This document shows positions 1-64,000 of a DNA stretch of 64,000 nt, one piece after another (within the stretch, counting starts at the first letter, position 1; each line of letters begins with the position of its first letter). This DNA is from an uncultured Candidatus Saccharibacteria bacterium. GTDB lineage: Bacteria; Patescibacteriota; Saccharimonadia; Saccharimonadales; UBA10212. The stretch is taken from assembly GCA_964624785.1 (NCBI GenBank), contig CAZUXR010000001.1, positions 213-64,212 of the forward strand, given 5' to 3'. The notes beneath the pieces were generated by a model. The model was not told where the DNA came from, did no database searches, and saw only the letters and a program-made list of their open reading frames with translations. A program made the position numbers and the translations under genes.

Positions 1-1
1 T

Positions 2-814
2 CGAAAATACGCGCTAAATTTAACTGTGGCCAACCAATATATTGCCCAGATGAGCGAAGAGGTACGCAGCGCCGTATTCGGCAACGTAGGAACGGTAATT
101 TCGTTCCGCGTAAGTCCAGATGACGCGCCGTTTTTGCAAAAATATTTTGAACCGCAGTTCGAGGCAGGGGATATAGTGCAGCAGCATAACCGCTACTTTA
201 TAACCAGTATGACTATCGGCGGAGAAAAGGCTCCGGCGTTTTCTGCCAAAACCCTTAACCTGCCAACTCCTCCTGGCGATTTAACGCCACAAATTATAGA
301 TGAATCCCGCCAGCGCTATGCAAAAGATCGCCAGGCCGTAGACGATGTAATCCGAAGTAACATTATAAATCAAACCATCGCTGGGGAGCCATCGAACCGA
401 CCATCAACTACTAAAGAACCCCAGCAAAAACCAATAGTGAGCCAAGCTGCACCCGCCGTGGACAAACCTAAGGCCCCCGCCCAAAGTACGCCGCCAGCTC
501 AAGCTGGCAACAAACCCAGGCCGCTAGGCAAAGTTGCTTCTACGTTAGTAAGGGCGGCTGTAAATGGTGTTGATTCGGCCTCGATGCAAGTCAGAGAGCC
601 CGAAGCCGGCCAGCAAGAAACCAACAAACCCAAGCGCCGCCGAACTCGCCGTGGGCGCGGAGGCGGCCAAAAATCACCCGATCCGCCGCAGCAACAGCAA
701 TTCAACCAGCATCAACAAACTCACCAAACACCCCACGAACCTAAAGTAATACATCCATCCAGCAACTCATCAGGCAAAACCCCAAACGAAGAACACACCA
801 TCCACCTCCGTTAG
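2..814 (+). CDS. C-terminal part of a VirD4/TraG/TraD-like type IV secretion coupling ATPase (5' end lies outside the window) with a long Pro/Gln/Lys/Arg-rich tail
   Basis: The frame is open from nt 2 (RKYALNLTVANQYIAQ...), so the GTG at 26 is not the true start. NQYIAQMSEEVRSAVFGNVGTVISFRVSPDDAPFL resembles the conserved C-terminal block of T4SS coupling / TraM-recognition-domain ATPases. Residues encoded after about nt 420 are low complexity. Confidence 0.5.
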   Translation, partial: RKYALNLTVANQYIAQMSEEVRSAVFGNVGTVISFRVSPDDAPFLQKYFEPQFEAGDIVQQHNRYFITSMTIGGEKAPAFSAKTLNLPTPPGDLTPQIIDESRQRYAKDRQAVDDVIRSNIINQTIAGEPSNRPSTTKEPQQKPIVSQAAPAVDKPKAPAQSTPPAQAGNKPRPLGKVASTLVRAAVNGVDSASMQVREPEAGQQETNKPKRRRTRRGRGGGQKSPDPPQQQQFNQHQQTHQTPHEPKVIHPSSNSSGKTPNEEHTIHLR

Positions 815-935
815 TTTTTGCATTATTGTTGGTTTAGTGTTAGAATATTGTTAGTTTGCTGAGCAGGGATGCTTCACGCGAATTCGCACACCCCATGAAC
901 GGGGCACACAACTGGGAAAGGGACGGTTTATAGCA

Positions 936-1301
936 ATGAACATTCTGCTTCACTGGGCACTGATATTCGCCTGTACGAGCATTGTCTGCTTCGTGGGGTC
1001 ATCGGTGCTCGATCGGTACTGGTGCCCCATCTTCGAACCTGAATGGCCGTTCACTGTTCTGGCCTTTGGGTCGGTGATGCCCGGCTTACTTGCCAGCATG
1101 TGCCTGGTGGCCTTCGTCGTAAGGGCAACCGATTTTTGGTTGCTCCCCATCACAGTGGTTTCGGGTCTGATGCTTGGATTCTTCTATTTGGTTGAGGATG
1201 ATGATGAGTACCTCGCCGCGCTGTCCGGAGCCAATGCGATGCTTGGTGGCAGCATAATCGCCGCGATCGGGGCAACAATCCCACCACCACCCTTTCTATA
1301 G
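936..1301 (+). CDS. hypothetical small membrane protein (about 4 TM) inside high-GC islet 1
   Basis: 121-aa ORF with hydrophobic segments. A hand count of nt 1021-1080 gives 35/60 G+C, against about 45% in neighbouring genes. No recognisable family. Confidence 0.45.
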   Translation: MNILLHWALIFACTSIVCFVGSSVLDRYWCPIFEPEWPFTVLAFGSVMPGLLASMCLVAFVVRATDFWLLPITVVSGLMLGFFYLVEDDDEYLAALSGANAMLGGSIIAAIGATIPPPPFL

Positions 1302-1609
1302 GGAGATAGGGGGCATCCCACCAACGAACGGGCCGGAGGCAAGGTGTGCGAGGTAATCCATCTCAGCAGACCCCTTGCTTCCGGCAGAAGTACTAAGTTA
1401 AATTTTATAACTGTATGAACATTTTGCGAACACGGTAATGGGCTTGGGTTTTATCGTGGAAGACAATATAGATTTATTCCTCACTAAAACTCTTAGTAGC
1501 AGGCGAGAAAGCTGTAATAAAAATAAATACGAATAATTAGCAGAGAATTTAGCGGCGAGCTAGTTACAAAAAAGTCAGGGGGGAATGTAGAAACAGAGCT
1601 GTGAACATA

Positions 1610-1637
1610 ACGTCGCACAATGTATATTTTGCGACTC
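1610..1637. other. candidate Xer/dif-like recombination site (11-6-11 layout)
   Basis: ACGTCGCACAA-TGTATA-TTTTGCGACTC. The arms GTCGCACAA / TTTTGCGAC are near-palindromic around a TGTATA core identical to the central hexamer of E. coli dif. The site lies in a 720-bp gene-free gap between convergent genes. Confidence 0.2.
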
Positions 1638-2022
1638 TGTATATGGTTAGCATAGTTGTTTAGTAATACCACCCTAACGGGGGAGTTTTTGAACTATTAC
1701 CCTTAATTATCATTATTACGTCTCGCTCGGCTGTTATCGACTACGCGATTATGTTGGGTCTCTACATTGCCTATATTAGAATGTTTGCATGTAAGTCATT
1801 GTGATATTTCACGCACGACTTATCCACAGCCCGCTTATGATTTGTTTGACTTTTGCCTATATCATTCTTTTATTATCTTTCCCCTGCTTTTCTTCAAAAA
1901 ATACAAATATTTGACTTTTATTAATTTAATATTAAAATATATATTTTCTGAGTACCCATTAAATAATTAATAACTGAACATATTACGAACAGGAAGAGGA
2001 GAGAGGGGTTGATAGTATAGAT

Positions 2023-2877
2023 TTACTTATAAAAGACTTTACCTTCAACTCTAGCATCAAGGTACTGGCTGGGTGTAGTTTTAGTGATTTCGAACTGGTG
2101 ACGCGCAGCCATAAACTGCCCTGCCTGACGATCAACCTTGCCACCTAAAAAGAATTTAACATAATAGGGTTGATCTGCGGTTTGTAAATCTAACTCCTGG
2201 GCGCGTACCGGTAAACTGAGTGATTTTACAGGAATTTTAGCCGACTTACAGATGGAAAGAAGCTGGTTTGTAAAATTAACGTTTGCCCCGCTCATAATTG
2301 GCTTGCCGCGCGTAACCTTAAAGCTAGACTGGTCCGTTATAACCGGAAGACCCTTCGTTACTCCAGGAAAACTAGAAGCAAGCCCAACAGCTATCCCATC
2401 GGTATCAATAATATATAACTGGCCGCCACTACTAACCACAAAGCTCGGCACCGATATCGTAATATGTAGCTTTGGAGTATGGTCTAGTAGGGGCAGTTCT
2501 ATCTGTAAATTAGATATTTCCGGAAATTTAGATTGTAGATTTTTAGTAATTTGATCTTCGTCCAAGCTAATCTTATTATGATTTTTTATACTACCAAACG
2601 CATCGGTCGCCGCTGATTGATAAGAACTCGATGGTCGGTAAGCCTGGCTAGAAACATTTACCTCTGGATTGGAGCCAAGAACCATACTGTACACGAGTCC
2701 GAAAATTATGCTTCCTAAAATGATTAGATCGATCGTACGGTTAAGAAATACTCTGAAGAAACCACGATTTTTAGGACGTTTCTTAGGATTAGAATCATCT
2801 TTTTTGCCGCTCGCCGAACGATAGTAGGTTAACGGAACTCTGCCTCTTGCTCTAGACTTTGGTTTTCTATCGCTCAT
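2023..2877 (-). CDS. ftsQ: FtsQ/DivIB-like cell division protein (N-terminal basic tail, single TM, POTRA-like region)
   Basis: It lies directly after murG in the dcw cluster. It has a TM segment (LIILGSIIFGLVYSMVL) followed by a beta-rich region (LHITISVPSFVVSSGGQLYIIDTDGIAV) typical of FtsQ. Confidence 0.55.
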   Translation of the reverse strand: MSDRKPKSRARGRVPLTYYRSASGKKDDSNPKKRPKNRGFFRVFLNRTIDLIILGSIIFGLVYSMVLGSNPEVNVSSQAYRPSSSYQSAATDAFGSIKNHNKISLDEDQITKNLQSKFPEISNLQIELPLLDHTPKLHITISVPSFVVSSGGQLYIIDTDGIAVGLASSFPGVTKGLPVITDQSSFKVTRGKPIMSGANVNFTNQLLSICKSAKIPVKSLSLPVRAQELDLQTADQPYYVKFFLGGKVDRQAGQFMAARHQFEITKTTPSQYLDARVEGKVFYK

Positions 2878-2883
2878 ATTAAA

Positions 2884-4068
2884 TTAACTTGCCTCGTGCA
2901 AAAGTAGTTTTGCAAGTTCGGTTGCGGCGGTTTTATGTTTATCTGTATAAATTTTGCGCGATAACTCTTCACGCCTCTGTTTATTTTGTAATAAGTCATT
3001 AGTAACATTGAACAAATTTTCTGGTGTTGTATTGTTTGCAACAATCTCCACTGCCCCACTCGCTTGCAGTATTTCGGCATTTTTAACCTGGTGCCCACCA
3101 GCTAGAGCCGGGTTTGGGATCAAAATACAAGCTTTGCCTTGAGTGGCGAATTCGGCAATAGCGTTAGCCCCTGCCCTGCTAATTATTAAATCGGCGGCGG
3201 CGCTAAGTTCATTAAAATTATTCACAAAATCATAAATTTTAACGCGTTTTAACAGATCTGGATTCAAAGTAGCACGATATTTTTGTTCAACTTCAACGAA
3301 GTCATAAGATCCCGCAATATGAATAAGGTACAGTTGATTATTAGAGTTTAGGAGTCGTTCTGCGATAGATGTAACTATATTATTTATATCCAAAGCTCCG
3401 GAACTCCCACCGGCTATTAATAAAACTAGGCTATCGCTACTTAACCCAAGTTGCTCCTTGCTTGCGGCCTGCGCGTTGGGCGAAACTTTTTCTAAATTAC
3501 TATCAATAAGATTGCCAACGTAGTGCTTACTGTGTCCCGCTGGAACTCCAGAGGTACGCACTTTCGACCAGCGACCAAGGACGCGGTTAGCCAACCCCGG
3601 GACACTGTCGGAATCATGTGTGACTATTGGAATGTGCTTTAGATGGGCAGCAACTCCAACCGGCAGCGCCACAAATCCCCCTTTGGAAAAAACTACGTCG
3701 GGTTTTGTTGTACCCAGAATTCTCAGGGCCGCTAGAGTGCTCGTTATAAATCTAAAAAGATCTCGGACGTTTAGCGCGATAGTTTTTACATCCAACAAGT
3801 GCGACAGAATGCTTTCGCCGTGATAACGCCTAAACTTTCCGGCCCGAATGTATTTAACATTATCAAAACAATCGTTTAAACGGTCCTTTAGATCGCCAAA
3901 ACTATCCCCTTTGTTTCCTATGTAAACGATAGTCGCATGCGGGTCTAGGTCCTTAACCGCGCGGGCGAGTGACAGGAGTGGGACTATATGCCCGCCCGTT
4001 CCGCCGCCGCTCAGGATTATTACTGGCGCTTTGCCCTTGTTCAAGGCTACTGCTGATCTCTGTGACAT
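2884..4068 (-). CDS. murG: UDP-N-acetylglucosamine--N-acetylmuramyl-(pentapeptide) pyrophosphoryl-undecaprenol GlcNAc transferase
   Basis: It carries the G-loop VIILSGGGTGGHIVP and GT28 architecture, in dcw context. Start chosen at the ATG at 4068 (MSQRSAV...); the ORF is open to 4107. Confidence 0.9.
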   Translation of the reverse strand: MSQRSAVALNKGKAPVIILSGGGTGGHIVPLLSLARAVKDLDPHATIVYIGNKGDSFGDLKDRLNDCFDNVKYIRAGKFRRYHGESILSHLLDVKTIALNVRDLFRFITSTLAALRILGTTKPDVVFSKGGFVALPVGVAAHLKHIPIVTHDSDSVPGLANRVLGRWSKVRTSGVPAGHSKHYVGNLIDSNLEKVSPNAQAASKEQLGLSSDSLVLLIAGGSSGALDINNIVTSIAERLLNSNNQLYLIHIAGSYDFVEVEQKYRATLNPDLLKRVKIYDFVNNFNELSAAADLIISRAGANAIAEFATQGKACILIPNPALAGGHQVKNAEILQASGAVEIVANNTTPENLFNVTNDLLQNKQRREELSRKIYTDKHKTAATELAKLLLHEAS

Positions 4069-5218
4069 TGTTACTAGTATAACGCGAAATCTGGAAAACA
4101 AGGCCAAGAGCAGCCGTCAAAAAGATTAAGCTTGTTCCGCCCTGACTAATTAACGGCAGAGTGATCCCCTTAAGCGGTAGTAGGCCAATCATGGCGCCTA
4201 CATTGATGACTAGCTGCGTGCTTAGCCACGCCAACACACCAACTACCACAAGACGGCTAAATTGGTCGCTGGTTCGATTAACTATACGCTTTAACCTGGT
4301 GATAAACGTGCCGTAAATTAGGATGATAGAGAATGTTCCTACAAAACCAAACTTTTCGGCAATGATTGCGAAAATTGAGTCGTTAGAGGCCTCTGGCAGG
4401 TAACCATAAGCTTGAACACTATATCCTAGCCCTAAACCAAAAACACCGCCAGAACCCACCGAAATGAGTGCCTGGCAGGCTTGATAGCCATTGCCCTGGC
4501 AGTTGCTTTGCGGATGCAGATAAGTAGCCAGACGCTCACGTCTGTAACCGCTACTAGAAACAGCCAGAATAGCAAGTATGACAACCAGTCCAACAATAAT
4601 TAACAATCGCTTGACTGGCACGCCCACGGCAAACACCATCATGCCAATCATTGCTATTATTACACCGGTAGATCCAAGGTCGCTTTGCAGTTTGGCCACG
4701 ACCACACCAACCCCAAGCAATACGATCAAAAGTGGCTTGAGCGTAGCATCAAAATCTGCCAACTGCCCACCACGCCACCTATCTGTCAAAAATTTTGCTA
4801 CCCACAGCAAGAGCGTAACTTTTATAAGTTCTACGATCTGGAAAGAAAATCCGCCAAGCCGTATCCAGCGGTGCGCCTGGTAAACTTCGTCAATCGGCGT
4901 AATCATCACAACTAGACACCCCGCCAAGGAAAGTAACACCATCGGCGTAATAGCGGCTCGCCAAAATTTAAGCGGCAAATAGGCAGCGATTCCGAATGTC
5001 ACTAGTCCCAGCCCAACGGCAATAAACTGCTTGATCACATAGTAGCTTTGGCTAACGTGGCGGCTAGCAGCCAGACCGGGGCTAATGGAATAAACTACCA
5101 CCAAACCTATAACTAGCAGCAGCGCCGAGAATATTAAAATAGAATAGTCCGGCTTAGTGCGGCGGGCCAAACGCTGGCCGCCACTATTATTGGTCGCAAT
5201 AGGTATACGATTACGCAT
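3953..5218 (-). CDS. ftsW: SEDS-family peptidoglycan glycosyltransferase FtsW/RodA
   Basis: About 10 TM segments and conserved motifs (SDLGSTGVI, LPEASNDSIFA, LPLISQGGTSL), in dcw context. Confidence 0.9.
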   Translation of the reverse strand: MRNRIPIATNNSGGQRLARRTKPDYSILIFSALLLVIGLVVVYSISPGLAASRHVSQSYYVIKQFIAVGLGLVTFGIAAYLPLKFWRAAITPMVLLSLAGCLVVMITPIDEVYQAHRWIRLGGFSFQIVELIKVTLLLWVAKFLTDRWRGGQLADFDATLKPLLIVLLGVGVVVAKLQSDLGSTGVIIAMIGMMVFAVGVPVKRLLIIVGLVVILAILAVSSSGYRRERLATYLHPQSNCQGNGYQACQALISVGSGGVFGLGLGYSVQAYGYLPEASNDSIFAIIAEKFGFVGTFSIILIYGTFITRLKRIVNRTSDQFSRLVVVGVLAWLSTQLVINVGAMIGLLPLKGITLPLISQGGTSLIFLTAALGLVFQISRYTSNNVTEISSSLEQGQSASNNPERRRNGRAYSPTPVTRPRG

Positions 5219-5227
5219 TGCAGCACT

Positions 5228-6268
5228 TTATAGGGGTACGCCAAGGATGAACAATATTAGCCCGCTGATCGCCGCCACTTGACCAATTATCCAAAAACGC
5301 ATTGTAACTTTTGTCTCTGGCCAGCCGATTGCTTCAAAGTGATGATGAATTGGTGAAGACAGGAATATTTTTTTGCCGTTTCTAAGCCGTTTACTAATTA
5401 ATTGAACAACTACGGATCCTGCTTCTGCAACAAACACCGCGCCAATGATTGGTAGCAGCAAAACGGTGTCGGTTAACATAGCAACTACTCCAAGCGCCGT
5501 GCCAAGTGCAAACGAACCCACGTCGCCCATAAAGAATCTTGCCGGATATACATTAAACCAGGTATAGGATAGCAACGCCCCAACGATAGTCATGCAAAAA
5601 CCGGCTAAGCCGTACTTTTTCTCAAGCAGAGCTATAACCGCGTAGGCGCCGAAAGCAATTGCCGCCAATCCCCCGGCTAGACCATCGAGCCCATCCGTCA
5701 TATTAACAGCGTTGGCTGTAGCAAAGATTACTATGATGAATAAAGGAATTATTAGCCAACCAAGATGAAGGCTACCGACAAATGGAATATTGATGCTAGT
5801 TACGCCAAGTTTTGCAAAAAACCACCATCCACCCACAAATGCCACGCCCGTTAATAACATGGCTTTTAGCTTGGTCCGCATTCCCGCAATATTCCCGCCC
5901 AGACCCCTGATATTTATCACGTCGTCAACCAGCCCTATCATTCCAGCTCCGGCCATAGCGGCCAAAGGAAGCCATGTTTCCGAGCGTACCAAATTTCCAG
6001 CCACAGTTACAATTAAGGTAGCAAGAACAAAAACTGCACCAGCCATTGTAGGAATGTTGCGAGCATGCTTAGCAGCGTGCAACTTGGTGAAAATCGGCGC
6101 TTTTTTGCCACTTACGTCGTGCGTTCGAGCTTTCTTCCACCATTTGCCAGTGAAAGCTGCCGTGGTGTACAAAGGCGTTAGAGCCATGCTGACCAAAAAG
6201 CCCATTAGCCCAAACAGAAAAACTTGTTCTATGGCTGTGGCGTCGGCTGTGATTTGAATGTTTATCAT
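5228..6268 (-). CDS. mraY: phospho-N-acetylmuramoyl-pentapeptide transferase
   Basis: Motifs NAVNMTDGLDGLA, FMGDVGSFALG and PIHHHFE, in dcw context. Confidence 0.95.
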   Translation of the reverse strand: MINIQITADATAIEQVFLFGLMGFLVSMALTPLYTTAAFTGKWWKKARTHDVSGKKAPIFTKLHAAKHARNIPTMAGAVFVLATLIVTVAGNLVRSETWLPLAAMAGAGMIGLVDDVINIRGLGGNIAGMRTKLKAMLLTGVAFVGGWWFFAKLGVTSINIPFVGSLHLGWLIIPLFIIVIFATANAVNMTDGLDGLAGGLAAIAFGAYAVIALLEKKYGLAGFCMTIVGALLSYTWFNVYPARFFMGDVGSFALGTALGVVAMLTDTVLLLPIIGAVFVAEAGSVVVQLISKRLRNGKKIFLSSPIHHHFEAIGWPETKVTMRFWIIGQVAAISGLILFILGVPL

Positions 6269-6293
6269 TTTTTTCCTTATTATTAATTTAACA

Positions 6294-8066
6294 CTATGGA
6301 CTCGTTTTTGGCAAAACGTTAAAGCTATTTACCAACATGTGCCCCAGACTGTTAAAAATTGGCTGGGCGGCGGCTGTTCCGGCATATCCGCCAACAGATG
6401 GATCATTAACTCGAACAACTATAACGTACTGCGGCTTATCCCCACCCACAAAACCCATGTATGTTCCGTTATATTTATTAGCAAAATAGCCGCCAGCCGG
6501 ATCGGCAATTTGGGCTGTACCCGTTTTGCCACCCACACTATATATGCTGCTAAATGACGGATTTAAGTGGTGATTGTCTACAACATATTCCATGAGCGAC
6601 TGAACTTGCGTGCTAACAGTCGGCGATACAACGTGCTCATTTAATACTTGCGACTTATTTATAGAGCTGTTACCGGACGAATCAATGGTCTGATCTACTA
6701 ACCTCGGCTTGTAATACTTCCCACCATTCAGTACAGCTGACAGCGCTGCGCCCATTTGCAGTGGCGTAGCGGTCATGGCCTGACCAAAGGATGTATTGGC
6801 GTACGCCAGCTGCAGCGCATAGCCTTTTTGAGCATCGGGAATATAACCACTAGCCTCGTAACCCTGCTCTATGCCGGTTGCCGCGCCCAAATGATAATGA
6901 TTCACCATATAGTCATGCCATTTTTGACGCGCAGCTAGATTCACCTGCCCTGTTTGGCCGCCCATTTGCATTAACATCCAGGTCGCACCGGTATTTATAG
7001 ACAGGTTTAAAATGCTTGCAATATTATGAGTGCCAGCACCGCCGTCCTCCTCGATATTTGTAATAGTGTGGCCGTCTAGATCCCAGCGGCTTGGGTCGTA
7101 GTAACTTGTGTCGGGCTTGATTGCCCCTTGGTCGAGCGCGGCGGCGGCGGTTAAAACCTTCATGATCGAACCTACTTCGAGCGGGCTAGAAACGGCGGCA
7201 TTATTAAATACATTGGCATCTTGTTCTTTGTAGTACTGGGCTGGATCGAACGTAGGCCAGTTGGCCATAGCTTTTACAGCACCGGTGTTAGGATCCATTA
7301 TTAGCGCACTGCCGGATTTTGAACCGGCTTTATCCAGCCCTTGTTTCAAAAGGCTTTCCAATTGTTTTTGCATGGCGAGATCAATGGTTAAAATAACTTT
7401 TTTACCGGGTTTAGGATCTATTTGAATGTTTTCTTTGCTGGCCGCCAGTGGAACTCCAGCCGCATCAGTAATGGCTTTTAGTTTGCCGGGCGTGCCAGAC
7501 AATTGCTTATCCATGGCTTGCTCGAGTCCGTAAGTTCCTTTGCCGTCGTTACTTACAAATCCAAGCAGCTGAGCCGCAAGATTACCCTGCGGGTAGTTGC
7601 GATAGTTTTGCGCTTGAGCGCCAACTCCTGGCAACTTTAAGCTAGTAATTTTGTTTTTTTGATCTTCGCTTAATCGTTTAGCCAGGATGACGTAGCGGCT
7701 TTTAGGGGTTTTCATAAGATCCACATACTGGGATTTATCGCCCCCTGTGATAGTAATTAGTTTTGCCGCACTCTTGCCAGCATCTTTAATAAAAGATGGG
7801 TCGGCATAAAGTGTGTACAGGGTTTGGTTAAGCACAACAGGCACTGTACTGTCGCCGTTTTGGGCTTCTATAGTGCCGCGCGGTGCAACCAGCGAATACT
7901 CTTTTAGCTGATCGCTTAACGCCTGCTGACGGTAATAATCGTGGCGAATAACTTGCAAGTAGAATAACCGGACCACAAACAATGCGAGAATAAATATAAG
8001 ACCAGCGTACCAAATATTAATACGGTACCTGGGAGTAATCGCAAGTTTGCTTTTTACCGGCTGCAT
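6294..8066 (-). CDS. ftsI: class B penicillin-binding protein (FtsI/PBP2-type transpeptidase)
   Basis: N-terminal TM anchor and a PBP dimerisation region. The transpeptidase motifs are GSIMK (SxxK-like), SFG (SxN-like region) and GKTGTA (KTG). Confidence 0.9.
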   Translation of the reverse strand: MQPVKSKLAITPRYRINIWYAGLIFILALFVVRLFYLQVIRHDYYRQQALSDQLKEYSLVAPRGTIEAQNGDSTVPVVLNQTLYTLYADPSFIKDAGKSAAKLITITGGDKSQYVDLMKTPKSRYVILAKRLSEDQKNKITSLKLPGVGAQAQNYRNYPQGNLAAQLLGFVSNDGKGTYGLEQAMDKQLSGTPGKLKAITDAAGVPLAASKENIQIDPKPGKKVILTIDLAMQKQLESLLKQGLDKAGSKSGSALIMDPNTGAVKAMANWPTFDPAQYYKEQDANVFNNAAVSSPLEVGSIMKVLTAAAALDQGAIKPDTSYYDPSRWDLDGHTITNIEEDGGAGTHNIASILNLSINTGATWMLMQMGGQTGQVNLAARQKWHDYMVNHYHLGAATGIEQGYEASGYIPDAQKGYALQLAYANTSFGQAMTATPLQMGAALSAVLNGGKYYKPRLVDQTIDSSGNSSINKSQVLNEHVVSPTVSTQVQSLMEYVVDNHHLNPSFSSIYSVGGKTGTAQIADPAGGYFANKYNGTYMGFVGGDKPQYVIVVRVNDPSVGGYAGTAAAQPIFNSLGHMLVNSFNVLPKTSP

Positions 8067-8075
8067 TTAGATTAG

Positions 8076-8423
8076 TTACTGAGAAACTACGCCGGACGGA
8101 GAAGCAGCAACAAGATTTTTAGCTGGTTGGCTAGAACTAACCCGATCAAGCGACTGCAAACGCGCAGACATTACTTCTAGATCAGCTTTTTGGTCGGTAA
8201 GTTTAGCTTGTTCTTGCTGTAAATTATTAATTGTGTAGCCAAAACTGTTAGTTTTTGTAACTTGGGTCAAATAAAGCAGGCCAATCAGACAGGCCAAAAC
8301 GATTAAAATAATCGCATTGCTAACAGGCCCTAAACTGCGAGCGCGAGCTTTAAACGATACTACATTTTGGTTTCGCCGGACGTATGTGCGCCGGCTCATG
8401 GCTACGGAGCTTGAATATGTCAT
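8076..8423 (-). CDS. ftsL: FtsL/DivIC-like septum formation initiator
   Basis: 115 aa with a single TM followed by a coiled coil (NNLQQEQAKLTDQKADLEVMSARLQSL). It sits between rsmH and ftsI. Confidence 0.6.
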   Translation of the reverse strand: MTYSSSVAMSRRTYVRRNQNVVSFKARARSLGPVSNAIILIVLACLIGLLYLTQVTKTNSFGYTINNLQQEQAKLTDQKADLEVMSARLQSLDRVSSSQPAKNLVAASPSGVVSQ

Positions 8424-8440
8424 ATTTTTGTTTTTCTTGG

Positions 8441-8569
8441 CCCCGCACCTGAAACTGCTTTTAACCTTGCGGTTAATTAATTGCTGTGACGCTTATTAAA
8501 CTTTCTAGATTAATTCGACTTTACTCTATTCTCGATACTAGAGCAGCGTAAGCAGTTTCAGGTGCGGGG
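8441..8569. repeat. 129-nt stem-closed element, copy 1 (20-bp perfect terminal inverted repeat)
   Basis: CCCCGCACCTGAAACTGCTT (8441-8460) pairs perfectly with AAGCAGTTTCAGGTGCGGGG (8550-8569). There is an internal hairpin TTAACC-ttgc-GGTTAA at 8461-8476. The element lies 17 nt upstream of the ftsL start. Confidence 0.85.
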
Positions 8570-8669
8570 GCCCGGTTCCCCAAGCTAGTTAGCGTTCGTG
8601 CACTATTCTAACTTGGACTTTTTGTTGCCGGGATCTATCTTTTACCTCAATTGACATTGAGAGTTATCC

Positions 8670-9587
8670 CTATCCTTTCTTTTTGCTCGTTATTTCTAAC
8701 GAGTGATTTTTTATTTTCGCTGCGGCTCGCAATTTTGCACTGCGGGCACGCGGATTTAAAACTATTTCATCAGTCGAAGCCGTAATTGGCTTCTTGGTAA
8801 GTAAACGCAGGTCAGCATCGTAAGTATCTGCGCCGTGACTTTTTAAAAACTGTTTAACAACTGCGTCCTCCAAACTATGGAAGCTTATTACAACTAGCCG
8901 TCCACCCGGATTTAGCAGTTCCAACCACAGTGGCAAACTTCTTTCCAGCTGCCCCAGCTCGTCGTTAACTGCGATCCGTAGTGCCTGAAAAGTGCGAGTG
9001 GCAGGATGAACCTTACTGTGGCCCGGCCAAACACTTTTGGCGATATCGGCAAGCTGAGTGGTAGTGCGCACTGGGCGGCTGCGAATAATGCGTTTGGCGA
9101 TAGAGCGAGCTTTTGGTTCCTGGCCATAATCTTTTAAGATTTGGGTCAGCTTATCCTCTTTATAGGTATTAACTATGCGGTAGGCATCCAGTTTTTGGCG
9201 CTCGTCCATTCGCATATCCAGCGGCGCTTCATTTTTAAAGCTAAACCCGCGTTCGGTTTTATCTAGATGAAGCGAACTTACACCTAGATCTGCCAGGATC
9301 ATATCAAATTGCTTACCCTCGCCTACCAGCTGTTCGCTAGCAGAAAAGAAGTCCGCATGAATGATTTGAGGTTTGTCGCCGAACTGTTTGGTTAGCTCAT
9401 CAACTGCTGATGCGTCTCGGTCAACTAGAGTTGTTTTGTTTGGACTTTTGGTCCGCTCAATAACTAAGCTAGCGTGGCCGCCGTAACCTGCCGTTAAATC
9501 CAAATATGACTCCCCACTATCGGGAGCCAGATATTCGAGTACTTCGATCGGCATGACTGGTGTGTGTTGTTTTTGTGTTTGTTTCAT
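8670..9587 (-). CDS. rsmH: 16S rRNA (cytosine1402-N4)-methyltransferase
   Basis: HTPVMPIEVLEYL, DLTAGYGGHA and DLGVSSLHLD motifs typical of MraW/RsmH. It follows mraZ. Confidence 0.95.
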   Translation of the reverse strand: MKQTQKQHTPVMPIEVLEYLAPDSGESYLDLTAGYGGHASLVIERTKSPNKTTLVDRDASAVDELTKQFGDKPQIIHADFFSASEQLVGEGKQFDMILADLGVSSLHLDKTERGFSFKNEAPLDMRMDERQKLDAYRIVNTYKEDKLTQILKDYGQEPKARSIAKRIIRSRPVRTTTQLADIAKSVWPGHSKVHPATRTFQALRIAVNDELGQLERSLPLWLELLNPGGRLVVISFHSLEDAVVKQFLKSHGADTYDADLRLLTKKPITASTDEIVLNPRARSAKLRAAAKIKNHSLEITSKKKG

Positions 9588-9712
9588 ATTTTTGTTTTTG
9601 CAAGATCACCTAATCAGCAGCCAGCTTTTTGTTTTAACGGTTGTTTTTGTTTTTGTTGAAGCTCATTAAGTGGTTAATGAGCTAATGTGAAGCGAAGAAG
9701 CGCGATTTTTTG

Positions 9713-9841
9713 CCCCGCACCTGAAACTGCTTTCAACCCTGTGGTTGAAAAGTTGCTCTGATACTTGCATGAAATTTCCTAGAATCGTTAGATTTTAGTT
9801 AATTTCGGTGCGAAGCAACATGAGCAGTTTCAGGTGCGGGG
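9713..9841. repeat. 129-nt stem-closed element, copy 2
   Basis: It has the same termini as copy 1 (CCCCGCACCTGAAACTGCT ... AGCAGTTTCAGGTGCGGGG) and the same length. The internal hairpin is TCAACC-ctgt-GGTTGA at 9733-9748. The element lies 125 nt upstream of the rsmH start. Confidence 0.85.
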
Positions 9842-10040
9842 TCTCTTACTTTTTCGCTTACGTTGTAAAAAGTCTTGTTAAGGGACTTTTTTAGGTGGAG
9901 TTTTGGGAGGTGTTAGTGAGAGAAAAATGTACGAGGGTTTTTAAAGGTGGTTACCCTATTGATCCACCTGCTGACTGCCGAATAGCTAATCTCGATAGTT
10001 CTTGTTTACTTACCAATTTGTTAAAGATCTACCTATCCCG

Positions 10041-10415
10041 CTATAGCGACTCGGCCGATTGCTTGCTCATTAGCCGCCAATATTGGCCAGCCCGAACAGC
10101 AACAACATCGCGTTCTATACCCGCGGTGTCCAGCAAATGCTGCGGCAACTGAATGCGGCCTTGCTTTTGGTCTATTCCGCCATCAGCTTTGCCCATCCTA
10201 AATTGCACGTTCAAATCAGCTGTTCGCTCATCCAGGATTTGTCCTGTAAGCTGCGGCTCGACCTGCAATTCCCACACTGCTTTGGGGTATAGGTGGAGAT
10301 AATTTTTTTTAAAACCTCTGGTTATAACTACTCCGTCTTCAAACTCAATCCTAAGTTCGGTCGGTATGGTCAACCGCCGCTTATCATCGAGTTTCCTTTC
10401 AAAGTAATCTCCCAT
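10041..10415 (-). CDS. mraZ: transcriptional regulator MraZ (tandem SpoVT/AbrB-like domains)
   Basis: Two DxxxR-type motifs (LDDKRRLTIP and IDQKQGRIQLP), 124 aa, first gene of the dcw cluster. Confidence 0.9.
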   Translation of the reverse strand: MGDYFERKLDDKRRLTIPTELRIEFEDGVVITRGFKKNYLHLYPKAVWELQVEPQLTGQILDERTADLNVQFRMGKADGGIDQKQGRIQLPQHLLDTAGIERDVVAVRAGQYWRLMSKQSAESL

Positions 10416-10465
10416 GGTTTTTCTACTAGTGGTTTTTGTTTTTAGTTAGGTAACCTGTTTTGGGT

Positions 10466-10513
10466 TACCCACATTTACCCACTGCCATGAATATACTACC
10501 CACCACTACCCAC
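10466..10513 (-). promoter_or_regulatory. probable MraZ operator: four direct GTGGGTA repeats (TACCCAC on the + strand)
   Basis: TACCCAC occurs at 10466-10472, 10476-10482, 10497-10503 and 10507-10513, with spacings of 10, 21 and 10 bp. The array lies 51-98 nt upstream of the mraZ ATG. Confidence 0.5.
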
Positions 10514-10636
10514 TTGCAAGTGTTTTATACTAAAAAAGCGCTCGCATACTGAGCACTTTTCCACAGGATCACAATTCCGCCCAGTATTACACAATATATG
10601 GCGTTTAGTACGATTTGGTAGACGCTATTGTGCAGA

Positions 10637-11923
10637 TTAACTAGATAGGTTTTTTATGCGCTGCGCGTACCATTTGGCGCTGGGGCGAATCTGACGCTTC
10701 ATCCCATGTTTTCTGTCCACGCTAACCAGTCCAAACTTGGGCCACCAACCGTAACTCCATTCAAAATTATCTAGCAAACTCCAGTGCATATAACCGCGAA
10801 CGTCCACCCCTTCGCTCAATGCCCGCTCTATTGCTACGATCGTCTCTTCTATATACCAGCGCCGATATTCGTCCTGCGAATCAGCTAAACCACCTTCTGT
10901 AACGATGATCGGTTTGCCATAATGCGCCCATATTCGCAGCAGCAACGGATAGATTCCTTCTGGCTCCATGTAACTGCCCACATCGCTCAAGGGTACCTTG
11001 GGGTCGTCGATCTTAAACGGCAATGCGAACCGATAGTAATCACTAAAGTAATAATTAACTCCTATAAAGTCTTGTTCGCGGCGAACGCGGCGCAAGAACC
11101 ACCAATTCCAAAAATATCGCATAAATTCTGTTACCAGCTCGTCGTAAAAATTATGCGGCCTTTTGGCTTGAATATTCGCCAGCTGCGAGGCCAGGCTAAT
11201 TTGCAAACCGGGCTTTTGATGCTTAAGAATGTAATAAGCGCGGCGGTGAGCTAATGTTAAATTGCGATAAACCCTGCCGAATTTTAGTAGGCCATGATCA
11301 TTGGGAGGCCACGGTCCGGTGTTGGGCTCCGGAGCTAAATACCCAAAAGATGCGTAAACATTGGGTTCGTTGAGAGTTAACACATACCTAACGTCTGCGA
11401 TAAGTTCCTGGCCTACTTTGTGTACAAAACGTTCAAAATACTTTAGGTTGCGGCGCTTTAAAAAACCGCCCTTGTCGGCAAACCATACTGGAACCGTCCA
11501 ATGCCACAAAGTTAACATCGGCTCGATCCCTCTTTTTTTCAGTTCACCAAGATAGTTTTTATAGTGTTCGATCTCGTCTAGATCCCACACGCCCTCTTTT
11601 GGCTCTATTCGGGACCATTCAATGCCTACGCGCATAGTGTTTAGGTTTAATTTTTTAGCTATATCAAAATCTTTTTTGTATAAATTATAGTGATCTATGC
11701 CCTTGCCAGAAATATAGTTGGCAGGTGTTTGCGCTTCTTTACTAAAATTCTTCCAACCAGGCAAGCCGCTTAAACGATCTTTAGCAGTGCGCGCATATTC
11801 ATCGGCGTGGTCCCTTTCCCATACAGTCCACTGATTATGATTCCCGCCCTCTGATTGGTGAGCAGAAAGACTCGCCCCCCATAAAAAATCCTTAGGAAAT
11901 TTAAAATCCGTTTGTTCTTGCAT
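10637..11923 (-). CDS. GH1 family beta-glucosidase / 6-phospho-beta-glucosidase-like glycoside hydrolase
   Basis: FPKDFLWGASLSAHQSEGG at the N-terminus, TLNEPN (acid/base Glu), IVTEGG (nucleophile Glu) and WSLLDNFEW near the C-terminus. Confidence 0.9.
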   Translation of the reverse strand: MQEQTDFKFPKDFLWGASLSAHQSEGGNHNQWTVWERDHADEYARTAKDRLSGLPGWKNFSKEAQTPANYISGKGIDHYNLYKKDFDIAKKLNLNTMRVGIEWSRIEPKEGVWDLDEIEHYKNYLGELKKRGIEPMLTLWHWTVPVWFADKGGFLKRRNLKYFERFVHKVGQELIADVRYVLTLNEPNVYASFGYLAPEPNTGPWPPNDHGLLKFGRVYRNLTLAHRRAYYILKHQKPGLQISLASQLANIQAKRPHNFYDELVTEFMRYFWNWWFLRRVRREQDFIGVNYYFSDYYRFALPFKIDDPKVPLSDVGSYMEPEGIYPLLLRIWAHYGKPIIVTEGGLADSQDEYRRWYIEETIVAIERALSEGVDVRGYMHWSLLDNFEWSYGWWPKFGLVSVDRKHGMKRQIRPSAKWYAQRIKNLSS

Positions 11924-11951
11924 TCTAAAATCTATTGTATCAGTTTTTGCC

Positions 11952-14900
11952 TCAGCGCTTGTGGTTTGTTAGTAGATAATCTTGCCAGGCTTTTGGCTGT
12001 GAACCATCAATGTCTAAGTCGCCCAAACACTTAACTAGCAGGCGACCGAGTTCGCCGTTGGTAATTAGTGGCAAGTGATTATCGATTGCTACACGCCGGA
12101 TAATGTAGCCGTCGTTTCCATCCAGCCCGTCTTCGGCCGGAATACTGATCATCAGCGATATTTTTTGGTCCGCAATTGCGGATTCTACGCTAGGTTCGCG
12201 GCGGTCTTTGATTTTATAAAGAAGCGTCGTCTGCACCCCGTGCTCTTTAAATAAGTCGTGCGTACCGGGAGTAGTATATACATTCCAGCCCTTTTTGATA
12301 AGCTTTGCCGTAACTTCAACAAACTTGAATTTATATTCATCCGGCAATGCGAGAAACAAATTTTTGCCTTTTAGATTTTGTTCGGTCGCCAACCACGAGC
12401 GCATAAATGCCTCGTCCAAGCTGCTGCCAAAGCAGGCCACTTCCCCGGTAGAAGCCATCTCTACACCCGCCACTGGATCGGCACCTTTTAGTCGATTGTA
12501 AGAAAATTGCGGACTCTTCACTCCAACGTAATCGTACTCCAAAGTTTGGTAGCGAATATTATTTTCTATTCCTAAAATCGCTTCTGCAGCAATTTGTATA
12601 AAGTTGTGCCCGGAAATTTTAGAAATAAACGGAAACGAACGCGACGCCCGCACATTGCATTCAATTACTTTTAGCTGGTTATCTTTGGCAATAAACTGCA
12701 CGTTGAACGGGCCGGTAATGTTTAGGTTGGCGACAATTTGGCGCGTAATATTTTTGGCTCGACGGACTGTTTCTAGATACAAACTCTGCGCCGGGAACAC
12801 CACAGTCGCATCGCCGGAATGTACGCCTGCATTTTCTACGTGCTCGCTTATGGCATATATAATCAGCTGGCCATTACTGGCAACTCCGTCAATTTCTAAC
12901 TCCTTCGCATGAGTAATAAACTGCGAAATCACCACCGGATGGTCGGGCGACAGTTTTGCTGCTTCTTTTAGATACCGGGCAAGTTCTTGCTCGTTACCAA
13001 CTACGTTCATCGCCCCGCCGGACAAAACATATGATGGGCGAATCAAAACCGGATAGCCAACACGAGCCGCAAAAACTTTGGCGCGCGCAAGGCTAGAAAC
13101 TTCTTGCCAGGCGGGTTGATCAATATTGAACTCGCCGAGCATGGCCGAAAATTTTTGCCGGTCTTCTGCGCGGTCGATGTCTTTAGCTTTTGTTCCAAGA
13201 ATCGGATAACCTGCCCGCTCTAGCGGCAACGCAAGGTTGTTAGCAATCTGCCCACCCACGGACACAATAATTCCCTGCGGGCGTTCAAAATCAGCAATAT
13301 CACGCATTCGCTCCAGCGTTAATTCCTCAAAATACAAGCGGTCGGAACGATCAAAATCGGTCGAAACCGTCTCTGGATTGGAGTTAACAATGATTGTTTT
13401 GCGCCCACGGGCCTGCAAAGTTTTAGCAGTATTAACCGCACACCAATCAAACTCCACCGACGAACCGATGCAATACGGACCAGAACCAACCACAACAACG
13501 GCCTTACCGTCCAGTGGCTCAATGTCGTCTTCCTGCCCGTGGTAGGTCGTATAAAGATAGTTAGTTTTAGCGTCAAACTCGCCAGCAAGTGTGTCGATTT
13601 GTTTAATTACGGGTTTGATTCCGAGCTTTAGTCGGCGTCTTCTAATTTCTTCTTCTGTCTTACCTTTTATAAAAGCCAGTGCTTTGTCGGAGAATCCGAC
13701 TTGCTTAGCCGCCCGCAGTAAATCCTCGTTCAGATTATTTTTTTTGACCTCGCTTTCCATATGCGCGATGTCGGCAACTTGACCCAAAAACCATTTGTCG
13801 ATTTTAGACAGATCGTGAATTTTGTCCACGCTTACCCCACTTTTAAGCGCCTCATAAATTGCAAACAACCGCCGATCAGTGGCACGAGTAATTTCTTCTA
13901 ATGGATCGTCAAAATCATGCAGCTCAGTGCTCAGTCCGTCGGCACCAATATTTAGCATACGCACTGCTTTTTGCAGAACTTCTGGGAACGACCGCCCCAA
14001 AGCCATAACTTCTCCCACGCTCTTCATTTCTGATCCAATTTGATGGTCGCTAGATTTTAGTTTGGTTAGATCCCAACGCGGCATTTTTAGTGCCAAATAA
14101 TCCAGCGCCGGTTCGTAAAATGCCGATGTTTGACCAGTCACAGCGTTTTTAAGCTCAGGCAAAAGCTTGCCCAAACTCAGTTTGGTTGCCACGAATGCCA
14201 GCGGATAGCCGGTCGCTTTAGACGCTAGCGCGCTGGAACGGCTAAGCCGAGCGTTAACTTCAATAACCCGATAGTCGCCATTTTCTGGGTTAAGGGCGTA
14301 CTGGATGTTGCACTCGCCAATTATTCCTAAGTGGTTAATGGTTTTGATCGCTACTTCACGCAAATGATGATATTCGCGGTTAGTTAAAGTTTGCGACGGT
14401 GCCACCACAATGCTCTCGCCAGTGTGAATTCCCATTGGGTCAAAGTTTTCCATGTTGCAGACCGTAATTGTGTTGCCTGCTCGGTCGCGCACAACTTCGT
14501 ATTCGATTTCTTTCCAGCCGCGCAGGTATTCTTCTATCAAAATTTGTGGGGCCGCTTTAAACGCCGGCGCGGCTTTTTTGCGAAGTTCGTCTGCATTGTT
14601 TACCCTGCCCGACCCCAGTCCGCCAAGACTAAAGCCCGAGCGCAGCATTACCGGATAGCCGATTTTTTCGGCCGCCGCAAGCGCTCCGCTTAAATCATAC
14701 GTGGCGATACTGCGAGCTGTTTTAATATCAATCTGTTTTAGCGCATCTTTAAAAAGTTCGCGGTCCTCGGTTATGTTGATCGTGTCGACCGGAGTACCCA
14801 GAACTTTAATGCCAAGTTTTTTAAACACGCCGATTTCGTATAATTTTAGTCCCAGATTTAGCGCGGTCTGGCCGCCAAAACTTAGCAGTACGGCGTCTGG

Positions 14901-15140
14901 TTTTTCGCGTTTTAGAATTTTGGTAACTTCGCCCACGTTAAGCGGCTGAAAGTAAACCCGGTCCGCCATATCGTGGTCGGTCTGCACGGTCGCAATGTTT
15001 GGATTAATCAGCACCGTTTCTATCCCATCCTCTTTTAATGCTTTAATGGCCTGCGATCCAGAATAATCAAACTCGCCAGCCTGGCCTATGCGCAGACCGC
15101 CAGAGCCGAAAATGATCGCCTTCCTTATTTTTGTGCTCAT
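11952..15140 (-). CDS. carB: carbamoyl-phosphate synthase large subunit
   Basis: 1062 aa with duplicated ATP-grasp halves and N-terminal GSGGLRIGQAGEFDYSG. Its start overlaps the carA stop (ATGA). Confidence 0.95.
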   Translation of the reverse strand: MSTKIRKAIIFGSGGLRIGQAGEFDYSGSQAIKALKEDGIETVLINPNIATVQTDHDMADRVYFQPLNVGEVTKILKREKPDAVLLSFGGQTALNLGLKLYEIGVFKKLGIKVLGTPVDTINITEDRELFKDALKQIDIKTARSIATYDLSGALAAAEKIGYPVMLRSGFSLGGLGSGRVNNADELRKKAAPAFKAAPQILIEEYLRGWKEIEYEVVRDRAGNTITVCNMENFDPMGIHTGESIVVAPSQTLTNREYHHLREVAIKTINHLGIIGECNIQYALNPENGDYRVIEVNARLSRSSALASKATGYPLAFVATKLSLGKLLPELKNAVTGQTSAFYEPALDYLALKMPRWDLTKLKSSDHQIGSEMKSVGEVMALGRSFPEVLQKAVRMLNIGADGLSTELHDFDDPLEEITRATDRRLFAIYEALKSGVSVDKIHDLSKIDKWFLGQVADIAHMESEVKKNNLNEDLLRAAKQVGFSDKALAFIKGKTEEEIRRRRLKLGIKPVIKQIDTLAGEFDAKTNYLYTTYHGQEDDIEPLDGKAVVVVGSGPYCIGSSVEFDWCAVNTAKTLQARGRKTIIVNSNPETVSTDFDRSDRLYFEELTLERMRDIADFERPQGIIVSVGGQIANNLALPLERAGYPILGTKAKDIDRAEDRQKFSAMLGEFNIDQPAWQEVSSLARAKVFAARVGYPVLIRPSYVLSGGAMNVVGNEQELARYLKEAAKLSPDHPVVISQFITHAKELEIDGVASNGQLIIYAISEHVENAGVHSGDATVVFPAQSLYLETVRRAKNITRQIVANLNITGPFNVQFIAKDNQLKVIECNVRASRSFPFISKISGHNFIQIAAEAILGIENNIRYQTLEYDYVGVKSPQFSYNRLKGADPVAGVEMASTGEVACFGSSLDEAFMRSWLATEQNLKGKNLFLALPDEYKFKFVEVTAKLIKKGWNVYTTPGTHDLFKEHGVQTTLLYKIKDRREPSVESAIADQKISLMISIPAEDGLDGNDGYIIRRVAIDNHLPLITNGELGRLLVKCLGDLDIDGSQPKAWQDYLLTNHKR

Positions 15141-16243
15141 TTTATTAGCTCGTAAAATTTAGTGAATAAATGATTAGTATCGGTGGGCCCGGGGGCGGCT
15201 TCCGGATGAAACTGCACTGCAAAGAATGGTTTGGATTTATGAATAATTCCTTCTACGGAATTATCATTTAAGTTGCGGAACCATACACGCCAGCCACTTG
15301 GTAGTTTTTTATCGTCAAGCGCGTAACTGTGATTCTGGCTGGTAATGTAGCATTTACCCGAGCCCGATTCCTGGCATGGCTGGTTGTGGCCACGGTGCCC
15401 AAACGGTAATTTATAAGTAGAAGCGCCGGCCGCCAATCCCATAATTTGGCTTCCCAGGCAAATCCCAAAAACCGGTTTGTTACGAGCTAAGACTTTCTTG
15501 ACGATCGCCACCGTGGCCCTATAATCCGTTGGATCGCCCGGGCCGTTAGACAAAAGTACGCCGTCGTATTCCTCGCCGCTAAAATCATAGTCCATCGGTA
15601 CATGCTTAACCTGCACGGGCAGCTTTAGCAGCTCGCGCAAAATGTTGGCTTTTGCTCCGCAGTCTACCAAAATAACCTTCTTTTTTTGGTTTGCATTGTA
15701 AATTTCTGGACGAGCGATCGTTACGAACTTGGGCTCAAAGCTGAATTTTTTTGGATCAACTTTGCCAGCACTAATCGCTCCAAGCATTGTGCCGCGAGTT
15801 CGCAAATGTTTGGTTAATGCCCTGGTATCTACTCCAAAAATGATCGGCACGCTCTGGCTTTTTAGCCATTCCAATAGCGAACTTTTGGCCTTCGCATGAG
15901 CGTAATGCACGGCCGCCTCACTCACAATAACGCCGCTAGCTTGGATTTTGCCAGACTCCCCGTCATCCGGATTAACCCCGTAATTTCCAATCAGCGGATA
16001 GGTAAAAGTTAGTATTTGCCCGGCGTAACTTGGATCGGTCAGTGACTCAACATAACCACTCATTCCGGTATTAAACACCACCTCGCCCTCAAACACACCG
16101 TCTTGCCACATCGGCTGCCGTCCACTAAATTCTCTACCATCGCCGAGAGTTAGAATAGCTTTTTTAAAAGAAAAATCGCCCCTTGCGGAGCGATTATTAT
16201 CCGATTTTGCTTTAGAATAAGTTGTTAGATTTTTACTCAACAC
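15137..16243 (-). CDS. carA: carbamoyl-phosphate synthase small (glutamine amidotransferase) subunit
   Basis: GATase triad context (GICLGSQIM, HRGHNQP, FHPEA). It is translationally coupled to carB. Confidence 0.9.
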   Translation of the reverse strand: MLSKNLTTYSKAKSDNNRSARGDFSFKKAILTLGDGREFSGRQPMWQDGVFEGEVVFNTGMSGYVESLTDPSYAGQILTFTYPLIGNYGVNPDDGESGKIQASGVIVSEAAVHYAHAKAKSSLLEWLKSQSVPIIFGVDTRALTKHLRTRGTMLGAISAGKVDPKKFSFEPKFVTIARPEIYNANQKKKVILVDCGAKANILRELLKLPVQVKHVPMDYDFSGEEYDGVLLSNGPGDPTDYRATVAIVKKVLARNKPVFGICLGSQIMGLAAGASTYKLPFGHRGHNQPCQESGSGKCYITSQNHSYALDDKKLPSGWRVWFRNLNDNSVEGIIHKSKPFFAVQFHPEAAPGPTDTNHLFTKFYELIK

Positions 16244-16370
16244 TTAAATATAGATTGTACTAGAATATCTCACGGCCCGCAAATTTTATGCACGTACTCA
16301 CTACATCGTGGACACTTGGCGACCCAACAGCTTTAGCCATACAAGAACCACCCCTAAATTGAAGTTTATT

Positions 16371-16414
16371 CAAATTATCATAAAATCGGCGATCGCCGAT
16401 TTTATGATAATTTG
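16371..16414. repeat. 44-bp perfect palindrome with GCGATCGC core
   Basis: CAAATTATCATAAAATCGGCGATCGCCGATTTTATGATAATTTG is its own reverse complement. It lies in the divergent carA / 16477 promoter region. Confidence 0.9.
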
Positions 16415-16476
16415 TGTTAGTTTTTACACCATTCATGCTTATAAGATTAAAAAATCGTATATAATCAAGGCTATTC

Positions 16477-17319
16477 ATGAATCAAAAAGTTTTAATGTCT
16501 GGGGCGGAATATTTTACGGATGAATTCGCCATTAATCCTTACTACGGCTCCGGTCCTGCGGTAGATACCGCCGCAGCTGTCGCCGAACACAAGTCAATCC
16601 AAGCCGCACTTAAAAAAGCCGGGGTAGAAATAGTTAAGGTTGACGCCCCGCCTGGCTGCCAGGACGGCGTCTACACTGCCAACTGGGGACTTTGCCGCGG
16701 CAACAAGTGCGTGTTGTCTTCCCTGCCAAACAAACGCTCGAGCGAGGAACCTTATGCAGAAAAAGTACTCCATGAACTCGGCAAAGAAGTCACTAAACCA
16801 CCTATGCGTTTTAGTGGCCAGGGCGACGCCTTGCCCTGCGGCGATTACTTATTCGCCGGATCTACCTACCGCACCGACCCAGCAATTCACAAATTTTTAG
16901 CCGACACTCTTGGTTTTAAAGTAATTTCCTTGCAAACCGTTCCTAAATTAGACGATTATGGCCAACCACTGATCAACTCCGTTACTGGCTGGCCGGACAG
17001 TTTTTTCTACGACATCGACCTGGCGCTGTCCGTACTCACACCCAACCTTATAGCATGGTGCCCAAGCGCGTTTACGCCGCAAAGTCAGGACAAAATCAGC
17101 GCCTTGCCGATGGGCAAAATCGAAGTCAGCCACAAAGAAGCCGTCGAAAATTTTGCCTGCAACCTACTTAGCACCGGTCAAACTGTGGTAATGAGCAACA
17201 GCGCGCCGCAGTTTAAAGCAGCCATAGAAGCCCGCGGCCTAAAAACCATTACGCCGCGCATCACAGAACTCGGCAAAGGCGGCGGCTACATCCGCTGCAC
17301 CACTCTTACCTTGGAATAA
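16477..17319 (+). CDS. guanidino-group modifying enzyme superfamily protein (amidinotransferase / DDAH / arginine deiminase-related fold)
   Basis: 280 aa ending ...GKGGGYIRCTTLTLE (C-terminal catalytic Cys motif of the superfamily). The N-terminal VLMSGAEYF...INPY is typical of this family. Confidence 0.6.
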   Translation: MNQKVLMSGAEYFTDEFAINPYYGSGPAVDTAAAVAEHKSIQAALKKAGVEIVKVDAPPGCQDGVYTANWGLCRGNKCVLSSLPNKRSSEEPYAEKVLHELGKEVTKPPMRFSGQGDALPCGDYLFAGSTYRTDPAIHKFLADTLGFKVISLQTVPKLDDYGQPLINSVTGWPDSFFYDIDLALSVLTPNLIAWCPSAFTPQSQDKISALPMGKIEVSHKEAVENFACNLLSTGQTVVMSNSAPQFKAAIEARGLKTITPRITELGKGGGYIRCTTLTLE

Positions 17320-17360
17320 ATTTTTGCGTTATTAGTTAATTAGTAGTATAATATCGTTAT

Positions 17361-17404
17361 CTTTTGCGGTTCGCCAGATTTGGCAGATCCAAAAGGAGTT
17401 TTTT
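17361..17404 (+). terminator. candidate intrinsic terminator after the 16477 gene
   Basis: Stem CTTTTG (17361-66) / CAAAAG (17390-95) with inner stem GCCA/TGGC, followed by a T6 run at 17399-17404. Confidence 0.4.
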
Positions 17405-17407
17405 AAC

Positions 17408-17710
17408 AAGGCAGGGTTTTTATATGCTCAAGGAACGCTTTTCCGGGTAGTGCTTCTTCTTTTTAGGGAACCAAACCTCAACCGACTGGAGCAAAAAAGC
17501 AATGAGCGATGATGACTACATCACAGAAGAGATCGATGCGATGCTCAGGAACTACGCAGCCTTGACGGGCAGGGTCAGGAGGTTCATCCGACGACTATTC
17601 CGAGCGCGCTAGGCGCTGCGCCTAACGCGCAGCGATACAATCAAAATCTCTCGCCAGGACGGTGCCGCCCCAAAAGCATCGTCCTGGCACAGCCACTAAA
17701 ACCCTGCCTT
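17408..17710. other. high-GC islet 2: 303-bp module closed by a 13-bp inverted repeat
   Basis: AAGGCAGGGTTTT (17408-17420) pairs with AAAACCCTGCCTT (17698-17710). The interior is GC-rich (nt 17581-17640 hand count 37/60) and has a GCCAGGACG...CGTCCTGGC hairpin. Confidence 0.7.
17502..17612 (+). CDS. possible 36-aa micro-ORF (acidic N-terminus, Arg-rich amphipathic C-terminus)
   Basis: MSDDDYITEEIDAMLRNYAALTGRVRRFIRRLFRAR. A GGAG lies 12 nt upstream. It is below the ORF-track cutoff and there is no homology evidence. Confidence 0.25.
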   Translation: MSDDDYITEEIDAMLRNYAALTGRVRRFIRRLFRAR

Positions 17711-17742
17711 AATTTTTTATAACACAACTAATTCACCGCATT

Positions 17743-17897
17743 GGACTTTCGCACTTTTCCATAGCAACAGACCATAGCTGACTGACCAACAAACTGCCTA
17801 TCTTTTCTCGGTGTAGCTATAGCTACTCCTCAAAAACCTAAACAGTTTTCGTCCAAACCAGCTACACCCTGTTATCTACAGAAAAGTGCGAAAGTCC
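17743..17897. repeat. 155-nt stem-closed element in the pyrB leader (17-bp perfect terminal inverted repeat)
   Basis: GGACTTTCGCACTTTTC (17743-17759) pairs with GAAAAGTGCGAAAGTCC (17881-17897). There is an inner stem GGTGTAGCT / AGCTACACC. Confidence 0.8.
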
Positions 17898-17968
17898 TAT
17901 AAAGCCCGCACGCAAACAATTTGAGTTTTACCAGCTAATAATAAATACTGGGACATAGAAAACAGGAG

Positions 17969-18904
17969 GTGCGTATGCATGTGATTTCTATTAACCAGTT
18001 TAGCGTGGGTCAAATGGACAAGCTTTTTAAGCGAGCTGACGAAATTAGGCAAGAGCATTCTGCGGTCGCCGGTCGCGCCAAGCTGGCCAAACTCCACTAC
18101 GGCAAACAACTTTGCAGCATTTTTTACGAACCATCCACCAGAACACGAACCAGTTTTGAAACAGCCGCGCTTAAGCTGGGAATGGGCGTGGTTAGTACAG
18201 AAAACGCCCGCGAATTTTCTTCTGCCGCTAAGGGCGAAACTATCGAAGACACTTTTCAAATGTTCAATCAATACCACTTTGACGCAGTAGTGATGCGTCA
18301 TCACGAAGCCGGTGCCGCCGCCCGCGCGGCTTGCATTAGCACTGCCCCGCTCATCAATGCCGGCGACGGCAAAGGCGAACACCCCACCCAAGCCCTGCTT
18401 GATGCCTACACAATCAAACGTTGCCACGGCCGCCTAGATAATTTAAAAATTGTAATCGGCGGAGACCTTAAATACGGCCGCACCGCTCGCTCGCTCGCCC
18501 TACTGCTGTCTAATTTTAAAGACAATCACATCACCTTTGTTTCTACAAAAGCTTTTAAAATTGGTGACGACATAAAATCAGCGCTTGTTAGTTCTGGTAC
18601 ATCGTTTTCCGAAACCGACAGCATGGCAGATGCGTTCAAGAATGCCGATGTAGTCTACTGGACCAGGCTGCAAAAAGAGCGACTAGAAGACGGTGAACAA
18701 GACCCAGGCAACGGATTTATTATTGATACTAACGCTCTAAAGCTTATGCCAAAAAACACAATAATTATGCACCCATTGCCCCGCGTGGACGAAATTACCC
18801 CAGAGGTAGACAGCGACCCGCGAGCAAAATACTTTGAACAAGCCGGCAACGGCCTCTGGCTAAGAATGGCGCTTTTAGATATGCTTTTGACTAACAAATT
18901 ATGA
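17969..18904 (+). CDS. pyrB: aspartate carbamoyltransferase catalytic subunit
   Basis: STRTR motif (EPSTRTRTSFE) and HPLPR motif (HPLPRVDEI). GGAGG SD upstream; ATG at 17975 is an alternative start. It overlaps pyrC by ATGA. Confidence 0.9.
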   Translation: MRMHVISINQFSVGQMDKLFKRADEIRQEHSAVAGRAKLAKLHYGKQLCSIFYEPSTRTRTSFETAALKLGMGVVSTENAREFSSAAKGETIEDTFQMFNQYHFDAVVMRHHEAGAAARAACISTAPLINAGDGKGEHPTQALLDAYTIKRCHGRLDNLKIVIGGDLKYGRTARSLALLLSNFKDNHITFVSTKAFKIGDDIKSALVSSGTSFSETDSMADAFKNADVVYWTRLQKERLEDGEQDPGNGFIIDTNALKLMPKNTIIMHPLPRVDEITPEVDSDPRAKYFEQAGNGLWLRMALLDMLLTNKL

Positions 18905-19950
18905 GTAAAATAATTACTCTTCCCGGCCTGATCGACATGCATGTGCATCTGCGTGACCCTGGCCAAACTCATAAAGAAGATTTTTACAGCGGCTCGTCCG
19001 CAGCGCTTGCCGGCGGGTTCACAACGGTTTTTGATATGCCAAACAACTTGCAGCCTATCACCACCGCGCAGCGATTAGATGCCAAAACTGCCAGCGCAGC
19101 CAAACAAACTGCGTGCGACATCGGCTTTTATTTTGGAACTCTGGGCGATAATTTTGATCAGTTCGCTAAAGTCGTAGATAAAGTGCAAGGGTTAAAAGTT
19201 TACCTAAATTTAACTACCGGCGGATTTATAATCAACAAAGACAAACTGACCGATATCTACAAAGCATGGCAGATTAATAAACCAATTCTTTTGCACGCCG
19301 AAGACGATGTATCTGATTTGGTTTTGTCGACTCTGCGCGCCAACCCAAAACCAACCCACATTTGCCACGTATCCAGCCGCGCAGAATTAGAATTCGTAAT
19401 GCGCGCCAAAGAAGAAGGACTTCCAATTACCTGCGGTATCACGCCGCACCATCTATTTTTAACCAACAAAGATGCCGAATTGCTTGGCGCCTATGCCCAC
19501 ATGAAGCCATATTTAAAAACCAAAGCCGAGCAAGACTTTTTATGGCAACATTTGGACGCTGTAGATGTAATCGAATCCGACCACGCTCCGCACACTAGGG
19601 ACGAAAAAGTTAGTACTGAGCCACCATTCGGTGTCCCCGGCCTAGAAACCACCCTGCCCTTAATGTTAACGGCTGAAGCCGAAGGCAAACTAAACCGCAA
19701 AAAACTTCTTGATCTGCTGCATTATTCCCCAGCTAAAATTCTTGGCTTAAAAATTGACAGGGAAACGTTTATCAAGCTCGACATGAGCGAATATCAAATT
19801 AGCAACGAGGGTTTGCAAACCAAATGCGGCTGGACACCATTTGCCGGCCGACGCGTAATCGGCAAAGTCCAATCCGCAACTATCCGCGGAGTTAGTGTCT
19901 ACAACAAAGGAAGAATCCTAGTCTCACCCGGTTCCGGAAAAGTTTTATAA
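18901..19950 (+). CDS. pyrC: dihydroorotase (short form)
   Basis: N-terminal metal-binding motif DMHVHLRDPG and a later DHAPH motif. It is coupled to pyrB. Confidence 0.85.
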   Translation: MSKIITLPGLIDMHVHLRDPGQTHKEDFYSGSSAALAGGFTTVFDMPNNLQPITTAQRLDAKTASAAKQTACDIGFYFGTLGDNFDQFAKVVDKVQGLKVYLNLTTGGFIINKDKLTDIYKAWQINKPILLHAEDDVSDLVLSTLRANPKPTHICHVSSRAELEFVMRAKEEGLPITCGITPHHLFLTNKDAELLGAYAHMKPYLKTKAEQDFLWQHLDAVDVIESDHAPHTRDEKVSTEPPFGVPGLETTLPLMLTAEAEGKLNRKKLLDLLHYSPAKILGLKIDRETFIKLDMSEYQISNEGLQTKCGWTPFAGRRVIGKVQSATIRGVSVYNKGRILVSPGSGKVL

Positions 19951-20014
19951 AATGAAGAACCCCCGACGAGGCCAGGGGCCTTCAAGTCGGGGGGTTAGTG
20001 GGGGGCCTCCTCGC

Positions 20015-20221
20015 TCAGCTGGCGGGGTGAGTCCGTCTTGCTGGCGGGTTGTCAAGCCGGTCGTGCCAGCCAGGTTCTGAAACGTCGAGCTCTTGCTCAA
20101 GCTGGCGGACCTGCGCATCATGTCTGGCAATGACTGCAGCTGCACCGTCCCAGCCGTCACTGGGATAACTATTCATCAAGTACAGCCACCCTCGGCTGTC
20201 GGACTTGACTGCGTAGTTCAT
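20015..20221 (-). CDS. hypothetical 68-aa protein in high-GC islet 3
   Basis: The ORF shows strong G/C third-position bias (aac tac gca gtc aag tcc gac agc ...). nt 20041-20100 hand count is 36/60 G+C. An overlapping alternative ORF (19945..20160) cannot be excluded. Confidence 0.35.
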   Translation of the reverse strand: MNYAVKSDSRGWLYLMNSYPSDGWDGAAAVIARHDAQVRQLEQELDVSEPGWHDRLDNPPARRTHPAS

Positions 20222-20317
20222 TGACTGGCACCGAACCTTTCTTTTTGATTTGCAATTAAACTTCTGTCCAATCTGTTAAAAATTGTAGTCTAAATCTTGA
20301 CCTTTGCAAGCATAAGC

Positions 20318-21400
20318 CTAAAGAGCAGTTTTGATCTCGGCGGCTAGGTTTGGGTTCCACATCACGCCGGTAAGCCCCATCACAAAATCGGCGCCAGCTG
20401 CGCGGTGATCGTGGAAATCTTGGGCGTTCATAACTCCTCCAACCCCAATTATTTTAAAATCATAGCCAAACTCGTCACGATGTTTTTTAAGCCTTTTTAC
20501 CATATCAATAGCCAGCGGCTTTATTGCCGCCCCACTCACTCCGGCTTGAAGACGTGAATCGCCACCAGAAAATGCCTGCTTCCCATTCATGTCTACAATA
20601 TTCTGCGGCACGGTATTTATCGCGGTAATGCCGACCACTATCGGGCCAATCCGCCTAATAAAATCATGCAAATATTTATCGTCGCTTATATAAGAAATTT
20701 TTGTAATTAATTTTAATTTAGGGTAATTTCGCATTATTTCATGTACAATCTGGCTCGTAGTTTTAAGGTCAAAACAAAGTAGATTTGAATGTCCCTCATT
20801 CGGACAGCTCAGGTTTAGTTCGATGATTTTCGCACCAACATCCATTAACTTACCGATGCCTTCAATATGATCGTTAATGAATGCGCTATGTCCGCCAGCG
20901 GCAGGAATTGTGCCTTGAAAAGCGATTAGCAACACCTGTCCTTTGCCTATTAGCCTGAGTGATTCTTTGATTTCTTGCTGCCAAACTTCCGGCTCAAAAG
21001 AAGGAATTCCAAACGAGTTAGCTATGCTAAGTGGCGGCTCGAAATCATTTTTTACTTTAATCGACCTGCTACTCATAAGGTCGATATCACTAGCATCGAG
21101 CGGGTAGACATTGGGGTGATCGTGGCATGGATATTGGTGAGAGCGAACAGTTTTAAAAGTGACAATATCAAACCCGCGATCAAGCGCCGAAGCTATAAAC
21201 TTTGCTCTTGGCAGCGGCCCAGCAGCAATGCCAAATGGCGAATAAACAGGCGTGTCAAAAAAATCACACTGGGGCTGGCCGCTATTTTTGTATTTTAGTT
21301 GTTTGTTAAAGTCGCCAAACGGACCGTATTTAAGGTTATCTGCATAGCTGTATTTAGGATCATACAGCCATGGTGGTAATATTTGTCCCATGCTTCGCAC
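20318..21400 (-). CDS. pyrD: class 1-type dihydroorotate dehydrogenase-like flavoprotein
   Basis: ELNLSCPN active-site Cys motif, FGIAAGP, and C-terminal GVGGV...GADFV FMN-binding motifs. The ATG at 21391 is an alternative start to the GTG at 21400. Confidence 0.75.
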   Translation of the reverse strand: MRSMGQILPPWLYDPKYSYADNLKYGPFGDFNKQLKYKNSGQPQCDFFDTPVYSPFGIAAGPLPRAKFIASALDRGFDIVTFKTVRSHQYPCHDHPNVYPLDASDIDLMSSRSIKVKNDFEPPLSIANSFGIPSFEPEVWQQEIKESLRLIGKGQVLLIAFQGTIPAAGGHSAFINDHIEGIGKLMDVGAKIIELNLSCPNEGHSNLLCFDLKTTSQIVHEIMRNYPKLKLITKISYISDDKYLHDFIRRIGPIVVGITAINTVPQNIVDMNGKQAFSGGDSRLQAGVSGAAIKPLAIDMVKRLKKHRDEFGYDFKIIGVGGVMNAQDFHDHRAAGADFVMGLTGVMWNPNLAAEIKTAL

Positions 21401-21454
21401 TTAGTGTAGCACGACGAGGTTAATTGTTTCCGCCTGGCCGTTTAAATCTTACGT

Positions 21455-22699
<1,245 letters not shown>

Positions 22700-22853
22700 C
22701 TAAAAATAAAGATGACCTGGACCAGAAATATGTAGAGCTCGCCGGAGGCAGAACAATACACATTTCTGGCACAGACCACGGGAACGAGCATCCTTGCTCT
22801 AGCTCCCGTGCCAGGATCAGTCTGTGTTTCAAGACGGGCGATGATTGCTGGCG

Positions 22854-23150
22854 CTACTCGACGGCAGCAAAGAACATCGTCAGTGCCGAGAGAACGGTCA
22901 GTAGCCCTCCGAACCCCCAGTAGCCGGCGATCGGCTCACTTCCGTGGCCCTGTGCCACGAAGTAACTCTGCGAATCAACGCCGAAGCCGGCGAAGACCGC
23001 GACAGCCACCAACCACAGCAGCGCCGCTGGCAAGCGCATCCACGAGTTCAACCCACCGGATTCCGCGGCGTAGATGAAGCTGAGGAGTGCTATCACTACC
23101 GGCAGCAACGCCGTAATGCACAGAAGTCCGACGCGAATACCATCCGACAT
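22854..23150 (-). CDS. hypothetical 98-aa membrane protein (3 TM) in high-GC islet 4
   Basis: Hydrophobic ORF. nt 22861-22920 hand count is 36/60 G+C. Several overlapping alternative-frame ORFs are typical of GC-rich DNA. Confidence 0.45.
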   Translation of the reverse strand: MSDGIRVGLLCITALLPVVIALLSFIYAAESGGLNSWMRLPAALLWLVAVAVFAGFGVDSQSYFVAQGHGSEPIAGYWGFGGLLTVLSALTMFFAAVE

Positions 23151-23272
23151 GGTCGCGCACCTTTCTACTCACAAGAAAACAGGATTGTTTTCTATCAACA
23201 CATACTATACACTACTTGTCAAAATTAGTCCAGTTATTACGCGTCCAAACTCAACACAGCAGTGACACTTTT

Positions 23273-23845
23273 TTATTGAGGTTTTAGTTTTTTAAAGCGG
23301 CGTTTGTCGCGATATTCCAGTTGGCGGCGGTGCTGATCGATGCGTTCGATGTAACTTTCGTATTTATTAAATAGATTTGAGTAACGAGCATTTGGAGTAA
23401 GAATTTTATGCAATTTACCACGCGCCTCTAGGTACTCTACCAGCGCAAAAAAGTCACCGTCACCAGATACAATTATGGCTTTATCGTATTCATTAATGTC
23501 TTTCATTGCCCAAAGTACCAGCTCTACGTCCACGTTGCCTTTGATTGGCTTTTTTTCTTCCGGTGGTTCGGATGGATCGGCTTCTGGACGTGGCCGCGTC
23601 ATGTCGTAAGTTGGTTTTAAAACTATGCTGTAGCCGTCTTCGTGCAGCTTTTCGTACATATCTTCGAATTCCGGAACGTACCCAATAAACATTAACGCAC
23701 GGGTTACGCCGTATTTTTCGGCCAGGAATTTATGGAACTCCCGCCAGTTCATCTTCCAGCCTAGCTTTTGTATGCTGACGTTTAGGTTCTGGCTATCTAT
23801 AAACGCGTAAATTTGCGGTTTTTGCTGTTTTTGTGGTTGCTGCAT
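23273..23845 (-). CDS. NYN-domain (LabA/DUF88-like, PIN-related) putative RNase
   Basis: IYAFIDSQNLN ... GNVDVELVLWAM ... AIIVSGDGDFFALVEYL match the NYN acidic-residue motifs. Confidence 0.8.
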   Translation of the reverse strand: MQQPQKQQKPQIYAFIDSQNLNVSIQKLGWKMNWREFHKFLAEKYGVTRALMFIGYVPEFEDMYEKLHEDGYSIVLKPTYDMTRPRPEADPSEPPEEKKPIKGNVDVELVLWAMKDINEYDKAIIVSGDGDFFALVEYLEARGKLHKILTPNARYSNLFNKYESYIERIDQHRRQLEYRDKRRFKKLKPQ

Positions 23846-23894
23846 TACTAATATAATACCAGTTTGAGAATTTTAAGATAATATCCGTAAGTTT

Positions 23895-24770
23895 TTAATA
23901 AATATTAAGCAAGATTATCCCCGCCACAACGCTAACCGCCCCTAGCCGCTTTATAAGCCCAACTCGTTCCCCATCAAAAACCGCTCCAAGCAATGAAGTT
24001 ACGAGCGGAGCGGCAGATGCAATAACCGCCGGAATCAACGCACTGCCGTTCTTTTCGGTACCATAGTAAAGCCCTACCGCTCCGATTGCTAAAGCTACAC
24101 CCGAGTACAAAGCGAGCCTGTTTTTTTGAATCCGCTTTAAGCTTTTTATAGCCTTTCTTTTTTGGACGATAATCAACAAAATCAAAGCGACTAATGCCGT
24201 AAGCGTGCCTTCTATGCCTGCGATTACTTGCCAGGTAGTTTTATCGGCAATCGTGTTAAGGAAGAATATGCCCAAACCCCAAAAGAGCGTGGCCAGTAGC
24301 GCAAAGGCCGATTCCATGTGCAATTCTTTGAATGAGAGTTTTTCGTTATTTTTTTCATAAGCCAGCAAAACTGCGCCCGCTACGATCATAACCATAAAAC
24401 CCAGTTCTAACCCGCTAAATTTTATCGTTAAAAAAATAGCGGACATCAAAATAACTATGAGAGGGTAAATGTTGGCCAAGGGTACAACGATTCCAACCTT
24501 GCCAGTTGACAGTGCTTTTATGAAACATACCCACCCCGCTACGTAAAAAAGAGCCATTAGAAAAAGGCTCAATAACACACCCTTGCCAGGTAACGACTGG
24601 CCAGACATAACGAATACAGGCAAAAGTATTGCAAAGGAAGGAATCTGAATAGCTAGGTTTGTTTCTAGTTCCTCGAACTTTTTGCTGCTCCGACTGGCCA
24701 GCCAATCGCTCAAGCCAAATAAAACAAGTGCTATCATTCCGCCCAAAGTAGCAATAAAAATCGTGTTCAC
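23895..24770 (-). CDS. EamA/DMT-superfamily transporter (10 TM)
   Basis: Two EamA-like halves. Start assigned to the GTG at 24770, which overlaps the pdaD TGA stop (GTGA). The longer ORF to 24821 would overlap pdaD by 55 nt. Confidence 0.75.
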   Translation of the reverse strand: MNTIFIATLGGMIALVLFGLSDWLASRSSKKFEELETNLAIQIPSFAILLPVFVMSGQSLPGKGVLLSLFLMALFYVAGWVCFIKALSTGKVGIVVPLANIYPLIVILMSAIFLTIKFSGLELGFMVMIVAGAVLLAYEKNNEKLSFKELHMESAFALLATLFWGLGIFFLNTIADKTTWQVIAGIEGTLTALVALILLIIVQKRKAIKSLKRIQKNRLALYSGVALAIGAVGLYYGTEKNGSALIPAVIASAAPLVTSLLGAVFDGERVGLIKRLGAVSVVAGIILLNIY

Positions 24771-25255
24771 GAGTTTGCTTTCCAGGGTTCTGATTCGAAT
24801 ACCGCAACAACTAATGCGCAAACGCCTTTGCCGTCGGTACAGGTTGTACCAGCCAGCTTCATGTGTATCGGCCCAAATTTATGCCGCCGATTTTTTGCCA
24901 GGTCCGCCAAACTATTTTTAATGTCAGCCGTAACCGCTGCTTTGGAGTAGCCTTCGTGTTCGACAAGCAACCCCTTACCATCGGTTTTGTCTTGCATCCA
25001 ACCAATGCCCGCCCAAACTTCTTTGTTGAGGTCCGATGTACGCTGTTGCGCCATAACAACATACAGCTTATCACCCCAAGTACCTTCTGGATTTATTGGC
25101 CTATCACTGACTATCACTTTACTGCCAGGCGGCAAAATCGAACTTAAGTATATCAAATTAAAATTAGCTGCCCCGGCATTGCATAAAGCCTGGTCAAAAG
25201 CGGACATTTCCGTAGAACCCTTACCTGTCGCACTGCTTAAATATATTTTCGCCAT
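24767..25255 (-). CDS. pdaD: pyruvoyl-dependent arginine decarboxylase
   Basis: 162 aa. The N-terminal region GKGSTEMSAFDQALCNAGAANFNLIYLSSILPPG carries the self-cleavage Ser-Ser context typical of PvlArgDC. Confidence 0.85.
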   Translation of the reverse strand: MAKIYLSSATGKGSTEMSAFDQALCNAGAANFNLIYLSSILPPGSKVIVSDRPINPEGTWGDKLYVVMAQQRTSDLNKEVWAGIGWMQDKTDGKGLLVEHEGYSKAAVTADIKNSLADLAKNRRHKFGPIHMKLAGTTCTDGKGVCALVVAVFESEPWKANS

Positions 25256-25286
25256 TCAAATACTCTACCCTACAGAAAGCTTCCCC

Positions 25287-26216
25287 TCAAGTTTTCGACT
25301 TATCCTTAATCGAATATTTTTTAAAGAAACTAACTGGTCTTAGACCCTTTTTATGTTTTCGCAAGCCCTCTAGACCTAAATCCATTTCGATATTAATAAA
25401 TTCTACGCCGTTGCTTACTGCTACTTTAGCTAGTTGATTGAACGCGTAGTCGAAGATATTAGATAGCGAATAATCCACCTTCAAATGATTAGCGATATAG
25501 TAATTTTTATTAGCAGATTGATGATACAAAAGCACTGCCATTAACTTCCCGCCCACATAGACGCAGAGGTTCTTCATTCCTAGCATATCGTAATTATTTA
25601 ATGTTTTTTCTATAGCTAACTTTTCTTCGAACTCCGGGTCATTTTCTGTTTTGAATTTTTCGCTCCAGCCAGCTATGGCCGCAAAGACCTCTTGTCTTGT
25701 TCTCTCATCCGACAAATTAAGCTCTTTTGTTTGCAGTTCTCTACCACCCACTTCCCGTAAGAATCGACTAATCTGCTGCCTTAATCGAGCGTGGCTGGAG
25801 CCCTTCAATTCCGCAAGTTCATGACTATTTAATACATACTCGTTGTCATCTTGTTGCTCTTCGATTTCGAATTGGTCGGGGTATTTAATTGCACTTACCA
25901 CGAATTCTGCAATATGCATTAGTTTGGCTTGCTTGTTCTGAGCCTTTAGTTCTTTGAATATGATTTTTATAGATTCGTCGATCTTGTACGTGCCAACTAA
26001 TCCCAAGCCCGAATCCTGTATTTCTAAAGGCTGGTTATAGCTAATTACCATATTGCCATTCAGATCAGAAACAGTAAGTTTATCGTCTAAATTCCACCAT
26101 ATTTGTAGCGATGCAAAAGAGATATCGGACACTCCAGGGTAGCCTGCTACGAGTTGATCGTAGTTTTGTTTATCCTCCAGCGTAAGAGGTCTAAATCTTG
26201 GGAACTCCGGAAACAT
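25287..26216 (-). CDS. DUF2156 / MprF C-terminal (aminoacyl-phosphatidylglycerol synthase-like, GNAT-fold) domain protein
   Basis: FRPLTLEDKQNYDQL...SDISFASLQIWW is the typical N-terminus of stand-alone DUF2156 proteins. Its length of 309 aa fits the family. Confidence 0.6.
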   Translation of the reverse strand: MFPEFPRFRPLTLEDKQNYDQLVAGYPGVSDISFASLQIWWNLDDKLTVSDLNGNMVISYNQPLEIQDSGLGLVGTYKIDESIKIIFKELKAQNKQAKLMHIAEFVVSAIKYPDQFEIEEQQDDNEYVLNSHELAELKGSSHARLRQQISRFLREVGGRELQTKELNLSDERTRQEVFAAIAGWSEKFKTENDPEFEEKLAIEKTLNNYDMLGMKNLCVYVGGKLMAVLLYHQSANKNYYIANHLKVDYSLSNIFDYAFNQLAKVAVSNGVEFINIEMDLGLEGLRKHKKGLRPVSFFKKYSIKDKSKT

Positions 26217-26266
26217 AGGTTTGATTATATGCTATGCGCTTTCTTTAAGCCAAACATATCTTATTA

Positions 26267-26296
26267 TTGACACGAGCATAATCAACAGATTAAAAT
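26267..26296 (+). promoter_or_regulatory. candidate sigma70-type promoter for the 26306 operon
   Basis: TTGACA (26267-72), an 18-nt spacer, then TAAAAT (26291-96), 10 nt before the GTG start. Confidence 0.35.
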
Positions 26297-26305
26297 TAGA
26301 CTTGA

Positions 26306-27133
26306 GTGAATAACTTACAAACAAAAATTATATTATTACCAGTCGCAGTTTTTTCAGCCTTTTTTCTTTGGTGGCTCAATCTTCAGCCTCTCGTTAGCGA
26401 ACAGGGCCTATCGGTACAATGGTTTGGTGGTACCTACGGTGTAATGGCCCTGCTCGGCGCAATTATTGGCCTGATTAGCGCTCATAAGTGGGGTGGCTTT
26501 AAAACTGTAATGGGCAGGGCTTTAACCTTCTTTTCCATTGGGCTCCTACTGCAAGAAGCTGGGCAGCTCATTTATACCTACTATGTTTATGGAGCACATG
26601 TTCAGATCCCCTATCCATCGCTTGGCGATGTAGCATACTTTGGCAGCACACTATCATACATTTGCGGTGCGGCGTTACTCGCAAAAGCCATGGGCGTAAA
26701 ATTCGCGCTTAAAATGAATCGTTATAAAGTTATCGCTACTCTTATCCCGGCCATTTTAATCGCGTTGTCGTATTTTATATTTTTACGAGGTCACGAGTAT
26801 GATTTCTCTAAACCACTTACCGTCTTTTTGGACTTTGGCTACCCCGTAGGTGAAGCTGTTTATATCTCTCTAGCGCTCGCTGCTTATTTAATATCCAAAA
26901 AAATGCTTGGTGGTGCCATGCGGCCCGGAATTATCTTGATTATTTTTGCCCTAGTAATACAGTACACCGCTGATTTTACATTTATTTACCAGAGTAATCG
27001 AGGTACTTACCTCTCTGGCAAATACGTAGATCTTCTTTATTTATCCGCTTACTTCACTATGACCATTGCTATGATTAAGTTCTACCTTATTTATAAGAAT
27101 CTAAAATCACCCAAAAAGGTTGTTGCGAAATGA
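26306..27133 (+). CDS. hypothetical polytopic membrane protein (about 8 TM), possible sensor module
   Basis: 275-aa hydrophobic ORF with a GTG start. Its stop overlaps the next ATG (ATGA). Confidence 0.6.
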   Translation: MNNLQTKIILLPVAVFSAFFLWWLNLQPLVSEQGLSVQWFGGTYGVMALLGAIIGLISAHKWGGFKTVMGRALTFFSIGLLLQEAGQLIYTYYVYGAHVQIPYPSLGDVAYFGSTLSYICGAALLAKAMGVKFALKMNRYKVIATLIPAILIALSYFIFLRGHEYDFSKPLTVFLDFGYPVGEAVYISLALAAYLISKKMLGGAMRPGIILIIFALVIQYTADFTFIYQSNRGTYLSGKYVDLLYLSAYFTMTIAMIKFYLIYKNLKSPKKVVAK

Positions 27134-27423
27134 ATCCGTATATGCAAATTGCTGAGAGTATAATTTCCGAGCAAGAGAATATTATTGGTCCACTGGCGAT
27201 CGAACAGGCTAAAAGCGTGGAGCATTTAGAAGTTAATTGGTCTAGTGACGAACATGAGATTACGTTTAGCGGCGATGAGCGCCAAGTGATAGATTCGTTA
27301 ATCAGGAGTTATTCGGCCGTATTTGGGCAATTGTCTGTAGAAGTTTGCAAAGAAGCCGCCAAACCCTTTCTTACTCATATGGAAAATAAACAAATACCAG
27401 GCTTATTAAAGGCTGCGGGCTAG
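27130..27423 (+). CDS. hypothetical 97-aa soluble protein coupled to the membrane protein and kinase
   Basis: ATGA overlap upstream and a 9-nt gap to the kinase gene. No recognised family. Confidence 0.55.
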   Translation: MNPYMQIAESIISEQENIIGPLAIEQAKSVEHLEVNWSSDEHEITFSGDERQVIDSLIRSYSAVFGQLSVEVCKEAAKPFLTHMENKQIPGLLKAAG

Positions 27424-27432
27424 ACGATCATC

Positions 27433-28887
27433 ATGAAATTAGGGTGGAATAGCAACGTAAAAGCAACTGACAGCGAAGCAGAACTTGCTCACATCACGCA
27501 GGAAATCTATAAACGCAACCTAGAACTATCCGAGCGCAACAAAACTCTGCTTTTATTGCAACATATCGACGAGGCGGTTTTAAGTTCAACCGGTCAGCTT
27601 AGCGCCGTAATTCAAACAATCACCGACTTGCTAATTAGCGAGGGCGAGTTTGGATTTGCATCGATTTACCTGGCTGGCAAAAGTAGTAGCCTTGGCACGG
27701 CGCGCGGCTTTAGCACGAGCAAAACCATCCGCCCCGAACGTTTGGATTTAATAAAAAATCAGTTTGGCGCGCTCAACCTTACTCCGTCAAAAGACAACGA
27801 TCTATCCTATGCCATGCTAAGCGGAGATATTCAGGTTATTACTAGTTTCCGAGGGTTCAGGCCAGAGATTTCGGAAGAAGACGACGCTTCGCTAAAGGCC
27901 CTGCTAGAGGTCGACACGTTCTTTATATGCCCCCTTAAGTCCACCGGCCAAAGCTTGGGCGTAATGATTATCGGTCTGGTAAAAACCGCCGCATCTGTAA
28001 GCGAATACAAGATGAACCTAATTAAACGCCTTACAAACTCAATTAGCATAGCCGTACAAAACTACCTACTCTACGAAGAGCTAGAAGTCGCTAGCGATAA
28101 ACTTACCGAGCAGAACGCCACCCTGCAAAAGCTGAATCATTTAAAAGATGATTTTATGTCTATGGCAACGCACCAGCTTGGCACACCAATGGCTGTTGTG
28201 GATGGGTATATTTCTACAGTTATTCACCCAACGCACGGCGCTAATGTTAATAAGGATGAGCTACTGGGCAAAGCGCTTGCACGTCTGCGGCTTATGAAGC
28301 GTTTGGTCGAGGATTTTCTAAATGTGAGTCGAATGGAAACTGGACGATTTATAATTACCCGCACGCCAACCGATCTAAATAAAATGGTAGAGCAGGAAGT
28401 CGAACTTCTCGCGCAAAAAGCCAAAGAAGAAAATATAGAATTAAAATACAAAAAACCTGATCATCAGGTGCCGGTAATTTCTATCGATGAGCAAAAAACC
28501 CGCCAAGCAATCATGAATTTGATAGACAATGCCATCTACTATTCACCCGGAGCTACCGTAACAGTCAGCCTAAAGTCAGATGAACAAAATATCACTTTTC
28601 AGGTAGAAGACAGCGGAATTGGAATCGATGAGGAATCGCAAAAAAACTTATTCACCAAATATTACCGTGCAGACAACGCTAAAAAACAACGCCCCGACGG
28701 CAGCGGAATCGGCCTGTTTTTGGTCAAAAAAGTTATACAAGCCCAGGGCGGCCGATTGATTTTTAACAGCCAGCTGGGCGTAGGATCAACTTTTGGATTT
28801 ATCTTGCCAATAAAAAATCCCCCTGAACCAGAACAAGATATAGGACTGCCCAGCGAGCCAAAAATGCAACCCGAAACAGAAATTTAA
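27433..28887 (+). CDS. cytoplasmic sensor histidine kinase (GAF-like, HisKA, HATPase_c)
   Basis: H-box FMSMATHQLGTPM, N-box NLIDNAIYYS, G1 DSGIGI and G2 GSGIGLFLV. No TM segment. Confidence 0.85.
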   Translation: MKLGWNSNVKATDSEAELAHITQEIYKRNLELSERNKTLLLLQHIDEAVLSSTGQLSAVIQTITDLLISEGEFGFASIYLAGKSSSLGTARGFSTSKTIRPERLDLIKNQFGALNLTPSKDNDLSYAMLSGDIQVITSFRGFRPEISEEDDASLKALLEVDTFFICPLKSTGQSLGVMIIGLVKTAASVSEYKMNLIKRLTNSISIAVQNYLLYEELEVASDKLTEQNATLQKLNHLKDDFMSMATHQLGTPMAVVDGYISTVIHPTHGANVNKDELLGKALARLRLMKRLVEDFLNVSRMETGRFIITRTPTDLNKMVEQEVELLAQKAKEENIELKYKKPDHQVPVISIDEQKTRQAIMNLIDNAIYYSPGATVTVSLKSDEQNITFQVEDSGIGIDEESQKNLFTKYYRADNAKKQRPDGSGIGLFLVKKVIQAQGGRLIFNSQLGVGSTFGFILPIKNPPEPEQDIGLPSEPKMQPETEI

Positions 28888-30413
28888 CTGTGAGTTTTTA
28901 GTTCCGCGACGGCATCCTCGCCAAAGTGTTTTTTGAGTCTGGCTCGGATGGAGCCGGGGTGGCGACCAAATTCCTCGGTTAATTTTTTGACTGTAATCGG
29001 CTTACCTGCAGAAAAGAACCCTACCAACCTAGCATCGTCATCCGCAGACCACGGTTTATATGCATTTGGATATTTTGAACGCATTTTATCCAGCTTGTCA
29101 TTCCAGCTCCCACTAGATTTTATTATGATCGGCTCCTTAGAACGCTTACGTGCGCTTTCTCTCAAATGTTCGAACTTTTTAGCATCAATAACTGACTTTT
29201 TGCGCAATGTTTTATCTATCTCGAGAGCCTCGGGGCTTACCCGAAGCGCCATTTGGTTAATCCCTGCCAGGCTCAAAGTGTCCAAGCTGCGCACTCGGCT
29301 TAATGCCACATAGCCCATGCCTTCCACAAACGCCCGGCGTAAATCAATCCGTGCAGCGTCCAATGTCATTCCCTGACTTTTGTGCACCGTGATCGCCCAG
29401 GCTAGCCGCAGCGGAATTTGGCTCAAAGACGCACGTTTTTTGTCACCGTCGCGTAGCTCCCACGACTCCGGCGTAATTACTAATTTGCGGCCGCTTTTAA
29501 GTTCAACTTTTGGGTAGCCCGTTCCCTCTTCAAAACCCACAACCGTGCCGAGCGATCCGTTGACATACTTTTTTTCCGGATTATTTTTTATGCACATAAT
29601 CAACGCGCCTTTTTTTAATGTAAGAGTTTCTGCCGCCAAACAAGCTCGCTTGAGTGATTCCACATAGCTGGCTTTTCCGGTGGTACTCATGTGATATTGG
29701 CGCTCTTCGCTATCTAGTTTATGAAGCTGGCTAGAGTTTAGCTCGTCTACATCTACGTTTGTGGTGTGCAGCTGCGTAGCTTCGCCGACGTCCGCACTTT
29801 GGCGCGAAAGCAAAAGTTCCGCGTGGTGTCGGCGTATATCATTGCCCCTCAGCGCGTTCAAAATTTCTAAAAACTCATCGTCGTTTTGGCGATGCTGTTC
29901 GCTCAAATAACAAACTACCGGGTCTAGTTCTTCCCATACAACTGAATTCACCACAAATTCGCCAAGCTCCTCGCCGCGCTTGCTTACCGGGGGCAGCTGG
30001 AAAAAGTCGCCGCAAATCACCACCTGTAAACCGCCAAAAGGTTCGTTGACTTTACGCACGCTTCGCGCAATCTGATCTACCATATCCAGGCGAAAATGAT
30101 GCAGCATAGAAATCTCATCAATAATCAAAACATCTGTTTTAGCGATTGTGTCACGTCGGCCTTTAGTTAAATTTTCTATGATCCCAGGCGCCAGCTGGTT
30201 GTGGATTCCTATTCCGCTCCACGAATGTATGGTGTTGCCGTTTAGATGAGTCGCAGCCAATCCTGTCGTTGCCGTAACAGATACATGTTTGCCACTAGCC
30301 CGGGCGCGGCGAATAAAATCATTCAGAACAAAAGTCTTGCCAGAGCCTGCTGGCCCGGTCAGCAAAACGTTCTGCCCAGCTAACAGAATCTCTAGCGCAA
30401 GTTCTTGATCCAT
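28884..30413 (-). CDS. PIF1/RecD-family AAA_30 helicase with C-terminal helicase-associated HTH tail
   Basis: Walker A LLTGPAGSGKTF, Walker B VLIIDEISML, and the C-terminal motif ITVHKSQGMT. Confidence 0.85.
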   Translation of the reverse strand: MDQELALEILLAGQNVLLTGPAGSGKTFVLNDFIRRARASGKHVSVTATTGLAATHLNGNTIHSWSGIGIHNQLAPGIIENLTKGRRDTIAKTDVLIIDEISMLHHFRLDMVDQIARSVRKVNEPFGGLQVVICGDFFQLPPVSKRGEELGEFVVNSVVWEELDPVVCYLSEQHRQNDDEFLEILNALRGNDIRRHHAELLLSRQSADVGEATQLHTTNVDVDELNSSQLHKLDSEERQYHMSTTGKASYVESLKRACLAAETLTLKKGALIMCIKNNPEKKYVNGSLGTVVGFEEGTGYPKVELKSGRKLVITPESWELRDGDKKRASLSQIPLRLAWAITVHKSQGMTLDAARIDLRRAFVEGMGYVALSRVRSLDTLSLAGINQMALRVSPEALEIDKTLRKKSVIDAKKFEHLRESARKRSKEPIIIKSSGSWNDKLDKMRSKYPNAYKPWSADDDARLVGFFSAGKPITVKKLTEEFGRHPGSIRARLKKHFGEDAVAELKTHS

Positions 30414-30419
30414 CTATGA

Positions 30420-30580
30420 ATAGTTTATCGTTTTTGGTTTATGGTTGATAGTTTTTTTCAAAAATCCGAATCTCCCAGATTATTTCCGGGGTTTAATTCT
30501 GGAAATATGGGTTCTGGCTTCCTGCTTTTTTGCTCTGGACTACCGGCTCTCAGCTACAAGCTAATCCGAACGGTTTTTAT
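30420..30580. repeat. phase-locked heptanucleotide mosaic, copy H
   Basis: About 23 consecutive 7-mers in one register. The blocks are ATAGTTT ATCGTTT TTGGTTT ATGGTTG ATAGTTT, then AAATCCG AATCTCC, then TTCTGGA AATATGG GTTCTGG CTTCCTG, then GCTCTGG ACTACCG GCTCTCA GCTACAA GCTAATC. It overlaps the DUF167 stop. Confidence 0.7.
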
Positions 30581-30790
30581 TCGCGATTTATGGCCGCGTA
30601 CAATTTCGACATTCGATTTTGGCACTTCATAAAAATCCGCCAGCAACCCAATCACCGCCTTATTAGCTCGGCCATCAATCGCCGGTTCGCTGGTATAAAC
30701 CAAAAGCTCGCCAGTCAAACTCGGCTGCACCAAAGAACCTTTTTTGCTCGCTGGTTTAACCCGTACCGTAATCTCAAAAACCTTATCCAT
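30554..30790 (-). CDS. DUF167 (YggU-like) family protein
   Basis: MDKVFEITVRVKPASKKGSLV...AIDGRANKAVIGLLADFYEVPKSNVEIVRGHKSRIKTVRI is the YggU pattern. Start set at the ATG at 30790, not the longer ORF. Confidence 0.75.
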   Translation of the reverse strand: MDKVFEITVRVKPASKKGSLVQPSLTGELLVYTSEPAIDGRANKAVIGLLADFYEVPKSNVEIVRGHKSRIKTVRISL

Positions 30791-30803
30791 TCCTAAAACG
30801 TAC

Positions 30804-31442
30804 CTAACTTTTTGGGGGCAAAAGTCGTTTAAAATCCCAGGTTCCATGGCGCATCGTATAATTTTTATTCCCAACAGCTTTATCCAAAATAATATTGTCG
30901 GTCTTGAACTTCCTTGCGTAAATATCTTGGTAGGCAATCTTTGCTACCAGCTTAGCTGGGCCTTCTGCCATAACCTCGTCCAGGGCTTTTTTAGCTTCGA
31001 GGTCCATCATAACTAACTCGCTCTCTTCTACTGCCAGACTACGGTTGGAACTAATCTTTATTTTCCCCACATAAACATCAACATATTTTGCCGGACCCTT
31101 ACCCAAATTGCGCAAGTATAACTTTTGCAGATTGCCGTTTTTTATTATCGGCCCCTTGCCCTTTTGAAGTGGTTCGATTATCGGCAAAAATTCGTTAAGC
31201 ATTATTTCTTCCTGCATATCCACTTGCTTGCTGGTGCTCATTTTTAGCTGGTAAGTTTCGTAGGCATACCAAAAAATCCCTAGTGCTGTTAGCCACAAAA
31301 CCGTGTCGCTAACCCGCCCGTCGTCAGAAAGGTTCACCCAACTGAGCCGCCCGCCAAGCCAAATAAATCCCGCACCCAACAAAAAACACAAAAACAAAAC
31401 AGGAATTATATTCTCCTTAACAATTTGCTTTAACTTTTTCAT
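30804..31442 (-). CDS. hypothetical protein with 2 N-terminal TM segments
   Basis: 212-aa ORF. No family recognised. Confidence 0.5.
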   Translation of the reverse strand: MKKLKQIVKENIIPVLFLCFLLGAGFIWLGGRLSWVNLSDDGRVSDTVLWLTALGIFWYAYETYQLKMSTSKQVDMQEEIMLNEFLPIIEPLQKGKGPIIKNGNLQKLYLRNLGKGPAKYVDVYVGKIKISSNRSLAVEESELVMMDLEAKKALDEVMAEGPAKLVAKIAYQDIYARKFKTDNIILDKAVGNKNYTMRHGTWDFKRLLPPKS

Positions 31443-31465
31443 CAGATTTCAATCATAACATTGAA

Positions 31466-32035
31466 CTAGCTTAAGGTGCGTCGCCGGTATAAAACCGTAA
31501 ACATAATAGCGCAGTTAATTAGCAAGAGGTAAATTGCAAAACTCAAAGAGGCAACATTGAATTTATCTAAAGACACAAGTGTTAATACCGAGGCAATGGA
31601 TATAACAAAGAATGTCTGCCAGGTTTCTTCGCCTGGATTAATCCATGAATGGCGAAGTGTAGGAATAGCGGCTATAAGATCGATTATAACTGCGGCAACG
31701 ATTGCGACTTCTGGCGAGTTAAAAATTAACCATAAGGCCAAGCCTACCACTGCCGCAGCCTGGCATAGACCATCAAACCAAGAGAATTTGGCAATTCCAT
31801 ATTTTAGACCCAGTAAAAGTGTAGTGCCAGTACCAATCAGATCTCCTAAAGTCAAAAATGCACTTCTTGGTTCGTGCGCCACAAATGCAGCGCTGGTCGC
31901 AATGGCTAGAAGTATTGTCCATGTCAACCAAGATACAACATTCGGTTTTGTTCTACCGTGAATTATGTCAATTATATACGGAATAATTGCTACGACCGCT
32001 AACACTCCAGCAATAATTGCCAATATTTCTTTCAT
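31466..32035 (-). CDS. hypothetical polytopic membrane protein (about 6 TM)
   Basis: 189-aa hydrophobic ORF. It has a 4-nt overlap with the upstream gene's stop. Confidence 0.55.
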   Translation of the reverse strand: MKEILAIIAGVLAVVAIIPYIIDIIHGRTKPNVVSWLTWTILLAIATSAAFVAHEPRSAFLTLGDLIGTGTTLLLGLKYGIAKFSWFDGLCQAAAVVGLALWLIFNSPEVAIVAAVIIDLIAAIPTLRHSWINPGEETWQTFFVISIASVLTLVSLDKFNVASLSFAIYLLLINCAIMFTVLYRRRTLS

Positions 32036-32769
32036 CTTGGGTTCATTTTAGCACCTTTGGCTCGCATGTAATGTTGGCGTTGGGTGGGATTTAGATGTTC
32101 TAAGCTGTAACGCAGAGCGGTGCGGCGCATTTGGTGGGCGTGTTCGTCCAAGAACTCGAGCAAAGCCTGCCTATCCACGTCACCGGCGCAGCGCAACATC
32201 CAGCCAACGGCTTTGTGAATTAAATCATGATCGTCATTTAATAAAACCTTGGCCAGCGCGAACGTATCATCCAACTGCCCAGCACGAATAAATTGCAGTG
32301 TGCTAACCATTGCCACTCGTTTTGCCCACAGATTTTTTGATTCAGCCAATTTGTAAAGCGGCGCGTGATTTTTACCTAGCAAATACCCACCAACGACTCC
32401 CGGACAGCTAATATCCACCAGGTCCCAATTATTGATGTGTTTAATGTTTTTTAGATAGCTTTTGTAGAGTCGTTTTTTAAGTTCCGGATCAGCTCGTTTA
32501 GCCTGTTCGGTCATGATCACCAGCGCCGCCATTCGATGCTCGTGCATGGGACTAGCAAGCAATTTTTCGATTTCTGGCAGCGGCAAACTTTTATATTGTT
32601 TGCAGATTTTGCGAATCACCGGAACCCGTATTCCTAAAAATTTATCACCCGCGCCATATTGCCCTTCGGCCGTTTTAAAGAACCGCGCAGCAAACCTCGC
32701 CACATCCCCATCCGCCAACTCGTCCAAATCCCGCCTAACACTCCCTGCTGTCATCACGGGAATATCCAT
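32032..32769 (-). CDS. DNA alkylation repair protein (AlkD-like HEAT-repeat glycosylase family)
   Basis: FLGIRVPVIRKI...HEHRMAALVIM...INNWDLVD...KAVGWMLR are typical of the family. Start set at the ATG at 32769 to avoid a 77-nt overlap. Confidence 0.8.
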   Translation of the reverse strand: MDIPVMTAGSVRRDLDELADGDVARFAARFFKTAEGQYGAGDKFLGIRVPVIRKICKQYKSLPLPEIEKLLASPMHEHRMAALVIMTEQAKRADPELKKRLYKSYLKNIKHINNWDLVDISCPGVVGGYLLGKNHAPLYKLAESKNLWAKRVAMVSTLQFIRAGQLDDTFALAKVLLNDDHDLIHKAVGWMLRCAGDVDRQALLEFLDEHAHQMRRTALRYSLEHLNPTQRQHYMRAKGAKMNPR

Positions 32770-32773
32770 ACTT

Positions 32774-33172
32774 CTATGAGACACAGAGCTCTTTAAAACC
32801 TGTTGCTTCATCCATGCTTCTGCGAAAGCTCGCTCCTTCTTCGTAACCAATCACCAATTCTAACGTAGTTTTAACGCGTCCCCCTTTTAGGTGACCCCCT
32901 TTAACGATCCCATCTTTATCGGATAAAGATATGTGAAGATGATGACCGTCAACAGAAAACGTTCCAACCAACGAAACTATTTCCAATTCTTCTTTGAATG
33001 TTCGAATGTCTTCAACTTTTGGAGTTGCGCCAGCCATACGGCAAGTCACCTCGCTCAAGCAACCAACAGCCGTAATTACAAAACCAGCTCTAACTCCGTG
33101 GTTTTTAACCACTTTATCCATGCTAGCTTTGAGCTCTTCCCCTGGTTTAAGTCGAATCGTAACAGTCTTCAT
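32774..33172 (-). CDS. PPC/DUF296 domain protein
   Basis: RLKPGEEL...GFVITAVGCLS...EIVSLVGTFS...HLHISLSD...GGHL matches the PPC-domain pattern. Confidence 0.75.
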   Translation of the reverse strand: MKTVTIRLKPGEELKASMDKVVKNHGVRAGFVITAVGCLSEVTCRMAGATPKVEDIRTFKEELEIVSLVGTFSVDGHHLHISLSDKDGIVKGGHLKGGRVKTTLELVIGYEEGASFRRSMDEATGFKELCVS

Positions 33173-33230
33173 ACTACCCTAATCATAGCACTTAATAAGA
33201 TGTATGGTGCCCAGATCTTTGTGAGTGTTT

Positions 33231-33620
33231 TCAGGATTTATTGGGTTTGGAGTGATTTTTAAACCAGGCAGCGATTGCTGGAACATTCAGGTGTTCTACC
33301 GCCACCCGCACCGCAAAATCCTCCAGCTCTTTAGGCAATGCTACCGGCTTATAACCATTTCGCATCAAAAATAGCGACGCCAAGGTAATCGCTGAGCGCT
33401 TATTTCCGTCCACAAACGGATGGTCGGCAATGATAGAGCGTACGTAAACTGCCGCTTTTTCAAATACGGAGGGATACAGCTCCTTACCAAAAACATCTTG
33501 TGCCGGAGCCGCCAAGGCGGACTGCAGCCGTCCTTCATCGCGTACCCCGTGTGAGCCGCCAAATTCTTCGATAATCACATGGTGTAAGAGCAATAACTCT
33601 TCAATATCAAAATAACGCAT
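33231..33620 (-). CDS. doc: Doc (death-on-curing) Fic-fold toxin
   Basis: Fic/Doc motif HPFVDGNKR. 129 aa, 6 nt downstream of a small AbrB-type gene. Confidence 0.85.
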   Translation of the reverse strand: MRYFDIEELLLLHHVIIEEFGGSHGVRDEGRLQSALAAPAQDVFGKELYPSVFEKAAVYVRSIIADHPFVDGNKRSAITLASLFLMRNGYKPVALPKELEDFAVRVAVEHLNVPAIAAWFKNHSKPNKS

Positions 33621-33626
33621 GGTCAG

Positions 33627-33848
33627 TTATCTCTGCGAAAGGTTTTTAAGAGTTTCGCTGTATTGCTGCTTGAATTTCTCGTAGTCCGTCAGTAATTGTT
33701 CGTTTTTAGTTACTTTTTCTGTTGGCTGGAGCGTAACATCAACTTCGCTACCTGCCATAATACCGGCACTACGAGCCTCACGAGCCGGAATAGTAACCGC
33801 CAGGCTACTGCCAACTTTTATAACTTTTTGAATAGATTTAATGGTCAT
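33627..33848 (-). CDS. AbrB/MazE/SpoVT-type antitoxin
   Basis: VIKVGSSLAVTIPAREARSAGI is a swapped-hairpin AbrB motif. 73 aa, immediately upstream of doc. Confidence 0.75.
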   Translation of the reverse strand: MTIKSIQKVIKVGSSLAVTIPAREARSAGIMAGSEVDVTLQPTEKVTKNEQLLTDYEKFKQQYSETLKNLSQR

Positions 33849-33969
33849 GCTTACATCCTAGCATTATTATAATATTATTACAATATTTTCTTCTTATAGT
33901 GGTTCTAGGTGGAGCCACTCACCTTCAAAAATCACCCCCACCTCCCTATGATTTAAAATTGGGTTTTGT

Positions 33970-35319
33970 TTATAGGTCGGATATTTTTACGCGGGTTTGT
34001 TTGGTGGTGTCGCGGTCGCGGACTGTTACGGTGTTGTCTTCCAGGGTTTGAAAGTCGATAACCACACAATACGGTGTGCCGATTTCGTCTTGGCGACGGT
34101 AGCGTTTGCCGATGTTGCCATTATCATCCCACTCGCAAGGGAATTTTTTGCTCAATTCCCCGTAAACTTCGCGGGCTTTTGCCACCAACTCCGGCTTATT
34201 TTTGAGCAGCGGCGAAACGGCGTAGCGGACCGGGGCCAGATCGGGATTTAGTTTTAGCACAGTTCGGCTCTCGCCGTTAATCTCTTCTACCGTATAGGCG
34301 TCGCTAATAACCGCCAAAAACATGCGACCCAGACCAACAGAAGTTTCTAAAATCCAGGGAATGTATTTCTCGTGCGTTTCCGGATCCTGGTAGTTCAAAT
34401 CCGTGCCAGAAAACTTCATGTGCTGGCTTAAGTCGTAGTCTGTCCGGTCGTGCACGCCCTCCATCTCATCAAAGCCAAGCGACGGATAATTATACTCAAT
34501 ATCCCAGGCATCCGACGCGTAAAATACCAGGTTGTCATGCTGCTTCCAGCGCAAATTTTGTTCTTTAATACCAATATCCAAATACCACTGCCAGCGGTTT
34601 TGCTTAATCTTTTCGTAAGCTTCTTTGTTCTGGTGCGGTTTTACAAAATACTGCGTATCGGCTTGTTCTAGTTCGCGGGTGCGAAACAAAAAGTTGCGCG
34701 GACTAATCTCGTTGCGAAAAGCTTTGCCAATTTGAGCGATGCCAAACGGCACTTTCATGCGCGTGGTGTCGACCACATTTTTAAAATTCAAATAAATCCC
34801 CTGGCAGGCTTCGCCGGGCAAATAAACCGGTCGATCGTCTTCACCGGCAAAATCACCCAGGTTTGATTTAACTAACAGATTAAAGGCTTTTGCTCCTGTA
34901 AAATCTTTGTTGCCGCACTTTGGGCATTTGATTTTGTCGCGACTAGCGTCGAATAATTTATTGAGTTCAACTTCGCCCATTTTTTCGTCAGCCGCCACGC
35001 CGACGTTGCCTAGTTCTTTATCCACCCGAATTCGCGTATGACAAACTTTGCATTCAGCCAACGGATCAGAAAATCCAGTAGTATGCCCAGACGCTTCCCA
35101 TACTTTTGGGTTTTTAAAAATCGCCGAATCCAAACCTACGTAATTTTCGCGATTTTGCACATTTGCCTGCCACCAAGCCCGCTTAAGGTTGTTGAGCAGC
35201 TCAACACCGTACGGCCCAAAATCATACAATCCGGCTTCCCCGCCGTAAATTTCTGACCCTTGGTAAATAAACCCGCGGCGCTTACACAAACTAACAATAT
35301 CTTCTAAATTTGCACTCAT
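33970..35319 (-). CDS. glyQS: glycine--tRNA ligase (homodimeric class II type)
   Basis: RRGFIYQGSEIYGG...LYDFGPYGVELLNN, FRNEISPR and the C-terminal anticodon-binding domain. Start at the ATG at 35319. Confidence 0.9.
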   Translation of the reverse strand: MSANLEDIVSLCKRRGFIYQGSEIYGGEAGLYDFGPYGVELLNNLKRAWWQANVQNRENYVGLDSAIFKNPKVWEASGHTTGFSDPLAECKVCHTRIRVDKELGNVGVAADEKMGEVELNKLFDASRDKIKCPKCGNKDFTGAKAFNLLVKSNLGDFAGEDDRPVYLPGEACQGIYLNFKNVVDTTRMKVPFGIAQIGKAFRNEISPRNFLFRTRELEQADTQYFVKPHQNKEAYEKIKQNRWQWYLDIGIKEQNLRWKQHDNLVFYASDAWDIEYNYPSLGFDEMEGVHDRTDYDLSQHMKFSGTDLNYQDPETHEKYIPWILETSVGLGRMFLAVISDAYTVEEINGESRTVLKLNPDLAPVRYAVSPLLKNKPELVAKAREVYGELSKKFPCEWDDNGNIGKRYRRQDEIGTPYCVVIDFQTLEDNTVTVRDRDTTKQTRVKISDL

Positions 35320-35365
35320 CTTGATGAAAATTATACGCAATCACCTCCCCAAAGTACACTTAGCC

Positions 35366-35396
35366 TTCAAATAAAATAAGCGATAGGTTATTTTAT
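35366..35396. repeat. left copy of the 31-bp inverted repeat flanking the 35401 gene
   Basis: TTCAAATAAAATAAGCGATAGGTTATTTTAT is the exact reverse complement of 35982-36012. It is itself a hairpin (AAATAAAATAA / TTATTTTATT). Confidence 0.85.
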
Positions 35397-35400
35397 TAGT

Positions 35401-35985
35401 ATGGCTAAAAACGAAAGTACATCTGCGATTGTTGACGGAGTGTTAAGATTTACAGTGGTCGGTGGTTCAATCGCCGCCGGATTGTTCCTGCCTAACCTTT
35501 TAGTCACGCTGGATAAACCACTTAACAAATACTTTGCCCACCTTGATAAAAACGCTCGCGAAAGAGAAGTTCGAAGAGTGCTTAGCTATATGAAATCGCA
35601 CAAACTATTAACAGAAAATTACGAACACGGCATTGTGCTTACAGAAACGGGCAAAAAGCGCCTAGAACAGGCTGAGTTTGAATCACTTAAAATTAAACCG
35701 CTCAAAGAGTGGGATTATAAATGGCGTATCGTACTATATGATATCCCAGAAAATAAAAAAGTTGACAGACGAATACTGCAATTAAAGTTACAAAAGCTAG
35801 GGTTTAGACAGCTTCAACGCAGCGTACTGATTCACCCCTTCCCTTGTCGAGAAGTTATCGAATCCGTTTCCAACCACTACAAGCTAAGCGTGTATGTCAG
35901 CTATATAGAAGCAACTGGAATCGACAATCAAGCTGCCCTGATATCAAAATTCCAAAAAAGCTTACCAAACACATCCTTCAAATAA
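35401..35985 (+). CDS. membrane-anchored winged-helix / PaaX-like (Cas2-fold) putative regulator
   Basis: N-terminal TM, a wHTH-like segment (VLSYMKSHKLLTENYEHGIVLTETGKKRL), and WDYKWRIVLYDIPENKKVDRRILQLKLQKLGFRQLQRSVLIHPF typical of the PaaX-like middle domain. Confidence 0.5.
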   Translation: MAKNESTSAIVDGVLRFTVVGGSIAAGLFLPNLLVTLDKPLNKYFAHLDKNAREREVRRVLSYMKSHKLLTENYEHGIVLTETGKKRLEQAEFESLKIKPLKEWDYKWRIVLYDIPENKKVDRRILQLKLQKLGFRQLQRSVLIHPFPCREVIESVSNHYKLSVYVSYIEATGIDNQAALISKFQKSLPNTSFK

Positions 35986-36012
35986 AATAACCTATCGCTT
36001 ATTTTATTTGAA
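35982..36012. repeat. right copy of the 31-bp inverted repeat flanking the 35401 gene
   Basis: ATAAAATAACCTATCGCTTATTTTATTTGAA. It overlaps the stop codon of the 35401 gene. Confidence 0.85.
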
Positions 36013-36215
36013 ACCGGAGCGGATGTTAGGGTGGATAAATTTGCACAATATATTTATGCAAAAAATAAAAACCTAGCTCATTATTCGCGACATAACGCAA
36101 CCCTACCAAGAGATTGTAAGAATAATCACAAAAAAACCCTTGCGCTTAAGCTTATAAAATGGTACACTGCGTCGTATAAATCACTATTAATGTTCCTAGG
36201 ATTCAGAAAAATAAA

Positions 36216-36926
36216 ATGAATAAGAGCTCCGAAGAATCAGTAATACCCGTTCTTAAAATCATAGAAAAAGGCCGATCAGGGCACTTGGTCAGCCCCCAAG
36301 TTTTGCGACCAAAACGGAAGGAGGATGTTTCAAACCCCGAACTCGCAGCATCAATGGACCTTGCCGCCGCCATCGAGGCACTTAGAAGTGGTGATGTGAA
36401 AAAAGCAGAAGAAGACGCGAATAAAGCATACGGAGAGTATCATGCAGCATTTGCATTAAGGAGATCTACGACGGGTGACAGTGTTCCCAAATCTGGCGAC
36501 TTGTTGGGCTTAGCGGCTGCTAAAGATACTGTTTTAGCAACTTGGGAATTAGATCCAGAAGCGCACAAAGATCAAATAAAAAAGGCCCGCGACGAAGTGA
36601 GTGATTTCTTACTACTGGCACGTGAATTGCTTGGAAGTGAAGTAGACTCTGGAGATGTTGATCCCGAGTCTCCTGAATATGCTCAGAGACTAGCCGCTCT
36701 AGCGGTTTTGGAGGCCCAAACATATATAGCCGAGGGTAAGCCTGTGGAAGCATTTTGGACAATTGCACATACTACTCAAAATCTTAATGGCAGCACACCT
36801 GGGCACGTGGAAAATATCTTAAGCGAAGAAGCTACGATCTTAGCTATGATGGCAGAGCATGAAGGTACTACGCCTCCTCGATCAATTCGCTGCAATGGCG
36901 CACGAGTTCTAGCGCTAGCTGCTTAG
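36216..36926 (+). CDS. hypothetical alpha-helical protein
   Basis: 236-aa ORF. A possible TTGCGC-17-TACACT promoter lies about 70 nt upstream. No family recognised. Confidence 0.5.
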   Translation: MNKSSEESVIPVLKIIEKGRSGHLVSPQVLRPKRKEDVSNPELAASMDLAAAIEALRSGDVKKAEEDANKAYGEYHAAFALRRSTTGDSVPKSGDLLGLAAAKDTVLATWELDPEAHKDQIKKARDEVSDFLLLARELLGSEVDSGDVDPESPEYAQRLAALAVLEAQTYIAEGKPVEAFWTIAHTTQNLNGSTPGHVENILSEEATILAMMAEHEGTTPPRSIRCNGARVLALAA

Positions 36927-37621
36927 GGGCGGGTGTAGTTTTTTAGCATTGTTTGAATTATATTTTGAGTTTCCGCTGTTAGTTTAACGTGATTCTCTAC
37001 CCTGCTTAGTACTTTTGGGCTAGCAGCGCTAAACCCCAAGCGTAAGAATTTTATATGGTTGGCGGTAAAAATTCCGCTGCTGGAAGGTTCCGGAACAAAA
37101 TGCATATTATCTATTTGGAAGTTATATTTTTTACTTGGCAAAAGTTTGGAACCTTGGTTGTCAGTATGCAGATTTGGGGCGTGGCCAGCTATTTTAAGCA
37201 GCTGCATATAAAACCACAGTTTGGTGATTTGCTGATCTAGGTCTAAGTCGTTCAATGCTTCCAGCCCAGTCGCTAACAGATTGAAATAGTCAGATTCTGT
37301 CGCATCTTCGGTATTTTTATTAATCAAACTCAAGAACTCGTAAGCCGAGTTGGTCCGATCTATGTCCTTAACAATATCGCCAAAATGCTTCACTAGCCGC
37401 GCGGAAATCAAAGTATAAATTTCGCTGCGGCCAACAATATAGCTAATGTCGCTAACACTAAAAAGTTCTACGCTGCCAGCTAATTTGCTTTTTTTAAGCC
37501 GTACACCTTTGGCAATAACCGTGATTTTGCCGTGATCGGGCGTAAGAAATTTAATAATGCGGTCACCTTCGCCAAAATCCGTACGTGTCAGCACAATTCC
37601 GGTTGTACTAGTCGAATTCAT
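36923..37621 (-). CDS. recO: DNA repair protein RecO
   Basis: N-terminal OB-fold pattern GIVLTRTDFGEGDRIIKFLTPDHGKITVIAKGVR. 232 aa. Confidence 0.85.
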   Translation of the reverse strand: MNSTSTTGIVLTRTDFGEGDRIIKFLTPDHGKITVIAKGVRLKKSKLAGSVELFSVSDISYIVGRSEIYTLISARLVKHFGDIVKDIDRTNSAYEFLSLINKNTEDATESDYFNLLATGLEALNDLDLDQQITKLWFYMQLLKIAGHAPNLHTDNQGSKLLPSKKYNFQIDNMHFVPEPSSSGIFTANHIKFLRLGFSAASPKVLSRVENHVKLTAETQNIIQTMLKNYTRP

Positions 37622-37995
37622 GCGACTAAAGCTGTGCTGAGGCTCTGCCCTAGACGGTCAAGTGAAGTAGTTGGTTTGTAATGATAGTTTGTGATTTCTA
37701 GTTGGCTTAACACTTCTTGGCAGTAAATTAACTCTTCTGGGGCCAAGCTGCTAAAAACGATTACTGGCAAGCGGTTCCATTCTGGATAACTGCGTAATTC
37801 GTATAAAAATTCCACGCCGCTATGGCCCGCGAGCAGCAGGTCCATAATAATAGCATCTGGTGTTTTGGTGTCGGCCTGGCAAATTGCGGACTGCGAATCC
37901 GCACACCACACCACGTTGTGACCCAAACCATCAAAAAATTTGGTTATGTTATTAGCCACCAATCGGTCTGATTCAAGAAGTAAAATGTTGCTCAT
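37618..37995 (-). CDS. single-domain response regulator (receiver only)
   Basis: ILLLESD ... AIIMDLLL (phospho-acceptor Asp context) ... VIVFSS. Start at the ATG at 37995, 1 nt after the upstream stop. Confidence 0.8.
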   Translation of the reverse strand: MSNILLLESDRLVANNITKFFDGLGHNVVWCADSQSAICQADTKTPDAIIMDLLLAGHSGVEFLYELRSYPEWNRLPVIVFSSLAPEELIYCQEVLSQLEITNYHYKPTTSLDRLGQSLSTALVA

Positions 37996-37996
37996 T

Positions 37997-38725
37997 TTAG
38001 ATAAAATTAAGTTGCTTGGTCGCAGGAATGCTTGTAGCCAGTCCACTCATTTTGTGATGCGCCGCCGCTCGCAAAGGCTGCCACATTGAAGCACAAAGCA
38101 TATCGGCAATTAAAACACCGGCAGCAGAACCCAGCGGTAATCCAGCGACTGGCTGACGAGCGCGACCAGCCATTCGGTGAGCATTGCGCAATGTTTGACT
38201 GCTAAAACCCTCTAGACTACTAAAAACTCCTGTGGTTATAAAATTATTAGCGGAACGATGTGCACCTAGCAATAATGATTGGCGATCTTTGTCGGCCGCC
38301 GCCGACTGTCCCCGAATAATGCTTGTTCCTAGCACTTGCAGCGCGGCCGCTAGGCTTGGCTTGTGGGCTAAAACTGGCGCGAGCTTGCCGCTTATATCTA
38401 CCTCTACCTCTGTAGAATAATGTTTAGCGTAAGGGTAAAGTTGGTGCGCCACATCTTGTAAAACCGCACCAACAGCCACAGGTTCGAGATCTAAATTATG
38501 CCCCCCCATAAGCGCTAATCTGTATGCTTCTATAAGTTGCAGCCCGGCCTCCATACTGACCAGCATTGCATCTTTGTTTTCGAGGCTAATGTCCCCAGCA
38601 GATTCCAGGTTAGTCTTTATCTGCAAAAAAGGCAGCATAAGGTCATTGCTAAGTGCCGCCAGCACCGATTTTTGGCGTGCAAGCTCGGCGAACTCCCTAT
38701 CAATATAGTGTTTTTTAACCCCCAT
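37997..38725 (-). CDS. degenerate histidine-kinase-like protein (no phospho-acceptor His, degraded ATP-lid motifs)
   Basis: The layout parallels HisKA plus HATPase. The H-box position reads AALSNDLMLPF, the N-box position LQVLGTSIIRG, and the G-box positions are degenerate. Confidence 0.45.
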   Translation of the reverse strand: MGVKKHYIDREFAELARQKSVLAALSNDLMLPFLQIKTNLESAGDISLENKDAMLVSMEAGLQLIEAYRLALMGGHNLDLEPVAVGAVLQDVAHQLYPYAKHYSTEVEVDISGKLAPVLAHKPSLAAALQVLGTSIIRGQSAAADKDRQSLLLGAHRSANNFITTGVFSSLEGFSSQTLRNAHRMAGRARQPVAGLPLGSAAGVLIADMLCASMWQPLRAAAHHKMSGLATSIPATKQLNFI

Positions 38726-38786
38726 TGCTAATCAGTATACACCTGGTTGTCAGGCTTAAATTGAGTATTTAAAACATCACGGACAG

Positions 38787-39449
38787 CTAAGGAGTGAATG
38801 TGAGCGAGGCTAAAACGGTATTATTAAAATCAGCAGCAAAATCGTTAGACATCGTATAAATTTTTAAAGTTTTATCACGAACCTTAATAACAACTAATGA
38901 CCCAGGCTGAGTCCTTGAATCGCTAGACAAATACCCATCGATTTTTGTTCCAGGTTGCAAGTTGGGCGCTCCAACCATTTTTGGCGGAATATAGGCAATG
39001 GCTTTTGCTTTGCCGACCTTTACCTGCTGCGAGAACTGCTGCATCACCTGGCTGTATGTAAGATTTACCAGCTCAACCCTGAGCGCAAATGCCGTCTGGC
39101 TTTGGGCGGCCGGTACGATATTTGGATTAAAATACCCGTTTATTGGAGTCGATAGGTTGGTTTCGTCTACGTATGCACTCCAGGTTTTTGGATAATTGAA
39201 TGTCACAGATCCGTAAGTTGGCGAACCCTGATAAACCTTGTTCGGATTTTTGTAATCTTCGTCAAATTTTAGCTTGAGCTTGGCGGCTTGGGTTTCCTCT
39301 GCTTTAGTAACTGCTACCGCGGACTTTTGGTCGCTGCGATCTTTATAGTCCTGACGGCTCATAAACGCCCAGGCTCCAAACGCCAGCGCGCTAAGCAAAA
39401 AGAACGATAGCAATGCTACCACAACAACCGAGCCTCTTTGGTTTTTCAT
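38787..39449 (-). CDS. hypothetical exported / membrane-anchored protein
   Basis: N-terminal TM or signal anchor (VVVVALLSFFLLSALAFGAWAF) followed by a beta-rich domain. Confidence 0.5.
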   Translation of the reverse strand: MKNQRGSVVVVALLSFFLLSALAFGAWAFMSRQDYKDRSDQKSAVAVTKAEETQAAKLKLKFDEDYKNPNKVYQGSPTYGSVTFNYPKTWSAYVDETNLSTPINGYFNPNIVPAAQSQTAFALRVELVNLTYSQVMQQFSQQVKVGKAKAIAYIPPKMVGAPNLQPGTKIDGYLSSDSRTQPGSLVVIKVRDKTLKIYTMSNDFAADFNNTVLASLTFTP

Positions 39450-39489
39450 ATACGCTTATGTTAACTCAAATGCCACCCTCGTTGCAAGA

Positions 39490-39981
39490 TTAGAACTTAT
39501 ACATAAATATGGCTTCGCGTTCGGCGATGGGTTTGCGGCCGGGAAGGGCGAATGCGTAACTGGCGATTTTTGGCTTGCCCAGCCGCTTTTGGTTTTTTAA
39601 AAATGGTGCAAACTTGGCCATGTACGAGTCGCTTAAAAATACGAATATGCCCTCGGCGGGTTCTAGTTGCTTGCTCCAAAAATTACCCCAAACCACTTTG
39701 ACTCTGCCCCGGTAGCGGCGGGTTCTAAGCCACACAATGACTACCAGCAAGGGGTTAATTTCGTATCCCGTGGCCCGTAGTCCACGTTTAGCGGCGGCTA
39801 TTAGTAGCGCTCCATCGCCGCAGCCCAGATCGATCAAATGCTGACCGGGTTTTAGATGGAGCATATCTAACGCAATTCCCCGTTGGCGCCGCAAGGTTCG
39901 CAAATACGGCGGACCAATAAAAATCACCGTAAATTGCAACGCTATGACTAGCCCGAGTAGCGCAAGCCATATAGCGATCAC
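39490..39981 (-). CDS. small class I SAM-dependent methyltransferase with N-terminal TM
   Basis: Motif I LIDLGCGDGALL. 163 aa. Confidence 0.7.
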   Translation of the reverse strand: MIAIWLALLGLVIALQFTVIFIGPPYLRTLRRQRGIALDMLHLKPGQHLIDLGCGDGALLIAAAKRGLRATGYEINPLLVVIVWLRTRRYRGRVKVVWGNFWSKQLEPAEGIFVFLSDSYMAKFAPFLKNQKRLGKPKIASYAFALPGRKPIAEREAIFMYKF

Positions 39982-39985
39982 GTTT

Positions 39986-40183
39986 TTAAACCTTAATTGA
40001 TAGTTTGCGAACTTTATTTTCGGCAGTTTTTAGGTAAGCTTCCATTTTTTTTATAAGTTCAACCGCTTGTTGGTGTTTTGCTACAGCTTCGTCTAAATCC
40101 AGGTTATCGCCTTCAAACCAAGCCAGCAATTGTTCTAGCTGGGCAGACATTTCTCGGTAGCTTTTTGGGCTAGCTTTTGGCAT
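39986..40183 (-). CDS. xseB: exodeoxyribonuclease VII small subunit
   Basis: 65 aa with LEQLLAWFEGDNLDLDEAVAKHQQAVELIK. It overlaps the xseA end. Confidence 0.8.
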   Translation of the reverse strand: MPKASPKSYREMSAQLEQLLAWFEGDNLDLDEAVAKHQQAVELIKKMEAYLKTAENKVRKLSIKV

Positions 40184-41294
40184 TATTCACTCCGATTACT
40201 TTCGCTTTAATTGTACCATCACTTAAATTTATGACCAGAAGGTCGTTAGCTTTGACCAGTTTAATACTCGCGATATGTTTGCCTTGGCTACGCACCAGTG
40301 CATAACCACGCCGCAAAACCGCCGATGGATCGTAAACACCGGCCAATCGATGTGCGGATTGTAAATATTCCCTGTTTTTATTGAACAAATTATTAGTGCT
40401 GGCAGCGATAGCTTCGGCCTGGGTTTTTAGCAAGTTAGTTTGTTCTTGAGCAATGCCCTCTATTCTACGAACAACACAGCTCAGCGTAGTTTGCAGCTGC
40501 GCAATTTTGTGAGCACGATCCGGAACCAGAATCATGGCAGCGTTTGTGGGCGTGCTAGCACGTTTGTCTGCAGCCATTTCTGCCAAGCTAATATCTACTT
40601 CGTGGCCGATAGCTACAAGTGTAGGAATCCGACTTGACGCCACCGCTCGAACTACGCGCTCATCGTTGAATGCCGCAAGATCTTGCTCACTGCCGCCGCC
40701 GCGCGTAATAACTAACACTTCCGGCGGGTCAGGCAGTTGATTAAAATGATTAATCGCGGCAATAATCTGGCCAGCAGCTTGTTCGCCCTGAACATACACA
40801 TCGCTTAACCACACATTCAATCCACCCCAGCGCTCGTTTAATATTTTTATAAAATCAGCAGCCGCAGCAGAACCAGCGGCAGTAATTAAGCCAATGTTTT
40901 CTGGCAAATCTGGCAAGGTACGTTTGCGAGAATCTTCAAACAATCCTTCCACGGTTAATTTACGCAGCAACAAATCTGCAGCTTTTTTGAGCGAACCCTC
41001 TCCCACCGGAGTTATTGACTGAAAACTAATGGTAAAACCAAACTTTGGGTGGTAGCGCGGACTACCAACAACCCGCACTGTTAGACCATCTTGCAACGGC
41101 CCGGGGAGTTGGAACACACTGCCAAAAAACGGCACGCTCGATATGTCGTCTTTTAGATCAAAGTACACCCAGCGATTTTTTGACACTCTAAATCCGCTTA
41201 ATTCCCCTTCTATAGTCACGATTGGGTAGGCAAATTCTAAGGTCTGATTTAAAACACCAACAAAATCTGTGGGCGTAAATACAATAGCATCCAT
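40170..41294 (-). CDS. xseA: exodeoxyribonuclease VII large subunit
   Basis: N-terminal OB fold (VTIEGELSGFRVSKNRWVYFDLKD) and the catalytic region ITRGGGSEQDL...AIGHEVD. Confidence 0.9.
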   Translation of the reverse strand: MDAIVFTPTDFVGVLNQTLEFAYPIVTIEGELSGFRVSKNRWVYFDLKDDISSVPFFGSVFQLPGPLQDGLTVRVVGSPRYHPKFGFTISFQSITPVGEGSLKKAADLLLRKLTVEGLFEDSRKRTLPDLPENIGLITAAGSAAAADFIKILNERWGGLNVWLSDVYVQGEQAAGQIIAAINHFNQLPDPPEVLVITRGGGSEQDLAAFNDERVVRAVASSRIPTLVAIGHEVDISLAEMAADKRASTPTNAAMILVPDRAHKIAQLQTTLSCVVRRIEGIAQEQTNLLKTQAEAIAASTNNLFNKNREYLQSAHRLAGVYDPSAVLRRGYALVRSQGKHIASIKLVKANDLLVINLSDGTIKAKVIGVNNAKS

Positions 41295-42349
41295 TACTTT
41301 TTAGGCGTGCCCAAACCGTTATGAACGGCCTTTTGATAGAAGTAATAACCAGGAATCAACTGGATGCTCATATTTAGAACTCTATACATGATCGTGACTG
41401 GGATGCTCAAAGATGCTGGAATTCCGCAGGCCACCAAAACAGCCGTCATTAAGCCTTCGTAAATACCTATTCCTGCTGGCAAAACAGAAATCAATCCGGC
41501 AAAGTTGGCGACCGCGTAAGCAATCACCACCGCGCCAAAATTAACAAAGTGTCCAAAGGCCACGTAGACAGTGTAAACCGCCGCCACTTCGGTAATATTG
41601 GCAATCGTAAGATACATAAACGGCTTTTTTAGCTGCGACCAGTCTTTCCGATAGATATTATAGTTTTCGTGCAGTTCTATAAAAGTCTTTTGTGCTCCTT
41701 CAATACTAATAGTTTCTGGATGTTTGGGACGGACAAGATGAACGATTCTGTTAATAAGTTTTGTCACAAAAGTTAAAAAGCTGTTAATACGGCTGCGGCT
41801 TTCTACAATATAAACGCCAACAAAAGTACCAACGATCACAAGGGTTACGATTGTGCTGGTAATGAGCATTATTAGATTGTTGACATGCCCGCCGATGGCT
41901 AAAACCAAAAGGCCAAAAATCAAAATTGGCTGAAAGCTAATGTATAGAATGAGCAACTTCATCACCTGCGCGAGCGTTGACTGGGCGGTTGTTATGCTCA
42001 TGGTTTTTGTACGGACATTAAAGTAGCTAATGCCGCTCACCCCACCGCTTGGCAAAATATGATTCACAAAGTTAAGCTCCAGCATCAACTTAAACATATC
42101 TTTGTATTCGACTTTTTTGCCTAGAGTCTTAAACTGGTTCTGGTGCAATTTGGCGTAAACATGATAGTTGAGCCACTCGATTGGGATCAAAAGAAAAAGT
42201 ACTAGTGAGTGTACTTTTCCAAAATCTCTGATCACCTGGTGGATTTGGCTGCGAAGAGTGTATATCAAAATAGCTAGTGCCAGGAATGACAGCACATTCA
42301 GAATCAACTTCCAGCGGGATTTCTTGAGTAGTACTTGTTCGGGCTCCAT
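41294..42349 (-). CDS. flippase-like / lysylphosphatidylglycerol synthase TM-region (UPF0104) family membrane protein
   Basis: About 8 TM with the N-terminal pattern KKSRWKLILNVLSFLALAILIY...; the family assignment is by overall pattern only. Confidence 0.65.
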   Translation of the reverse strand: MEPEQVLLKKSRWKLILNVLSFLALAILIYTLRSQIHQVIRDFGKVHSLVLFLLIPIEWLNYHVYAKLHQNQFKTLGKKVEYKDMFKLMLELNFVNHILPSGGVSGISYFNVRTKTMSITTAQSTLAQVMKLLILYISFQPILIFGLLVLAIGGHVNNLIMLITSTIVTLVIVGTFVGVYIVESRSRINSFLTFVTKLINRIVHLVRPKHPETISIEGAQKTFIELHENYNIYRKDWSQLKKPFMYLTIANITEVAAVYTVYVAFGHFVNFGAVVIAYAVANFAGLISVLPAGIGIYEGLMTAVLVACGIPASLSIPVTIMYRVLNMSIQLIPGYYFYQKAVHNGLGTPKK

Positions 42350-42398
42350 ATCTAATTATTATAACTATAAATGTTTAATATGGGGTAAAATTATACAA

Positions 42399-43655
42399 AT
42401 GGATAAAATTAAAACAGTTGCAATTCTTGGCCGGCAGAAGTCGCTGGGACTTGCCGAACTAGAAAGTCTTTATGGCGCGGAGCATGTGCGCTCCTTGGGC
42501 GACAACGCCGCTGTTTTAGATATTCCAGCCACGGAAATGGATTTTAGACGGCTTGGCGGCGCTGTAAAGCTTGCCCAGGTACTGGCCGAACTACCTACCA
42601 CCAACTGGCCGGACATGGTTAAGTTTTTGGGCGATAAAATTCCTGAGCATATTCAATACATGCCAGAAGGCACCTTTACACTTGGGGTAAGTGTTTATGG
42701 AATAGTGGTTAAGCTAGAAACCTTGAACAGAAATTTACTTGGAATCAAAAAAATTATTAAAGCTGCTGGCAAATCAACGCGAATTGTACCTAATAAATCG
42801 CTGGGACTTAACAGCGCCCAAGTCCTGCACAACAAACTCACAACCAAGGGTGGCTGGGAGCTAATATATATTCGCGATGGCGAGCACACCTTGCTGGCAC
42901 AAACTTTATTTATTCAAGATATCGAGGCCTACGCAGCGCGAGATCAAGCCCGTCCAAAACGCGATGCCCGAGTGGGAATGCTACCACCAAAGCTAGCGCA
43001 GATTATGGTCAACCTTGCCAGTGGCAAGGTCGGGTCACCAGTCACTAGTCACCAGTCGACAGTCACCGGACAAACGACTGGCGACCGACCACTAGTGACT
43101 AACAAGCCTTTGGTTTTGCTAGATCCATTTTGTGGCACCGGCGTAATCCTACAAGAAGCGCTATTAATGGGCTATACAGTCTATGGTACGGATGCGGAAC
43201 CGCGAATGATAGATTATACCAAAGCCAATTTAGACTGGCTTGATTTGCGTGGCGCCAGCAAAGAAGGGCGGATTGAACTAGAAGTAGGCGACGCTACAAA
43301 ACATCAATGGGCTCCACCCCCCAATCTTGTAGCCAGCGAAACATACCTAGGCCGGCCGTTCACTTCCCCGCCGCGACCCGAAATTTTAACCCAAAATATC
43401 AGCGACTGCAATGTAATAATTAAAAAGTTCTTGAGCAATATCCACTCGCAATTAGAAAGCGGGACAAGATTATGCCTGGCTGTGCCGGCTTGGCAAGTTC
43501 AGCCCGGGGTATTTAAGCACTTACCTCTTATTGACCAAGTTGGCAATCTGGGATATAATCGACTGAGCTTTGTTCATGTCAAAGATCAGGATTTGATCTA
43601 TTACAGACCAGACCAAATCGTTGGACGTGAACTAATCATATTAGCTAGAGTATAG
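42399..43655 (+). CDS. THUMP-like / UPF0020-type RNA (guanine-N2 or adenine-N6) methyltransferase
   Basis: Motif I LLDPFCGTGVIL preceded by PPKLAQIMVNLA. Start at the ATG at 42399; the upstream ORF extension overlaps the convergent 41294 gene. Confidence 0.7.
   Translation: MDKIKTVAILGRQKSLGLAELESLYGAEHVRSLGDNAAVLDIPATEMDFRRLGGAVKLAQVLAELPTTNWPDMVKFLGDKIPEHIQYMPEGTFTLGVSVYGIVVKLETLNRNLLGIKKIIKAAGKSTRIVPNKSLGLNSAQVLHNKLTTKGGWELIYIRDGEHTLLAQTLFIQDIEAYAARDQARPKRDARVGMLPPKLAQIMVNLASGKVGSPVTSHQSTVTGQTTGDRPLVTNKPLVLLDPFCGTGVILQEALLMGYTVYGTDAEPRMIDYTKANLDWLDLRGASKEGRIELEVGDATKHQWAPPPNLVASETYLGRPFTSPPRPEILTQNISDCNVIIKKFLSNIHSQLESGTRLCLAVPAWQVQPGVFKHLPLIDQVGNLGYNRLSFVHVKDQDLIYYRPDQIVGRELIILARV
43034..43103. 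repeat. in-frame heptanucleotide array inside the methyltransferase gene
   Basis: GTCACCA GTCACTA GTCACCA GTCGACA GTCACCG GACAAAC GACTGGC GACCGAC CACTAGT GACTAAC. It encodes SPVTSHQSTVTGQTTGDRPLVTN just before SAM motif I. Confidence 0.75.
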
Positions 43656-43671
43656 AAGGACAGATTAACAG

Positions 43672-43944
43672 ATGAGTAAAACCAAAGCAGGCGGTACCGC
43701 CAAAAATATCCACGACAGCCCCGGCCAACGACTGGGTGTTAAAGTATACGGCGGCCAAAAAGTTAAAACCGGCAATGTTATTGTTCGCCAAGTCGGTTTA
43801 ACTAAGCGCGCTGGTGCTGGTACCTTTTTAAGCCGAAATTACACAATCCACGCCGCAAAAGACGGCACCGTTAAATACGTTAAGCGCCGCGTTAAACACT
43901 TTAGCGGACGTTCAGTTCCTCGCACCGAAGTAACCGTTGAATAA
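43672..43944 (+). CDS. rpmA: 50S ribosomal protein L27
   Basis: KAGGTAKNIHDSPGQRLGVKVYGGQKV..GNVIVRQ.G matches the L27 signature. 90 aa. Confidence 0.9.
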   Translation: MSKTKAGGTAKNIHDSPGQRLGVKVYGGQKVKTGNVIVRQVGLTKRAGAGTFLSRNYTIHAAKDGTVKYVKRRVKHFSGRSVPRTEVTVE

Positions 43945-43950
43945 AAACTA

Positions 43951-44097
43951 GCTCTAAGCTAAGAGCCCAGAGCTTAGAGCGGGCTTCAAGGTTTATGGTT
44001 TGTAGTTTATGGTTTTTGGGCTAACGCCGAACGCTAGCTTTTTTCATTCTCTATTCTCAATTCTCTAATTCCTGCTCTTAAGCTAAGGACTCTTAGC
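43951..44097. repeat. phase-locked heptanucleotide mosaic, copy A
   Basis: 21 consecutive 7-mers in one register. The blocks are GCTCTAA GCTAAGA GCCCAGA GCTTAGA, then TTATGGT TTGTAGT TTATGGT TTTTGGG, then CTAACGC CGAACGC, then CTCTATT CTCAATT CTCTAAT, then CTTAAGC TAAGGAC TCTTAGC. The first block forms a 10-bp hairpin (43951-43980). Confidence 0.8.
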
Positions 44098-45707
44098 TAT
44101 AGTGCTGCTTTTATAAGGCCTAGGAACAACGGGTGGGCTCGGCCGGGTCGAGAGCGAAATTCCGGGTGAGCCTGAGTGGTTACAAAATACGGATGATCAA
44201 TGGCTTCTACCATTTCTACTAGCTGCCCGTCGGGCGATACGCCGGATTCTATAATTCCCCACGATTTATAATCCTTACGATAATCGTTATTGGCTTCGTA
44301 GCGGTGGCGATGACGCTCGATAATATTTTCGGCTCCGTAGAGTTTACGAGCCTTTGTTCCAGATTTGATTACGCAGGGATAATCGCCTAGGCGCATCGAC
44401 GCACCGGTGTTTTCTTTGCCTTTTTGATCTTCCATGGTGCTTACAACGGCGTGTTTAGGTTTAGGATCAAACTCTGTAGAATTAGCACCGGCTAAGCCCG
44501 CTCGGCGAGCAGCAGCAATGATCCCAACCTGCAGCCCCAGACAAATCCCTAGGTATGGCAATTTATTATCAAGAGCGAAGGCGGCGGCGGCAATTTTGCC
44601 CTCTACCCCGCGCCCACCAAATCCGCCAGGAACAATGATCCCGTCTAGGTCGGCCAAAACATTAACGGCTTTTTTGTCTTTTTCTAGGTCTTCGGCATTA
44701 ACCCATACAATATCTACATTGCATTCGTTAGCCCAGGCTGCGCTTCGCACCGCCTCGAATACAGACATATAGGTGTCTTGATTGTCGATATACTTAGCTA
44801 CCACGCCAATTCGTACGGTTTTGCGGTAATTAGCTAGTGCAGACTTAACCGTGCGCTCCCAGCTCTTCATATCGGGCTTATGAGCCTTTAGACCTAGGCG
44901 CTTAACGATAATATCGGCGATATTGGTGGACTCTAGAGTTAGCGGCACCTGATAGACAGTTTGAGCATTTGGCATCAGCACGATTGCTTCTTTGTCCACG
45001 CCACTAAATAGGCTTAGTTTGGGTATAACCGCTTTAGCTGGGGGCTTAGATTCGCTTCGGGCTGCCAGAACATCTGGCACAATGCCAAGTCCGCGAAGCT
45101 CACGGACAGAATTTTGCGCTGGCTTAGTTTTAAACTCACCACTGGCGCCCAGATATGGAATGTAAACAACGTGCACGAACATGCAGTTTTCTAGCCCAAC
45201 GCGCATGGACATTTCGCGGATGGCTTCTACAAAGCTCAATGATTCGTAATCGCCAACCGTGCCGCCAATTTCTGCGATGTGCACGTCAAAACCTTTGCCA
45301 GCACGCTCGATATACCCTTGGATGGCAGCAGTTAAGTGCGGAATAATTTGTACGTCTTCGCCTTTATATTTACCGGCGCGTTCGTCGCTGATAACTTTTT
45401 GCAGGACTTGCCCGCTCATCAAGCTGCTGCTTTGGGTCAGCTCCTCGTCTAAAAATCTTTCGTAGTGGCCAAGGTCCAAGTCTGTTTCTGCACCGTCTTT
45501 GGTTACAAAAACTTCGCCGTGTTCACGCGGATTTAACAGCCCAGCATCAACGTTTAGGTACGGGTCGCACTTTTGGATGTTAACGGATATTCCGCGGGCT
45601 TTTAAAATGGTGCCGATAGAAGCAGCCGTAATGCCTTTGCCAACGCCGGATAAAACCCCGCCGGTCACAAAAATATACTTAGTCTGCGGCTTAGTCCCTA
45701 GCGCCAT
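44097..45707 (-). CDS. pyrG: CTP synthase
   Basis: N-terminal KYIFVTGGVLSGVGKG, GATase domain GICLGLQ, and HPEF near the C-terminus. 536 aa. Confidence 0.95.
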   Translation of the reverse strand: MALGTKPQTKYIFVTGGVLSGVGKGITAASIGTILKARGISVNIQKCDPYLNVDAGLLNPREHGEVFVTKDGAETDLDLGHYERFLDEELTQSSSLMSGQVLQKVISDERAGKYKGEDVQIIPHLTAAIQGYIERAGKGFDVHIAEIGGTVGDYESLSFVEAIREMSMRVGLENCMFVHVVYIPYLGASGEFKTKPAQNSVRELRGLGIVPDVLAARSESKPPAKAVIPKLSLFSGVDKEAIVLMPNAQTVYQVPLTLESTNIADIIVKRLGLKAHKPDMKSWERTVKSALANYRKTVRIGVVAKYIDNQDTYMSVFEAVRSAAWANECNVDIVWVNAEDLEKDKKAVNVLADLDGIIVPGGFGGRGVEGKIAAAAFALDNKLPYLGICLGLQVGIIAAARRAGLAGANSTEFDPKPKHAVVSTMEDQKGKENTGASMRLGDYPCVIKSGTKARKLYGAENIIERHRHRYEANNDYRKDYKSWGIIESGVSPDGQLVEMVEAIDHPYFVTTQAHPEFRSRPGRAHPLFLGLIKAAL

Positions 45708-45869
45708 TTAGCCTCTGTTTTCTCCTACCCTGTCTCATAATTACTCCTGATATGCTACCACGGAAGTAGCGATGAGCCAATACCTTGAAGCCAAGACTCC
45801 TTGGTTGGTGGCTGAAAGGCCTGAAATTCATAATGCAGAGTTGAGAATGCGAAACTTCCGTCACCAACA

Positions 45870-45907
45870 AATCAAATAAAATAAGCGATCGCTTATTTTA
45901 TTTGATT
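45870..45907. repeat. 38-bp perfect palindrome with GCGATCGC core
   Basis: AATCAAATAAAATAAGCGATCGCTTATTTTATTTGATT lies between the S41 peptidase stop and the pyrG start. Confidence 0.9.
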
Positions 45908-45969
45908 CGTTTAATAGTTCAGGGTTCAGAGTTTTATGTTCTTGAACTTTAGCTTCTATAAACTCTCGG

Positions 45970-47229
45970 CTATGGGCTCTTAGTACCCTGCATTTTGCTG
46001 CGTAAAATTTCGTAAGCTTTGTCTTTTTGGGCGTCTTTGCCACTGGCTTGGCTATCTCCGTCGGCTGGTTTAACTTCCGTATCCGGCTTAATTCCCTGCT
46101 TATCTATGTTTTTGCCGCCCGGTGTATACCAATGAGCGATTGTGACTTTTATTTCGCTGCCATCTTTAAGATTTATTACCTGTTGAACACTGCCTTTGCC
46201 AAAGCTTTTTTCGCCAGCTAAGATTGCCGCGCCGTTGTCATGCAAAGCACCGGCTGTAATTTCGCTGGCGCTGGCGCTACCGCCATCAATCAAAACAACT
46301 GTTGGCAGTCCTTTCAAGGTGGCTTCGCCGTTAGAATATTCTGTTTGCGTAACTTTTCCACCATGTTTTTGGGCAACAACTGTTTTACCAGAATCAAACC
46401 ACAAGCTAGAAACATCCACAGCTCCGCTTAAATATCCGCCGGGGTTGCCACGCAGATCAAGCACGATGCCTTTAACGCCCTTCGCTTTGAATTCATCGGC
46501 GGCTTGGCGTGCCAACCTAACCGTGTCTCCGTTAAATTGGCTGATTTTTATATACCCTACATCCTCGTCAATTTGCCATTTTACGCTGGCAACTTCTATC
46601 TTTGCCCTGGTCAAAACTACGTCGAACGGTTGACCCGATCCGCGCACAATAGTAAGAGTTACTTTAGTATTTTCTGGACCACGTATTTTTTTAACTACCG
46701 CATCTATGCGCATCCCGCTGGTTGACTGGCCGTTTATTGCGGCAATTATATCCCTGGGTTTTAGTCCGGCTTTATCTGCCGGGTAGCCCGATAGCGGCGA
46801 AACGATAATGATATTATTGTCAGCATCGCTGCCAAGTTCCGCGCCGATTCCCGTAAAGCTACCGGATAGCTGATCGCCAAATTCCTGTGCTTCTTTAGGC
46901 GTAAAGTAGGTGGTGTAAGGGTCGCCGGTTGCCTCTACCAAACCGGTGTTTATGCCGTCCATAAGTTTATTTTTGTCTAGGTTACCATCAAAGTTCTTTT
47001 TTAAAATGCCATATAGCTGATCTGCAGATGAATAATCTAAGTGTTCAGAATTTGAAGTATCAAGCTGCTGAGTACTTAGCCCACTGACAGTAAGATTACC
47101 ATGCCCAGCCAAATAACCAATACTAAAAATACTAAACCCAGCCAGCAAAAATATCGCTCGCCTACCAAATAGCCCAAGCTTCTTGTGCCCTCGTCTTATT
47201 TTGTCTGTTTTTAGTTTATTTTTTAACAC
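45970..47229 (-). CDS. ctpA: S41-family C-terminal processing peptidase with PDZ domain
   Basis: PDZ region (VSPLSGYPADKAGLKPRDIIAAING) and catalytic region DLRGNPGGYL ... GGSASASEI ... FGKGSVQ. Confidence 0.85.
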   Translation of the reverse strand: MLKNKLKTDKIRRGHKKLGLFGRRAIFLLAGFSIFSIGYLAGHGNLTVSGLSTQQLDTSNSEHLDYSSADQLYGILKKNFDGNLDKNKLMDGINTGLVEATGDPYTTYFTPKEAQEFGDQLSGSFTGIGAELGSDADNNIIIVSPLSGYPADKAGLKPRDIIAAINGQSTSGMRIDAVVKKIRGPENTKVTLTIVRGSGQPFDVVLTRAKIEVASVKWQIDEDVGYIKISQFNGDTVRLARQAADEFKAKGVKGIVLDLRGNPGGYLSGAVDVSSLWFDSGKTVVAQKHGGKVTQTEYSNGEATLKGLPTVVLIDGGSASASEITAGALHDNGAAILAGEKSFGKGSVQQVINLKDGSEIKVTIAHWYTPGGKNIDKQGIKPDTEVKPADGDSQASGKDAQKDKAYEILRSKMQGTKSP

Positions 47230-47271
47230 AATACTCCCATTGTACTAGACTACGAACGGTTTAGTATCTTT

Positions 47272-48447
47272 TTAGAATTCGCGAGAAAGCGAGTGGAATT
47301 GGCCGTCAAGGTATGAATTATACTCGTAAGTTTGGAATGTATTACCGGACACACCTATTACGTACATTGCGTGTCCCCAATAACCGCCCGTACTAATTGC
47401 AACGTCGCCAGGTTGTGGCGTGCGAGAAACTTGAATCCCGCGCGCATAAGCAGCTCCTACCCAGTCAGCAGCATTACCCCAGTACATTGGTGCTGATCGG
47501 CCAGATGCAACTACTGCCCAAGCCGCAAACGACACGCATTGACGAGTACAGTAACCCCATTGATCCGGACCATCATTATTCACACAACCCCCAGGGCTCA
47601 TCCCAAAACCAGCGTTCTTGTATGGATAATTGCCAGGACTGATGCTGTTGATAGCTCCCGGGAACCGCAGGAAGTAATATCCTCCATCTGGACTAAAGTT
47701 AGCTTTGCGCTGCTGTGCAATCAGCGCATCTATTTTACTTTGGTTATCTTTGGTTTTTTGGTTATAGCTGGCTTGCTGGCTTTCGTTATACGAAAGCAGG
47801 TTATTCTGTTCGGCGCGACTGGCCTGTTGATTAGCTTGCTGCACTTTTTGCTGCGAAAGGAGCGCTTCTATCTGTTCCTTCTGCGTCTTTAGCTGAATCC
47901 TTAGAGCAGTAATTTTATCTACGGTATTTTTAATTTTGGTTTGAACAGAGTTGCGATATTCTTCTTTGTTCACATAATCACTGATGTTTTTGCTGCTGGC
48001 TAGCATCTCGAGCGTAGAGACTTTGCCCTCCAAATACATAGCTTTTATGTTTTCGCTCAAGACATTTTTTTGCTTGACCAATTCGGCCTCGGCCGCCGTT
48101 ATTTCCGCTTGCAACCGATTCTGCTCTGCGGTGTTAGCATCTATCTGAGCTTGCAGAGCGCTTATTGCCGCCTGCAATTTATTGATTGCATCCTGGTAGC
48201 TTGTAGCCTGATCTTCCAGCTGAGCGACAGTGTTTTGATTGGCGGCGTTTTCTTGCTGGAGAGCATTGATTTCATCGCTTATACTTGCCTTTGCATGGGG
48301 CGTTGCAAGCGTACCAAAAGCCAAAACAATAACAGAAGCAAGTACCAACACCTTTGTGGCGTGATTAGCAGAGCCTAAAATACTTTTTTTGAATTTTTGT
48401 TTTAGCATGAGCACTTTGATCATACCACCCCCGTACAGCCAATGCAA
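47272..48447 (-). CDS. PcsB-like secreted peptidoglycan hydrolase (N-terminal coiled coil, C-terminal CHAP domain)
   Basis: Long Q/A/L-rich coiled coil and the CHAP motifs QCVSFAAW ... GDVAI ... GHAMYV. It is adjacent to ftsX/ftsE. The start is ambiguous (M1, M9 or M14). Confidence 0.8.
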   Translation of the reverse strand: MHWLYGGGMIKVLMLKQKFKKSILGSANHATKVLVLASVIVLAFGTLATPHAKASISDEINALQQENAANQNTVAQLEDQATSYQDAINKLQAAISALQAQIDANTAEQNRLQAEITAAEAELVKQKNVLSENIKAMYLEGKVSTLEMLASSKNISDYVNKEEYRNSVQTKIKNTVDKITALRIQLKTQKEQIEALLSQQKVQQANQQASRAEQNNLLSYNESQQASYNQKTKDNQSKIDALIAQQRKANFSPDGGYYFLRFPGAINSISPGNYPYKNAGFGMSPGGCVNNDGPDQWGYCTRQCVSFAAWAVVASGRSAPMYWGNAADWVGAAYARGIQVSRTPQPGDVAISTGGYWGHAMYVIGVSGNTFQTYEYNSYLDGQFHSLSREF

Positions 48448-48504
48448 GCAGTATCCAGCACGGGCTCTATTATTAAATTTAAAGTATTTAGTTTGTTGTC
48501 CTTA

Positions 48505-49455
48505 CTATTTATGTAACTTTAGGTAGCGGCGGGTAGCAATACTGGAAGATGCCGCTCCTATCATTATACCAACAGCAACTTGGCTGCTAAGGATCAGCCA
48601 CATATGCTGTTTAAAGAAGTGGCTAGAATATCCAATATCAAGAAGGCCTAAGCTACTGGCCTGCAAGGTAGATGAAGCAACGGCAAACAGCGTTGCACAG
48701 ACGGCTAGCGACAAAGCTGCCGCCACCGCCCCGTAAAGCATTGTCTCTACAATAAACGGACCACGGATATATCCAGGCGTAGCACCAAGCAAACGCATAA
48801 TCACAAGCTCGTCGCGGCGATTGAATATGGTCATGCGAATAGTGTTAAAGATAATCAGCATAGATATAATTACAAAAACCACAATTCCCACTACTCCAGC
48901 TTCCTGAAAAAAGTGCGTTGCTTTGGTAATTTTGTCTATTGCCGCTTTACGGTCGCCAGAATAAGAAGTTGGATCGGACTGCAAAGCCAACACCGCCGGT
49001 TTGTCTAAAAAGTCTTTAATATCTTGCAGCTGGTTGGTATTGCGTGGCTGAATGTTAAGCGACGCCGGTAACGGGTTGCTTGTTTGCGATATCGCACTCA
49101 GCAATGCCGGGTTATTGGCGTTTTGCTGTTCGTATGCGGCAAGCGCTGCGGCCTTGCTTACATATTTGACCGATTTAACATTACCAACCCCCTTTAGCTG
49201 CTCGATAAGCTGGTCGCGCTGGCTATCTTTTATACCGTCTTTTAAATAAACCGACACGTCTATGTGACTAGTTATGTCGGCGATGGTGTGGTTAAAAGTC
49301 GCGTTCGCTACAATCGCGAACAGTAAAATCGTAAGGGTTATGCTCATCATGGCAATGGCGGCAATCGCTAGCCAAATGTTGCGCCAAAAGTTAACAAAAC
49401 CGTTCTTAACAATTCGCTCTAGGGTTATAAATCTGTGATCTTTGTCAGAACCCAT
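48505..49455 (-). CDS. ftsX: cell division ABC transporter permease-like protein FtsX
   Basis: 4 TM with a large first extracytoplasmic loop, downstream of ftsE. Confidence 0.85.
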   Translation of the reverse strand: MGSDKDHRFITLERIVKNGFVNFWRNIWLAIAAIAMMSITLTILLFAIVANATFNHTIADITSHIDVSVYLKDGIKDSQRDQLIEQLKGVGNVKSVKYVSKAAALAAYEQQNANNPALLSAISQTSNPLPASLNIQPRNTNQLQDIKDFLDKPAVLALQSDPTSYSGDRKAAIDKITKATHFFQEAGVVGIVVFVIISMLIIFNTIRMTIFNRRDELVIMRLLGATPGYIRGPFIVETMLYGAVAAALSLAVCATLFAVASSTLQASSLGLLDIGYSSHFFKQHMWLILSSQVAVGIMIGAASSSIATRRYLKLHK

Positions 49456-49497
49456 TTTAAATCCCCCTGCTATAACAAAAAACTACCCGGCACATAG

Positions 49498-50178
49498 TCA
49501 TGATTTGTATTTTCCAACTGCTTTATCGCTTACAATATGCCCGTCTTTTATGGTTACCACGCGGCGCTTTAGCGCATTAACAATCTCTTGATTGTGGGTG
49601 GTCAGCAGTACGGTGGTACCAAAGCGGTTAACTTTTTCTAGAACTTTTATAACGTCCCAGGCGTGCTTAGGGTCCAAGTTGCCGGTAGGTTCGTCGGCGA
49701 TCAGGATTTTGGGCTGGCGAACAATTGCCCTAGCGATCGCCACGCGCTGGCGCTCGCCGCCAGAAATTTCTAGCGGGTAGCTGTGTTCTTTACCCTTTAA
49801 CCCTACCAGATCAATTACTTTTGGCACTGTGTGTTTGATCTCTGCTGTTGGGATTCCGGCGATTTCTAGTGCGAAGGCTACGTTTTCGTAAACGGTTTTA
49901 TTAAGCAGCAACTTAAAGTCCTGGAACACCACGCCAATCTTGCGGCGCAATAACGGAATATCTTTGTCTTTTAGGTGTTCGTAGTCGATCCCGCCAACGA
50001 TTATTTTGCCGCTTGTGGGCTTTTCTTCCCTGGTGAGCAGTTTGAATAATGTAGACTTACCCGCCCCGGACTGGCCAACAATAATTACAAATTCCTTAGG
50101 CTCGACATGCAAAGAAATACGCTCTAGCGCTGGCCCTCTGTGGGTGTAACTCTTAGTCACTCTGTCGAGTAAAATCAT
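49498..50178 (-). CDS. ftsE: cell division ATP-binding protein FtsE
   Basis: Walker A GQSGAGKST, signature ISGGERQR and Walker B ILIADEPT. 226 aa. Confidence 0.9.
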   Translation of the reverse strand: MILLDRVTKSYTHRGPALERISLHVEPKEFVIIVGQSGAGKSTLFKLLTREEKPTSGKIIVGGIDYEHLKDKDIPLLRRKIGVVFQDFKLLLNKTVYENVAFALEIAGIPTAEIKHTVPKVIDLVGLKGKEHSYPLEISGGERQRVAIARAIVRQPKILIADEPTGNLDPKHAWDVIKVLEKVNRFGTTVLLTTHNQEIVNALKRRVVTIKDGHIVSDKAVGKYKS

Positions 50179-50179
50179 C

Positions 50180-50346
50180 AGGACTTACGCGCCATACCCT
50201 TCCAAGCCGGGCAAAGCACGCCATTGAATGCTATTTTTGACACAATAGTTAATTTTTGTCTGCGATACTCGCGCACCGTACCACTTGTACGCCTTGCTCC
50301 GTTTCTCGCCAAGAAATTCACTCTTGCGCTCAAACGCGTAAGTCCT
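50180..50346. repeat. 167-bp stem-closed module (12-bp perfect terminal inverted repeat)
   Basis: AGGACTTACGCG (50180-50191) pairs with CGCGTAAGTCCT (50335-50346). It encloses most of a doubtful 56-62-aa minus-strand ORF. Confidence 0.7.
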
Positions 50347-50387
50347 GTTAGCCATATGAACCCAGTATAACATGAGCGGTTTAGGCT

Positions 50388-50906
50388 TTATATTCTGGGT
50401 AGAGTAACGCCAGTTTTAAGAGACACTTCTTTTGCCCAACTGATCATAATGGCAAGTTTTTGCTCTAGCTCTAAAGATTCTTGAGCTTTAAGATTGGGAT
50501 GTCGTTTTTCTAGAGCAACTATCCGCATATAAATTTCTTTGATATCGCTTTCTACGCCCATCAGGCGATTGTCGATTTTTTCCATCCACTCGGCCATTTC
50601 CTGGTGCCCGCGCTCCAGGCTGGTCATTCGACCTTCCAGGCTTCCCATGCGCCCTTCTATATTTTCCATACGTCCATCAAGACTCTCAAAGCGCTGGTCA
50701 ATCTGCTCAAAACGCTGGTCAATCTGCTCAAAACGCTGGTCGACTTGCTCAAAACGTTTATCCATATTTATAGCCAAAGCACCGATCGATTCGGCAACAC
50801 TTGTAGCGAGATCACTGATCGACTCAGCAATATCGTTCACACTTGCCGTAAGAGTGCTTATCGACTTGGTAATGTCATCCTTATTTGTGCTTCCCGTAGT
50901 TGCCAT
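50388..50906 (-). CDS. coiled-coil protein with tandem 7-aa (21-nt) repeats
   Basis: FEQVDQR FEQIDQR FEQIDQR FESLDGR MENIEGR MGSLEGR MTSLERG. The underlying 21-nt tandem repeats span about 50620-50765. Confidence 0.6.
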   Translation of the reverse strand: MATTGSTNKDDITKSISTLTASVNDIAESISDLATSVAESIGALAINMDKRFEQVDQRFEQIDQRFEQIDQRFESLDGRMENIEGRMGSLEGRMTSLERGHQEMAEWMEKIDNRLMGVESDIKEIYMRIVALEKRHPNLKAQESLELEQKLAIMISWAKEVSLKTGVTLPRI

Positions 50907-51168
50907 AAATTAATTATACCTAAAAAACCTTAACAAGTTCTTTGTATTTATTACGTCAACTCGATTCGCTGTTTACAGCTTTTTTTGTTTTTGAATCATC
51001 TGTAGTCGAGTCAACGGGAGCTCGCCGTGCTTATTGCTTGATCGCGGTTGCGATCGAGCACGCACAGGCGAGTCCCGCCGGAGAGGTTTAATTTGGCTAA
51101 TCCTCTCTAAAAGCCACTTATCACGGTCGACGCTACTTCGCGAGATACTGTCTATGGTCCGAATCGAG

Positions 51169-51420
51169 TCAGTTACGCTCGAAGGTCATGACCTTGACCA
51201 GCCTTTCCCACGCGGTCGTACCTGGCCAGCGCTTACGCGAGTTCCAGATAACGATGTAGACGAGGTTGCCAATGAGTACCAGAATAGTACCCAAGTTGCT
51301 TACAGCCCACGCCGCATCACCATGTCCTACGGCAAACAGACAGGCCGCAGCAATGATGATGACGACGAGGGGGGCAACAACAGTCCAGCACGCCTTTACA
51401 AAATTCACCTTTATTTTCAC
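51169..51420 (-). CDS. hypothetical 83-aa membrane protein (2 TM) in GC-elevated islet 5
   Basis: Hydrophobic ORF. Hand counts are 37/60 (51181-51240), 27/60 (51241-51300) and 34/60 (51301-51360) G+C. GC-rich hairpins lie downstream at 51030-51110. Confidence 0.4.
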   Translation of the reverse strand: MKIKVNFVKACWTVVAPLVVIIIAAACLFAVGHGDAAWAVSNLGTILVLIGNLVYIVIWNSRKRWPGTTAWERLVKVMTFERN

Positions 51421-51492
51421 CTCCTCTTAGCTAGGCATAGCGAGTTTTGTAGTAATATTTATAACACAATGTTATAAATAGAGCAATTATAT

Positions 51493-52575
51493 TTAGATGT
51501 TGTGTTCGAGCCAGGATTCGATTAGGGGGTCTAGGTTGCCGTCTAGGACGGTTTGGGGGTCGGAAGTTTCGTAGCCGGTGCGCAGGTCTTTGACTTGTTT
51601 ATAGGGGTGTAAAACGTAGCTGCGGATCTGATTGCCCCACTCTGCCGATTGATTTGGGCCTTTAAGCTCACTCAACTTTTCGGCGTGCTGTTGCAGTTGC
51701 AAGGCCGCCAAGCGGGAGCGCAAAATCGTCATGGCTGTTTCTTTGTTTTGAACCTGAGAACGCTCGTTTTGAATACTTACCGTTAGGCCGGTTGGAACGT
51801 GCGTTATGCGCACAGCCGAGTCGGTGGTATTTACTGATTGGCCGCCGTGGCCGCCAGCACGATAAACGTCAACTTTAAGATCATTGTCATCAATTTCTAG
51901 CTCGCCAGGTTTGTCGATTTTTGGCATTACCTCTACCTTGGCAAAACTGGTTTGGCGCAGGTTGTCGGAATTATAAGGGCTCAACCGCACCAGGCGGTGC
52001 ACACCGTGCTCGCCCGCTAAACGGCCGTACAAAAAATTACCGCCGGAAAGTTCGAGTACAGCGCTTTTTATCCCGGCTTCTTCTCCAGAAGTTTGAGAAT
52101 CGGTTTGGACTTTTAGCCCGTGCTTTTCGGAGTAGCGAACATACATGCGCAGCAGCATAGCAGCCCAATCCTGAGCATCGGTGCCGCCCGCGCCGGCGTA
52201 AATTCCTAAAATTACATCGTGGTTGTCGTAGGGGCCACTAAAGCGAAGCTCGCGCTTAAGGGACGAGAATTGAGAATTGAGAATTGAGAATTTAGCTTCG
52301 AGTTCGGGCTCTAGGCTGGAATCATTTAGGCTAATTAATTCCGCTAGTTCGCGGGCGTCTTTTTGCAGGTTTTCCCAGGGTTGAATGCGAGAACTAAGCG
52401 CCGATTCTTGCTTACTTATATCCTGAGCCTTAGTGCTATCTTGCCAAAAATCCGGCTCCGCTATAGCAGTTCGCAAACCCGCTAATTCCGACTTTAGTTC
52501 ATCTAATTTTAGCTGAGCAACCGTCTGGGTAATGTCTTTATTAAGCTCACTAGCCCGCCTTTTAAGCTGTTCCAC
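51493..52575 (-). CDS. prfB: peptide chain release factor 2 (uninterrupted ORF, no programmed frameshift)
   Basis: GGQ motif (GGHGGQSVNTTDSAVRITH). The RF2-type recognition loop reads LVRLSPYNS (SPY at the SPF position). Confidence 0.9.
   Translation of the reverse strand: MEQLKRRASELNKDITQTVAQLKLDELKSELAGLRTAIAEPDFWQDSTKAQDISKQESALSSRIQPWENLQKDARELAELISLNDSSLEPELEAKFSILNSQFSSLKRELRFSGPYDNHDVILGIYAGAGGTDAQDWAAMLLRMYVRYSEKHGLKVQTDSQTSGEEAGIKSAVLELSGGNFLYGRLAGEHGVHRLVRLSPYNSDNLRQTSFAKVEVMPKIDKPGELEIDDNDLKVDVYRAGGHGGQSVNTTDSAVRITHVPTGLTVSIQNERSQVQNKETAMTILRSRLAALQLQQHAEKLSELKGPNQSAEWGNQIRSYVLHPYKQVKDLRTGYETSDPQTVLDGNLDPLIESWLEHNI
52265..52292. repeat. four perfect GAGAATT heptamers (AATTCTC on the coding strand) inside prfB
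   Basis: gagaatt occurs 4 times at 52265-52292 and encodes AKFSILNSQFS in RF2 domain 1. The same 7-mer occurs in the intergenic mosaics. Confidence 0.9.
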
Positions 52576-52663
52576 GCGGAACTCCTTCGGAGTTATTTAT
52601 CATTTGCCGCTGCGTATTTTTCATTAATTTCATCATCTATCATTTTACACTTGAACGATACTA

Positions 52664-52747
52664 GCGTACAGCGGCCAGGGGTTAGCGGACAGGAATTTCG
52701 GATCTGAACGCTAAACGCTATACGCAGTACGCTAGCCGGTTTATATA
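52664..52747. repeat. heptanucleotide mosaic, copy D (partial)
   Basis: GCGTACA GCGGCCA GGGGTTA GCGGACA ... GAACGCT AAACGCT ATACGCA GTACGCT AGCCGGT TTATATA. The AACGCTA block shares about 30 nt with copy B. Confidence 0.65.
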
Positions 52748-52831
52748 AACAGATACGAAGTTCTAAATCTCAAGGATTAACCCCCGAGCGCTAAAAAAAG
52801 CGCCCGGGGTAATCCCCACAGCAGCAAACCG

Positions 52832-53473
52832 CTACAGCAGCAAACCGGCGCGCTCAGCTCTTTTCTGGAGTCGGTTGAAGTGACCGAGCAGGATGCGCGC
52901 TTCTTCTGGGTCCACCATCGTCTGGTCGACGCTGTTGAGCCCGTCGAGTCCGCGACCCAGCTCAAGTAAACCTTTACGGATCAGCCCGAGGGTGATCTCT
53001 CTGCGGTGAGTATCGGCATACTCACGGTCGGAGCCTGACAGCATGCGGATGACCTCGTCGTGGATCTTGTTGGAGTCGGCATCGAAGTCGAGCAGGATGC
53101 GCGAGGCCACACCATCGTCCTCGCGCACCAGCCCGAGCAGGATGTGCTCGGTGCCGATGTAGTTGTGCCCCAGGGCCAGCGCCTCGCGAAACGCCAGCCC
53201 GAGGACCTTCTTGGCCCTCGGGGTGAACGGGATCTGCCAGAAGGTGACCTCCTCGCCGGAACCGACGGCTCGCACGATCTGGACGCGCACGCGCTCGACG
53301 GTGATGTCGAGGCTCTGAAGGACCCGCGCGGCCAGGCCTTCCTCCTCGCGGAGGAGCCCAAGCAGAATGTGCTCGGTGCCGATGTAGTTGTGCTTGAGGG
53401 TTCTGGCTTCTTCCTGCGCAAGCATGACCACTTGCCGCGCCCGTTCGGTATACCTTTCGAACAACTTTCTCAC
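52832..53473 (-). CDS. stand-alone Clp N-terminal (double Clp_N repeat) domain protein, ClpC1-NTD-like, in high-GC islet 6
   Basis: FERYTERARQVVMLAQEEARTLKHNYIGTEHILLGLL ... IPFTPRAKKVLGLAFREALALGHNYIGTEHILLGLV closely parallels the actinobacterial ClpC1 N-terminus. There is no AAA+ module. The likely true start is the TTG at 53464, preceded by AGGTGA, giving MFERY... nt 53101-53160 hand count is 41/60 G+C. Confidence 0.8.
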   Translation of the reverse strand: MRKLFERYTERARQVVMLAQEEARTLKHNYIGTEHILLGLLREEEGLAARVLQSLDITVERVRVQIVRAVGSGEEVTFWQIPFTPRAKKVLGLAFREALALGHNYIGTEHILLGLVREDDGVASRILLDFDADSNKIHDEVIRMLSGSDREYADTHRREITLGLIRKGLLELGRGLDGLNSVDQTMVDPEEARILLGHFNRLQKRAERAGLLL

Positions 53474-53645
53474 CTGTCTTTCGCTAGTCTTGCTTGTAGG
53501 GATTTTTGAGGATTTTAACTAAACGCAAAATACACGTTTGATCAAAAAGAACCTCATATCTATTTATAAAAAGTGCTAAAACCCCGATAAACCTCGAAGG
53601 CAATAGCTATATTATAAAACAGCCATCAGCAAAAAGCAAAGATCC

Positions 53646-53799
53646 GGCTTTGAGTTATGGTTTGTAGTTTATGGTTTATGGGCTAACCCTGAACACTAAA
53701 CGCTATCCGCTGTACGCTTTTCTTCATTCTCAATTCCCCATTCTGAATTCTAAATTCCTGGTATTTAAGCTCTGGGCTCTCAGCTCTTAGCTTCCCAGA
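53646..53799. repeat. phase-locked heptanucleotide mosaic, copy B
   Basis: 22 consecutive 7-mers in one register. The blocks are AGTTATG GTTTGTA GTTTATG GTTTATG, then GGCTAAC CCTGAAC ACTAAAC GCTATCC GCTGTAC GCTTTTC, then TTCATTC TCAATTC CCCATTC TGAATTC TAAATTC, then TTAAGCT CTGGGCT CTCAGCT CTTAGCT. It overlaps the last codons of the M16 gene. Confidence 0.8.
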
Positions 53800-55075
53800 G
53801 GGGTTGGATAGTTTCGTTCAGCTTATCCGTCAAAGCGCGAGTTTTACTATCACCCAGCAGCCCTAACCCGCCAATTCCATCACTAAACATGCGCTCCGAT
53901 GCCCGCACAATACGGCTTTTAGTTATGGCTTTAATGCGTTTTGGAATAGCGTCGTAATCGTCGATTACATTATCAAAGTAGTAGCGGCTAGAGTAGCCGG
54001 ACATAATTCCGCCAACAGTCTGGCCACTGCGCTGGTAGCGCCCTAATAGGTACTGCTTTGCGGCCTCTAAATCTTCTTCGCTGATTTCCCCTGCCCGCAC
54101 GCGGTTGACCTCACGGACGATGATTTCAAACAGCGGCAAAGCGTTTTTAGGAATCACCTGCGCGCCAAACCACCATACCGAACTGTCTTTTGTGGTGTCT
54201 AAATTAGAGCTCATGGAATAAACCAGTCCGCGCTCGCGGGCTTCGCCCAAAATACGTGAATTTAGAGTAGCAGTTAGCATAGTGTTGACCAGCCCAAGCG
54301 CGTCCCATTCCGAGTCCGAAAAGCGATGATTAGCAAACGCGTCAATATAAAAATGCGTAGTATTAACAGATGGGCGCGACACAAAAACGGGCTTTGGTGG
54401 AGCACTCGGAAGTTCTGATGGTAACTCAATTCGCTCGCGGCCTTTTGGTAGTCCGATATTTTCTAGCAGTTGTTTGATTTGGCTGGTGCGCCCCCGCAAA
54501 TTACCGGCAATTATAAACCGCATATTGCGGGTAGTGTGGGTGTTTTTGTAATGCTCTACAACATCTTTTAGCTTAACGTTTTTCATTAGTTTTAGGCATT
54601 CGCGGTCGGTCATGGCCAGCAGCCCATAAGCCTGACGAGTCACAGCATGCAAGTGCAAAAAGTGGTTGTTTGCCCGAGCCGCACGCTCGTCTTTCACGTT
54701 ACCAAATTCGGCCTTAAATTCGTCGCGCAAAAAAAGCGGCTTGCTAATTGCGGTAAGCATTAGCTCTAGCACGCGTTGCCACTCAAAGTCGGCGGCTTCG
54801 GCTTCGTAGGTTACATGATATGTGCTGGTGTGTGCATTAGAATACGCACCGTTTTTTTCGAACTCTGCCTGAAACGCCCGCGCTTTTGGATATTGCTTAT
54901 TAGCGCCAAGCAGTACATGTTCCATTAAATGCGGAGCTTCCCATTTGTCTTTTGGTACCAGGTATTCGCCCGCTCTAAAGTTAAATTCATAATCCATAAC
55001 AGTGGCGCCAGGCACATCGATCAAAATACCTTTTGCGCCATTTTTTAGTTCAATCTCGGTTGCGGTGTGCTTCAT
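53780..55075 (-). CDS. M16-family (pitrilysin/insulinase-like) zinc peptidase
   Basis: Inverted zinc motif HLMEH (HxxEH) near the N-terminus. 431 aa with two-lobed M16 architecture. Confidence 0.85.
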   Translation of the reverse strand: MKHTATEIELKNGAKGILIDVPGATVMDYEFNFRAGEYLVPKDKWEAPHLMEHVLLGANKQYPKARAFQAEFEKNGAYSNAHTSTYHVTYEAEAADFEWQRVLELMLTAISKPLFLRDEFKAEFGNVKDERAARANNHFLHLHAVTRQAYGLLAMTDRECLKLMKNVKLKDVVEHYKNTHTTRNMRFIIAGNLRGRTSQIKQLLENIGLPKGRERIELPSELPSAPPKPVFVSRPSVNTTHFYIDAFANHRFSDSEWDALGLVNTMLTATLNSRILGEARERGLVYSMSSNLDTTKDSSVWWFGAQVIPKNALPLFEIIVREVNRVRAGEISEEDLEAAKQYLLGRYQRSGQTVGGIMSGYSSRYYFDNVIDDYDAIPKRIKAITKSRIVRASERMFSDGIGGLGLLGDSKTRALTDKLNETIQPLWEAKS

Positions 55076-55131
55076 GGAATTAGAATCTCGAATTTGGATT
55101 ATGGAATTTGGAATTAAGATTTATCGAATTT
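55076..55131. repeat. heptanucleotide array, copy C (GAATNNN block)
   Basis: GGAATTA GAATCTC GAATTTG GATTATG GAATTTG GAATTAA GATTTAT CGAATTT fills the M16-secA intergenic gap. It is the reverse-complement type of the NNNATTC block of copy B. Confidence 0.75.
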
Positions 55132-55146
55132 TTCAAAATATGTCCT

Positions 55147-57804
55147 TTATTTCTTACGTCGACCTTTAGTTTTGCGTTTGCGTTCGGCTTTGCGGGCTTT
55201 TTTGCGCTGCGCTTTTACCCGAGCTTCTTTGGCCTGCTCTTCGCGCTCCGGGGTAAAATCGGTTTCGTGGAACTCCTCGGCGGCTAGAATTTTACTGGCG
55301 TTATCTACCGATCCGCGGGCCGCGCGAGTCAGGTCGGTTTCTACTGGGCGATTTAGCGATGACTCGTCCACTGGCTGGGCGCTCATGATTGCGCGAACAA
55401 TTTCTTGGCGCAGAATCATTTGCATATCGTCAAACAATCGTTGGCCCTGGCGGCGATATTCTACCAACGGATCGCGCTGACCAACACTAATCCAGTGAAT
55501 TCCTTCGCGCAAGTGATCCATGTTCTCTAGGTGTTGCATCCATAAGTTATCCAAAACTTGCAAGTAAATATCGCGTTCTACTTTGCGCATAACTTCCGCG
55601 CCAAAGAGCTTTTCGCGACTCTTATACAGCTTTACAGCTGATTCGCTCAGCAAACCTTTAAACTTGTCGGTTTCGGCATCAAACAAAGTGTCTAGAGTCT
55701 TGTCGGTTAGCGGGAAGACTTCTGTTAAGATCGACTCGTAATTTTCGCTCGTGGATTCTGAATGGTTAGCTAGCGCTTCTGCCTCTTCCTGGATAAGTTT
55801 TTTGATTCGAGGGGCGATGTCGTCGCTTGTTAGAATCTCGCGGCGCATGGCGTAAATGGCGCGGCGGTGACGGTTCATTACGTCGTCGTATTGCACCACG
55901 TTTTTGCGAGTATCAAAGTTAAAGCCTTCGACCTTCTTCTGTGCGCCTTCTAGGGCTTTGCTTATCCGGCGACTTTCTAGCGGAGTTTGCTCATCTACCT
56001 TTAGAAGATTCATCAGCGAGGCAATTTTTTCGCCGCCGTAAATACGCATTAGATCATCCTCTGTACTTACATAGAATTGAGTTTTGCCTGGGTCCCCCTG
56101 GCGACCGGCGCGCCCGCGGAGCTGGTTGTCTATGCGGCGCGATTCATGTCGTTCGCTTCCTAGTACAAACAGTCCGCCCAGATCTTTGATCCCATTGCCT
56201 AGCACAATGTCCGTTCCGCGTCCGGCAATGTTGGTAGCCAATGTTACCGCGCCTTTTTCACCGGCTTTAGCTACAATCGAGGCTTCTTTTTCGTTATTTT
56301 TGGCGTTTAAAATTTCGTGCGGAATCCCGGCTTTTTTAAGCAGTCCAGAAAGTAGTTCGTTGCGCTCAATACTCACCGTACCAATCAAAACCGGCTGGCC
56401 TTTTTTGTGAAGATCCTGGACTTCTTTGGCTATGGCGTTAAACTTGCCTGTCTCGCTCTTGTAAATTCGGTCTGGCAAGTCTTGGCGGACCAGTTTGCGG
56501 TTTGATGGGACCTCTACCACGCTAAGTTTATAGACCTGGTGGAATTCTTCTTCTTCGGTCAAAGCCGTACCAGTCATACCGCCAAGCTTGTTATACAAAC
56601 GAAAGTAGTTTTGGAAGCTGATAGACGCTAGAGTCATAGATTCTTCTTGGACCTCTACGCCTTCTTTGGCTTCGATTGCCTGGTGCAGGCCTTCGTTATA
56701 ACGCCGGCCTTTAAGCAAGCGCCCAGTAAAGTCATCAACGATTACGATTTCGCCGTCTTTAGTGACCACGTAATCTTTGTCGCGCTTGAACAAAACTTCA
56801 CCCTTAAGCGCTTGTTCTAGGTGATAAATAGTGCGTAAGTTTTCGGTTGCGTACAAACTTTTTATTCCTAGGATTTTTTCTACCAGCTCTACGCCGTCGT
56901 CGGTTAGAATCACGCTGCGGCGTTTTTCATCTTTTTCGTAGTGGTCGGTCTCTTTTAACGAACGCACGACCTTGGCAAATTGCTGGTAAGCCGCACCGCT
57001 GGCAGTTGCCGGAGCGCTGATAATTAGCGGTGTGCGGGCTTCGTCAATTAGGATTGAGTCGACTTCGTCTACGATGGCGTAGTGTAAGTCGCGCTGGCGC
57101 AGCTGGTCTACTTCGCGGACCATGTTGTCGCGCAAGTAATCAAAGCCGAATTCGTTGTTGGTTCCGTAAGTAATATCGGCGGCGTAAGCGTCCTGACGAC
57201 TAGCTGGGCGCAAATGCTTCATTCGTTCGTCGTAATGGTCTTTGTTTTGATAATCCAGATCGAAAACAAAAGACTGGTCTGGAATAATTACCCCGACACT
57301 AAGTCCTAAGAAGTTATAAACTTGCGCCATCCAGCCGGCATCACGCTGCGCTAGGTAATCGTTAACTGTTACAACATGTACACCTTTGCCTTCCAAGGCG
57401 TTTAAATAAACCGGCAGTGTGGCAACCAGGGTTTTACCTTCTCCGGTCTTCATCTCTGCTACGTTGCCTTCATGCAGCACCATACCACCGATTAATTGCA
57501 CATCAAAGTGACGCTGTTTTAGAGCGCGGCTTGCGGCCTCGCGCACTACGGCGAACGCATCTGGCAAAAGTGAATCTAACTTTGCGCCATCCGCTAAACG
57601 CTTTTTAAGAATATTTGTCTGATCCTTGAGCTTAGCGTCGGTCATGACCTTGTATTTTTGCTCGAGCGCGTTGACCTGTTTTACCCGCTTGCGCATTCGC
57701 TTAATAGTAGCTACTTGCGGATCACCCAGGACACGCTTTACCGCTTTTTTACCAACTTTTCCTACAGATATTTTCAAAAAAATCCCTCTTCCAAGACCCA
57801 CCAA
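55147..57804 (-). CDS. secA: preprotein translocase ATPase SecA
   Basis: 885 aa with DEAD-like motor motifs (MKTGEGKTLV, IVDEVDSILIDEARTPLIIS, TNIAGRGTDI). The exact start is uncertain. Confidence 0.95.
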   Translation of the reverse strand: MVGLGRGIFLKISVGKVGKKAVKRVLGDPQVATIKRMRKRVKQVNALEQKYKVMTDAKLKDQTNILKKRLADGAKLDSLLPDAFAVVREAASRALKQRHFDVQLIGGMVLHEGNVAEMKTGEGKTLVATLPVYLNALEGKGVHVVTVNDYLAQRDAGWMAQVYNFLGLSVGVIIPDQSFVFDLDYQNKDHYDERMKHLRPASRQDAYAADITYGTNNEFGFDYLRDNMVREVDQLRQRDLHYAIVDEVDSILIDEARTPLIISAPATASGAAYQQFAKVVRSLKETDHYEKDEKRRSVILTDDGVELVEKILGIKSLYATENLRTIYHLEQALKGEVLFKRDKDYVVTKDGEIVIVDDFTGRLLKGRRYNEGLHQAIEAKEGVEVQEESMTLASISFQNYFRLYNKLGGMTGTALTEEEEFHQVYKLSVVEVPSNRKLVRQDLPDRIYKSETGKFNAIAKEVQDLHKKGQPVLIGTVSIERNELLSGLLKKAGIPHEILNAKNNEKEASIVAKAGEKGAVTLATNIAGRGTDIVLGNGIKDLGGLFVLGSERHESRRIDNQLRGRAGRQGDPGKTQFYVSTEDDLMRIYGGEKIASLMNLLKVDEQTPLESRRISKALEGAQKKVEGFNFDTRKNVVQYDDVMNRHRRAIYAMRREILTSDDIAPRIKKLIQEEAEALANHSESTSENYESILTEVFPLTDKTLDTLFDAETDKFKGLLSESAVKLYKSREKLFGAEVMRKVERDIYLQVLDNLWMQHLENMDHLREGIHWISVGQRDPLVEYRRQGQRLFDDMQMILRQEIVRAIMSAQPVDESSLNRPVETDLTRAARGSVDNASKILAAEEFHETDFTPEREEQAKEARVKAQRKKARKAERKRKTKGRRKK

Positions 57805-57865
57805 AACTGTTTAAATGATTACCTAATATTCTACCGCAAATTTGCGATAAGTATAAGATCTAAAT

Positions 57866-59164
57866 TTACATCAGTTCACGGCCACCCATAAGGGAGCGCA
57901 AAACTTCCGGAATTCGAACGCGGCCATCGGCCTGCTGATTGTTTTCGATTATAGCGATTAGTGGACGCTGCGAAAAAGCCGTGGCATCATTATTGTGTAC
58001 AAATTCTATAATGCCGTTTTTACGCTTAACCCTGGTGTTGGTGCCGCGTGCCTGGAAATCCGTTATGTAATCGGCAGTGTGAGTCTCTCGGTATTTATCC
58101 TGTCCTGGTAACCAAACGTTTATGTCCATGCCACGGGCGTTTGGAAAACCAATGTCTGCTGTGCATTTATTAAGAAGCTGGTACGGCAAGCCCAGTTGCT
58201 GCATTAAATATTCTTGGATTGCGACCATAAACAGATGCTCGTTCATGGAATGTTCTGCTAGGTTAAAGCTCTCCATCTCGAGCTTGTTGAACTGATGCAA
58301 ACGCAAAATCCCTTCCATGTCTTTGCCGTAAGTTCCGGCCTCGCGGCGAAAGGCTGTAGTGTGACCGACATAGCGCAGCGGAAAGTCGTCTTCGTTCAAA
58401 ATCTCGCCCATATACATTGGTGCCAGAGTGTGTTCGGCGCTGGCGTTTAGCCACAATTCATCGTCTTCTAGCTTGTAGGTTTGCTCTTCTTTGTTTAGGC
58501 GACCGGTTGCTTCGAAAACTGCAGTTTTAGCTACGGCCGGCGGTATAACAGGTATGAATGGCTTGTCACTAACGTTCAAATTATTTTCGCTTATAATTTT
58601 CTGCAAAATTTCTTGATTAGTTAAAACACTCAGGCCAAACTGCCACAAAGCAAATTCCAGCATGACCAGATCGCCTTTTAGGTACACAAACCGGCTGCCG
58701 GCAACTTTGGCGCCGCGCTCCTTATCCAACCAGCCTTTTGCCTGCGCAATCTGGGCATGGTTTTTAATAGCAAAATCAAACTGCGGCTTCTGCCCCCAAG
58801 TTTTTACGACTACGTTTTGGTCTTCGCTAGCGCCAATCGGCACATCACCTGCTGGCATGTTTGGAACTTTTTTAAGCTCAGCTAGCCAAGTGCTTTCGGT
58901 TTCGTTTAGTAGCTCTTCCCTTTTGGCTAGTTCTAGTTTGATCTGCTTGCCTTCGTTGATTAGCTCTTCGGTCGGGCGGCCGGCCTTTTTAATAGCTTCG
59001 GAATTAGCATTGCGGCGGGCACGCAGCGATTCGACAGTTTCTAGCAACTGTAAACGTTCGGAATCCAGCGCCAAAAGCTGGTCAATGTCCACGTTGGCCC
59101 CTTTTTGCGCGGCTTTTACTTTAACAACTTCCGGATTATCGCGGACAAACCTAATATCAATCAT
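57866..59164 (-). CDS. serS: serine--tRNA ligase
   Basis: N-terminal coiled-coil arm (MIDIRFVRDNPE...) and class II motifs (FRREAGTYGKD, TSCSNCTD-like region, GSGLAVGRT-like C-terminus). Confidence 0.95.
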   Translation of the reverse strand: MIDIRFVRDNPEVVKVKAAQKGANVDIDQLLALDSERLQLLETVESLRARRNANSEAIKKAGRPTEELINEGKQIKLELAKREELLNETESTWLAELKKVPNMPAGDVPIGASEDQNVVVKTWGQKPQFDFAIKNHAQIAQAKGWLDKERGAKVAGSRFVYLKGDLVMLEFALWQFGLSVLTNQEILQKIISENNLNVSDKPFIPVIPPAVAKTAVFEATGRLNKEEQTYKLEDDELWLNASAEHTLAPMYMGEILNEDDFPLRYVGHTTAFRREAGTYGKDMEGILRLHQFNKLEMESFNLAEHSMNEHLFMVAIQEYLMQQLGLPYQLLNKCTADIGFPNARGMDINVWLPGQDKYRETHTADYITDFQARGTNTRVKRKNGIIEFVHNNDATAFSQRPLIAIIENNQQADGRVRIPEVLRSLMGGRELM

Positions 59165-59210
59165 GGGTTTTATTATACGTTAATTGCACTAATATTTCGT
59201 TGCTTGCACT

Positions 59211-60167
59211 TTAAACTTCTACAGCAATATGGCCTACATGCAATGCTTTACTAACGCGAACAGTACGGTCCCTACCAACCACCTCTGGTCTAATTTTAGG
59301 AGCATCTTCTTTATCTAGACCTAACAATCTACCGGTTTTCGCAATTATTTCAGGTGACATGCTAGGCATTTCTGCTATTAGAAGTTGGTTTATTTCTGCT
59401 TTATTTAATTTAGGGCGGTCGGGTTCATGTTTACGTGAAGCCATTGCCTGAGCGGCATCTACCCAGGCAACAATTTTTATGGCAAACAAGTCATCCTGGG
59501 TTAGTATTTTTTCTTGGTATAATTCATGGTCGTTAAAAGGATACGGGTCCTTTTCTTTAACGCCATGGTGAAGAAGGATAACTTTTGCCGCAATTGACTC
59601 AGGATCTCCGCCAGCTTCTACGTATCTATCATGGCCAATCTGTGAATGCGTCGCCAATATTGCTCGCTGTATTGGATCTGGCTGTTCAGGCGTATCAAGA
59701 GCGTCGCGCATAGGTGTGCCTTTTTCGGATATTTTGCCGATGTCATGAAGGAGTGCGGCAATCGTAAGATCCTGCAGTTCCTGCCCCCTTTTGCCAAGCC
59801 TGTAGCCAAGAGCCGCGGTCATTTGCGCTACCTCTTGAGTATGTGTCCATGTGTATACATCTTCAACACCGCAAAGCATCTCTTTCATGAATCGCTTTAC
59901 GATTGGGTCTTGTTCTGCCGACCTTAATACATCGGCGACTTCATACCTAAGCTCTTCATCTAGCTCAAATAAGTGATTGGCGCTATGCCGAGCCATGCTC
60001 TCCTTAAGATCACTGAGCGGCTTGAGTTCTCTAAATACATCAGCTTGTGCCGAATCCGGAGCGACTACGAAAGAGTCAAGATCGCTAGGTTGGAGGTGTG
60101 ATGCTTCTGCTATTGCCATAATTAAGCCTTTGCGCTTAGTTATACTCCCTAAAAGTTTAAAATACAA
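59211..60167 (-). CDS. HD-domain phosphohydrolase of the HD-GYP type (degenerate GYP)
   Basis: AALLHDIGK ... THSQIGHDRY ... LLHHGVKEKDPYPF follows the HD-GYP spacing (HD ... H ... HHExxDGxGYP), with GYP replaced by PYP. It abuts the upstream nuclease gene with no gap; the ATG at 60119 is an alternative start. Confidence 0.7.
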   Translation of the reverse strand: MYFKLLGSITKRKGLIMAIAEASHLQPSDLDSFVVAPDSAQADVFRELKPLSDLKESMARHSANHLFELDEELRYEVADVLRSAEQDPIVKRFMKEMLCGVEDVYTWTHTQEVAQMTAALGYRLGKRGQELQDLTIAALLHDIGKISEKGTPMRDALDTPEQPDPIQRAILATHSQIGHDRYVEAGGDPESIAAKVILLHHGVKEKDPYPFNDHELYQEKILTQDDLFAIKIVAWVDAAQAMASRKHEPDRPKLNKAEINQLLIAEMPSMSPEIIAKTGRLLGLDKEDAPKIRPEVVGRDRTVRVSKALHVGHIAVEV

Positions 60168-60941
60168 CTATTTTTTCTTCTGTAAGGCGGCGATTGTTAA
60201 CTCTGTCCTAGCGCGCGCATAGGCACAATGTTCGCACTCCCCACCCATGGCTGCGACACCTACTTTTGGCATGTTGCCTTCCAGGCAGTCTTTCATTTTA
60301 AGCAAAGTTGACTCAATCCACGAATCATCCCCGGTATATGAAATAATTTTTGTACGAAATTCAATACGGTCATTAAATCCATCCACATCCATGCGGCCAT
60401 TGGTATAAACAAAGTAACCGGTGTTATTAACCTTAAAACCATTTGCGCGCAGCAACCATTGGTAAATCTCCATCTGGCGCTTATACATAATTTGCCAGTC
60501 GGCGTCCAAAGTAATCTCTGCGTTTTTAGCGGTAGCTTTGTAGTCGACTACAATGAGCTCGCCTTCGTCATTAACCCAAATATCGTCCACGGCACCAAAG
60601 ATATGCAAGTTAGTCGGCTTATGCAAAGTAGAAACGCCGGTAAAGTTGTGCCGCCATGTATCTAGATCCTTATGCGCGTATGGAATCGCTTTGATCTGGT
60701 TGTCGGTCATTAGTGGGTGGGGTTCTGACTTGGCGCGGTAAATATCAAACTCTTTTTTGAACAGTTCATCAATAGCTTTGTTAATTTGGAAAGGCGGACT
60801 GCTGGGGCGTTTGATTTTAAGACGCTCGCCCAACCAAAAACAGCGCGGACACTGCGTAAAAAGTTCTATTTTGGAACGACTTAATTTGTGAGCAGTGGTC
60901 TGGCCGGGTTTGTAAGCCGGGCTGCGTTCGTAATAAGCCAT
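60168..60941 (-). CDS. PD-(D/E)XK (Cas4/RecB-like) nuclease family protein with CxxC pairs
   Basis: N-terminal CPRCFW, core GAVDDIWVNDEGELIVVDYK (D ... DxK), and C-terminal GGECEHCAY. Confidence 0.7.
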   Translation of the reverse strand: MAYYERSPAYKPGQTTAHKLSRSKIELFTQCPRCFWLGERLKIKRPSSPPFQINKAIDELFKKEFDIYRAKSEPHPLMTDNQIKAIPYAHKDLDTWRHNFTGVSTLHKPTNLHIFGAVDDIWVNDEGELIVVDYKATAKNAEITLDADWQIMYKRQMEIYQWLLRANGFKVNNTGYFVYTNGRMDVDGFNDRIEFRTKIISYTGDDSWIESTLLKMKDCLEGNMPKVGVAAMGGECEHCAYARARTELTIAALQKKK

Positions 60942-60944
60942 TTC

Positions 60945-61055
60945 TTAACCCGCTAACTGCACTGCGATAAACGACAGAATCGCCAGCACAACTGCCACGC
61001 CAGCTAATATCAACGACTTTTTGTACGGGGTTGGAGTTGGAGCTTCTGGAGGCAT
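60945..61055 (-). CDS. possible 36-aa single-TM micro-protein
   Basis: MPPEAPTPTPYKKSLILAGVAVVLAILSFIAVQLAG. A GGGAGA SD lies 7 nt upstream. It sits 15 nt after the heliorhodopsin stop and 3 nt before the nuclease start, and is below the ORF-track cutoff. Confidence 0.35.
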   Translation of the reverse strand: MPPEAPTPTPYKKSLILAGVAVVLAILSFIAVQLAG

Positions 61056-61070
61056 CTTGATCTCCCGCAG

Positions 61071-61892
61071 CTATGGCCTAAGCGTACCGGCAAAAACTTG
61101 CCAAGCAAGAGCCGTTTTAGCAATTAGACTCAAAATAATATACACACGTTCGCCGTAAAGATAGTTCGACCAATGTCCAATCTTTTTGTACTGCAAGTAC
61201 ATATTGACGGCAAAGCTGCTAAATAAGATAAACAAACTAATGTAGATCGCGTACACAAAGCCAGGAACACCGCTTCCGTAGGTGTGAGCACTCCAAGTAT
61301 AGATCGCCAAAACAACCCATGGAGCCACGCCGCTCAGGCAGCCCACGTAGTAATTTGCCCAGTCAACTTTGTCTGAATTCTGGTTGCGCAGTTCCATTAC
61401 TAAGCCGGACAAACTCATGATTGCTACAAGAATAAAGATCATTACCAAACTAGAAAAGTCAAAAATGCCCGAAAGAAGCGCGATCCCCACCATCATCGTG
61501 CTGGCAGAAACAGAATATTCTATCCAGCGAGCGCGGTTAATACCCTTCTTAAGATCAGCTTCATAATGTTTGCGATAGCGGGTAGCCACAATCATGTGAG
61601 CAGCCGCACTCATAAAAAAGAACGCGGCAACGATGTAGGCAAGATTAATATCAAATAAGTGACGGCTGGCACTGGCTAAAACTGGGTGTCCACTGGACGT
61701 AGAAGCGACTTTGTCTAAAGCTAAAAAGTTAGTGGTAATCGGCTGGGAGCCATGGCTTGGATCGCTGATAACAAGCACTAATATACCCTGTAATGCGTGG
61801 GTGGCGGCCGCTATTAGATTGTACTTTCGCAGATTTTTGAATGTAATTTTTCCGGACTTTGGAGCTAAGCTTAATTGTTTAGGGACCCTCAT
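61071..61892 (-). CDS. heliorhodopsin (7-TM retinal protein, inverted-topology family)
   Basis: Collinear by eye with heliorhodopsin 48C12: NRARWIEYSVSASTMMVGIA (counterion Glu), VPGFVYAIYISLFILFSSFAVNMYLQYKKIGHWSNYLYGERVYIILSLIAKTALAWQVFAGTL (Schiff-base Lys in SLIAK), N-terminal THALQ and AAAHMIV His positions. Confidence 0.85.
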   Translation of the reverse strand: MRVPKQLSLAPKSGKITFKNLRKYNLIAAATHALQGILVLVISDPSHGSQPITTNFLALDKVASTSSGHPVLASASRHLFDINLAYIVAAFFFMSAAAHMIVATRYRKHYEADLKKGINRARWIEYSVSASTMMVGIALLSGIFDFSSLVMIFILVAIMSLSGLVMELRNQNSDKVDWANYYVGCLSGVAPWVVLAIYTWSAHTYGSGVPGFVYAIYISLFILFSSFAVNMYLQYKKIGHWSNYLYGERVYIILSLIAKTALAWQVFAGTLRP

Positions 61893-61984
61893 GAATACCG
61901 CCGACCTTTCTGGTTTTGAATTATTACTCTCTAGAGTTTACTACTTGATTGATCTGTACGCAAAACTCACTTATTGAGCCTGTC

Positions 61985-62356
61985 TTACCCTCCGAGTTCG
62001 TGGATGCGTTTGTGACCTAAACCATAGTAATGGGCTACTTCGTGCCAGATTGTTTTGTTGATTTTATCTTTAAGATCAGCAGTATCGGCGCTAATCGACA
62101 AAAGCGGATTTTTAAACAAGGTAATTTTATCCGGCAAAATTTTAACATCACTATTGCGCTGCGGCAACGGAATCCCTTCGTACAAACCAAGCAGAAGCTG
62201 ATTGTAACGCACGCCTAATTTGGTCTTTTGCTGCTCGCTAGGTCCGTCCTCTACTATGAATGCCACATTCTGCAAGTGCTCGCTATAGGTTTTTGGTATA
62301 GCATCAATCCCAGCCGCCACATAGTCGTTGAACTGCTTGTCGCTAATATTAATCAT
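61985..62356 (-). CDS. small zincin-like metallopeptidase family protein (DUF1025-type)
   Basis: C-terminal HEVAHYYG (HExxH). 123 aa. Confidence 0.7.
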   Translation of the reverse strand: MINISDKQFNDYVAAGIDAIPKTYSEHLQNVAFIVEDGPSEQQKTKLGVRYNQLLLGLYEGIPLPQRNSDVKILPDKITLFKNPLLSISADTADLKDKINKTIWHEVAHYYGLGHKRIHELGG

Positions 62357-62429
62357 TTAAATATACTACCATTTAGTAGTGGCGATTTATTGAATCACTT
62401 CCGTTTGAAGCCAGGAGTATAATACTTGT

Positions 62430-63107
62430 ATGGCTACCCTTAATGATAAAAAGCCTGCCGACCGGTTACGGTCGCTATTCAGAAGTGGTCGCGCGCAAAC
62501 TTGCCCAAAAAATCAGATAATACAATACCGTGGCGATGACCTTAATAACATTTACCTTATAAAAAAGGGTTTCGTCAAAGCTTACACCATATTAGATAGC
62601 GGCGACACCAGAACGTTGTTTATTCTGGGACCGAATGACATATTCCCTATCGCTTATTCTTTGGATACAAATTGGAAGAATTACAAAGTTCAATATTTTT
62701 ACCAAGCAATGACTGCTGTAGAAATGAGCATGATAGATAGCCTGCGGTTAAAAAAATCTATAGACTCCGAGATTGCTTTCACACACGCCTACCTGGGGTA
62801 TATGGCAAAAATGAACAGAGTTATAATGGCGCAGCTAGAAATTATGAAGAACAAAAAAGCGGTCGATAAAATGCTTTTACTGCTTCCTTATTTAATTAAA
62901 AAGATTGGCCGACAAATAAAGTCCAACACCTATCAATTTAAAGTTAAGTTGTCGCATCAAGAAATGGCAGATTTATCGGGGGTAACCCGAGAAACAACAA
63001 CCACCCTAATTAACCAGCTCGAGAAAAAGGGCAAAATACAACAAAAGAAGGGCAAGTGGATTATCAAGACAACCGAAGAAGAAGATAATCAAATAGATGA
63101 GTTTTAA
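62430..63107 (+). CDS. Crp/Fnr-family transcriptional regulator (cNMP-binding domain plus C-terminal HTH)
   Basis: A beta-roll region (IIQYRGDDLNNIYLIKKGFVKAY) and the HTH segment SHQEMADLSGVTRETTTTLINQLEKKG. Confidence 0.85.
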   Translation: MATLNDKKPADRLRSLFRSGRAQTCPKNQIIQYRGDDLNNIYLIKKGFVKAYTILDSGDTRTLFILGPNDIFPIAYSLDTNWKNYKVQYFYQAMTAVEMSMIDSLRLKKSIDSEIAFTHAYLGYMAKMNRVIMAQLEIMKNKKAVDKMLLLLPYLIKKIGRQIKSNTYQFKVKLSHQEMADLSGVTRETTTTLINQLEKKGKIQQKKGKWIIKTTEEEDNQIDEF

Positions 63108-63204
63108 AGACTGCAGTCCACTATTAACTCCGATACCAGGGGTTACGGGTTAAAATAGTTACAGCCGCCTGGGAGGGATCTGTGCTAAGCTTAGGCTGCG
63201 AAAT

Positions 63205-63711
63205 ATGGAGGTTGCTATGATGACTCAAAACCCACAAAACACAGGTAGCCTAACACTCCAACTGACTAGCCCCGTTTTCAGAGAAGGAGGAGTAATCCCA
63301 CCCCAATACACATGCAAGAGCAAAAGTAATGTTAATCCGCCGTTAAATATTGCTGGTGTACCAGATGCTGCAAAAAGTTTAGTGTTAATAGTGCACGATC
63401 CAGACGCTGTAGGCACCGATTATTTACACTGGATGATGTGGGACATTAGTCCAAAAATCGAGACGATTGGCGCTAATTCTGTGCCTGCTGGCGCGATTCA
63501 AGGCATTAATAGTGCCGGCACAAACTCTTACGTTGGCCCCTGCCCTCCCGTTGGATCAGGAACCCATCGCTATATTTTTGAGCTGTATGCGCTAGATACA
63601 ATCCTAGGTATGAATAACGAAAACTACACCTGGCGGGGACTGAAAGAAATTATGAAAACACACATTTTAGACCAACACAGGTTAACTGGCTTGGTGGCTG
63701 CAAGTTCTTAA
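63205..63711 (+). CDS. YbhB/YbcL-family PEBP (Raf kinase inhibitor-like) protein
   Basis: PPQYTC, LIVHDPDA and GPCPPVGSGTHRYIFELYALD motifs. The start is ambiguous among the first Met codons. Confidence 0.85.
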   Translation: MEVAMMTQNPQNTGSLTLQLTSPVFREGGVIPPQYTCKSKSNVNPPLNIAGVPDAAKSLVLIVHDPDAVGTDYLHWMMWDISPKIETIGANSVPAGAIQGINSAGTNSYVGPCPPVGSGTHRYIFELYALDTILGMNNENYTWRGLKEIMKTHILDQHRLTGLVAASS

Positions 63712-63717
63712 ATCCAA

Positions 63718-64000
63718 CTAGAAAGTCGAGTAGTAACTTTTAACCGTATCGAGGCATTCGGCTGTTAAGCCCGCGGGCAAGCTGTTGCATAGTTCTTTTG
63801 CCTGTGTATCGCTGTGGAAATAAGAGACAAAGTCCATGGCGGCACCCCGTATGCAGCTCCTTTGGGCCTCCTCTGTAGGGCCCAACAAACATCTGGTTCT
63901 GGTCTGGGTTACGTCACTAATACTATTGCCAGAAGCATCCCGCCCCAGACTGGTATAGCAAGTATCCCGATATAGCTCGTCTACGCCAGAACACAAGCTA
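63718..64000 (-). CDS. C-terminal part of a Cys-rich hypothetical protein (5' end outside the window)
   Basis: The frame is open to the window edge. 6 Cys in the 92 aa visible. No family recognised. Confidence 0.4.
   Translation of the reverse strand, partial: SLCSGVDELYRDTCYTSLGRDASGNSISDVTQTRTRCLLGPTEEAQRSCIRGAAMDFVSYFHSDTQAKELCNSLPAGLTAECLDTVKSYYSTF

Follow-up and report, generated by a model that had tools for sequence, protein, structure and literature searches.

The prfB gene and its heptamer tract

The window, by which we mean the whole 64,000-nt stretch of DNA analysed here, carries on its minus strand (51,493-52,575) a prfB gene that encodes a 360-aa RF2 with PCRF and RF-1 domains and starts with GTG. 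Its identity is supported by a full-length match to the RF2 profile TIGR00020 (436.5 bits against a cutoff of 370), by matches of the product to both PF03462 and PF00472, and by RF2 chains as the best matches in the PDB (E=1e-90). The GGQ motif is present (GGHGGQ), and the stop-codon recognition tripeptide at residues 199-201 is SPY, not SPF; among 121 close homologues, 117 have SPF and 4 have SPY. Because the gene is one uninterrupted ORF, the programmed +1 frameshift site is absent from it. The protein is a singleton in a collection of 5.8 billion proteins, with a next best match of 71% identity; a look-up of contigs that encode exactly this protein gave no match, and no conspecific of the window genome was found in the databases searched.

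Within prfB, four perfect GAGAATT heptamers occupy positions 52,265-52,292 of the plus strand. On the coding strand they read AATTCTC, run from the second base of codon 95 to the second base of codon 104 and encode the peptide K95-F-S-I-L-N-S-Q-F-S104. Together with a fifth, degenerate unit (GTCCCTT), they form a 35-nt block on the minus strand at 52,258-52,292 that covers codons 95-106 (K F S I L N S Q F S S L). Tandem Repeats Finder (TRF) assigned the tract a period of 7, 4.0 copies and 100% matches, and 4.0 perfect 7-nt copies lie above the threshold of at least three head-to-tail copies, beyond chance, that defines a tandem repeat. The 14-mer GAGAATTGAGAATT has four matches in the window at no more than one mismatch, three of which overlap within the tract, where 0.05 would be expected, and none of 100 shuffles attained this count. 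The four perfect heptamers had been pointed out in an earlier note on this DNA and are exactly as described there. The note had also remarked that they lie in the stop-free orientation, and this can be read directly off the sequence: a tandem of the reverse orientation yields TGA in every frame, and the stop-free orientation is the only one present in prfB.

The same block in other Saccharimonadales

The tract was compared across 163 Saccharimonadales prfB genes, comprising 160 orthologous loci, the window and two further loci (L161 and L162). A five-unit heptamer block in one and the same register is found in 19 of the 163 genes including the window, i.e., in about one in nine, and the block of the window has the extent and register of those of the 18 other genes. 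Block-bearing loci include L001 (contig JBBDKW010000017.1), L002 (JBEKOJ010000001.1, 776 kb) and L006 (JACPKF010000009.1); L019, on the complete chromosome OY970322.1, is block-free. The units seen are AATTCTC, AGCTCTC, CACTCTC, GAGTCTC, AGATATC, AGTACTC, AGCTAAC and GAATCTC; they are lineage-specific and homogeneous within each block, and there are always five of them. The period-7 score over codons 94-107 is bimodal, being at least 0.6 in 17 of the 160 loci as well as in the window, L161 and L162, and between 0.1 and 0.4 in nearly all others. In the block of locus L002, three different serine codons (TCA, AGC and TCT) maintain the 7-nt period, which selection at the protein level does not explain. 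The prfB tract is thus supported as a heptamer repeat at the DNA level and not a by-product of the protein sequence.

Between pairs of block-bearing genes, DNA identity amounts to 81-92% for the block, 68-73% for the gene as a whole and 49-76% for the upstream 90 nt; between bearers and non-bearers, the identity of this segment is 33-47%. Degenerate blocks in three loci (L024, L118 and L007) look, from their sequences, like decay intermediates. Within the 163 genes, heptamer arrays were found at two sites only: residues 90-109 account for 18 hits, and the vicinity of residue 150 for the other 2. The second site consists of GCTGAAA-type heptamers, is also length-neutral, and its run was formed from already partly periodic sequence.

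The number of units does not vary among relatives. All 19 block-bearing genes have five units and no indels in the segment, no out-of-frame or length-variant allele occurs among the 163 genes, and three assemblies of the species of L002, which differ by 3-4 SNPs, have the same copy number in every array. The distribution of the block over the RF2 tree is very patchy: its 16 block-bearing leaves require 12 Fitch changes, where random labels require 15.3. This single-gene neighbour-joining (NJ) tree, however, is star-like and poorly resolved, and 30 bootstraps gave 10-14 changes.

Replacement within a heptad helix

The earlier note had taken the tract for an insertion. We reject this reading, since the segment has the same length in the 160 orthologues and in Bacillus RF2: residues 60-140 are ungapped in 159 of the 160 loci, with any gap confined to one alignment, and alignment over the tract segment is ungapped for 80 of 80 genome orthologues and for solved Bacillus RF2 chains (residues ~84-116). 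The 35-nt block of five 7-nt units is hereby shown to replace ordinary coding DNA with the length of the protein unchanged.

The segment lies in the last helix of RF2 domain 1, encoded on the minus strand at 52,249-52,320 (protein residues 86-109; residues 85-108 of the AF2 model). AF2 predicts residues 86-109 as one confident helix, with block means of pLDDT of about 91-94. Its hydrophobic a/d positions are 88, 92, 96, 99, 103 and 106. As three units of 7 nt make 21 nt, or seven codons, successive units are translated in each of the three phases, and the product is a 7-residue heptad, namely F-S-I-L-N-S-Q in the window and L-S-A-L-S-S-Q and similar sequences elsewhere. The 'a' and 'd' positions of this heptad fall on the conserved hydrophobic residues 96, 99, 103 and 106 of the helix.

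A location in a helix of domain 1, which the earlier note had considered, is therefore borne out by the AF2 model, and what the block changes there are the surface residues. Hydrophobic positions 88/92/96/99/103/106/110 are retained in genes with and without the block, and E/K/Q/D at the surface of the block-free class are replaced by S/A/N in the block-bearing class. The comparison with repeat-free orthologues accordingly gave a mixed picture, as non-periodic DNA in these encodes a segment of equal length with its hydrophobic positions unchanged, but they differ from the window at the surface (E/K/Q/D against S/I/N/S/Q).

Intergenic heptamer arrays

Period-7 arrays are not confined to prfB. 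The window contains 10 of them at a threshold of at least 15/21 matches, against 0 in shuffles, and periods 5, 6 and 8-11 are at chance level. Two intergenic mosaics, A and B, align as homologous composites in the order GGTTTAT array, GCTAAC..GAACGCTA, ATTCTCN array and AGCTCTN array. Their ATTCTCN blocks, on the plus strand at 44,037-44,074 (mosaic A) and 53,726-53,758 (mosaic B), carry the unit of the prfB tract on the opposite strand, with 19/20 and 23/26 nt identical, respectively, which confirms the shared unit that the note had reported. These blocks also provide the only two significant matches of the prfB segment within the window, at 44,046-44,065 (20 nt, 95%, E=0.001) and at 53,726-53,751 (26 nt, 88%, E=0.018). 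The AGCTCTN block of mosaic B (53,764-53,793, plus strand) has the unit found in prfB of three other loci (L001, L002 and L090).

prfB holds the ATTCTC unit only, and the other blocks of mosaics A and B are absent from it. The suggestion that the gene carries a piece of the repeat family thus holds for the unit and fails for any further mosaic sequence. This includes the supposed mosaic-type block beside the tract, AGAGCCC..GAAGCT in the note (CCTAGAGCCCGAACTCGAAGCTA, 52,294-52,316, minus strand), which lies outside the repeat and is ordinary coding sequence for L-E-P-E-L-E-A. We reject it as a chance 7-mer: the window holds 6 copies of AGAGCCC where 5.7 are expected, and the mosaic 14-mer AGAGCCCAGAGCTT, exact in both mosaics, has no match in prfB even at 3 mismatches.

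Across the 160 loci, the block in prfB is associated with heptamer arrays in the flanking DNA, which are found at 14 of 17 block-bearing loci against 14 of 143 others (Fisher p=4e-10), at densities of 0.31 and 0.044 arrays per kb, respectively.

Origin of the block

We contend, with a probability of roughly 60%, that the tract is an in-frame, length-neutral heptanucleotide microsatellite over prfB codons 95-106, tolerated as a by-product of a genome-wide mutational process, and not a functional module or an inserted element. To judge from the end products, a replication or repair bias in the block-bearing lineages would create and homogenise 7-nt arrays throughout the genome. One possible route is slipped misalignment by one unit, whereby the strand would move to a template position shifted by 7 nt and then return; such a switch could copy a unit onto its neighbour without net change in length. 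Within prfB, only the one segment between the conserved anchors E91-L92 and L106-K107 would tolerate arrays, and selection would purge length changes, a broken a/d pattern and the stop-containing orientation. Since one unit more or less is a frameshift in an essential gene, length-changing outcomes would be removed. Each position of the unit would fall on the first, second and third codon position in different copies, and with all unit positions used in all codon positions, no site of a homogenised array is silent; this would account for the block being better conserved than the DNA around it.

Another, though unlikely, explanation is ectopic gene conversion, or patch replacement, from the intergenic mosaics, which is the idea of the earlier note in corrected form. 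An (AATTCTC)n array would act here as a homeologous donor, a short tract anchored by microhomology would overwrite prfB, and only length-neutral, stop-free and heptad-compatible products would survive. The identity of the window unit to the ATTCTCN blocks of its own mosaics, the sole significant matches within the window, is no less compatible with an ectopic donor than with purely local slippage. Also, the unit of L001 and L002, AGCTCTC, is another block type of these mosaics, and the presence and absence of the block, with conserved flanks, resembles a discrete 35-nt replacement. An array in a methyltransferase gene coincides with an insertion of 23-24 aa, so arrays can enter genes. Nevertheless, prfB shows no mosaic sequence past the unit itself, and its four units are perfect where the mosaic copies are degenerate. 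At the other block-bearing loci, prfB units are no closer to the arrays in their own flanks, with 3-8 mismatches per 14 at best, than to the arrays of other genomes, with a median of 5-7; this comparison has low power, with 1-3 arrays per locus. The second site in prfB clearly arose by homogenisation of sequence that was already partly periodic.

Horizontal exchange of one old block, by short-patch homologous recombination between related Saccharimonadales lineages, is improbable as the explanation, and it would be compatible with the mutational reading for the first origin of the block. It is suggested by L162, which is nearest to the block-less L098, with flanks that resemble it (71-76%), yet has a block 92% identical to that of the more distant L006, including the irregular units AATTCCG AGTTCTC, and only 53% identity in the upstream 90 nt. 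This pattern and the patchy distribution of the block count against the mutational reading, and could instead reflect patch transfer by recombination or repeated ectopic conversion. However, it is read against the poorly resolved single-gene tree, the shared 'irregular' bases (GAG TTC) are ancestral Q/E-F codons that may have been retained, and concerted evolution without silent sites would also slow the divergence of blocks.

It is very doubtful that the tract is a functional element, be it an off/on contingency switch of RF2 or a cis-acting DNA or RNA site. In the cis-acting variant, a heptamer-binding factor, or antisense pairing with mosaic transcripts containing GAGAAUU, might control prfB in lineages without the usual autoregulation by +1 frameshifting; the window gene has no such programmed frameshift. 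A coding unit that is not a multiple of 3 would suit a switch, and the superior conservation of the block between bearers could reflect a function at the level of nucleic acid. However, the frame is intact and the unit count exactly five in every block-bearing gene, copy number is unchanged among the three near-identical assemblies, a tract of four to five units is short for slippage to be efficient, and RF2 is a housekeeping protein that the cell cannot do without. When the tract was folded as RNA together with 40 nt on either side, no excess folding was seen (z=+0.6) and the tract was predicted to be unpaired, and a scan of the whole window at Rfam gathering thresholds matched no family. Units vary by lineage, and concerted evolution without silent sites would account for the conservation with no function needed. 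On the prfB-sense strand, mosaics A and B do present GAGAAT-type units complementary to the tract over 19/20 nt, but no complementary arrays turned up in the flanks of other block-bearing loci, and antisense pairing was dropped as a conserved mechanism.

That the periodicity is due to chance, or to a heptad-repeat protein combined with codon bias, is hardly credible: the 21-nt heptad pattern of the helix is indeed present in all orthologues, but those with the same heptad and no block score only 0.1-0.4 for period 7, mixed synonymous serine codons hold the 7-nt register, shuffles never reached the observed tandem match, and the block is linked to intergenic arrays.

Relation to known heptamer repeats

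The gene neuO of the E. coli K1 phage CUS-3 contains a coding heptanucleotide VNTR (5'-AAGACTC-3') of 3-53 units, which varies between strains; roughly two thirds of genomes have it out of frame, and through it a non-essential enzyme carried by the phage undergoes phase variation (PMC13001214). Both neuO and the prfB block have coding heptamers of 7 nt, not a multiple of 3, that are read in three phases, so that three units give seven residues, in the stop-free orientation, and both units fit ANNNCTC with CTC Leu, TCA Ser and CAA Gln codons. Unlike neuO, the prfB block has a fixed number of five units, is always in frame and replaces existing sequence, with no lengthening of the protein, in an essential core gene; the out-of-frame alleles and variable repeat number typical of neuO do not occur among the 163 prfB genes.

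Heptameric repeats are over-represented in many bacterial genomes for reasons that are not understood, and intergenic heptameric simple sequence repeats (SSRs) have been described as GGGNATC in Xanthomonas and Nostoc and as STRR heptamers in Calothrix (PMC4692102 and work cited there). Like these, the Saccharimonadales arrays represent a lineage-specific, genome-wide excess of period 7 that is mostly intergenic near gene ends and scarcer in coding DNA. GGGNATC is G-rich and capable of forming G-quadruplexes, whereas the units in Saccharimonadales are varied and rich in A/T (GGTTTAT, AACGCTA, ATTCTCA, AGCTCTN), and the prfB unit (AATTCTC/GAGAATT) has no G-tract. The Saccharimonadales arrays are also composite mosaics and, in the present case, take up a run of conserved codons in an essential gene as well. 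The prfB block is a variant of both, i.e., of neuO-type coding heptamers and of intergenic heptamer SSRs. Our literature search found no paper linking Saccharibacteria or Patescibacteria with heptamer repeats.

RF2 autoregulation uses a programmed +1 frameshift site in prfB, the signal CUU UGA C close to codon 26. This site resembles the heptamer block in being a nucleotide-level feature within the RF2 coding sequence, but the block at codons 95-106 shows no sign of a recoding function. Coding micro- and minisatellites can show concerted evolution, or 'cryptic simplicity', in which point mutations of single units are erased and the units of one lineage are alike but differ from those of another; the usual examples are length-variable and lie in low-complexity linkers. 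The prfB block shares with them the homogeneity within and the difference between lineages, but is length-invariant, forms part of a structured helix and consists of units whose length is coprime to 3.

Since the repeat lies in a universally conserved and alignable gene, the states before (non-periodic), after (perfect) and during decay can be compared base by base, and the comparison of lineages shows that arrays can be formed and renewed through a replacement that leaves length unchanged, instead of through expansion. The coincidence of a 7-nt DNA repeat with a 7-residue heptad lets a microsatellite without silent sites encode an essential helix. Such tracts are frameshift hazards and potential traps for assembly and annotation in Patescibacteria genomes, and may mark a lineage-specific peculiarity of replication or repair.

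It can also be speculated, as a long shot, that some Saccharimonadales have a dedicated, active mechanism that writes or homogenises heptamers, rather than ordinary slippage. Such a mechanism might consist of repair or synthesis that is templated or has a strong register bias, and by which DNA patches of ~35 nt, coding DNA included, would be overwritten length-neutrally; prfB codons 95-106 would then be a recurrent, independently struck target with its record in an alignable essential gene. If this were true, a weaker corollary is that a one-unit slip would make RF2 unusually easy to lose, which may bear on UGA reassignment in sister lineages of Patescibacteria.

A separate observation concerns the DNA upstream of prfB. 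An AACGCTA-type heptamer array lies at 52,702-52,735 of the window, 127-160 nt upstream of the prfB start, and the same unit family is also found directly upstream of prfB in locus L106.

The prfB Gene and Its Heptamer Tract

The unit GAGAATT is repeated four times with no mismatch at plus-strand positions 52265-52292 of the window, and the tract sits on the coding (minus) strand of an ORF at 51493-52575, where it reads AATTCTC. An earlier note had reported these four perfect units from the sequence alone, and they were confirmed by the sequence itself, by TRF (period 7, 4.0 copies, 100% matches) and by shuffling: the double unit, with at most one mismatch allowed, has four matches in the window against 0.05 expected, three of them overlapping inside the tract, and this count was equalled in 0 of 100 dinucleotide-preserving shuffles. 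The single 7-mer is not over-represented in the window outside the prfB tract.

The ORF encodes release factor 2 (RF2), with Pfam PCRF and RF-1 domains, a score of 436 bits against TIGR00020 prfB (cutoff 370) and matches to solved RF2 chains at an E-value of about 1e-90. The start codon is GTG and the reading frame runs through without a break, so the gene lacks the customary programmed +1 frameshift. The host is a Saccharimonadales (Patescibacteria/CPR) bacterium, and its nearest RF2 matches in collections of genomes and metagenomes, all from Saccharimonadales, reach just 60-71% identity. The stop-codon recognition tripeptide (residues 199-201, window 51973-51981, minus strand) is SPY and not the near-universal SPF; among 121 close RF2 homologues, 117 carry SPF and 4 SPY. 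Residues K95 F S I L N S Q F S104 are encoded by the tract, which in codon-aligned DNA is the perfect portion of a five-unit, 35-nt block (plus strand 52258-52292). The block starts at base 2 of codon 95 and stops with the last base of codon 106; its fifth unit is degenerate (GTCCCTT).

Length Neutrality and Fit to the RF2 Helix

The prfB tract is a coding microsatellite that leaves protein length unchanged, imitates a heptad helix and recurs in heptamer-rich Saccharimonadales. It had been taken for an inserted piece of the window's repeat family, of which the kinship stands and the insertion does not. Over RF2 residues 70-125 none of the 80 genome orthologues shows an alignment gap, only 1 of 160 genome and metagenome loci has any gap over residues 60-140, none of the 120 closest database proteins is gapped at the block segment, and the solved Bacillus RF2 chains likewise align gap-free there; the heptamers therefore occupy codons present in every RF2. 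Kinship is seen in a sensitive self-BLAST of the prfB segment, the sole matches of which are the ATTCTC blocks of mosaics A and B, the window's two intergenic composites of heptamer arrays (20 nt at 95%, E=0.001; 26 nt at 88%, E=0.018), and the proposed identity of the prfB and mosaic units is upheld by the ATTCTCN block type present in both. The heptamer observation is thus real, but that of an adjacent "mosaic-type block" is not: with 6 occurrences in the window where 5.7 are expected, AGAGCCC is at chance level, and the mosaic 14-mer AGAGCCCAGAGCTT, exact in both mosaics, has no match in prfB at up to 3 mismatches.

An AlphaFold2 run on a 55-sequence alignment gave a model of RF2 with a mean pLDDT of 82, in which residues 85-108 form one helix (block means of pLDDT about 91-94). 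Given that the start codon was dropped from the query, protein numbers are model numbers plus one, and the predicted helix, at protein residues 86-109, is the last in N-terminal helical domain 1. Positions 88, 92, 96, 99, 103, 106 and 110 are hydrophobic in orthologues both with and without the block (block-bearing and block-free), mostly in >90% of sequences (67% of the block-free set for position 99), and this spacing is an a/d heptad pattern. As 7 and 3 are coprime, successive units fall in different reading phases, and a run of three (21 nt) covers all the phases and specifies seven residues. With the unit written N1N2N3N4C5T6C7, the observed register has TTC (Phe), CTC (Leu), ATC (Ile) or TAC (Tyr) as the a codon (N3N4C5), CTC (Leu) as the d codon (C5T6C7), TCA (Ser) at b and CA(A/G) (Gln) at g. 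Since its a and d codons are hydrophobic, the array reproduces the structural heptad, and it alters surface positions only (E/K/Q/D to S/A/I/N). The tract does lie in the stop-free orientation, as had been suggested; just one orientation is possible in a gene, and the reverse carries TGA (complementary to the Ser codon TCA) in all cases.

The Block in Related prfB Genes

Related Saccharimonadales prfB loci (L001 to L162; 163 genes with that of the window) were compared. The period-7 score over the aligned 42 nt is bimodal, reaching 0.6 or more in 17 of 160 loci plus the window, L161 and L162, with nearly all others at 0.1-0.4, and roughly one in four of the 120 closest proteins has the peptide pattern (Q/K)(L/F)SxLxSQ(L/F)SxLK. 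The AATTCTC type of the window is shared by L006, L118, L161 and L162, while L002 (identical in L082 and L084) has AACTCTC, three AGCTCTC and AGCTCTA. AGCTCTC variants are found in L001, L090 and L081, CACTCTC with one AGCTCTC in L100 and L106, three GAGTCTC between AAGTCTC and a degenerate unit in L149, three AGATATC and two AGATCTC in L043, the AGTACTC type in L053 and L120, AGCTAAC/AGCTATC in L097 and L099, and the GAATCTC type in L007. Heptamer arrays within the 163 genes occur at just two sites, with 18 hits at codons 95-106. The second, near codons 149-160 (window-equivalent about 52096-52131), has a GCTGAAA-type unit in L083 and L162, weaker in L081; it encodes W-A-E-S-S-K-L-K-A-E-S-L-D, is length-neutral and arose from sequence already partly periodic. 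The window's own prfB has no periodicity at this site.

Among block-bearing pairs, the 36-nt block DNA is 81-92% identical, against 49-76% for the 90 nt upstream and 68-73% for the whole gene, whereas between block-bearing and block-free genes the block is 33-47% and the flanks 43-86% identical. On these figures, the two states are set apart by a discrete replacement. The degenerate blocks of L024, L118 and L007 look like decay intermediates. On a neighbour-joining RF2 tree built with the block masked, block state is patchy, with 12 parsimony changes (10-14 in bootstraps) for 16 block-bearing leaves against 15.3 with random labels, this single-gene tree being too weak for polarising gains versus losses. 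L098, the nearest relative of L162, lacks the block, and the blocks of L162 and the more distant L006 are 92% identical. For the L002 species, three independent assemblies were compared over 7-9 kb: 0-4 SNPs separate them, and copy number is the same throughout, both in the prfB block and in three flanking arrays. The databases searched contained no conspecific of the window genome.

Heptamer Arrays Around the Gene

The window contains 10 period-7 arrays with at least 15/21 matches against none in shuffles, and periods 5, 6 and 8-11 are at chance level. Two are coding (prfB and a methyltransferase gene) and eight intergenic (30417-30457, 43983-44020, 44037-44074, 52702-52735, 53651-53720, 53726-53758, 53764-53793 and 55083-55124). 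Mosaics A (about 43950-44110) and B (about 53640-53800), just downstream of the minus-strand genes pyrG and M16 peptidase, are homologous composites in which heptamer blocks follow one another in a set order. A core of about 45 nt (…TTATGGTTTGTAGTTTATGGTTT[T/A]TGGGCTAAC…GAAC[G/A]CTA) is almost the same in both; arrays of ATTCTC and AGCTCT type come after it, and the AGCTCTN block type of the mosaics is the unit of L001 and L002 prfB. Mosaic A opens with an inverted repeat, AGCTCTAAGCT…AGCTTAGAGC.

Flanking heptamer arrays were found at 14 of 17 block-bearing and 14 of 143 block-free loci (Fisher p=4e-10, the loci being partly non-independent, with L002, L082 and L084 from one species), at densities of 0.31 and 0.044 per kb, respectively. 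The prfB block is therefore a trait of heptamer-rich lineages.

Some short spacers are filled with heptamer arrays as far as the start codon. The entire 71-nt SecA-M16 peptidase spacer (window 55076-55131) is a heptamer array, that at 30417-30457 stops 4 nt before the ATG of a PIF1-like helicase gene, and ten perfect TAGGTTA units abut the prfB ATG of L120 (24-107), which suggests that heptamer arrays reside in 5' leaders. The helicase gene (28884-30413, minus strand) lies in a small genome; Pif1 helicases act on repeat or structure-prone DNA. An AACGCTA/GTACGCT unit family upstream of prfB is common to the window (52702-52735), L106 (602-638, likewise just upstream of prfB) and the flanks of L103; unit families, and not the period alone, are therefore conserved across lineages.

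Proposed Origin of the Block

We contend, with a probability of roughly 0.6, that 7-nt arrays are generated and made uniform by a process that is specific to certain lineages and acts across the genome, and that in prfB this process hits the sole tolerant segment, which would be bounded by the conserved anchors E91-L92 and L106-K107. Selection would discard products without a/d hydrophobics, the stop-containing orientation and length-changing products, since a single unit shifts the reading frame of an essential gene and three lengthen the helix by two turns. Two template switches, or repair that slips by one unit, would overwrite a neighbouring unit with no net change in length, and such events, we infer, would account for the perfect copies, the lineage-specific units and the origin of the second site. 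Given that each unit position falls on first, second and third codon positions across copies, a homogenised array has no silent sites, which accounts for the high conservation of block DNA, and a nucleic-acid function is not needed.

Ectopic conversion from the intergenic arrays would fit the identity of the window's prfB unit with that of its own mosaics, but such identity was not seen at other loci (a low-power test), and we consider this origin unlikely. Horizontal exchange of the patch, which could underlie the patchy distribution of the block, is more doubtful still. A functional switch or cis-element is improbable, as no length variants were seen and no RNA structure, Rfam match or conserved complementary arrays were found. 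Periodicity by chance or driven by the protein can be practically discounted, as the L002 block keeps its 7-nt period with mixed Ser codons (TCA, AGC and TCT), a spelling that protein-level selection or codon bias cannot produce.

The closest counterpart of the prfB block is the phase-variable neuO heptanucleotide VNTR AAGACTC, which has 3 to 53 units and is in frame only at copy numbers divisible by 3 (PMC13001214). The coding logic is alike. The block in prfB, however, always has five units and stays in frame, it takes the place of sequence that was there before, and its gene is essential. Intergenic heptamer SSRs spread over whole genomes have been described in Xanthomonas, Nostoc and Calothrix, and bacterial heptamer over-representation has been noted and left unexplained (PMC4692102); those SSRs are G-rich, whereas the Saccharimonadales units are not. 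The literature searched yielded no account of heptamer arrays in Saccharibacteria or Patescibacteria, which is absence of evidence only. The main value of the prfB block is as an alignable record of heptamer-array formation and turnover.

The Methyltransferase Gene and Neighbouring Loci

The RMKL/UPF0020-like methyltransferase gene (ORF 42168-43655, plus strand) holds a GTCACCA-type array at 43029-43069. Where the array lies, the protein has 23-24 extra residues (…KVGSPVTSHQSTVTGQTTGDRPLVTNKP…) compared with its syntenic orthologue in L161, and this insertion directly precedes the SAM-binding motif LLDPFCGTG. This array is added DNA, whereas that of prfB added none.

A 213-aa protein with two Clp_N repeats is encoded at 52832-53473 (minus strand) with a GC content of 62-65%, against 43-53% in the surrounding DNA. 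The gene is missing from L161, the closest relative, at the otherwise syntenic SecA - M16 peptidase - prfB - ftsE/X locus and was probably acquired horizontally, its GC content and sequence style looking actinobacterial. A 172-aa coiled-coil ORF (50388-50906, minus strand) with EQ(V/I)DQRF heptads lies in a roughly 1.3-kb prfB-ftsE stretch that L161 lacks; its tandem repeats, at 50614-50756, have an ordinary 21-nt period and not a 7-nt one.

Follow-up and report, generated by a model that had tools for sequence, protein, structure and literature searches.

A stand-alone, foreign-looking ClpC N-terminal domain in a soil Saccharibacterium: a candidate mimic of an actinobacterial docking domain

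Why would a Saccharibacterium keep the docking domain of an actinobacterial unfoldase and none of the machine that it serves? The question is raised by a 64,000-nucleotide stretch of DNA (hereafter the window) from a tiny soil bacterium of the Saccharimonadales, which probably lives on other bacteria and whose genome has 46% GC; its identity as a Saccharibacterium agrees with an earlier note made from the sequence of this stretch. The same note had singled out a GC-rich islet encoding a protein that resembles the N-terminal domain (NTD) of actinobacterial ClpC1. We refer to this gene as clpN. All its features described here lie on the minus strand and are given in window coordinates.

The 213-residue reading frame of the earlier note was recovered at 52832..53473, counted from a GTG. 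The coding sequence itself occupies 52832..53464 and specifies 210 amino acids between a TTG start and a TAG stop, as in the NCBI model P0001, which begins MFERY at 53464. This TTG, already favored in the note, is taken as the real start because MFER begins every homologue at that codon. A Shine-Dalgarno sequence, AGGTGA (53470..53475), lies 5 nt 5' of it, and the homologue in a second Saccharibacterium (L027, discussed below) has AGGTG at equal spacing to its GTG start. With a GC content of 0.623 and a GC3 of 0.808, clpN is the strongest GC3 outlier among the 62 reading frames of the window (mean 0.476, sd 0.077; z = 4.3), and its N-domain alone reaches 0.87. The GC-rich stretch spans about 52785 to 53470. 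Hand counts that had suggested a foreign composition (41/60 GC at 53101-53160 against 23/60 at 53581-53640) are exact, and the GC3 comparison bears the suggestion out.

The first 145 residues (53030..53464) constitute a ClpC-type N-terminal domain. Pfam Clp_N (PF02861) matches the product twice (1.9e-36), giving the double repeat of such domains, and a PDB search retrieves the ClpC1 NTD at 8e-54. The AlphaFold2 model of this part (pLDDT 95-99) lies within 0.9-1.0 A rmsd of 3WDC and 9DIN, with TM scores of 0.95-0.96 to the ClpC1 NTD fold. Neither Pfam nor NCBIfam detects an AAA+ module in the product, whose frame stops at residue 210, and the NCBIfam matches are confined to the N-domain with scores far under the cut-offs. 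An AAA+ Clp gene is likewise missing from the 64-kb window, where tblastn with full ClpC matches only residues 5-143. A role as a ClpC/ClpC1 AAA+ unfoldase was therefore rejected, as D1, the M-domain and D2 with its ClpP-binding loop are absent. Pfam, PDB and AlphaFold2 thus agree with the original description of a stand-alone ClpC1-type NTD followed by a helical tail.

This tail (residues 146-210, 65 aa; 52835..53029) is predicted to form a helical hairpin, in which helix alpha8 extends to residue 176 and a loop leads on to a further helix at 186-205 (pLDDT 68-87). Its GC by codon position (0.72/0.39/0.68) is that of an in-frame coding sequence. The C-terminus is rich in Arg and Lys (...RLQKRAERAGLLL), and that of the L027 protein, P0034, is similarly Arg-rich (...LRRARVRAAKDGWL); a weak similarity links the last 25 residues of the clpN product to the end of P0034 (6 of 500 shuffles were as good). 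An exhaustive phmmer search with a 68-aa tail against 1.84 billion representatives gave no significant homologue, its sole match (E 2e-4, a 1817-aa protein) being judged spurious. Searches for the tail in JGI metagenomes and Pfam returned nothing, and comparison with the protein's own N-domain no significant similarity. The product has no signal peptide.

The N-domain points to a precise source. It is 87-88% identical in amino acids to proteins named ClpC from Solirubrobacteraceae and Solirubrobacterales, matches the Solirubrobacterales ClpC consensus at 127 of 145 positions and shows 81-84% nucleotide identity to Solirubrobacterales-type clpC. With blastn, 362 of 430 nt (84%) align to the clpC of L026, only over window positions 53463-53034; the homology is limited to the start codon through codon 145. 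The nearest relatives are the 5' ends of full-length clpC genes in the context lysS-clpC-radA-disA at 68-70% GC. Many database matches at 87-88% look like stand-alone paralogues and were dismissed as such, being frameshifted full-length clpC genes from long-read assemblies. The actinobacterial origin proposed earlier can thus be narrowed by homology search to genuine clpC of Solirubrobacterales-type Thermoleophilia. An odd composition, relatives in another phylum, patchy presence and native flanks all speak for horizontal acquisition, and sequence comparison shows clpC of a Solirubrobacterales-type actinobacterium with high GC to be the source of the N-domain. The Solirubrobacterales are the presumed host group, a transfer alone being no proof of host status.

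How widely is the gene held? The comparison with relatives suggested in the earlier note found it in 0 of 24 related Saccharibacteria with secA-pepM16-prfB-ftsE synteny, and in the three closest the pep-prfB spacer measures 0-112 bp. A homologue does occur in the distant Saccharibacterium L027 (GCA_040384225.1), where P0034, also a double Clp_N protein, is likewise encoded directly upstream of prfB by a gene of 0.635 GC in a 47% GC contig. The two share N116D and A121S, and their leaders, C-terminal ends and terminators are similar. Given the same site, GC richness and similar flanks in this second carrier, we regard the arrangement as a real shared cassette and not a chimera; by these alignments, at least two soil Saccharibacteria that are only distantly related have it immediately upstream of prfB. 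Closest homologues from the CPR, the radiation to which Saccharibacteria belong, had been named as evidence against a foreign origin. That objection stands in so far as a single homologue from the CPR is present at this locus, and falls in that P0034 is no closer than actinobacterial ClpC; being GC-rich as well, it extends the transfer story instead of refuting it. Only these two carriers turned up among about 15 billion proteins, each a singleton cluster. In metagenomes, the sole match to a degenerate DNA pattern for REDxGVASRILLDF is a TM-tailed Clp_N gene of actinobacterial type with 72% GC (L030). The second half of P0034, used as a query, brought up nothing but distant double Clp_N proteins of Actinobacteria.

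Upstream of the gene lies a putative promoter (53611..53639) with TTGCTT (53639-53634), a 17-nt spacer and TATAAT (53616-53611). A strict consensus scan missed it because the -35 matches just 3/6; its -10 region aligns with the TTGACC-17-TATAAT of L027. The AT-rich leader (53465..53610; about 140 nt, 32-37% GC) contains a predicted hairpin, at the base of which TATGAGGTTCTT (53558-53547) pairs with ATCCTCAAAAAT (53513-53502). Local alignment of the leader with that of L027 scores 25.7, against 12.7 +/- 2.2 for shuffled sequences (0/1000). Rfam holds no match for the leader, and tRNA, PADLOC and BFVD fold searches gave nothing of relevance. At the 3' end, an intrinsic-terminator-like hairpin (52774..52817; GGGGATTACCCCGGGCGCT-TTTTT-AGCGCTCGGGGGTTAATCC) folds with its flank at -44 kcal/mol. 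Its outer stem, GGGAT(T)ACC...T(A/T)AATCC, is common to L027 and its inner stem is not, and the 3' regions of the two loci align with z = 6.1 (0/1000 shuffles). Promoter, 140-nt leader, Shine-Dalgarno sequence, TTG, reading frame and terminator together read as a small autonomous gene.

Around the stop codon, the tandem duplication reported earlier is present (52816..52847; CGGTTTGCTGCTGTAG / CGGTTTGCTGCTGTGG), with cores ACAGCAGCAAACCG at 52818-52831 and 52834-52847. The first 16-nt unit on the minus strand (52847-52832) contains the TAG stop, and the second (52831-52816) reads TGG. Its interpretation as an insertion scar did not hold, since the stop context and the downstream terminator are common to the L027 copy, which places the duplication inside the cassette; L027 has one ...CTGTAG copy only, immediately 5' of GGGATACC. 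The duplication looks like local slippage. Farther out, the cassette is flanked by a 30-nt direct repeat with only two copies in the window, the upstream one (53689..53718) being 27/30 identical to 52704-52733. The downstream copy is the 5' arm of a 75-nt imperfect palindrome (52661..52735). Neither element was found in the pep-prfB spacers of relatives, which are too diverged for an empty-site comparison. An integron cassette or mobile element was considered and rejected, as inspection showed palindrome and repeat to lack attC RYYYAAC/GTTRRRY cores and the interval from pep to prfB contains no recombinase gene. Candidate CIRCE/CtsR/ClgR operators in the flanks were looked at by eye and discarded.

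Several known proteins offer points of comparison. The N-domain has the fold and repeat structure of actinobacterial ClpC/ClpC1 NTDs (Mtb PDB 3WDB/3WDC/6CN8; Solirubrobacterales ClpC), with 61% identity to the Mtb ClpC1 NTD and 88% to Solirubrobacterales ClpC. Like the ClpC1 NTD, it has the MFER N-terminus, the GTEH phospho-arginine (pArg) motifs and F2/V13/F80/K85. Unlike in ClpC1, no D1/M/D2 follows and helix alpha8 runs into a private helical hairpin; unlike ClpC, it bears 18 substitutions, with V14M, E89G and L92F beside the ligand groove. Its closest analogue is gp251 of mycobacteriophage Myrna. This protein and its Phabba homologue are stand-alone near copies of the host's ClpC1 NTD, with 120/145 residues (83%) identical to Mtb, and as in clpN the N-terminal domain is followed by a homology-free tail, of about 80 aa in the phages. 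They are similar in total size (226-235 aa versus 210 aa); their N-domains are 54-56% identical to that of clpN and their tails are unrelated. These are independent captures from different host lineages, by phages in one case and a cellular epibiont in the other. PHROG 35667, the family of these phage proteins, matches the clpN product at 3.7e-54 over profile positions 11-172 of 235 and leaves the tail part unmatched.

In ClpC2, a dimerisation/DNA-binding domain at the N-terminus precedes a domain about 40% identical to the ClpC1 NTD (PMC10030653, PMC13345244). ClpC2 binds pArg and serves as a sponge that takes up cyclomarin and rufomycin. Mycobacterial and Streptomyces ClpC2 (Rv2667 family) resembles the clpN product in being non-proteolytic, in its ClpC1-NTD-like domain and in a Phe at the L92 equivalent; by sequence, the ClpC2 ligand contacts F2, F80, T6 and T105 are present in clpN. 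In ClpC2, however, the NTD-like domain lies at the C-terminus and retains a single pArg site, and a four-helix dimerisation/DNA-binding domain makes the protein an autorepressor. The 'ClpC2-type' label given earlier had to be abandoned: Clp_N starts at residue 1, and the ClpC1 NTD is matched at 8e-54 versus 7e-22 to 7e-28 for ClpC2 (9p2p 6.7e-28, 8b9o 1.2e-25, 8ad9 6.8e-22). Domain order and the stronger ClpC1 match equally reject clpN as a ClpC2 orthologue. Actinobacterial stand-alone single or double Clp_N proteins (P0012, P0013, L028, L030) and plant ClpT1/T2 are Clp_N-only like clpN, and many of them have two Clp_N repeats, as P0034 does; but their N-domains are 30-77% identical, their tails differ (TM, Zn-ribbon), they come from high-GC genomes or from plastids, and none copies the ClpC of another organism.

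The two Saccharibacterial copies have followed different courses. Relative to the Solirubrobacterales consensus, the N-domain of the window copy has 18 amino acid substitutions and that of L027 has 6, the latter against 27 A/T-ending codons. These numbers indicate that the window copy has evolved fast. Its substitutions fall at family-variable positions (87/10000 permutations) and spare all of the 16 most conserved columns. Some of them, V14M, S75F, G76W, E89G and L92F, are located within the drug/peptide groove or next to it, so the ligand spectrum may differ from that of ClpC. Pairwise dN/dS is 0.09-0.13, an unreliable figure, as silent sites approach saturation when codon bias is taken into account. 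An argument for recent spread, drawn from a dS of 0.9 between the two copies against saturated housekeeping genes, was discarded, since a codon-bias-aware permutation places the window copy near saturation too. Windows of 45 nt reveal no mosaic or conversion tracts. The two copies are not grouped at silent sites despite their homologous flanks, and their N-domains combine a GC3 of 0.81-0.87, versus 0.67-0.68 elsewhere in the gene, with 88-96% identity to Solirubrobacterales-type ClpC.

What might such a protein do? Judged against published functional residues (PMC13345244, PMC10030653, PMC12913811), the sequence retains the two phospho-arginine pockets (T6, T30/E31, T81, T105/E106) as well as the hydrophobic-groove core (F2, V13, F80, K85). 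As fold and pockets are retained and the ATPase and ClpP-coupling parts are absent, the protein should bind without unfolding or degrading. We infer from these residues that it would bind the ligands of an actinobacterial ClpC N-domain, namely pArg-marked or hydrophobic substrates, adaptors and cyclic peptides. Binding without degradation would make it a competitive mimic or sponge, and the tail might supply self-association, a partner contact or an export contact. The most likely target would be the ClpC pathway of the donor actinobacterium, the presumed host, in a scheme paralleling the copied host ClpC1 N-domain of Myrna. Our main reading, to which we give a probability of roughly 0.55, is thus a ClpC N-domain mimic or decoy aimed at the ClpC pathway of an actinobacterial host; in this reading the bound ligands, the decoy effect and the place where the protein works are all predictions. 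At the first encounter of Schaalia with TM7x, host clpC, clpP and clpX were expressed more highly (PMC10768705).

The same binding properties could instead serve the epibiont itself. The protein might buffer pArg-tagged or unfolded proteins in its cytoplasm, or soak up actinomycete cyclic peptides, like a mycobacterial ClpC2 minus its DNA-binding half. Beyond the ClpC2 precedent, this is consistent with the retention of F2 and F80, the chief cyclomarin and rufomycin contacts, with L92F, the change that abolishes ecumicin binding in ClpC2, and with the lack of an evident secretion signal. Yet a sponge protects only a cell with a sensitive ClpC, none of which is seen within the 64-kb window; the domain is of host type (88% to Solirubrobacterales ClpC) and not of Saccharibacterial type, and with the ClpC2 N-terminal domain the autoregulatory circuit is missing. 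We therefore consider self-protection doubtful. Much less probable still is an accessory for assembling or binding the epibiont's own ClpP, like plant ClpT1/ClpT2: TM7x has a predicted Clp protease and ClpT structures are retrieved weakly (4y0c/4y0b at about 1e-7; Foldseek rank 49), but the similarity is remote (27% identity), a domain so closely copied from a foreign ClpC is not what one expects of a co-evolved ClpP partner, and 24 relatives that would need the same function lack the gene.

Could the locus have no function at all? The abrupt end of clpC homology at codon 145, the orphan tail and the many amino acid changes would suit a decaying fragment of host clpC with an accidental read-through tail. 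Against such a relic, the frame is intact with its Shine-Dalgarno sequence, putative promoter and predicted terminator, homology sets in precisely with the start codon and does not reach into clpC upstream DNA, the tail has a coding GC pattern, conserved columns are spared, and a second, distant genome has kept the similarly flanked cassette at this site; we judge it very unlikely. An assembly chimera or actinobacterial contamination is hardly credible. The GC step is sharp, actinobacterial clpC is abundant in soil metagenomes, and exact-protein look-ups retrieved no independent contig across the junction. However, the foreign stretch measures only about 690 nt between native genes on a 65.8-kb contig, starts at a start codon with neither the clpC upstream DNA nor the AAA+ body, and differs by at least 16% in nucleotides from every database clpC. 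Moreover, the independent assembly GCA_040384225.1 has the same arrangement, and another GC islet of this genome was re-assembled in two Logan runs.

Stand-alone ClpC N-domains were already known as ClpC2 antibiotic sponges and, uncharacterised, in mycobacteriophages; in the literature that we searched, no epibiotic bacterium of the CPR is described as keeping a close copy of another organism's ClpC N-domain in an expressed-looking cassette. ClpC/pArg proteolysis is essential in mycobacteria. If the proposed mimic works, it would rank among the first proteins of environmental Saccharibacteria to be put forward for host manipulation with a precise target, ClpC/pArg proteolysis. By the parallel with Myrna gp251, parasites of Actinobacteria may have resorted more than once to jamming the ClpC N-domain. 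For soil Saccharibacteria without cultivated representatives, the donor signal also suggests a specific host group, the Solirubrobacterales.

A bolder and, in our view, unlikely extension is that soil Saccharibacteria use their copy of the host ClpC docking domain as an exported effector. Export might proceed via the relaxase-less type IV system, which is reportedly essential for epibiotic growth, with the conserved Arg-rich C-terminus as signal. Inside the host, the protein would vie with ClpC for adaptors and for substrates tagged with pArg, and so blunt stress proteolysis. From time to time the N-domain part may be copied afresh from the clpC DNA of the host, which would explain its 88-96% host identity, its higher GC3 and the failure of the two copies to group at silent sites despite homologous flanks. 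Were this true, the gene would name the Solirubrobacterales as hosts of these uncultured lineages.

The longest ORF of the region lies on the minus strand at 52832..53473 and counts 213 aa from a GTG codon. The deposited model, protein record P0001 on the 65.8-kb NCBI contig, starts at the TTG at 53464, begins MFERY and has 210 aa. AGGTGA is found 5 nt 5' of this TTG and all homologues have MFER at the equivalent codon, so that the TTG favoured in the earlier note is the real start; we call the gene clpN (53464..52832). An ORF scan of the window reproduced the ORF, coordinates and all figures of that note, whose hand counts of GC (41/60 in the gene, 23/60 beside it) were exact on recount, as were its positions for a duplicated 14-mer. 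Scoring also bore out the unusual composition: GC is elevated from ~52785 to ~53470, and the GC3 of clpN (0.808, z = 4.3) is the highest among 62 non-overlapping window ORFs (mean 0.476, sd 0.077). Pfam detects Clp_N twice (1.9e-36) with no other notable match, and matches to the NCBIfam ClpB, ClpC and ClpA models are confined to their N-domains. Overlapping ORFs of 149, 146 and 62 aa in antisense or other frames (53060-53509, plus; 52981-53421, minus; 52777-52965, minus) are not genes but what GC-rich coding DNA commonly produces.

The suspected actinobacterial origin of the N-domain (aa 1-145) is borne out. In a collection of 5.8 billion proteins, the nearest N-domains are 87-88% identical over aa 1-145 and are named, for example, ClpC of Solirubrobacteraceae or Solirubrobacterales; Gaiellaceae-type N-domains are ~76% identical. 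DNA identity to two fetched clpC genes is 84% (362/430) and 81%, over an alignment that begins one base into the start codon and ends at codon 145 (window 53463-53034), and no alignment to these two loci was found upstream or downstream of it. What was taken over is therefore the stretch of a Solirubrobacterales-type clpC that encodes the N-domain, neither more nor less. In a structure database search the best solved relatives were the ClpC1 N-domains of M. tuberculosis (8e-54), with ClpC2 (7e-22 to 7e-28) and plant ClpT far below; the label 'ClpC2-type' is thus not tenable, and the protein is no ClpC2 orthologue. Many of the nearest database matches appear as short stand-alone proteins whose tails are out-of-frame translations, and the two that were fetched are full-length clpC genes disrupted by frameshifts, in a lysS-clpC-radA-disA context on contigs of 68-70% GC. 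Such entries from long-read soil assemblies (L025 4001-6607, L026 4001-6579 and many of proteins P0055-P0115), with products 87-88% identical to the query and Arg/Pro-rich tails, are a trap when stand-alone N-domains are counted.

Among the genes of the window are ordinary housekeeping ones: carB, PBP2, CTP synthase, tRNA synthetases and FtsW. Using the neighbouring M16 peptidase as query, we collected 24 loci from species-representative genomes, most of which are named as MAGs of Saccharibacteria or Saccharimonadales, while a few bear another or no phylum name. Every locus long enough to show it has the order secA-pepM16-prfB-ftsE, and none of the 24 relatives has a Clp_N protein there. The three nearest relatives, whose peptidase is 64-70% identical, have a pep-prfB spacer of 0-112 bp versus 1204 bp in the window; in some more distant relatives this gap holds an unrelated proline-rich membrane protein. 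The prfB-ftsE spacer (50178-51493) is also long, 1.3 kb versus ~30-55 bp in the closest relatives, and holds two ORFs of normal GC: one for a coiled-coil protein of 172 aa that carries QRFEQID repeats (50388-50906), the other hydrophobic and 83 aa long (51169-51420). Small lineage-specific genes seem to have a hot spot in the secA-ftsE neighbourhood.

A second carrier was found on a 95.6-kb contig of GCA_040384225.1 (locus L027), in the order secA-pepM16-murE-murL-clpN-prfB-...-ftsE-ftsX, with clpN directly upstream of prfB as in the window. Its SecA is only ~63% identical to that of the window and of all 24 other loci, which makes L027 their outgroup; its prfB-ftsE spacer likewise holds two unannotated ORFs. 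The contig has 47% GC, its clpN 63.5% with an N-domain GC3 of 0.81. The encoded protein (P0034, 354 aa) combines an N-domain identical to the Solirubrobacterales consensus at 139/145 positions with a divergent second Clp_N domain and a tail. Both genes share a TATAAT -10 box, a ~140-nt leader whose conserved blocks make up a hairpin base (local alignment z = 5.8, 0/1000 shuffles), an AGGTG SD, the stop-codon context and a strong terminator with a conserved outer stem, GGGAT(T)ACC...T(A/T)AATCC, and a different inner stem (z = 6.1, 0/1000 shuffles). The N-domains share the derived residues N116D and A121S, and the Arg-rich last 25 residues are weakly similar (6/500 shuffles). The same type of cassette is thus present in two distant Saccharibacteria, and its common features make a chimeric assembly very unlikely. 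The 16-nt tandem duplication, formerly read as a possible insertion scar, sits inside the cassette between the shared stop codon and terminator, and in L027 the unit occurs once and ends in TAG; this indicates local slippage with a TAG to TGG change in the second unit, and no boundary of an insertion.

In both copies divergence is greatest in the first 15 codons (window 53464-53420; L027 8001-8045), which gained A/T-ending or AGR codons; each copy has GAA in place of GAG at E3 and E7. This would fit a translation-initiation region that adapted once the gene had been transferred. The entire window cassette is bracketed by a 30-nt direct repeat (52704-52733 and 53689-53718, 27/30 identical), the downstream copy of which forms an arm of an imperfect palindrome of 75 nt (52661-52735). 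No further copies were found in the window or in the relatives' spacers; the structure may represent either a small palindromic repeat element or the footprint of a recombination event.

Between the two carrier genomes, silent sites of housekeeping genes have reached saturation (pS 0.77-0.82). Among the N-domain copies and clpC, pairwise dS is 0.5-0.9 and dN/dS 0.02-0.13, with the window copy near codon-bias expectation at silent sites. In a permutation test of synonymous-codon sharing that holds each gene's codon usage fixed, this copy barely exceeds that expectation against any other sequence (z 1.5-2.2), while the L027 copy reaches z 4.3 against the L026 clpC, on par with two actinobacterial clpC genes (z 4.5). 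Silent differences between window and L026 are mainly C<->G (24, versus 15 with A/T in the window), parsimony-informative silent patterns form a star (6:5:4), and no mosaic structure is visible in 45-nt windows. The N-domain GC3 of 0.81-0.87 is unameliorated (genomes 0.48) and argues for a short residence of this segment; the remainder of both carrier genes has 0.67-0.68. Two histories fit: a single capture, with donors that are unsampled, after which the gene spread laterally from one Saccharibacterium to another, or an older cassette whose N-domain part was re-copied from an actinobacterial clpC.

The intact ORF with its own predicted expression signals, the fold, the coding tail and the substitution pattern suggest a working protein. 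AlphaFold2 with a 63-sequence alignment gives a pLDDT of 91 overall and 95-99 in the N-domain, which superposes on the ClpC1 N-domain at 0.9-1.0 A. In the tail (aa 146-210), helix alpha8 is predicted to continue to residue 176 and a further helix to span 186-205 (pLDDT 68-87). No structural match to the tail was found in PDB or BFVD, and sequence searches of 1.84 billion representatives and of JGI metagenomes gave no significant homologue; its GC by codon position (0.72/0.39/0.68) is an in-frame coding pattern. The 18 differences from the near-invariant Solirubrobacterales consensus fall at family-variable positions (p about 0.009), with 0 in the 16 most conserved columns. F2, V13, F80 and K85, contacts common to cyclomarin, rufomycin and ecumicin (PMC12913811, PMC10030653), are kept, as are T6 and T105, which match threonines T100 and T197 in the pArg sites of Mtb ClpC2 (PMC13345244). 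Changes adjacent to the groove are V14M, S75F, G76W, E89G and L92F, the last of which stops ecumicin binding in ClpC2. T30/E31, T81 and E106 are also kept and presumably belong with T6 and T105, an assignment we base on the symmetry of the repeats and on the literature for B. subtilis.

With ClpC the protein shares the Clp_N domain, but it is not an unfoldase. A ClpC N-domain without ATPase rings would be able to bind, yet unable to unfold or to deliver to ClpP, and its simplest role would be to compete for the ligands of the N-domain. Support by analogy comes from two precedents. One is ClpC2, a binder of pArg that also sequesters the peptides cyclomarin and rufomycin. Similarly, a protein of the mycobacteriophages Myrna and Phabba (PHROG 35667) joins a ClpC1 N-domain 83% identical to that of Mtb to an unrelated ~80-aa tail; clpN matches this family via the N-domain only, and the parallel is striking: there too a parasite of Actinobacteria joins a ClpC N-domain to a private tail. 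The Saccharibacteria known in culture grow on Actinobacteria. Since the N-domain nearly duplicates a ClpC of foreign, actinobacterial type, we favour the host's ClpC pathway as its target over the main rival, a sponge or sensor acting in the epibiont itself, which hinges on the genome, of which 64 kb were inspected, having its own ClpC. Host clpC, clpP and clpX are expressed higher in the first encounter with TM7x in one transcriptome study (PMC10768705). Delivery is the weak point of a host target, because the protein has no signal peptide. Saccharibacterial T4SS genes, without relaxases, are reportedly essential for epibiotic growth (bioRxiv 10.1101/2025.01.22.634366), and the Arg-rich C-terminus, the sole conserved part of the tail, might speculatively serve as an export signal. 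The origin and reality of clpN are solid, and its function we infer. With two carriers known, its product is best described as a further variation on the stand-alone ClpC-N-domain theme, host-derived and found in a CPR bacterium of epibiotic life, with a tail and regulatory flanks of its own; this retains the core of the earlier reading shorn of ClpC2 label and scar.

A further stand-alone ClpC N-domain, 72% identical, is encoded at 4962-5750 of an IMG/VR contig classed as viral (UViG_3300044840_000020, 61% GC); its ~110-aa helical tail is unrelated to that of clpN, and it is possibly another mobile copy in Actinobacteria. Within the window, the second strong GC3 outlier (22854-23150, minus; 0.747, z = 3.5) encodes a predicted membrane protein of 98 aa with no Pfam match and no homologue but itself in 5.8 billion proteins; it is real, since it re-assembles with the same neighbours in Logan SRR9179560 and SRR9179561. 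A 121-aa ORF without Pfam match (936-1301, plus; GC3 0.656, z = 2.3) may be another of the GC islets of the earlier note. Saccharibacteria are usually described as biosynthetically poor; the window encodes a full carbamoyl-phosphate synthase large subunit (11952-15140, minus) and a DDAH/amidinotransferase-like protein (16477-17319, plus; Pfam DDAH_eukar 3e-11), both related to arginine and pyrimidine metabolism.

Follow-up and report, generated by a model that had tools for sequence, protein, structure and literature searches.

Dispersed heptanucleotide arrays at gene boundaries and within genes of a Saccharibacteria genome segment

Tandem arrays of seven-nucleotide units lie dispersed over the 64-kb stretch of Saccharibacteria DNA analyzed here (the window). 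In total, eight such arrays were recognized: two are inside genes, and the other six occupy spacers or gene ends. The arrays are real, and an earlier description of them that was made from the letters alone (the sequence-only reading) is largely accurate. We interpret them as slippage-prone, STRR-like heptanucleotide DNA that spreads between loci and serves no conserved function, and we put the probability of this interpretation at roughly 0.6.

The suspected 7-nt periodicity is borne out by a scan of the 64-kb window against shuffled controls. Stretches of 42 nt with a self-match of at least 55% at lag 7 were merged, which gave seven period-7 regions (30404-30471, 43014-43101, 43950-44073, 52240-52324, 52684-52743, 53628-53792 and 55066-55136), whereas 50 first-order Markov shuffles averaged 0.3 and never exceeded two. 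Periods of 5, 6, 8, 9, 10 and 11 nt returned zero to three regions each in the same scan, and period 7 alone stands out. The period-7 rows of Tandem Repeats Finder (TRF) coincide with these regions. Among the ∼38 spacers of at least 40 nt, identity at lag 7 was raised only at 30.4, 43.9, 45.7, 52.6, 53.5 and 55.1 kb and in a short spacer at 48.4 kb.

The array that had first drawn attention, at 53646-53799, can be cut directly into 22 heptamers that form four blocks, just as had been described, and the proposed unit types GTTTATG, GCTNNAC (equivalent to CTAAACG), NNNATTC and CTNNGCT were all recovered. At lags of 7, 14 and 21 nt, self-match within this segment amounts to 0.58, 0.53 and 0.44, respectively, with other lags at ∼0.25. 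Most of the arrays that had been listed as comparable also pass the period-7 test. The array at 45915-45985 and, at 30420-30580, the right two thirds are the exceptions: they fail when taken alone and were recognized only through homology to copies A and B, described below.

Three of the arrays are copies of a single composite of ∼150 nt, which align over their full length with identical block order and orientation. Copy B (plus strand, 53620-53799), identified by the period-7 test, alignment and profile search, begins at ∼53620, to the left of the first-noted 53646, with a decayed, inverted version of its right-hand block (block 4', 53620-53654, from alignment). This is followed by block 1 (GTTTATG-type, 53655-53688), block 2 (CTAAACG-type, 53689-53723), block 3 (ATTCNNN-type, 53724-53760) and block 4 (CTNNGCT-type, 53761-53799), the last of which encodes the final codons and the stop (53780-53782) of the M16 gene on the minus strand. 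Copy A (plus strand, 43950-44099) makes up the entire spacer between the convergent L27 (plus) and pyrG (minus) genes; it reads inverted block 4' and then blocks 1, 2, 3 and 4, and its two block-4 arms pair as a long hairpin. Copy C (plus strand, 30415-30575; nhmmer E 1e-29) is more degenerate: its block 1 is contained in a period-7 region (30404-30471), and its right part aligns with blocks 3-4 of the other two copies. A profile built from the three copies recovers each of them, the three E values being 7e-35, 1e-29 and 6e-24 (nhmmer). The same profile search detected no further full-length composite in the fetched sequences, in which the nearest matches were partial; a contig named L072 (E 3e-4) resembles the 1-to-4 layout, with a GGTTTGT array followed by a CYNGRCT array.

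The copies differ from one another by whole units. Their mean identity is only 66%; a stretch of 44 nt spanning blocks 1 and 2 is 91% identical between copies A and B (repeat family D2). Block 2 has about six units in copy B and two in copy A, and these paralogous copies differ in unit number via an indel of 25 nt. The terminal inverted arms of copy A (I12) extend over 27 nt with 85% complementarity; the corresponding arm of copy B is decayed, and copy C has none. The reuse of blocks in both orientations, which the sequence-only reading had pointed out, agrees with repeat families D2, D15, I4, I9, I12 and I13. All three full copies have the same orientation, which counts against our interpretation.

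The remaining arrays outside genes are simpler. An inverted pair of block 2 occupies 52663-52747 (plus strand; arms at 52663-52693 and 52704-52733; families I9 and D15), and its second arm (52704-52733) is a 90% direct repeat, over 30 nt, of 53689-53718 in copy B (D15). A GGAATTN/GAATTTG-type array (55076-55131, plus strand) fills nearly all of the 71-nt spacer between SecA and M16, and no fold was found in it. A degenerate array at the end of the S41 gene (45915-45985, plus strand) contains the block-4' motif ACTAAGAGCCCATAGCC. Block 3 recurs in inverted form within the RF2 gene (I4, I13). The apparent extension of the RF2 homology into block 4 (I4) was also considered as evidence of copying and judged weak, because the native ...ELK... 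codons of RF2 account for part of it.

The register of the units was said to be constant throughout. Within each block this is so: the diagnostic motifs all fall in one phase, and copy B as written never leaves it. Blocks 1 and 2 are also equally offset in copies A and B. Across the blocks the claim fails, since the 25-nt indel puts blocks 1-2 and blocks 3-4 of copy A 3 nt out of the relative phase that they have in copy B, and a phase lock between blocks is therefore not conserved. Register between blocks of unlike sequence is without independent meaning.

Several genes end in repeat-derived sequence. In M16 the window reads ...PLWEAKS*, where relatives have ...PLWKS*, ...PLWNK* or ...PLWSS*. 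The S41 protein ends in ...SKMQGTKSP*, compared with ...SKIQ* in relatives, the array having added GTKSP*. The last codons and the stop of a DUF167-like ORF (30554-30937, minus strand; ...RISL*) are located within copy C. That the ends of these three genes (...WEAKS*, ...GTKSP* and ...RISL*) are written in repeat had been stated before and is correct. At pyrG, the array had been thought merely to touch the stop codon; in fact the right end of copy A supplies both the last codon and the stop (...KAAL* in the window versus ...KAAKK* in relatives). The new residues and the stops of M16, S41 and pyrG all derive from one motif, GCTAAGAGCCCAGAGCT, which has five matches at three or fewer mismatches versus 0.11 expected. 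This 17-nt block-4' motif is in sense orientation throughout, at or within 14 nt of the stops of four genes, a placement that our interpretation does not readily explain and that could reflect either a function at the mRNA 3' end or an insertion preference. The idea that block 4' provides a stop in all three frames was rejected, as reading of the sequence gives only two.

The window had been described as coming from a CPR-like genome, and the M16 protein next to copy B places it in the Saccharibacteria, with a best identity of 70% among species representatives (Saccharibacteria/Saccharimonadales MAGs). A protein collection contained relatives with ∼80% identical proteins and no M16 closer than ∼81% identity, and exact-protein look-ups with the M16 and L27 proteins of the window gave no other contig. 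Three relatives (L025, L027 and L030) have the gene order of the window (SecA, M16, RF2, FtsE, FtsX, a CHAP-domain protein, S41 protease and pyrG), with L27 likewise converging on pyrG. Two identical pairs (L025 and L026; L027 and L028) carry no information on polymorphism in copy number, which is the hallmark of slippage.

In the relatives compared, the SecA-M16 spacer measures 2 nt in L030 and 10 nt in L025, versus 71 nt in the window, nearly all of it array; the pyrG-L27 spacer is 3 nt in L030 versus 152 nt, all array. The M16 and RF2 genes overlap by 13 nt in relatives, where the window has an insert of ∼1.2 kb. A period-7 scan of 24 more distant, species-level relatives (393 kb around the same genes) found no true arrays; hits in two of them (L011 and L021) were discarded as A/T-rich low complexity. 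The arrays are thus absent where orthologous spacers span 2-10 nt or the genes overlap, and this comparison marks them as recent, lineage-specific gains. Such gain fits the active generating process that the sequence-only reading had suspected.

The insert between M16 and RF2 contains a gene of foreign character. The high-GC region (52785-53473, minus strand), which is context and not repeat, includes an intact ORF (52832-53473) of 213 residues with two Clp_N repeats (Pfam) and its own hairpin. Its GC content is 62% and its GC3 81%, versus ∼49% in the neighbors. The protein is 85-88% identical to the ClpC N-domain or stand-alone Clp_N proteins of Gaiellaceae and Solirubrobacteraceae MAGs, and the nucleotide sequence is 84% identical over 430 nt to a Thermoleophilia-type gene, starting from the start codon of the latter. 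The Clp_N gene is a recently acquired actinobacterial gene, and it hints at the host lineage. It is bracketed by the arrays 52663-52747 and 53620-53799, which share the 30-nt direct repeat; at least these two arrays are thereby dated as recent. The high-GC segment (∼52785-53465) is separated from both by A/T-rich DNA that has no match in the other fetched sequences. The M16-stop/RF2-start overlap appears, from the sequence, to be present on both sides of the 1.2-kb insert. Either the two flanking arrays formed at the insertion junctions, or Clp_N landed inside a pre-existing array.

That arrays invade coding sequence had been proposed as well, and comparison with orthologues bears this out; the reading frames of RF2 and of a methyltransferase stay open. 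The RF2 gene (51493-52575, minus strand) contains an array at 52265-52320 (TRF, orthologue alignment), in which the degenerate units come, on the sense strand, after four perfect copies of AATTCTC (52265-52292). About ten codons were overwritten here, from an ancestral ...KIEEEFEE... to ...FSILNSQFSS..., in a gapless alignment and with protein length unchanged. This patch without net change in length fits poorly with simple +7/-7 slippage in an essential gene and is thus another observation against our interpretation.

In the PF01170-type methyltransferase ORF (42168-43655), a GTCACCA/GACNNNC-type array (43034-43103, plus strand) corresponds to an insertion of 26 residues relative to L027, in a loop ahead of the LLDPFCGTG motif. 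L025 carries an AGCTCTN x5 array (17 residues) at the same site; the AGCTCTN array belongs to the sister genome GCA_037975565.1. In L135, a Saccharibacteria-like contig that is less closely related, this loop is occupied by GAGCCAA x4 and another variable loop by CTACAAA x4. In the L027 alignment neither loop carries a heptamer array. The L025 unit is of the type seen in block 4, and its presence extends the heptamer-array phenomenon to the wider clade. The heptamers of the window, L025 and L135 in this one loop are mutually unrelated, which would fit independent generation at a permissive site. Since 7 is not a multiple of three, the peptide encoded by such an array repeats only every three units (21 nt).

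Similar arrays were detected well beyond this clade. A degenerate three-unit pattern of block 1, searched in metagenome and viral contigs, matched at least 120 loci in each. Many short metagenome matches were set aside as telomere-like (AAACCCT) satellites, probably eukaryotic. The longer bacterial contigs among the matches listed usually contained several more period-7 arrays with other units, period 7 alone being enriched. Taxon names, assigned by 90% identity clusters, by a GyrB search (L129) or by gene order shared with the window (L135), included the CPR lineages Wolfebacteria (L048), Roizmanbacteria (L056), Gribaldobacteria-like (L129) and Saccharibacteria-like (L135). The others belonged to the Bacteroidota or related groups, namely Gillisia (L035), Flavobacterium (L082 and L083), Chitinophagaceae (L047 and L074), Bacteroidales (L141) and Kapabacteria (L046). 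In L129 and L056, several arrays are contained within long ORFs. Five Roizmanbacteria AsnB proteins with array-encoded peptides (98% identical on average) show no variation in length, which goes against our interpretation. The units GTTTRTR, GGAATTT/GGATTTN, AGCTYTT and AAACGCT (beside CATAAAC) recur in distant lineages. This recurrence of similar heptamers would not be predicted from purely random seeding, and is to be taken as a lead only, because the contigs were selected through one of these units.

We suggest that units are gained, lost and homogenized in 7-nt steps, through strand slippage or unequal exchange, and that mutated variant units are then amplified locally, which would create the block mosaic. 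Ectopic recombination, template switching or some form of mobilization may occasionally copy whole segments elsewhere, in the same or the opposite orientation. In so gene-dense a genome, arrays would persist only where selection permits, i.e., in spacers at gene junctions, in last codons (where the array provides the new stop), in surface loops and in variable helices, and individual copies may act incidentally as hairpins or terminators. The perfect register within blocks, the four perfect RF2 units and the variation in unit number between homologous copies fit slippage as the generator. Copying between loci is indicated by the common block order, by the 44-nt stretch of 91% identity that copies A and B share, by the 30-nt direct repeat (90%) and by the inverted copies. 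Templated synthesis with a 7-nt step, as the sequence-only reading had also considered, finds no support: a Pfam scan of ∼50 ORFs of the window gave no candidate enzyme, i.e., no reverse transcriptase, transposase, RAYT, primase or unusual polymerase. The scanned ORFs are of a housekeeping nature (dcw cluster, pyrimidine synthesis, tRNA synthetases, RecO, ExoVII and PIF1 helicase) or have no Pfam match.

Alternatively, the ∼150-nt composite with its inverted block-4 ends could itself be the unit, a MITE- or REP-like non-autonomous element moved by an enzyme encoded elsewhere, with a preference for gene 3' ends and with heptamers as mere internal make-up. The three homologous copies of equal block order and orientation, the inverted ends of copy A (with a decayed left arm in copy B), the four or five gene stops in or beside the terminal motif and the lack of copies at orthologous sites of relatives are all as expected for such an element. 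On the other hand, direct reading of the flanks revealed no target-site duplication at copies A, B and C, the only duplication being the M16-stop/RF2-start overlap around the entire 1.2-kb insert, and no transposase or RAYT-like protein occurs among the ∼50 ORFs scanned. Moreover, identity between the copies averages just 66%, whole units separate them, and many arrays are partial or consist of single blocks in either orientation. That three lineages have unrelated heptamers in the methyltransferase loop is easier to reconcile with generation in place than with insertion of a single element. We regard a mobile composite as unlikely.

Less probable still is a functional cis-element, whether a terminator or 3' stabilizer, an intercistronic processing site or a multivalent protein-binding array with a 7-nt step. 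Long hairpins form in copy A and in the inverted pair at 52663-52747 (z -3.9, -2.8 and -3.8 versus shuffles), the best scores being -3.9 for copy A and -3.8 for the pair, and the best terminator-like site in 43000-56000 is made up of copy A's left arm and the T-run after it. The significant folding of these two arrays runs counter to our interpretation, and a cis-element would account for it, as it would for the sense orientation of the block-4' motif at gene stops and the related heptamers in distant lineages. In contrast, no gain in folding over shuffles was seen for copy B (z +0.7), for copy C (z -1.2), for the SecA-M16 array (z +1.2 to +1.8) or for the sense-strand gene-end segments (z -1.5 to +0.2). 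Identification as intrinsic terminators was therefore rejected, only one of the eight arrays (copy A, by its left arm) qualifying, and so was a conserved 3' hairpin, given the folding of the gene-end segments. A search of the window against Rfam returned nothing at the gathering score, nor did one of 43900-55200 at E ≤ 0.1, which, together with the lack of a common fold, argues against one structured RNA. Some arrays are also located within coding sequence, and the same operon has no such arrays in relatives whose proteins are 80% identical; fold results and absence from close relatives together argue against a conserved role.

Scarcely credible is an assembly or chimerism artefact of the metagenome-assembled contig, which the single assembly, the absence of window proteins from other contigs and the high-GC actinobacterial segment between repeats might suggest, but which is at odds with the imperfect mosaics (instead of collapsed identical repeats), the open frames kept in RF2 and the methyltransferase, the intact Clp_N ORF with its own hairpin, the resumption of the contig at the exact syntenic neighbor RF2 with its start region duplicated, and the comparable arrays in independent assemblies of other Saccharibacteria and CPR.

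Under our preferred interpretation of slippage-prone DNA, the arrays represent a known, widespread and poorly understood kind of repeat, and the points of interest are the recent gain, the rewriting of gene ends and RF2, the link to Clp_N and the occurrence in several CPR lineages. CPR genomes are small and tightly packed, so that new spacer DNA, altered C-termini and added loops constitute a visible evolutionary contribution, and all three are found within 25 kb of the window. For annotators, the lesson is that the ends of ORFs and the insertions in loops may stem from repeats in genomes of this sort. As at least four CPR lineages and many Bacteroidota have heptamer arrays, the STRR puzzle is not a cyanobacterial curiosity, and it could be studied comparatively, e.g., against the repair and replication genes of each lineage. 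As a more daring proposal, in which we place little confidence, the arrays would mark a specific DNA-level process in CPR and other phyla that writes 7-nt arrays and thereby makes recombinogenic integration sites. Such a process would write arrays at gene boundaries and in protein loops and could overwrite sequence without change in length, as in RF2; the fragile or recombinogenic sites would let host genes, such as the Thermoleophilia-type Clp_N, enter streamlined episymbiont genomes, and the shared heptamer repertoire would reflect a sequence preference of the process or of an array-binding protein.

The designation STRR-like, already used in the sequence-only reading, is apt as to form: the unit is 7 nt, many arrays are dispersed and mainly intergenic, and several unit types occur per genome. 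The units and the host are not those of the STRRs. The consensus units of STRR1-3 from heterocystous cyanobacteria are reportedly CCCCAGT, TTGGTCA and CAACAGT (Mazel and colleagues are said to have described them in 1990), and none of these is present in tandem in the window. The window represents a different phylum, Saccharibacteria, with other units and short arrays (4-6 units per block), which are joined into a dispersed composite and in several cases overlap gene ends or lie in-frame inside genes. The sequence-only reading knew of no such repeats in Patescibacteria, and our literature search likewise found no account of STRRs or heptamer repeats from the Saccharibacteria or any other CPR. 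As a cyanobacterial trait, heptamer arrays are too narrowly defined, since they are also found in Xanthomonas, Geobacter, other CPR, Bacteroidota and viral contigs.

REP and BIME sequences are small dispersed elements located just past stops or between convergent genes, with BIME mosaics in both orientations, and Rickettsia palindromic elements (RPE) occur in-frame inside protein-coding genes. The window arrays can be likened to these in dispersal, in gene-end or in-frame placement and in mosaic structure. They differ in being tandem, mostly non-palindromic 7-nt units, and the window encodes no RAYT-type transposase.

The tandem repeats of Borgs are recent and fast-evolving, both intergenic and genic, and add probably disordered peptide segments (PMC9879509). 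The window arrays are alike in placement and effect, with recently formed repeats in spacers and genes and new peptide segments; Borgs are another kind of replicon, and the window unit is 7 nt.

In 2015, Rehm et al. (PMC4692102) reported intergenic heptamer arrays with the unit GGGAATC in Xanthomonas and GGGGAYT in Nostoc. In its citing passages, the same paper refers to earlier work in which heptameric units were over-represented among the SSRs of bacteria, to three tandem heptanucleotides in Calothrix PCC 7601, and to a proposal that polymerase slippage favors 7-nt units, this being the DNA segment held by the polymerase. Shared with the window arrays are the intergenic heptamers, some convergent inverted pairs able to form hairpins and, as we count it, the extensive variation in length and sequence between close relatives. 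[quoted passage not shown] In Geobacter metallireducens, 4 x GGGACCG occurs at 49 sites and 5 x MTYCTGA at 15, between and within genes, and these families were annotated as putative regulatory elements (PMC2700814). The short arrays of four to five units, dispersed between and within genes, resemble those of the window, but the Geobacter families are composed of a single unit in fixed copy number, whereas the window arrays are mosaics of several unit types in variable number.

The imperfect 7-nt tandem repeats that make up the heptamer arrays of the window were missing from the spacers of L025, L027 and L030, three close Saccharibacteria relatives with window-like gene order and proteins ~80% identical. 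Several spacers of these relatives hold another small hairpin repeat, CCGTATTTAAATACGG-like, in place of the arrays (for example, L027 18530-18679 and 15369-15605, and L025 19086-19259), and the small-repeat content of spacers in these Saccharibacteria is therefore lineage-specific.

Other small repeats were detected in the window. A palindrome of 34 nt, TCAAATAAAATAAGCGATCGCTTATTTTATTTGA, perfect or nearly so, occurs in three copies: two (35367-35400 and 35978-36011) bracket a PaaX-like regulator gene (35401-35985) and the third (45872-45905) is located in the S41-pyrG spacer. It resembles an operator or terminator. Repeats of ~140 nt, 80-89% identical, lie one on each side of mraW (8431-8569 and 9703-9841); each copy contains the inverted motif CCCCGCACCTGAAACTGC / GCAGTTTCAGGTGCGGGG, and this repeat is a further small dispersed hairpin element.

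Recurring peptides encoded by the arrays are shared by unrelated proteins, namely a 915-aa asparagine synthase on the Roizmanbacteria contig L056 (6672-9419) and a methyltransferase on the Saccharibacteria-like contig L135 (3893-5143). The repeat (ACTACAA)n encodes ...YKLQTTNYKL... in both the methyltransferase and the asparagine synthase (near the C-terminus), and the latter carries the further stretches NFKSQISNPKFKSQS and SPKSVKSIRSIKSQ.

Immediately 5' of ftsE, in the ftsEX-CHAP operon, there is a conserved element of ~180 nt (window 50179-50350, minus strand; L030 10225-10410; L025 12410-12597). For these three sequences 60 pairs were predicted by RNAalifold, 12 of which are preserved despite two-sided changes, and no match to the element was found in Rfam. 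It is considered a candidate for an unannotated leader RNA or riboswitch, and the 62-aa ORF that overlaps it (50185-50373) is probably spurious. Elsewhere in the RF2-ftsE spacer, the minus-strand ORF at 50388-50906, which is coiled-coil-like and missing from this spacer in the relatives, contains 21-nt tandem repeats (50614-50756; one of 3.4 copies at 92% and one of 2.1 copies at 78%). For the plus-strand ORF at 51034-51477, no Pfam match was found. In RF2 itself (51493-52575), the stop-codon recognition tripeptide at residues ~199-201 is SPY, versus SPF in the three close relatives.

M16 and RF2 overlap in the relatives; in the window, a stand-alone Clp_N-domain gene on the minus strand (52785-53473; ORF 52832-53473) is inserted between them. 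Its GC content (62%), its GC3 (81%, against ~49% in its neighbours) and its similarity to genes of Gaiellaceae/Solirubrobacteraceae-type actinobacteria (88% identity in protein and 84% in nucleotide sequence over 430 nt) mark it as foreign, and it may serve as a pointer to the host lineage of this Saccharibacterium. On L271, the actinobacterial contig nearest to the donor, ClpC is called as two overlapping ORFs (3001-5579), a Clp_N domain of 195 aa and an AAA+ body of 664 aa, and such a split could account for the transfer of a complete N-domain-only gene.
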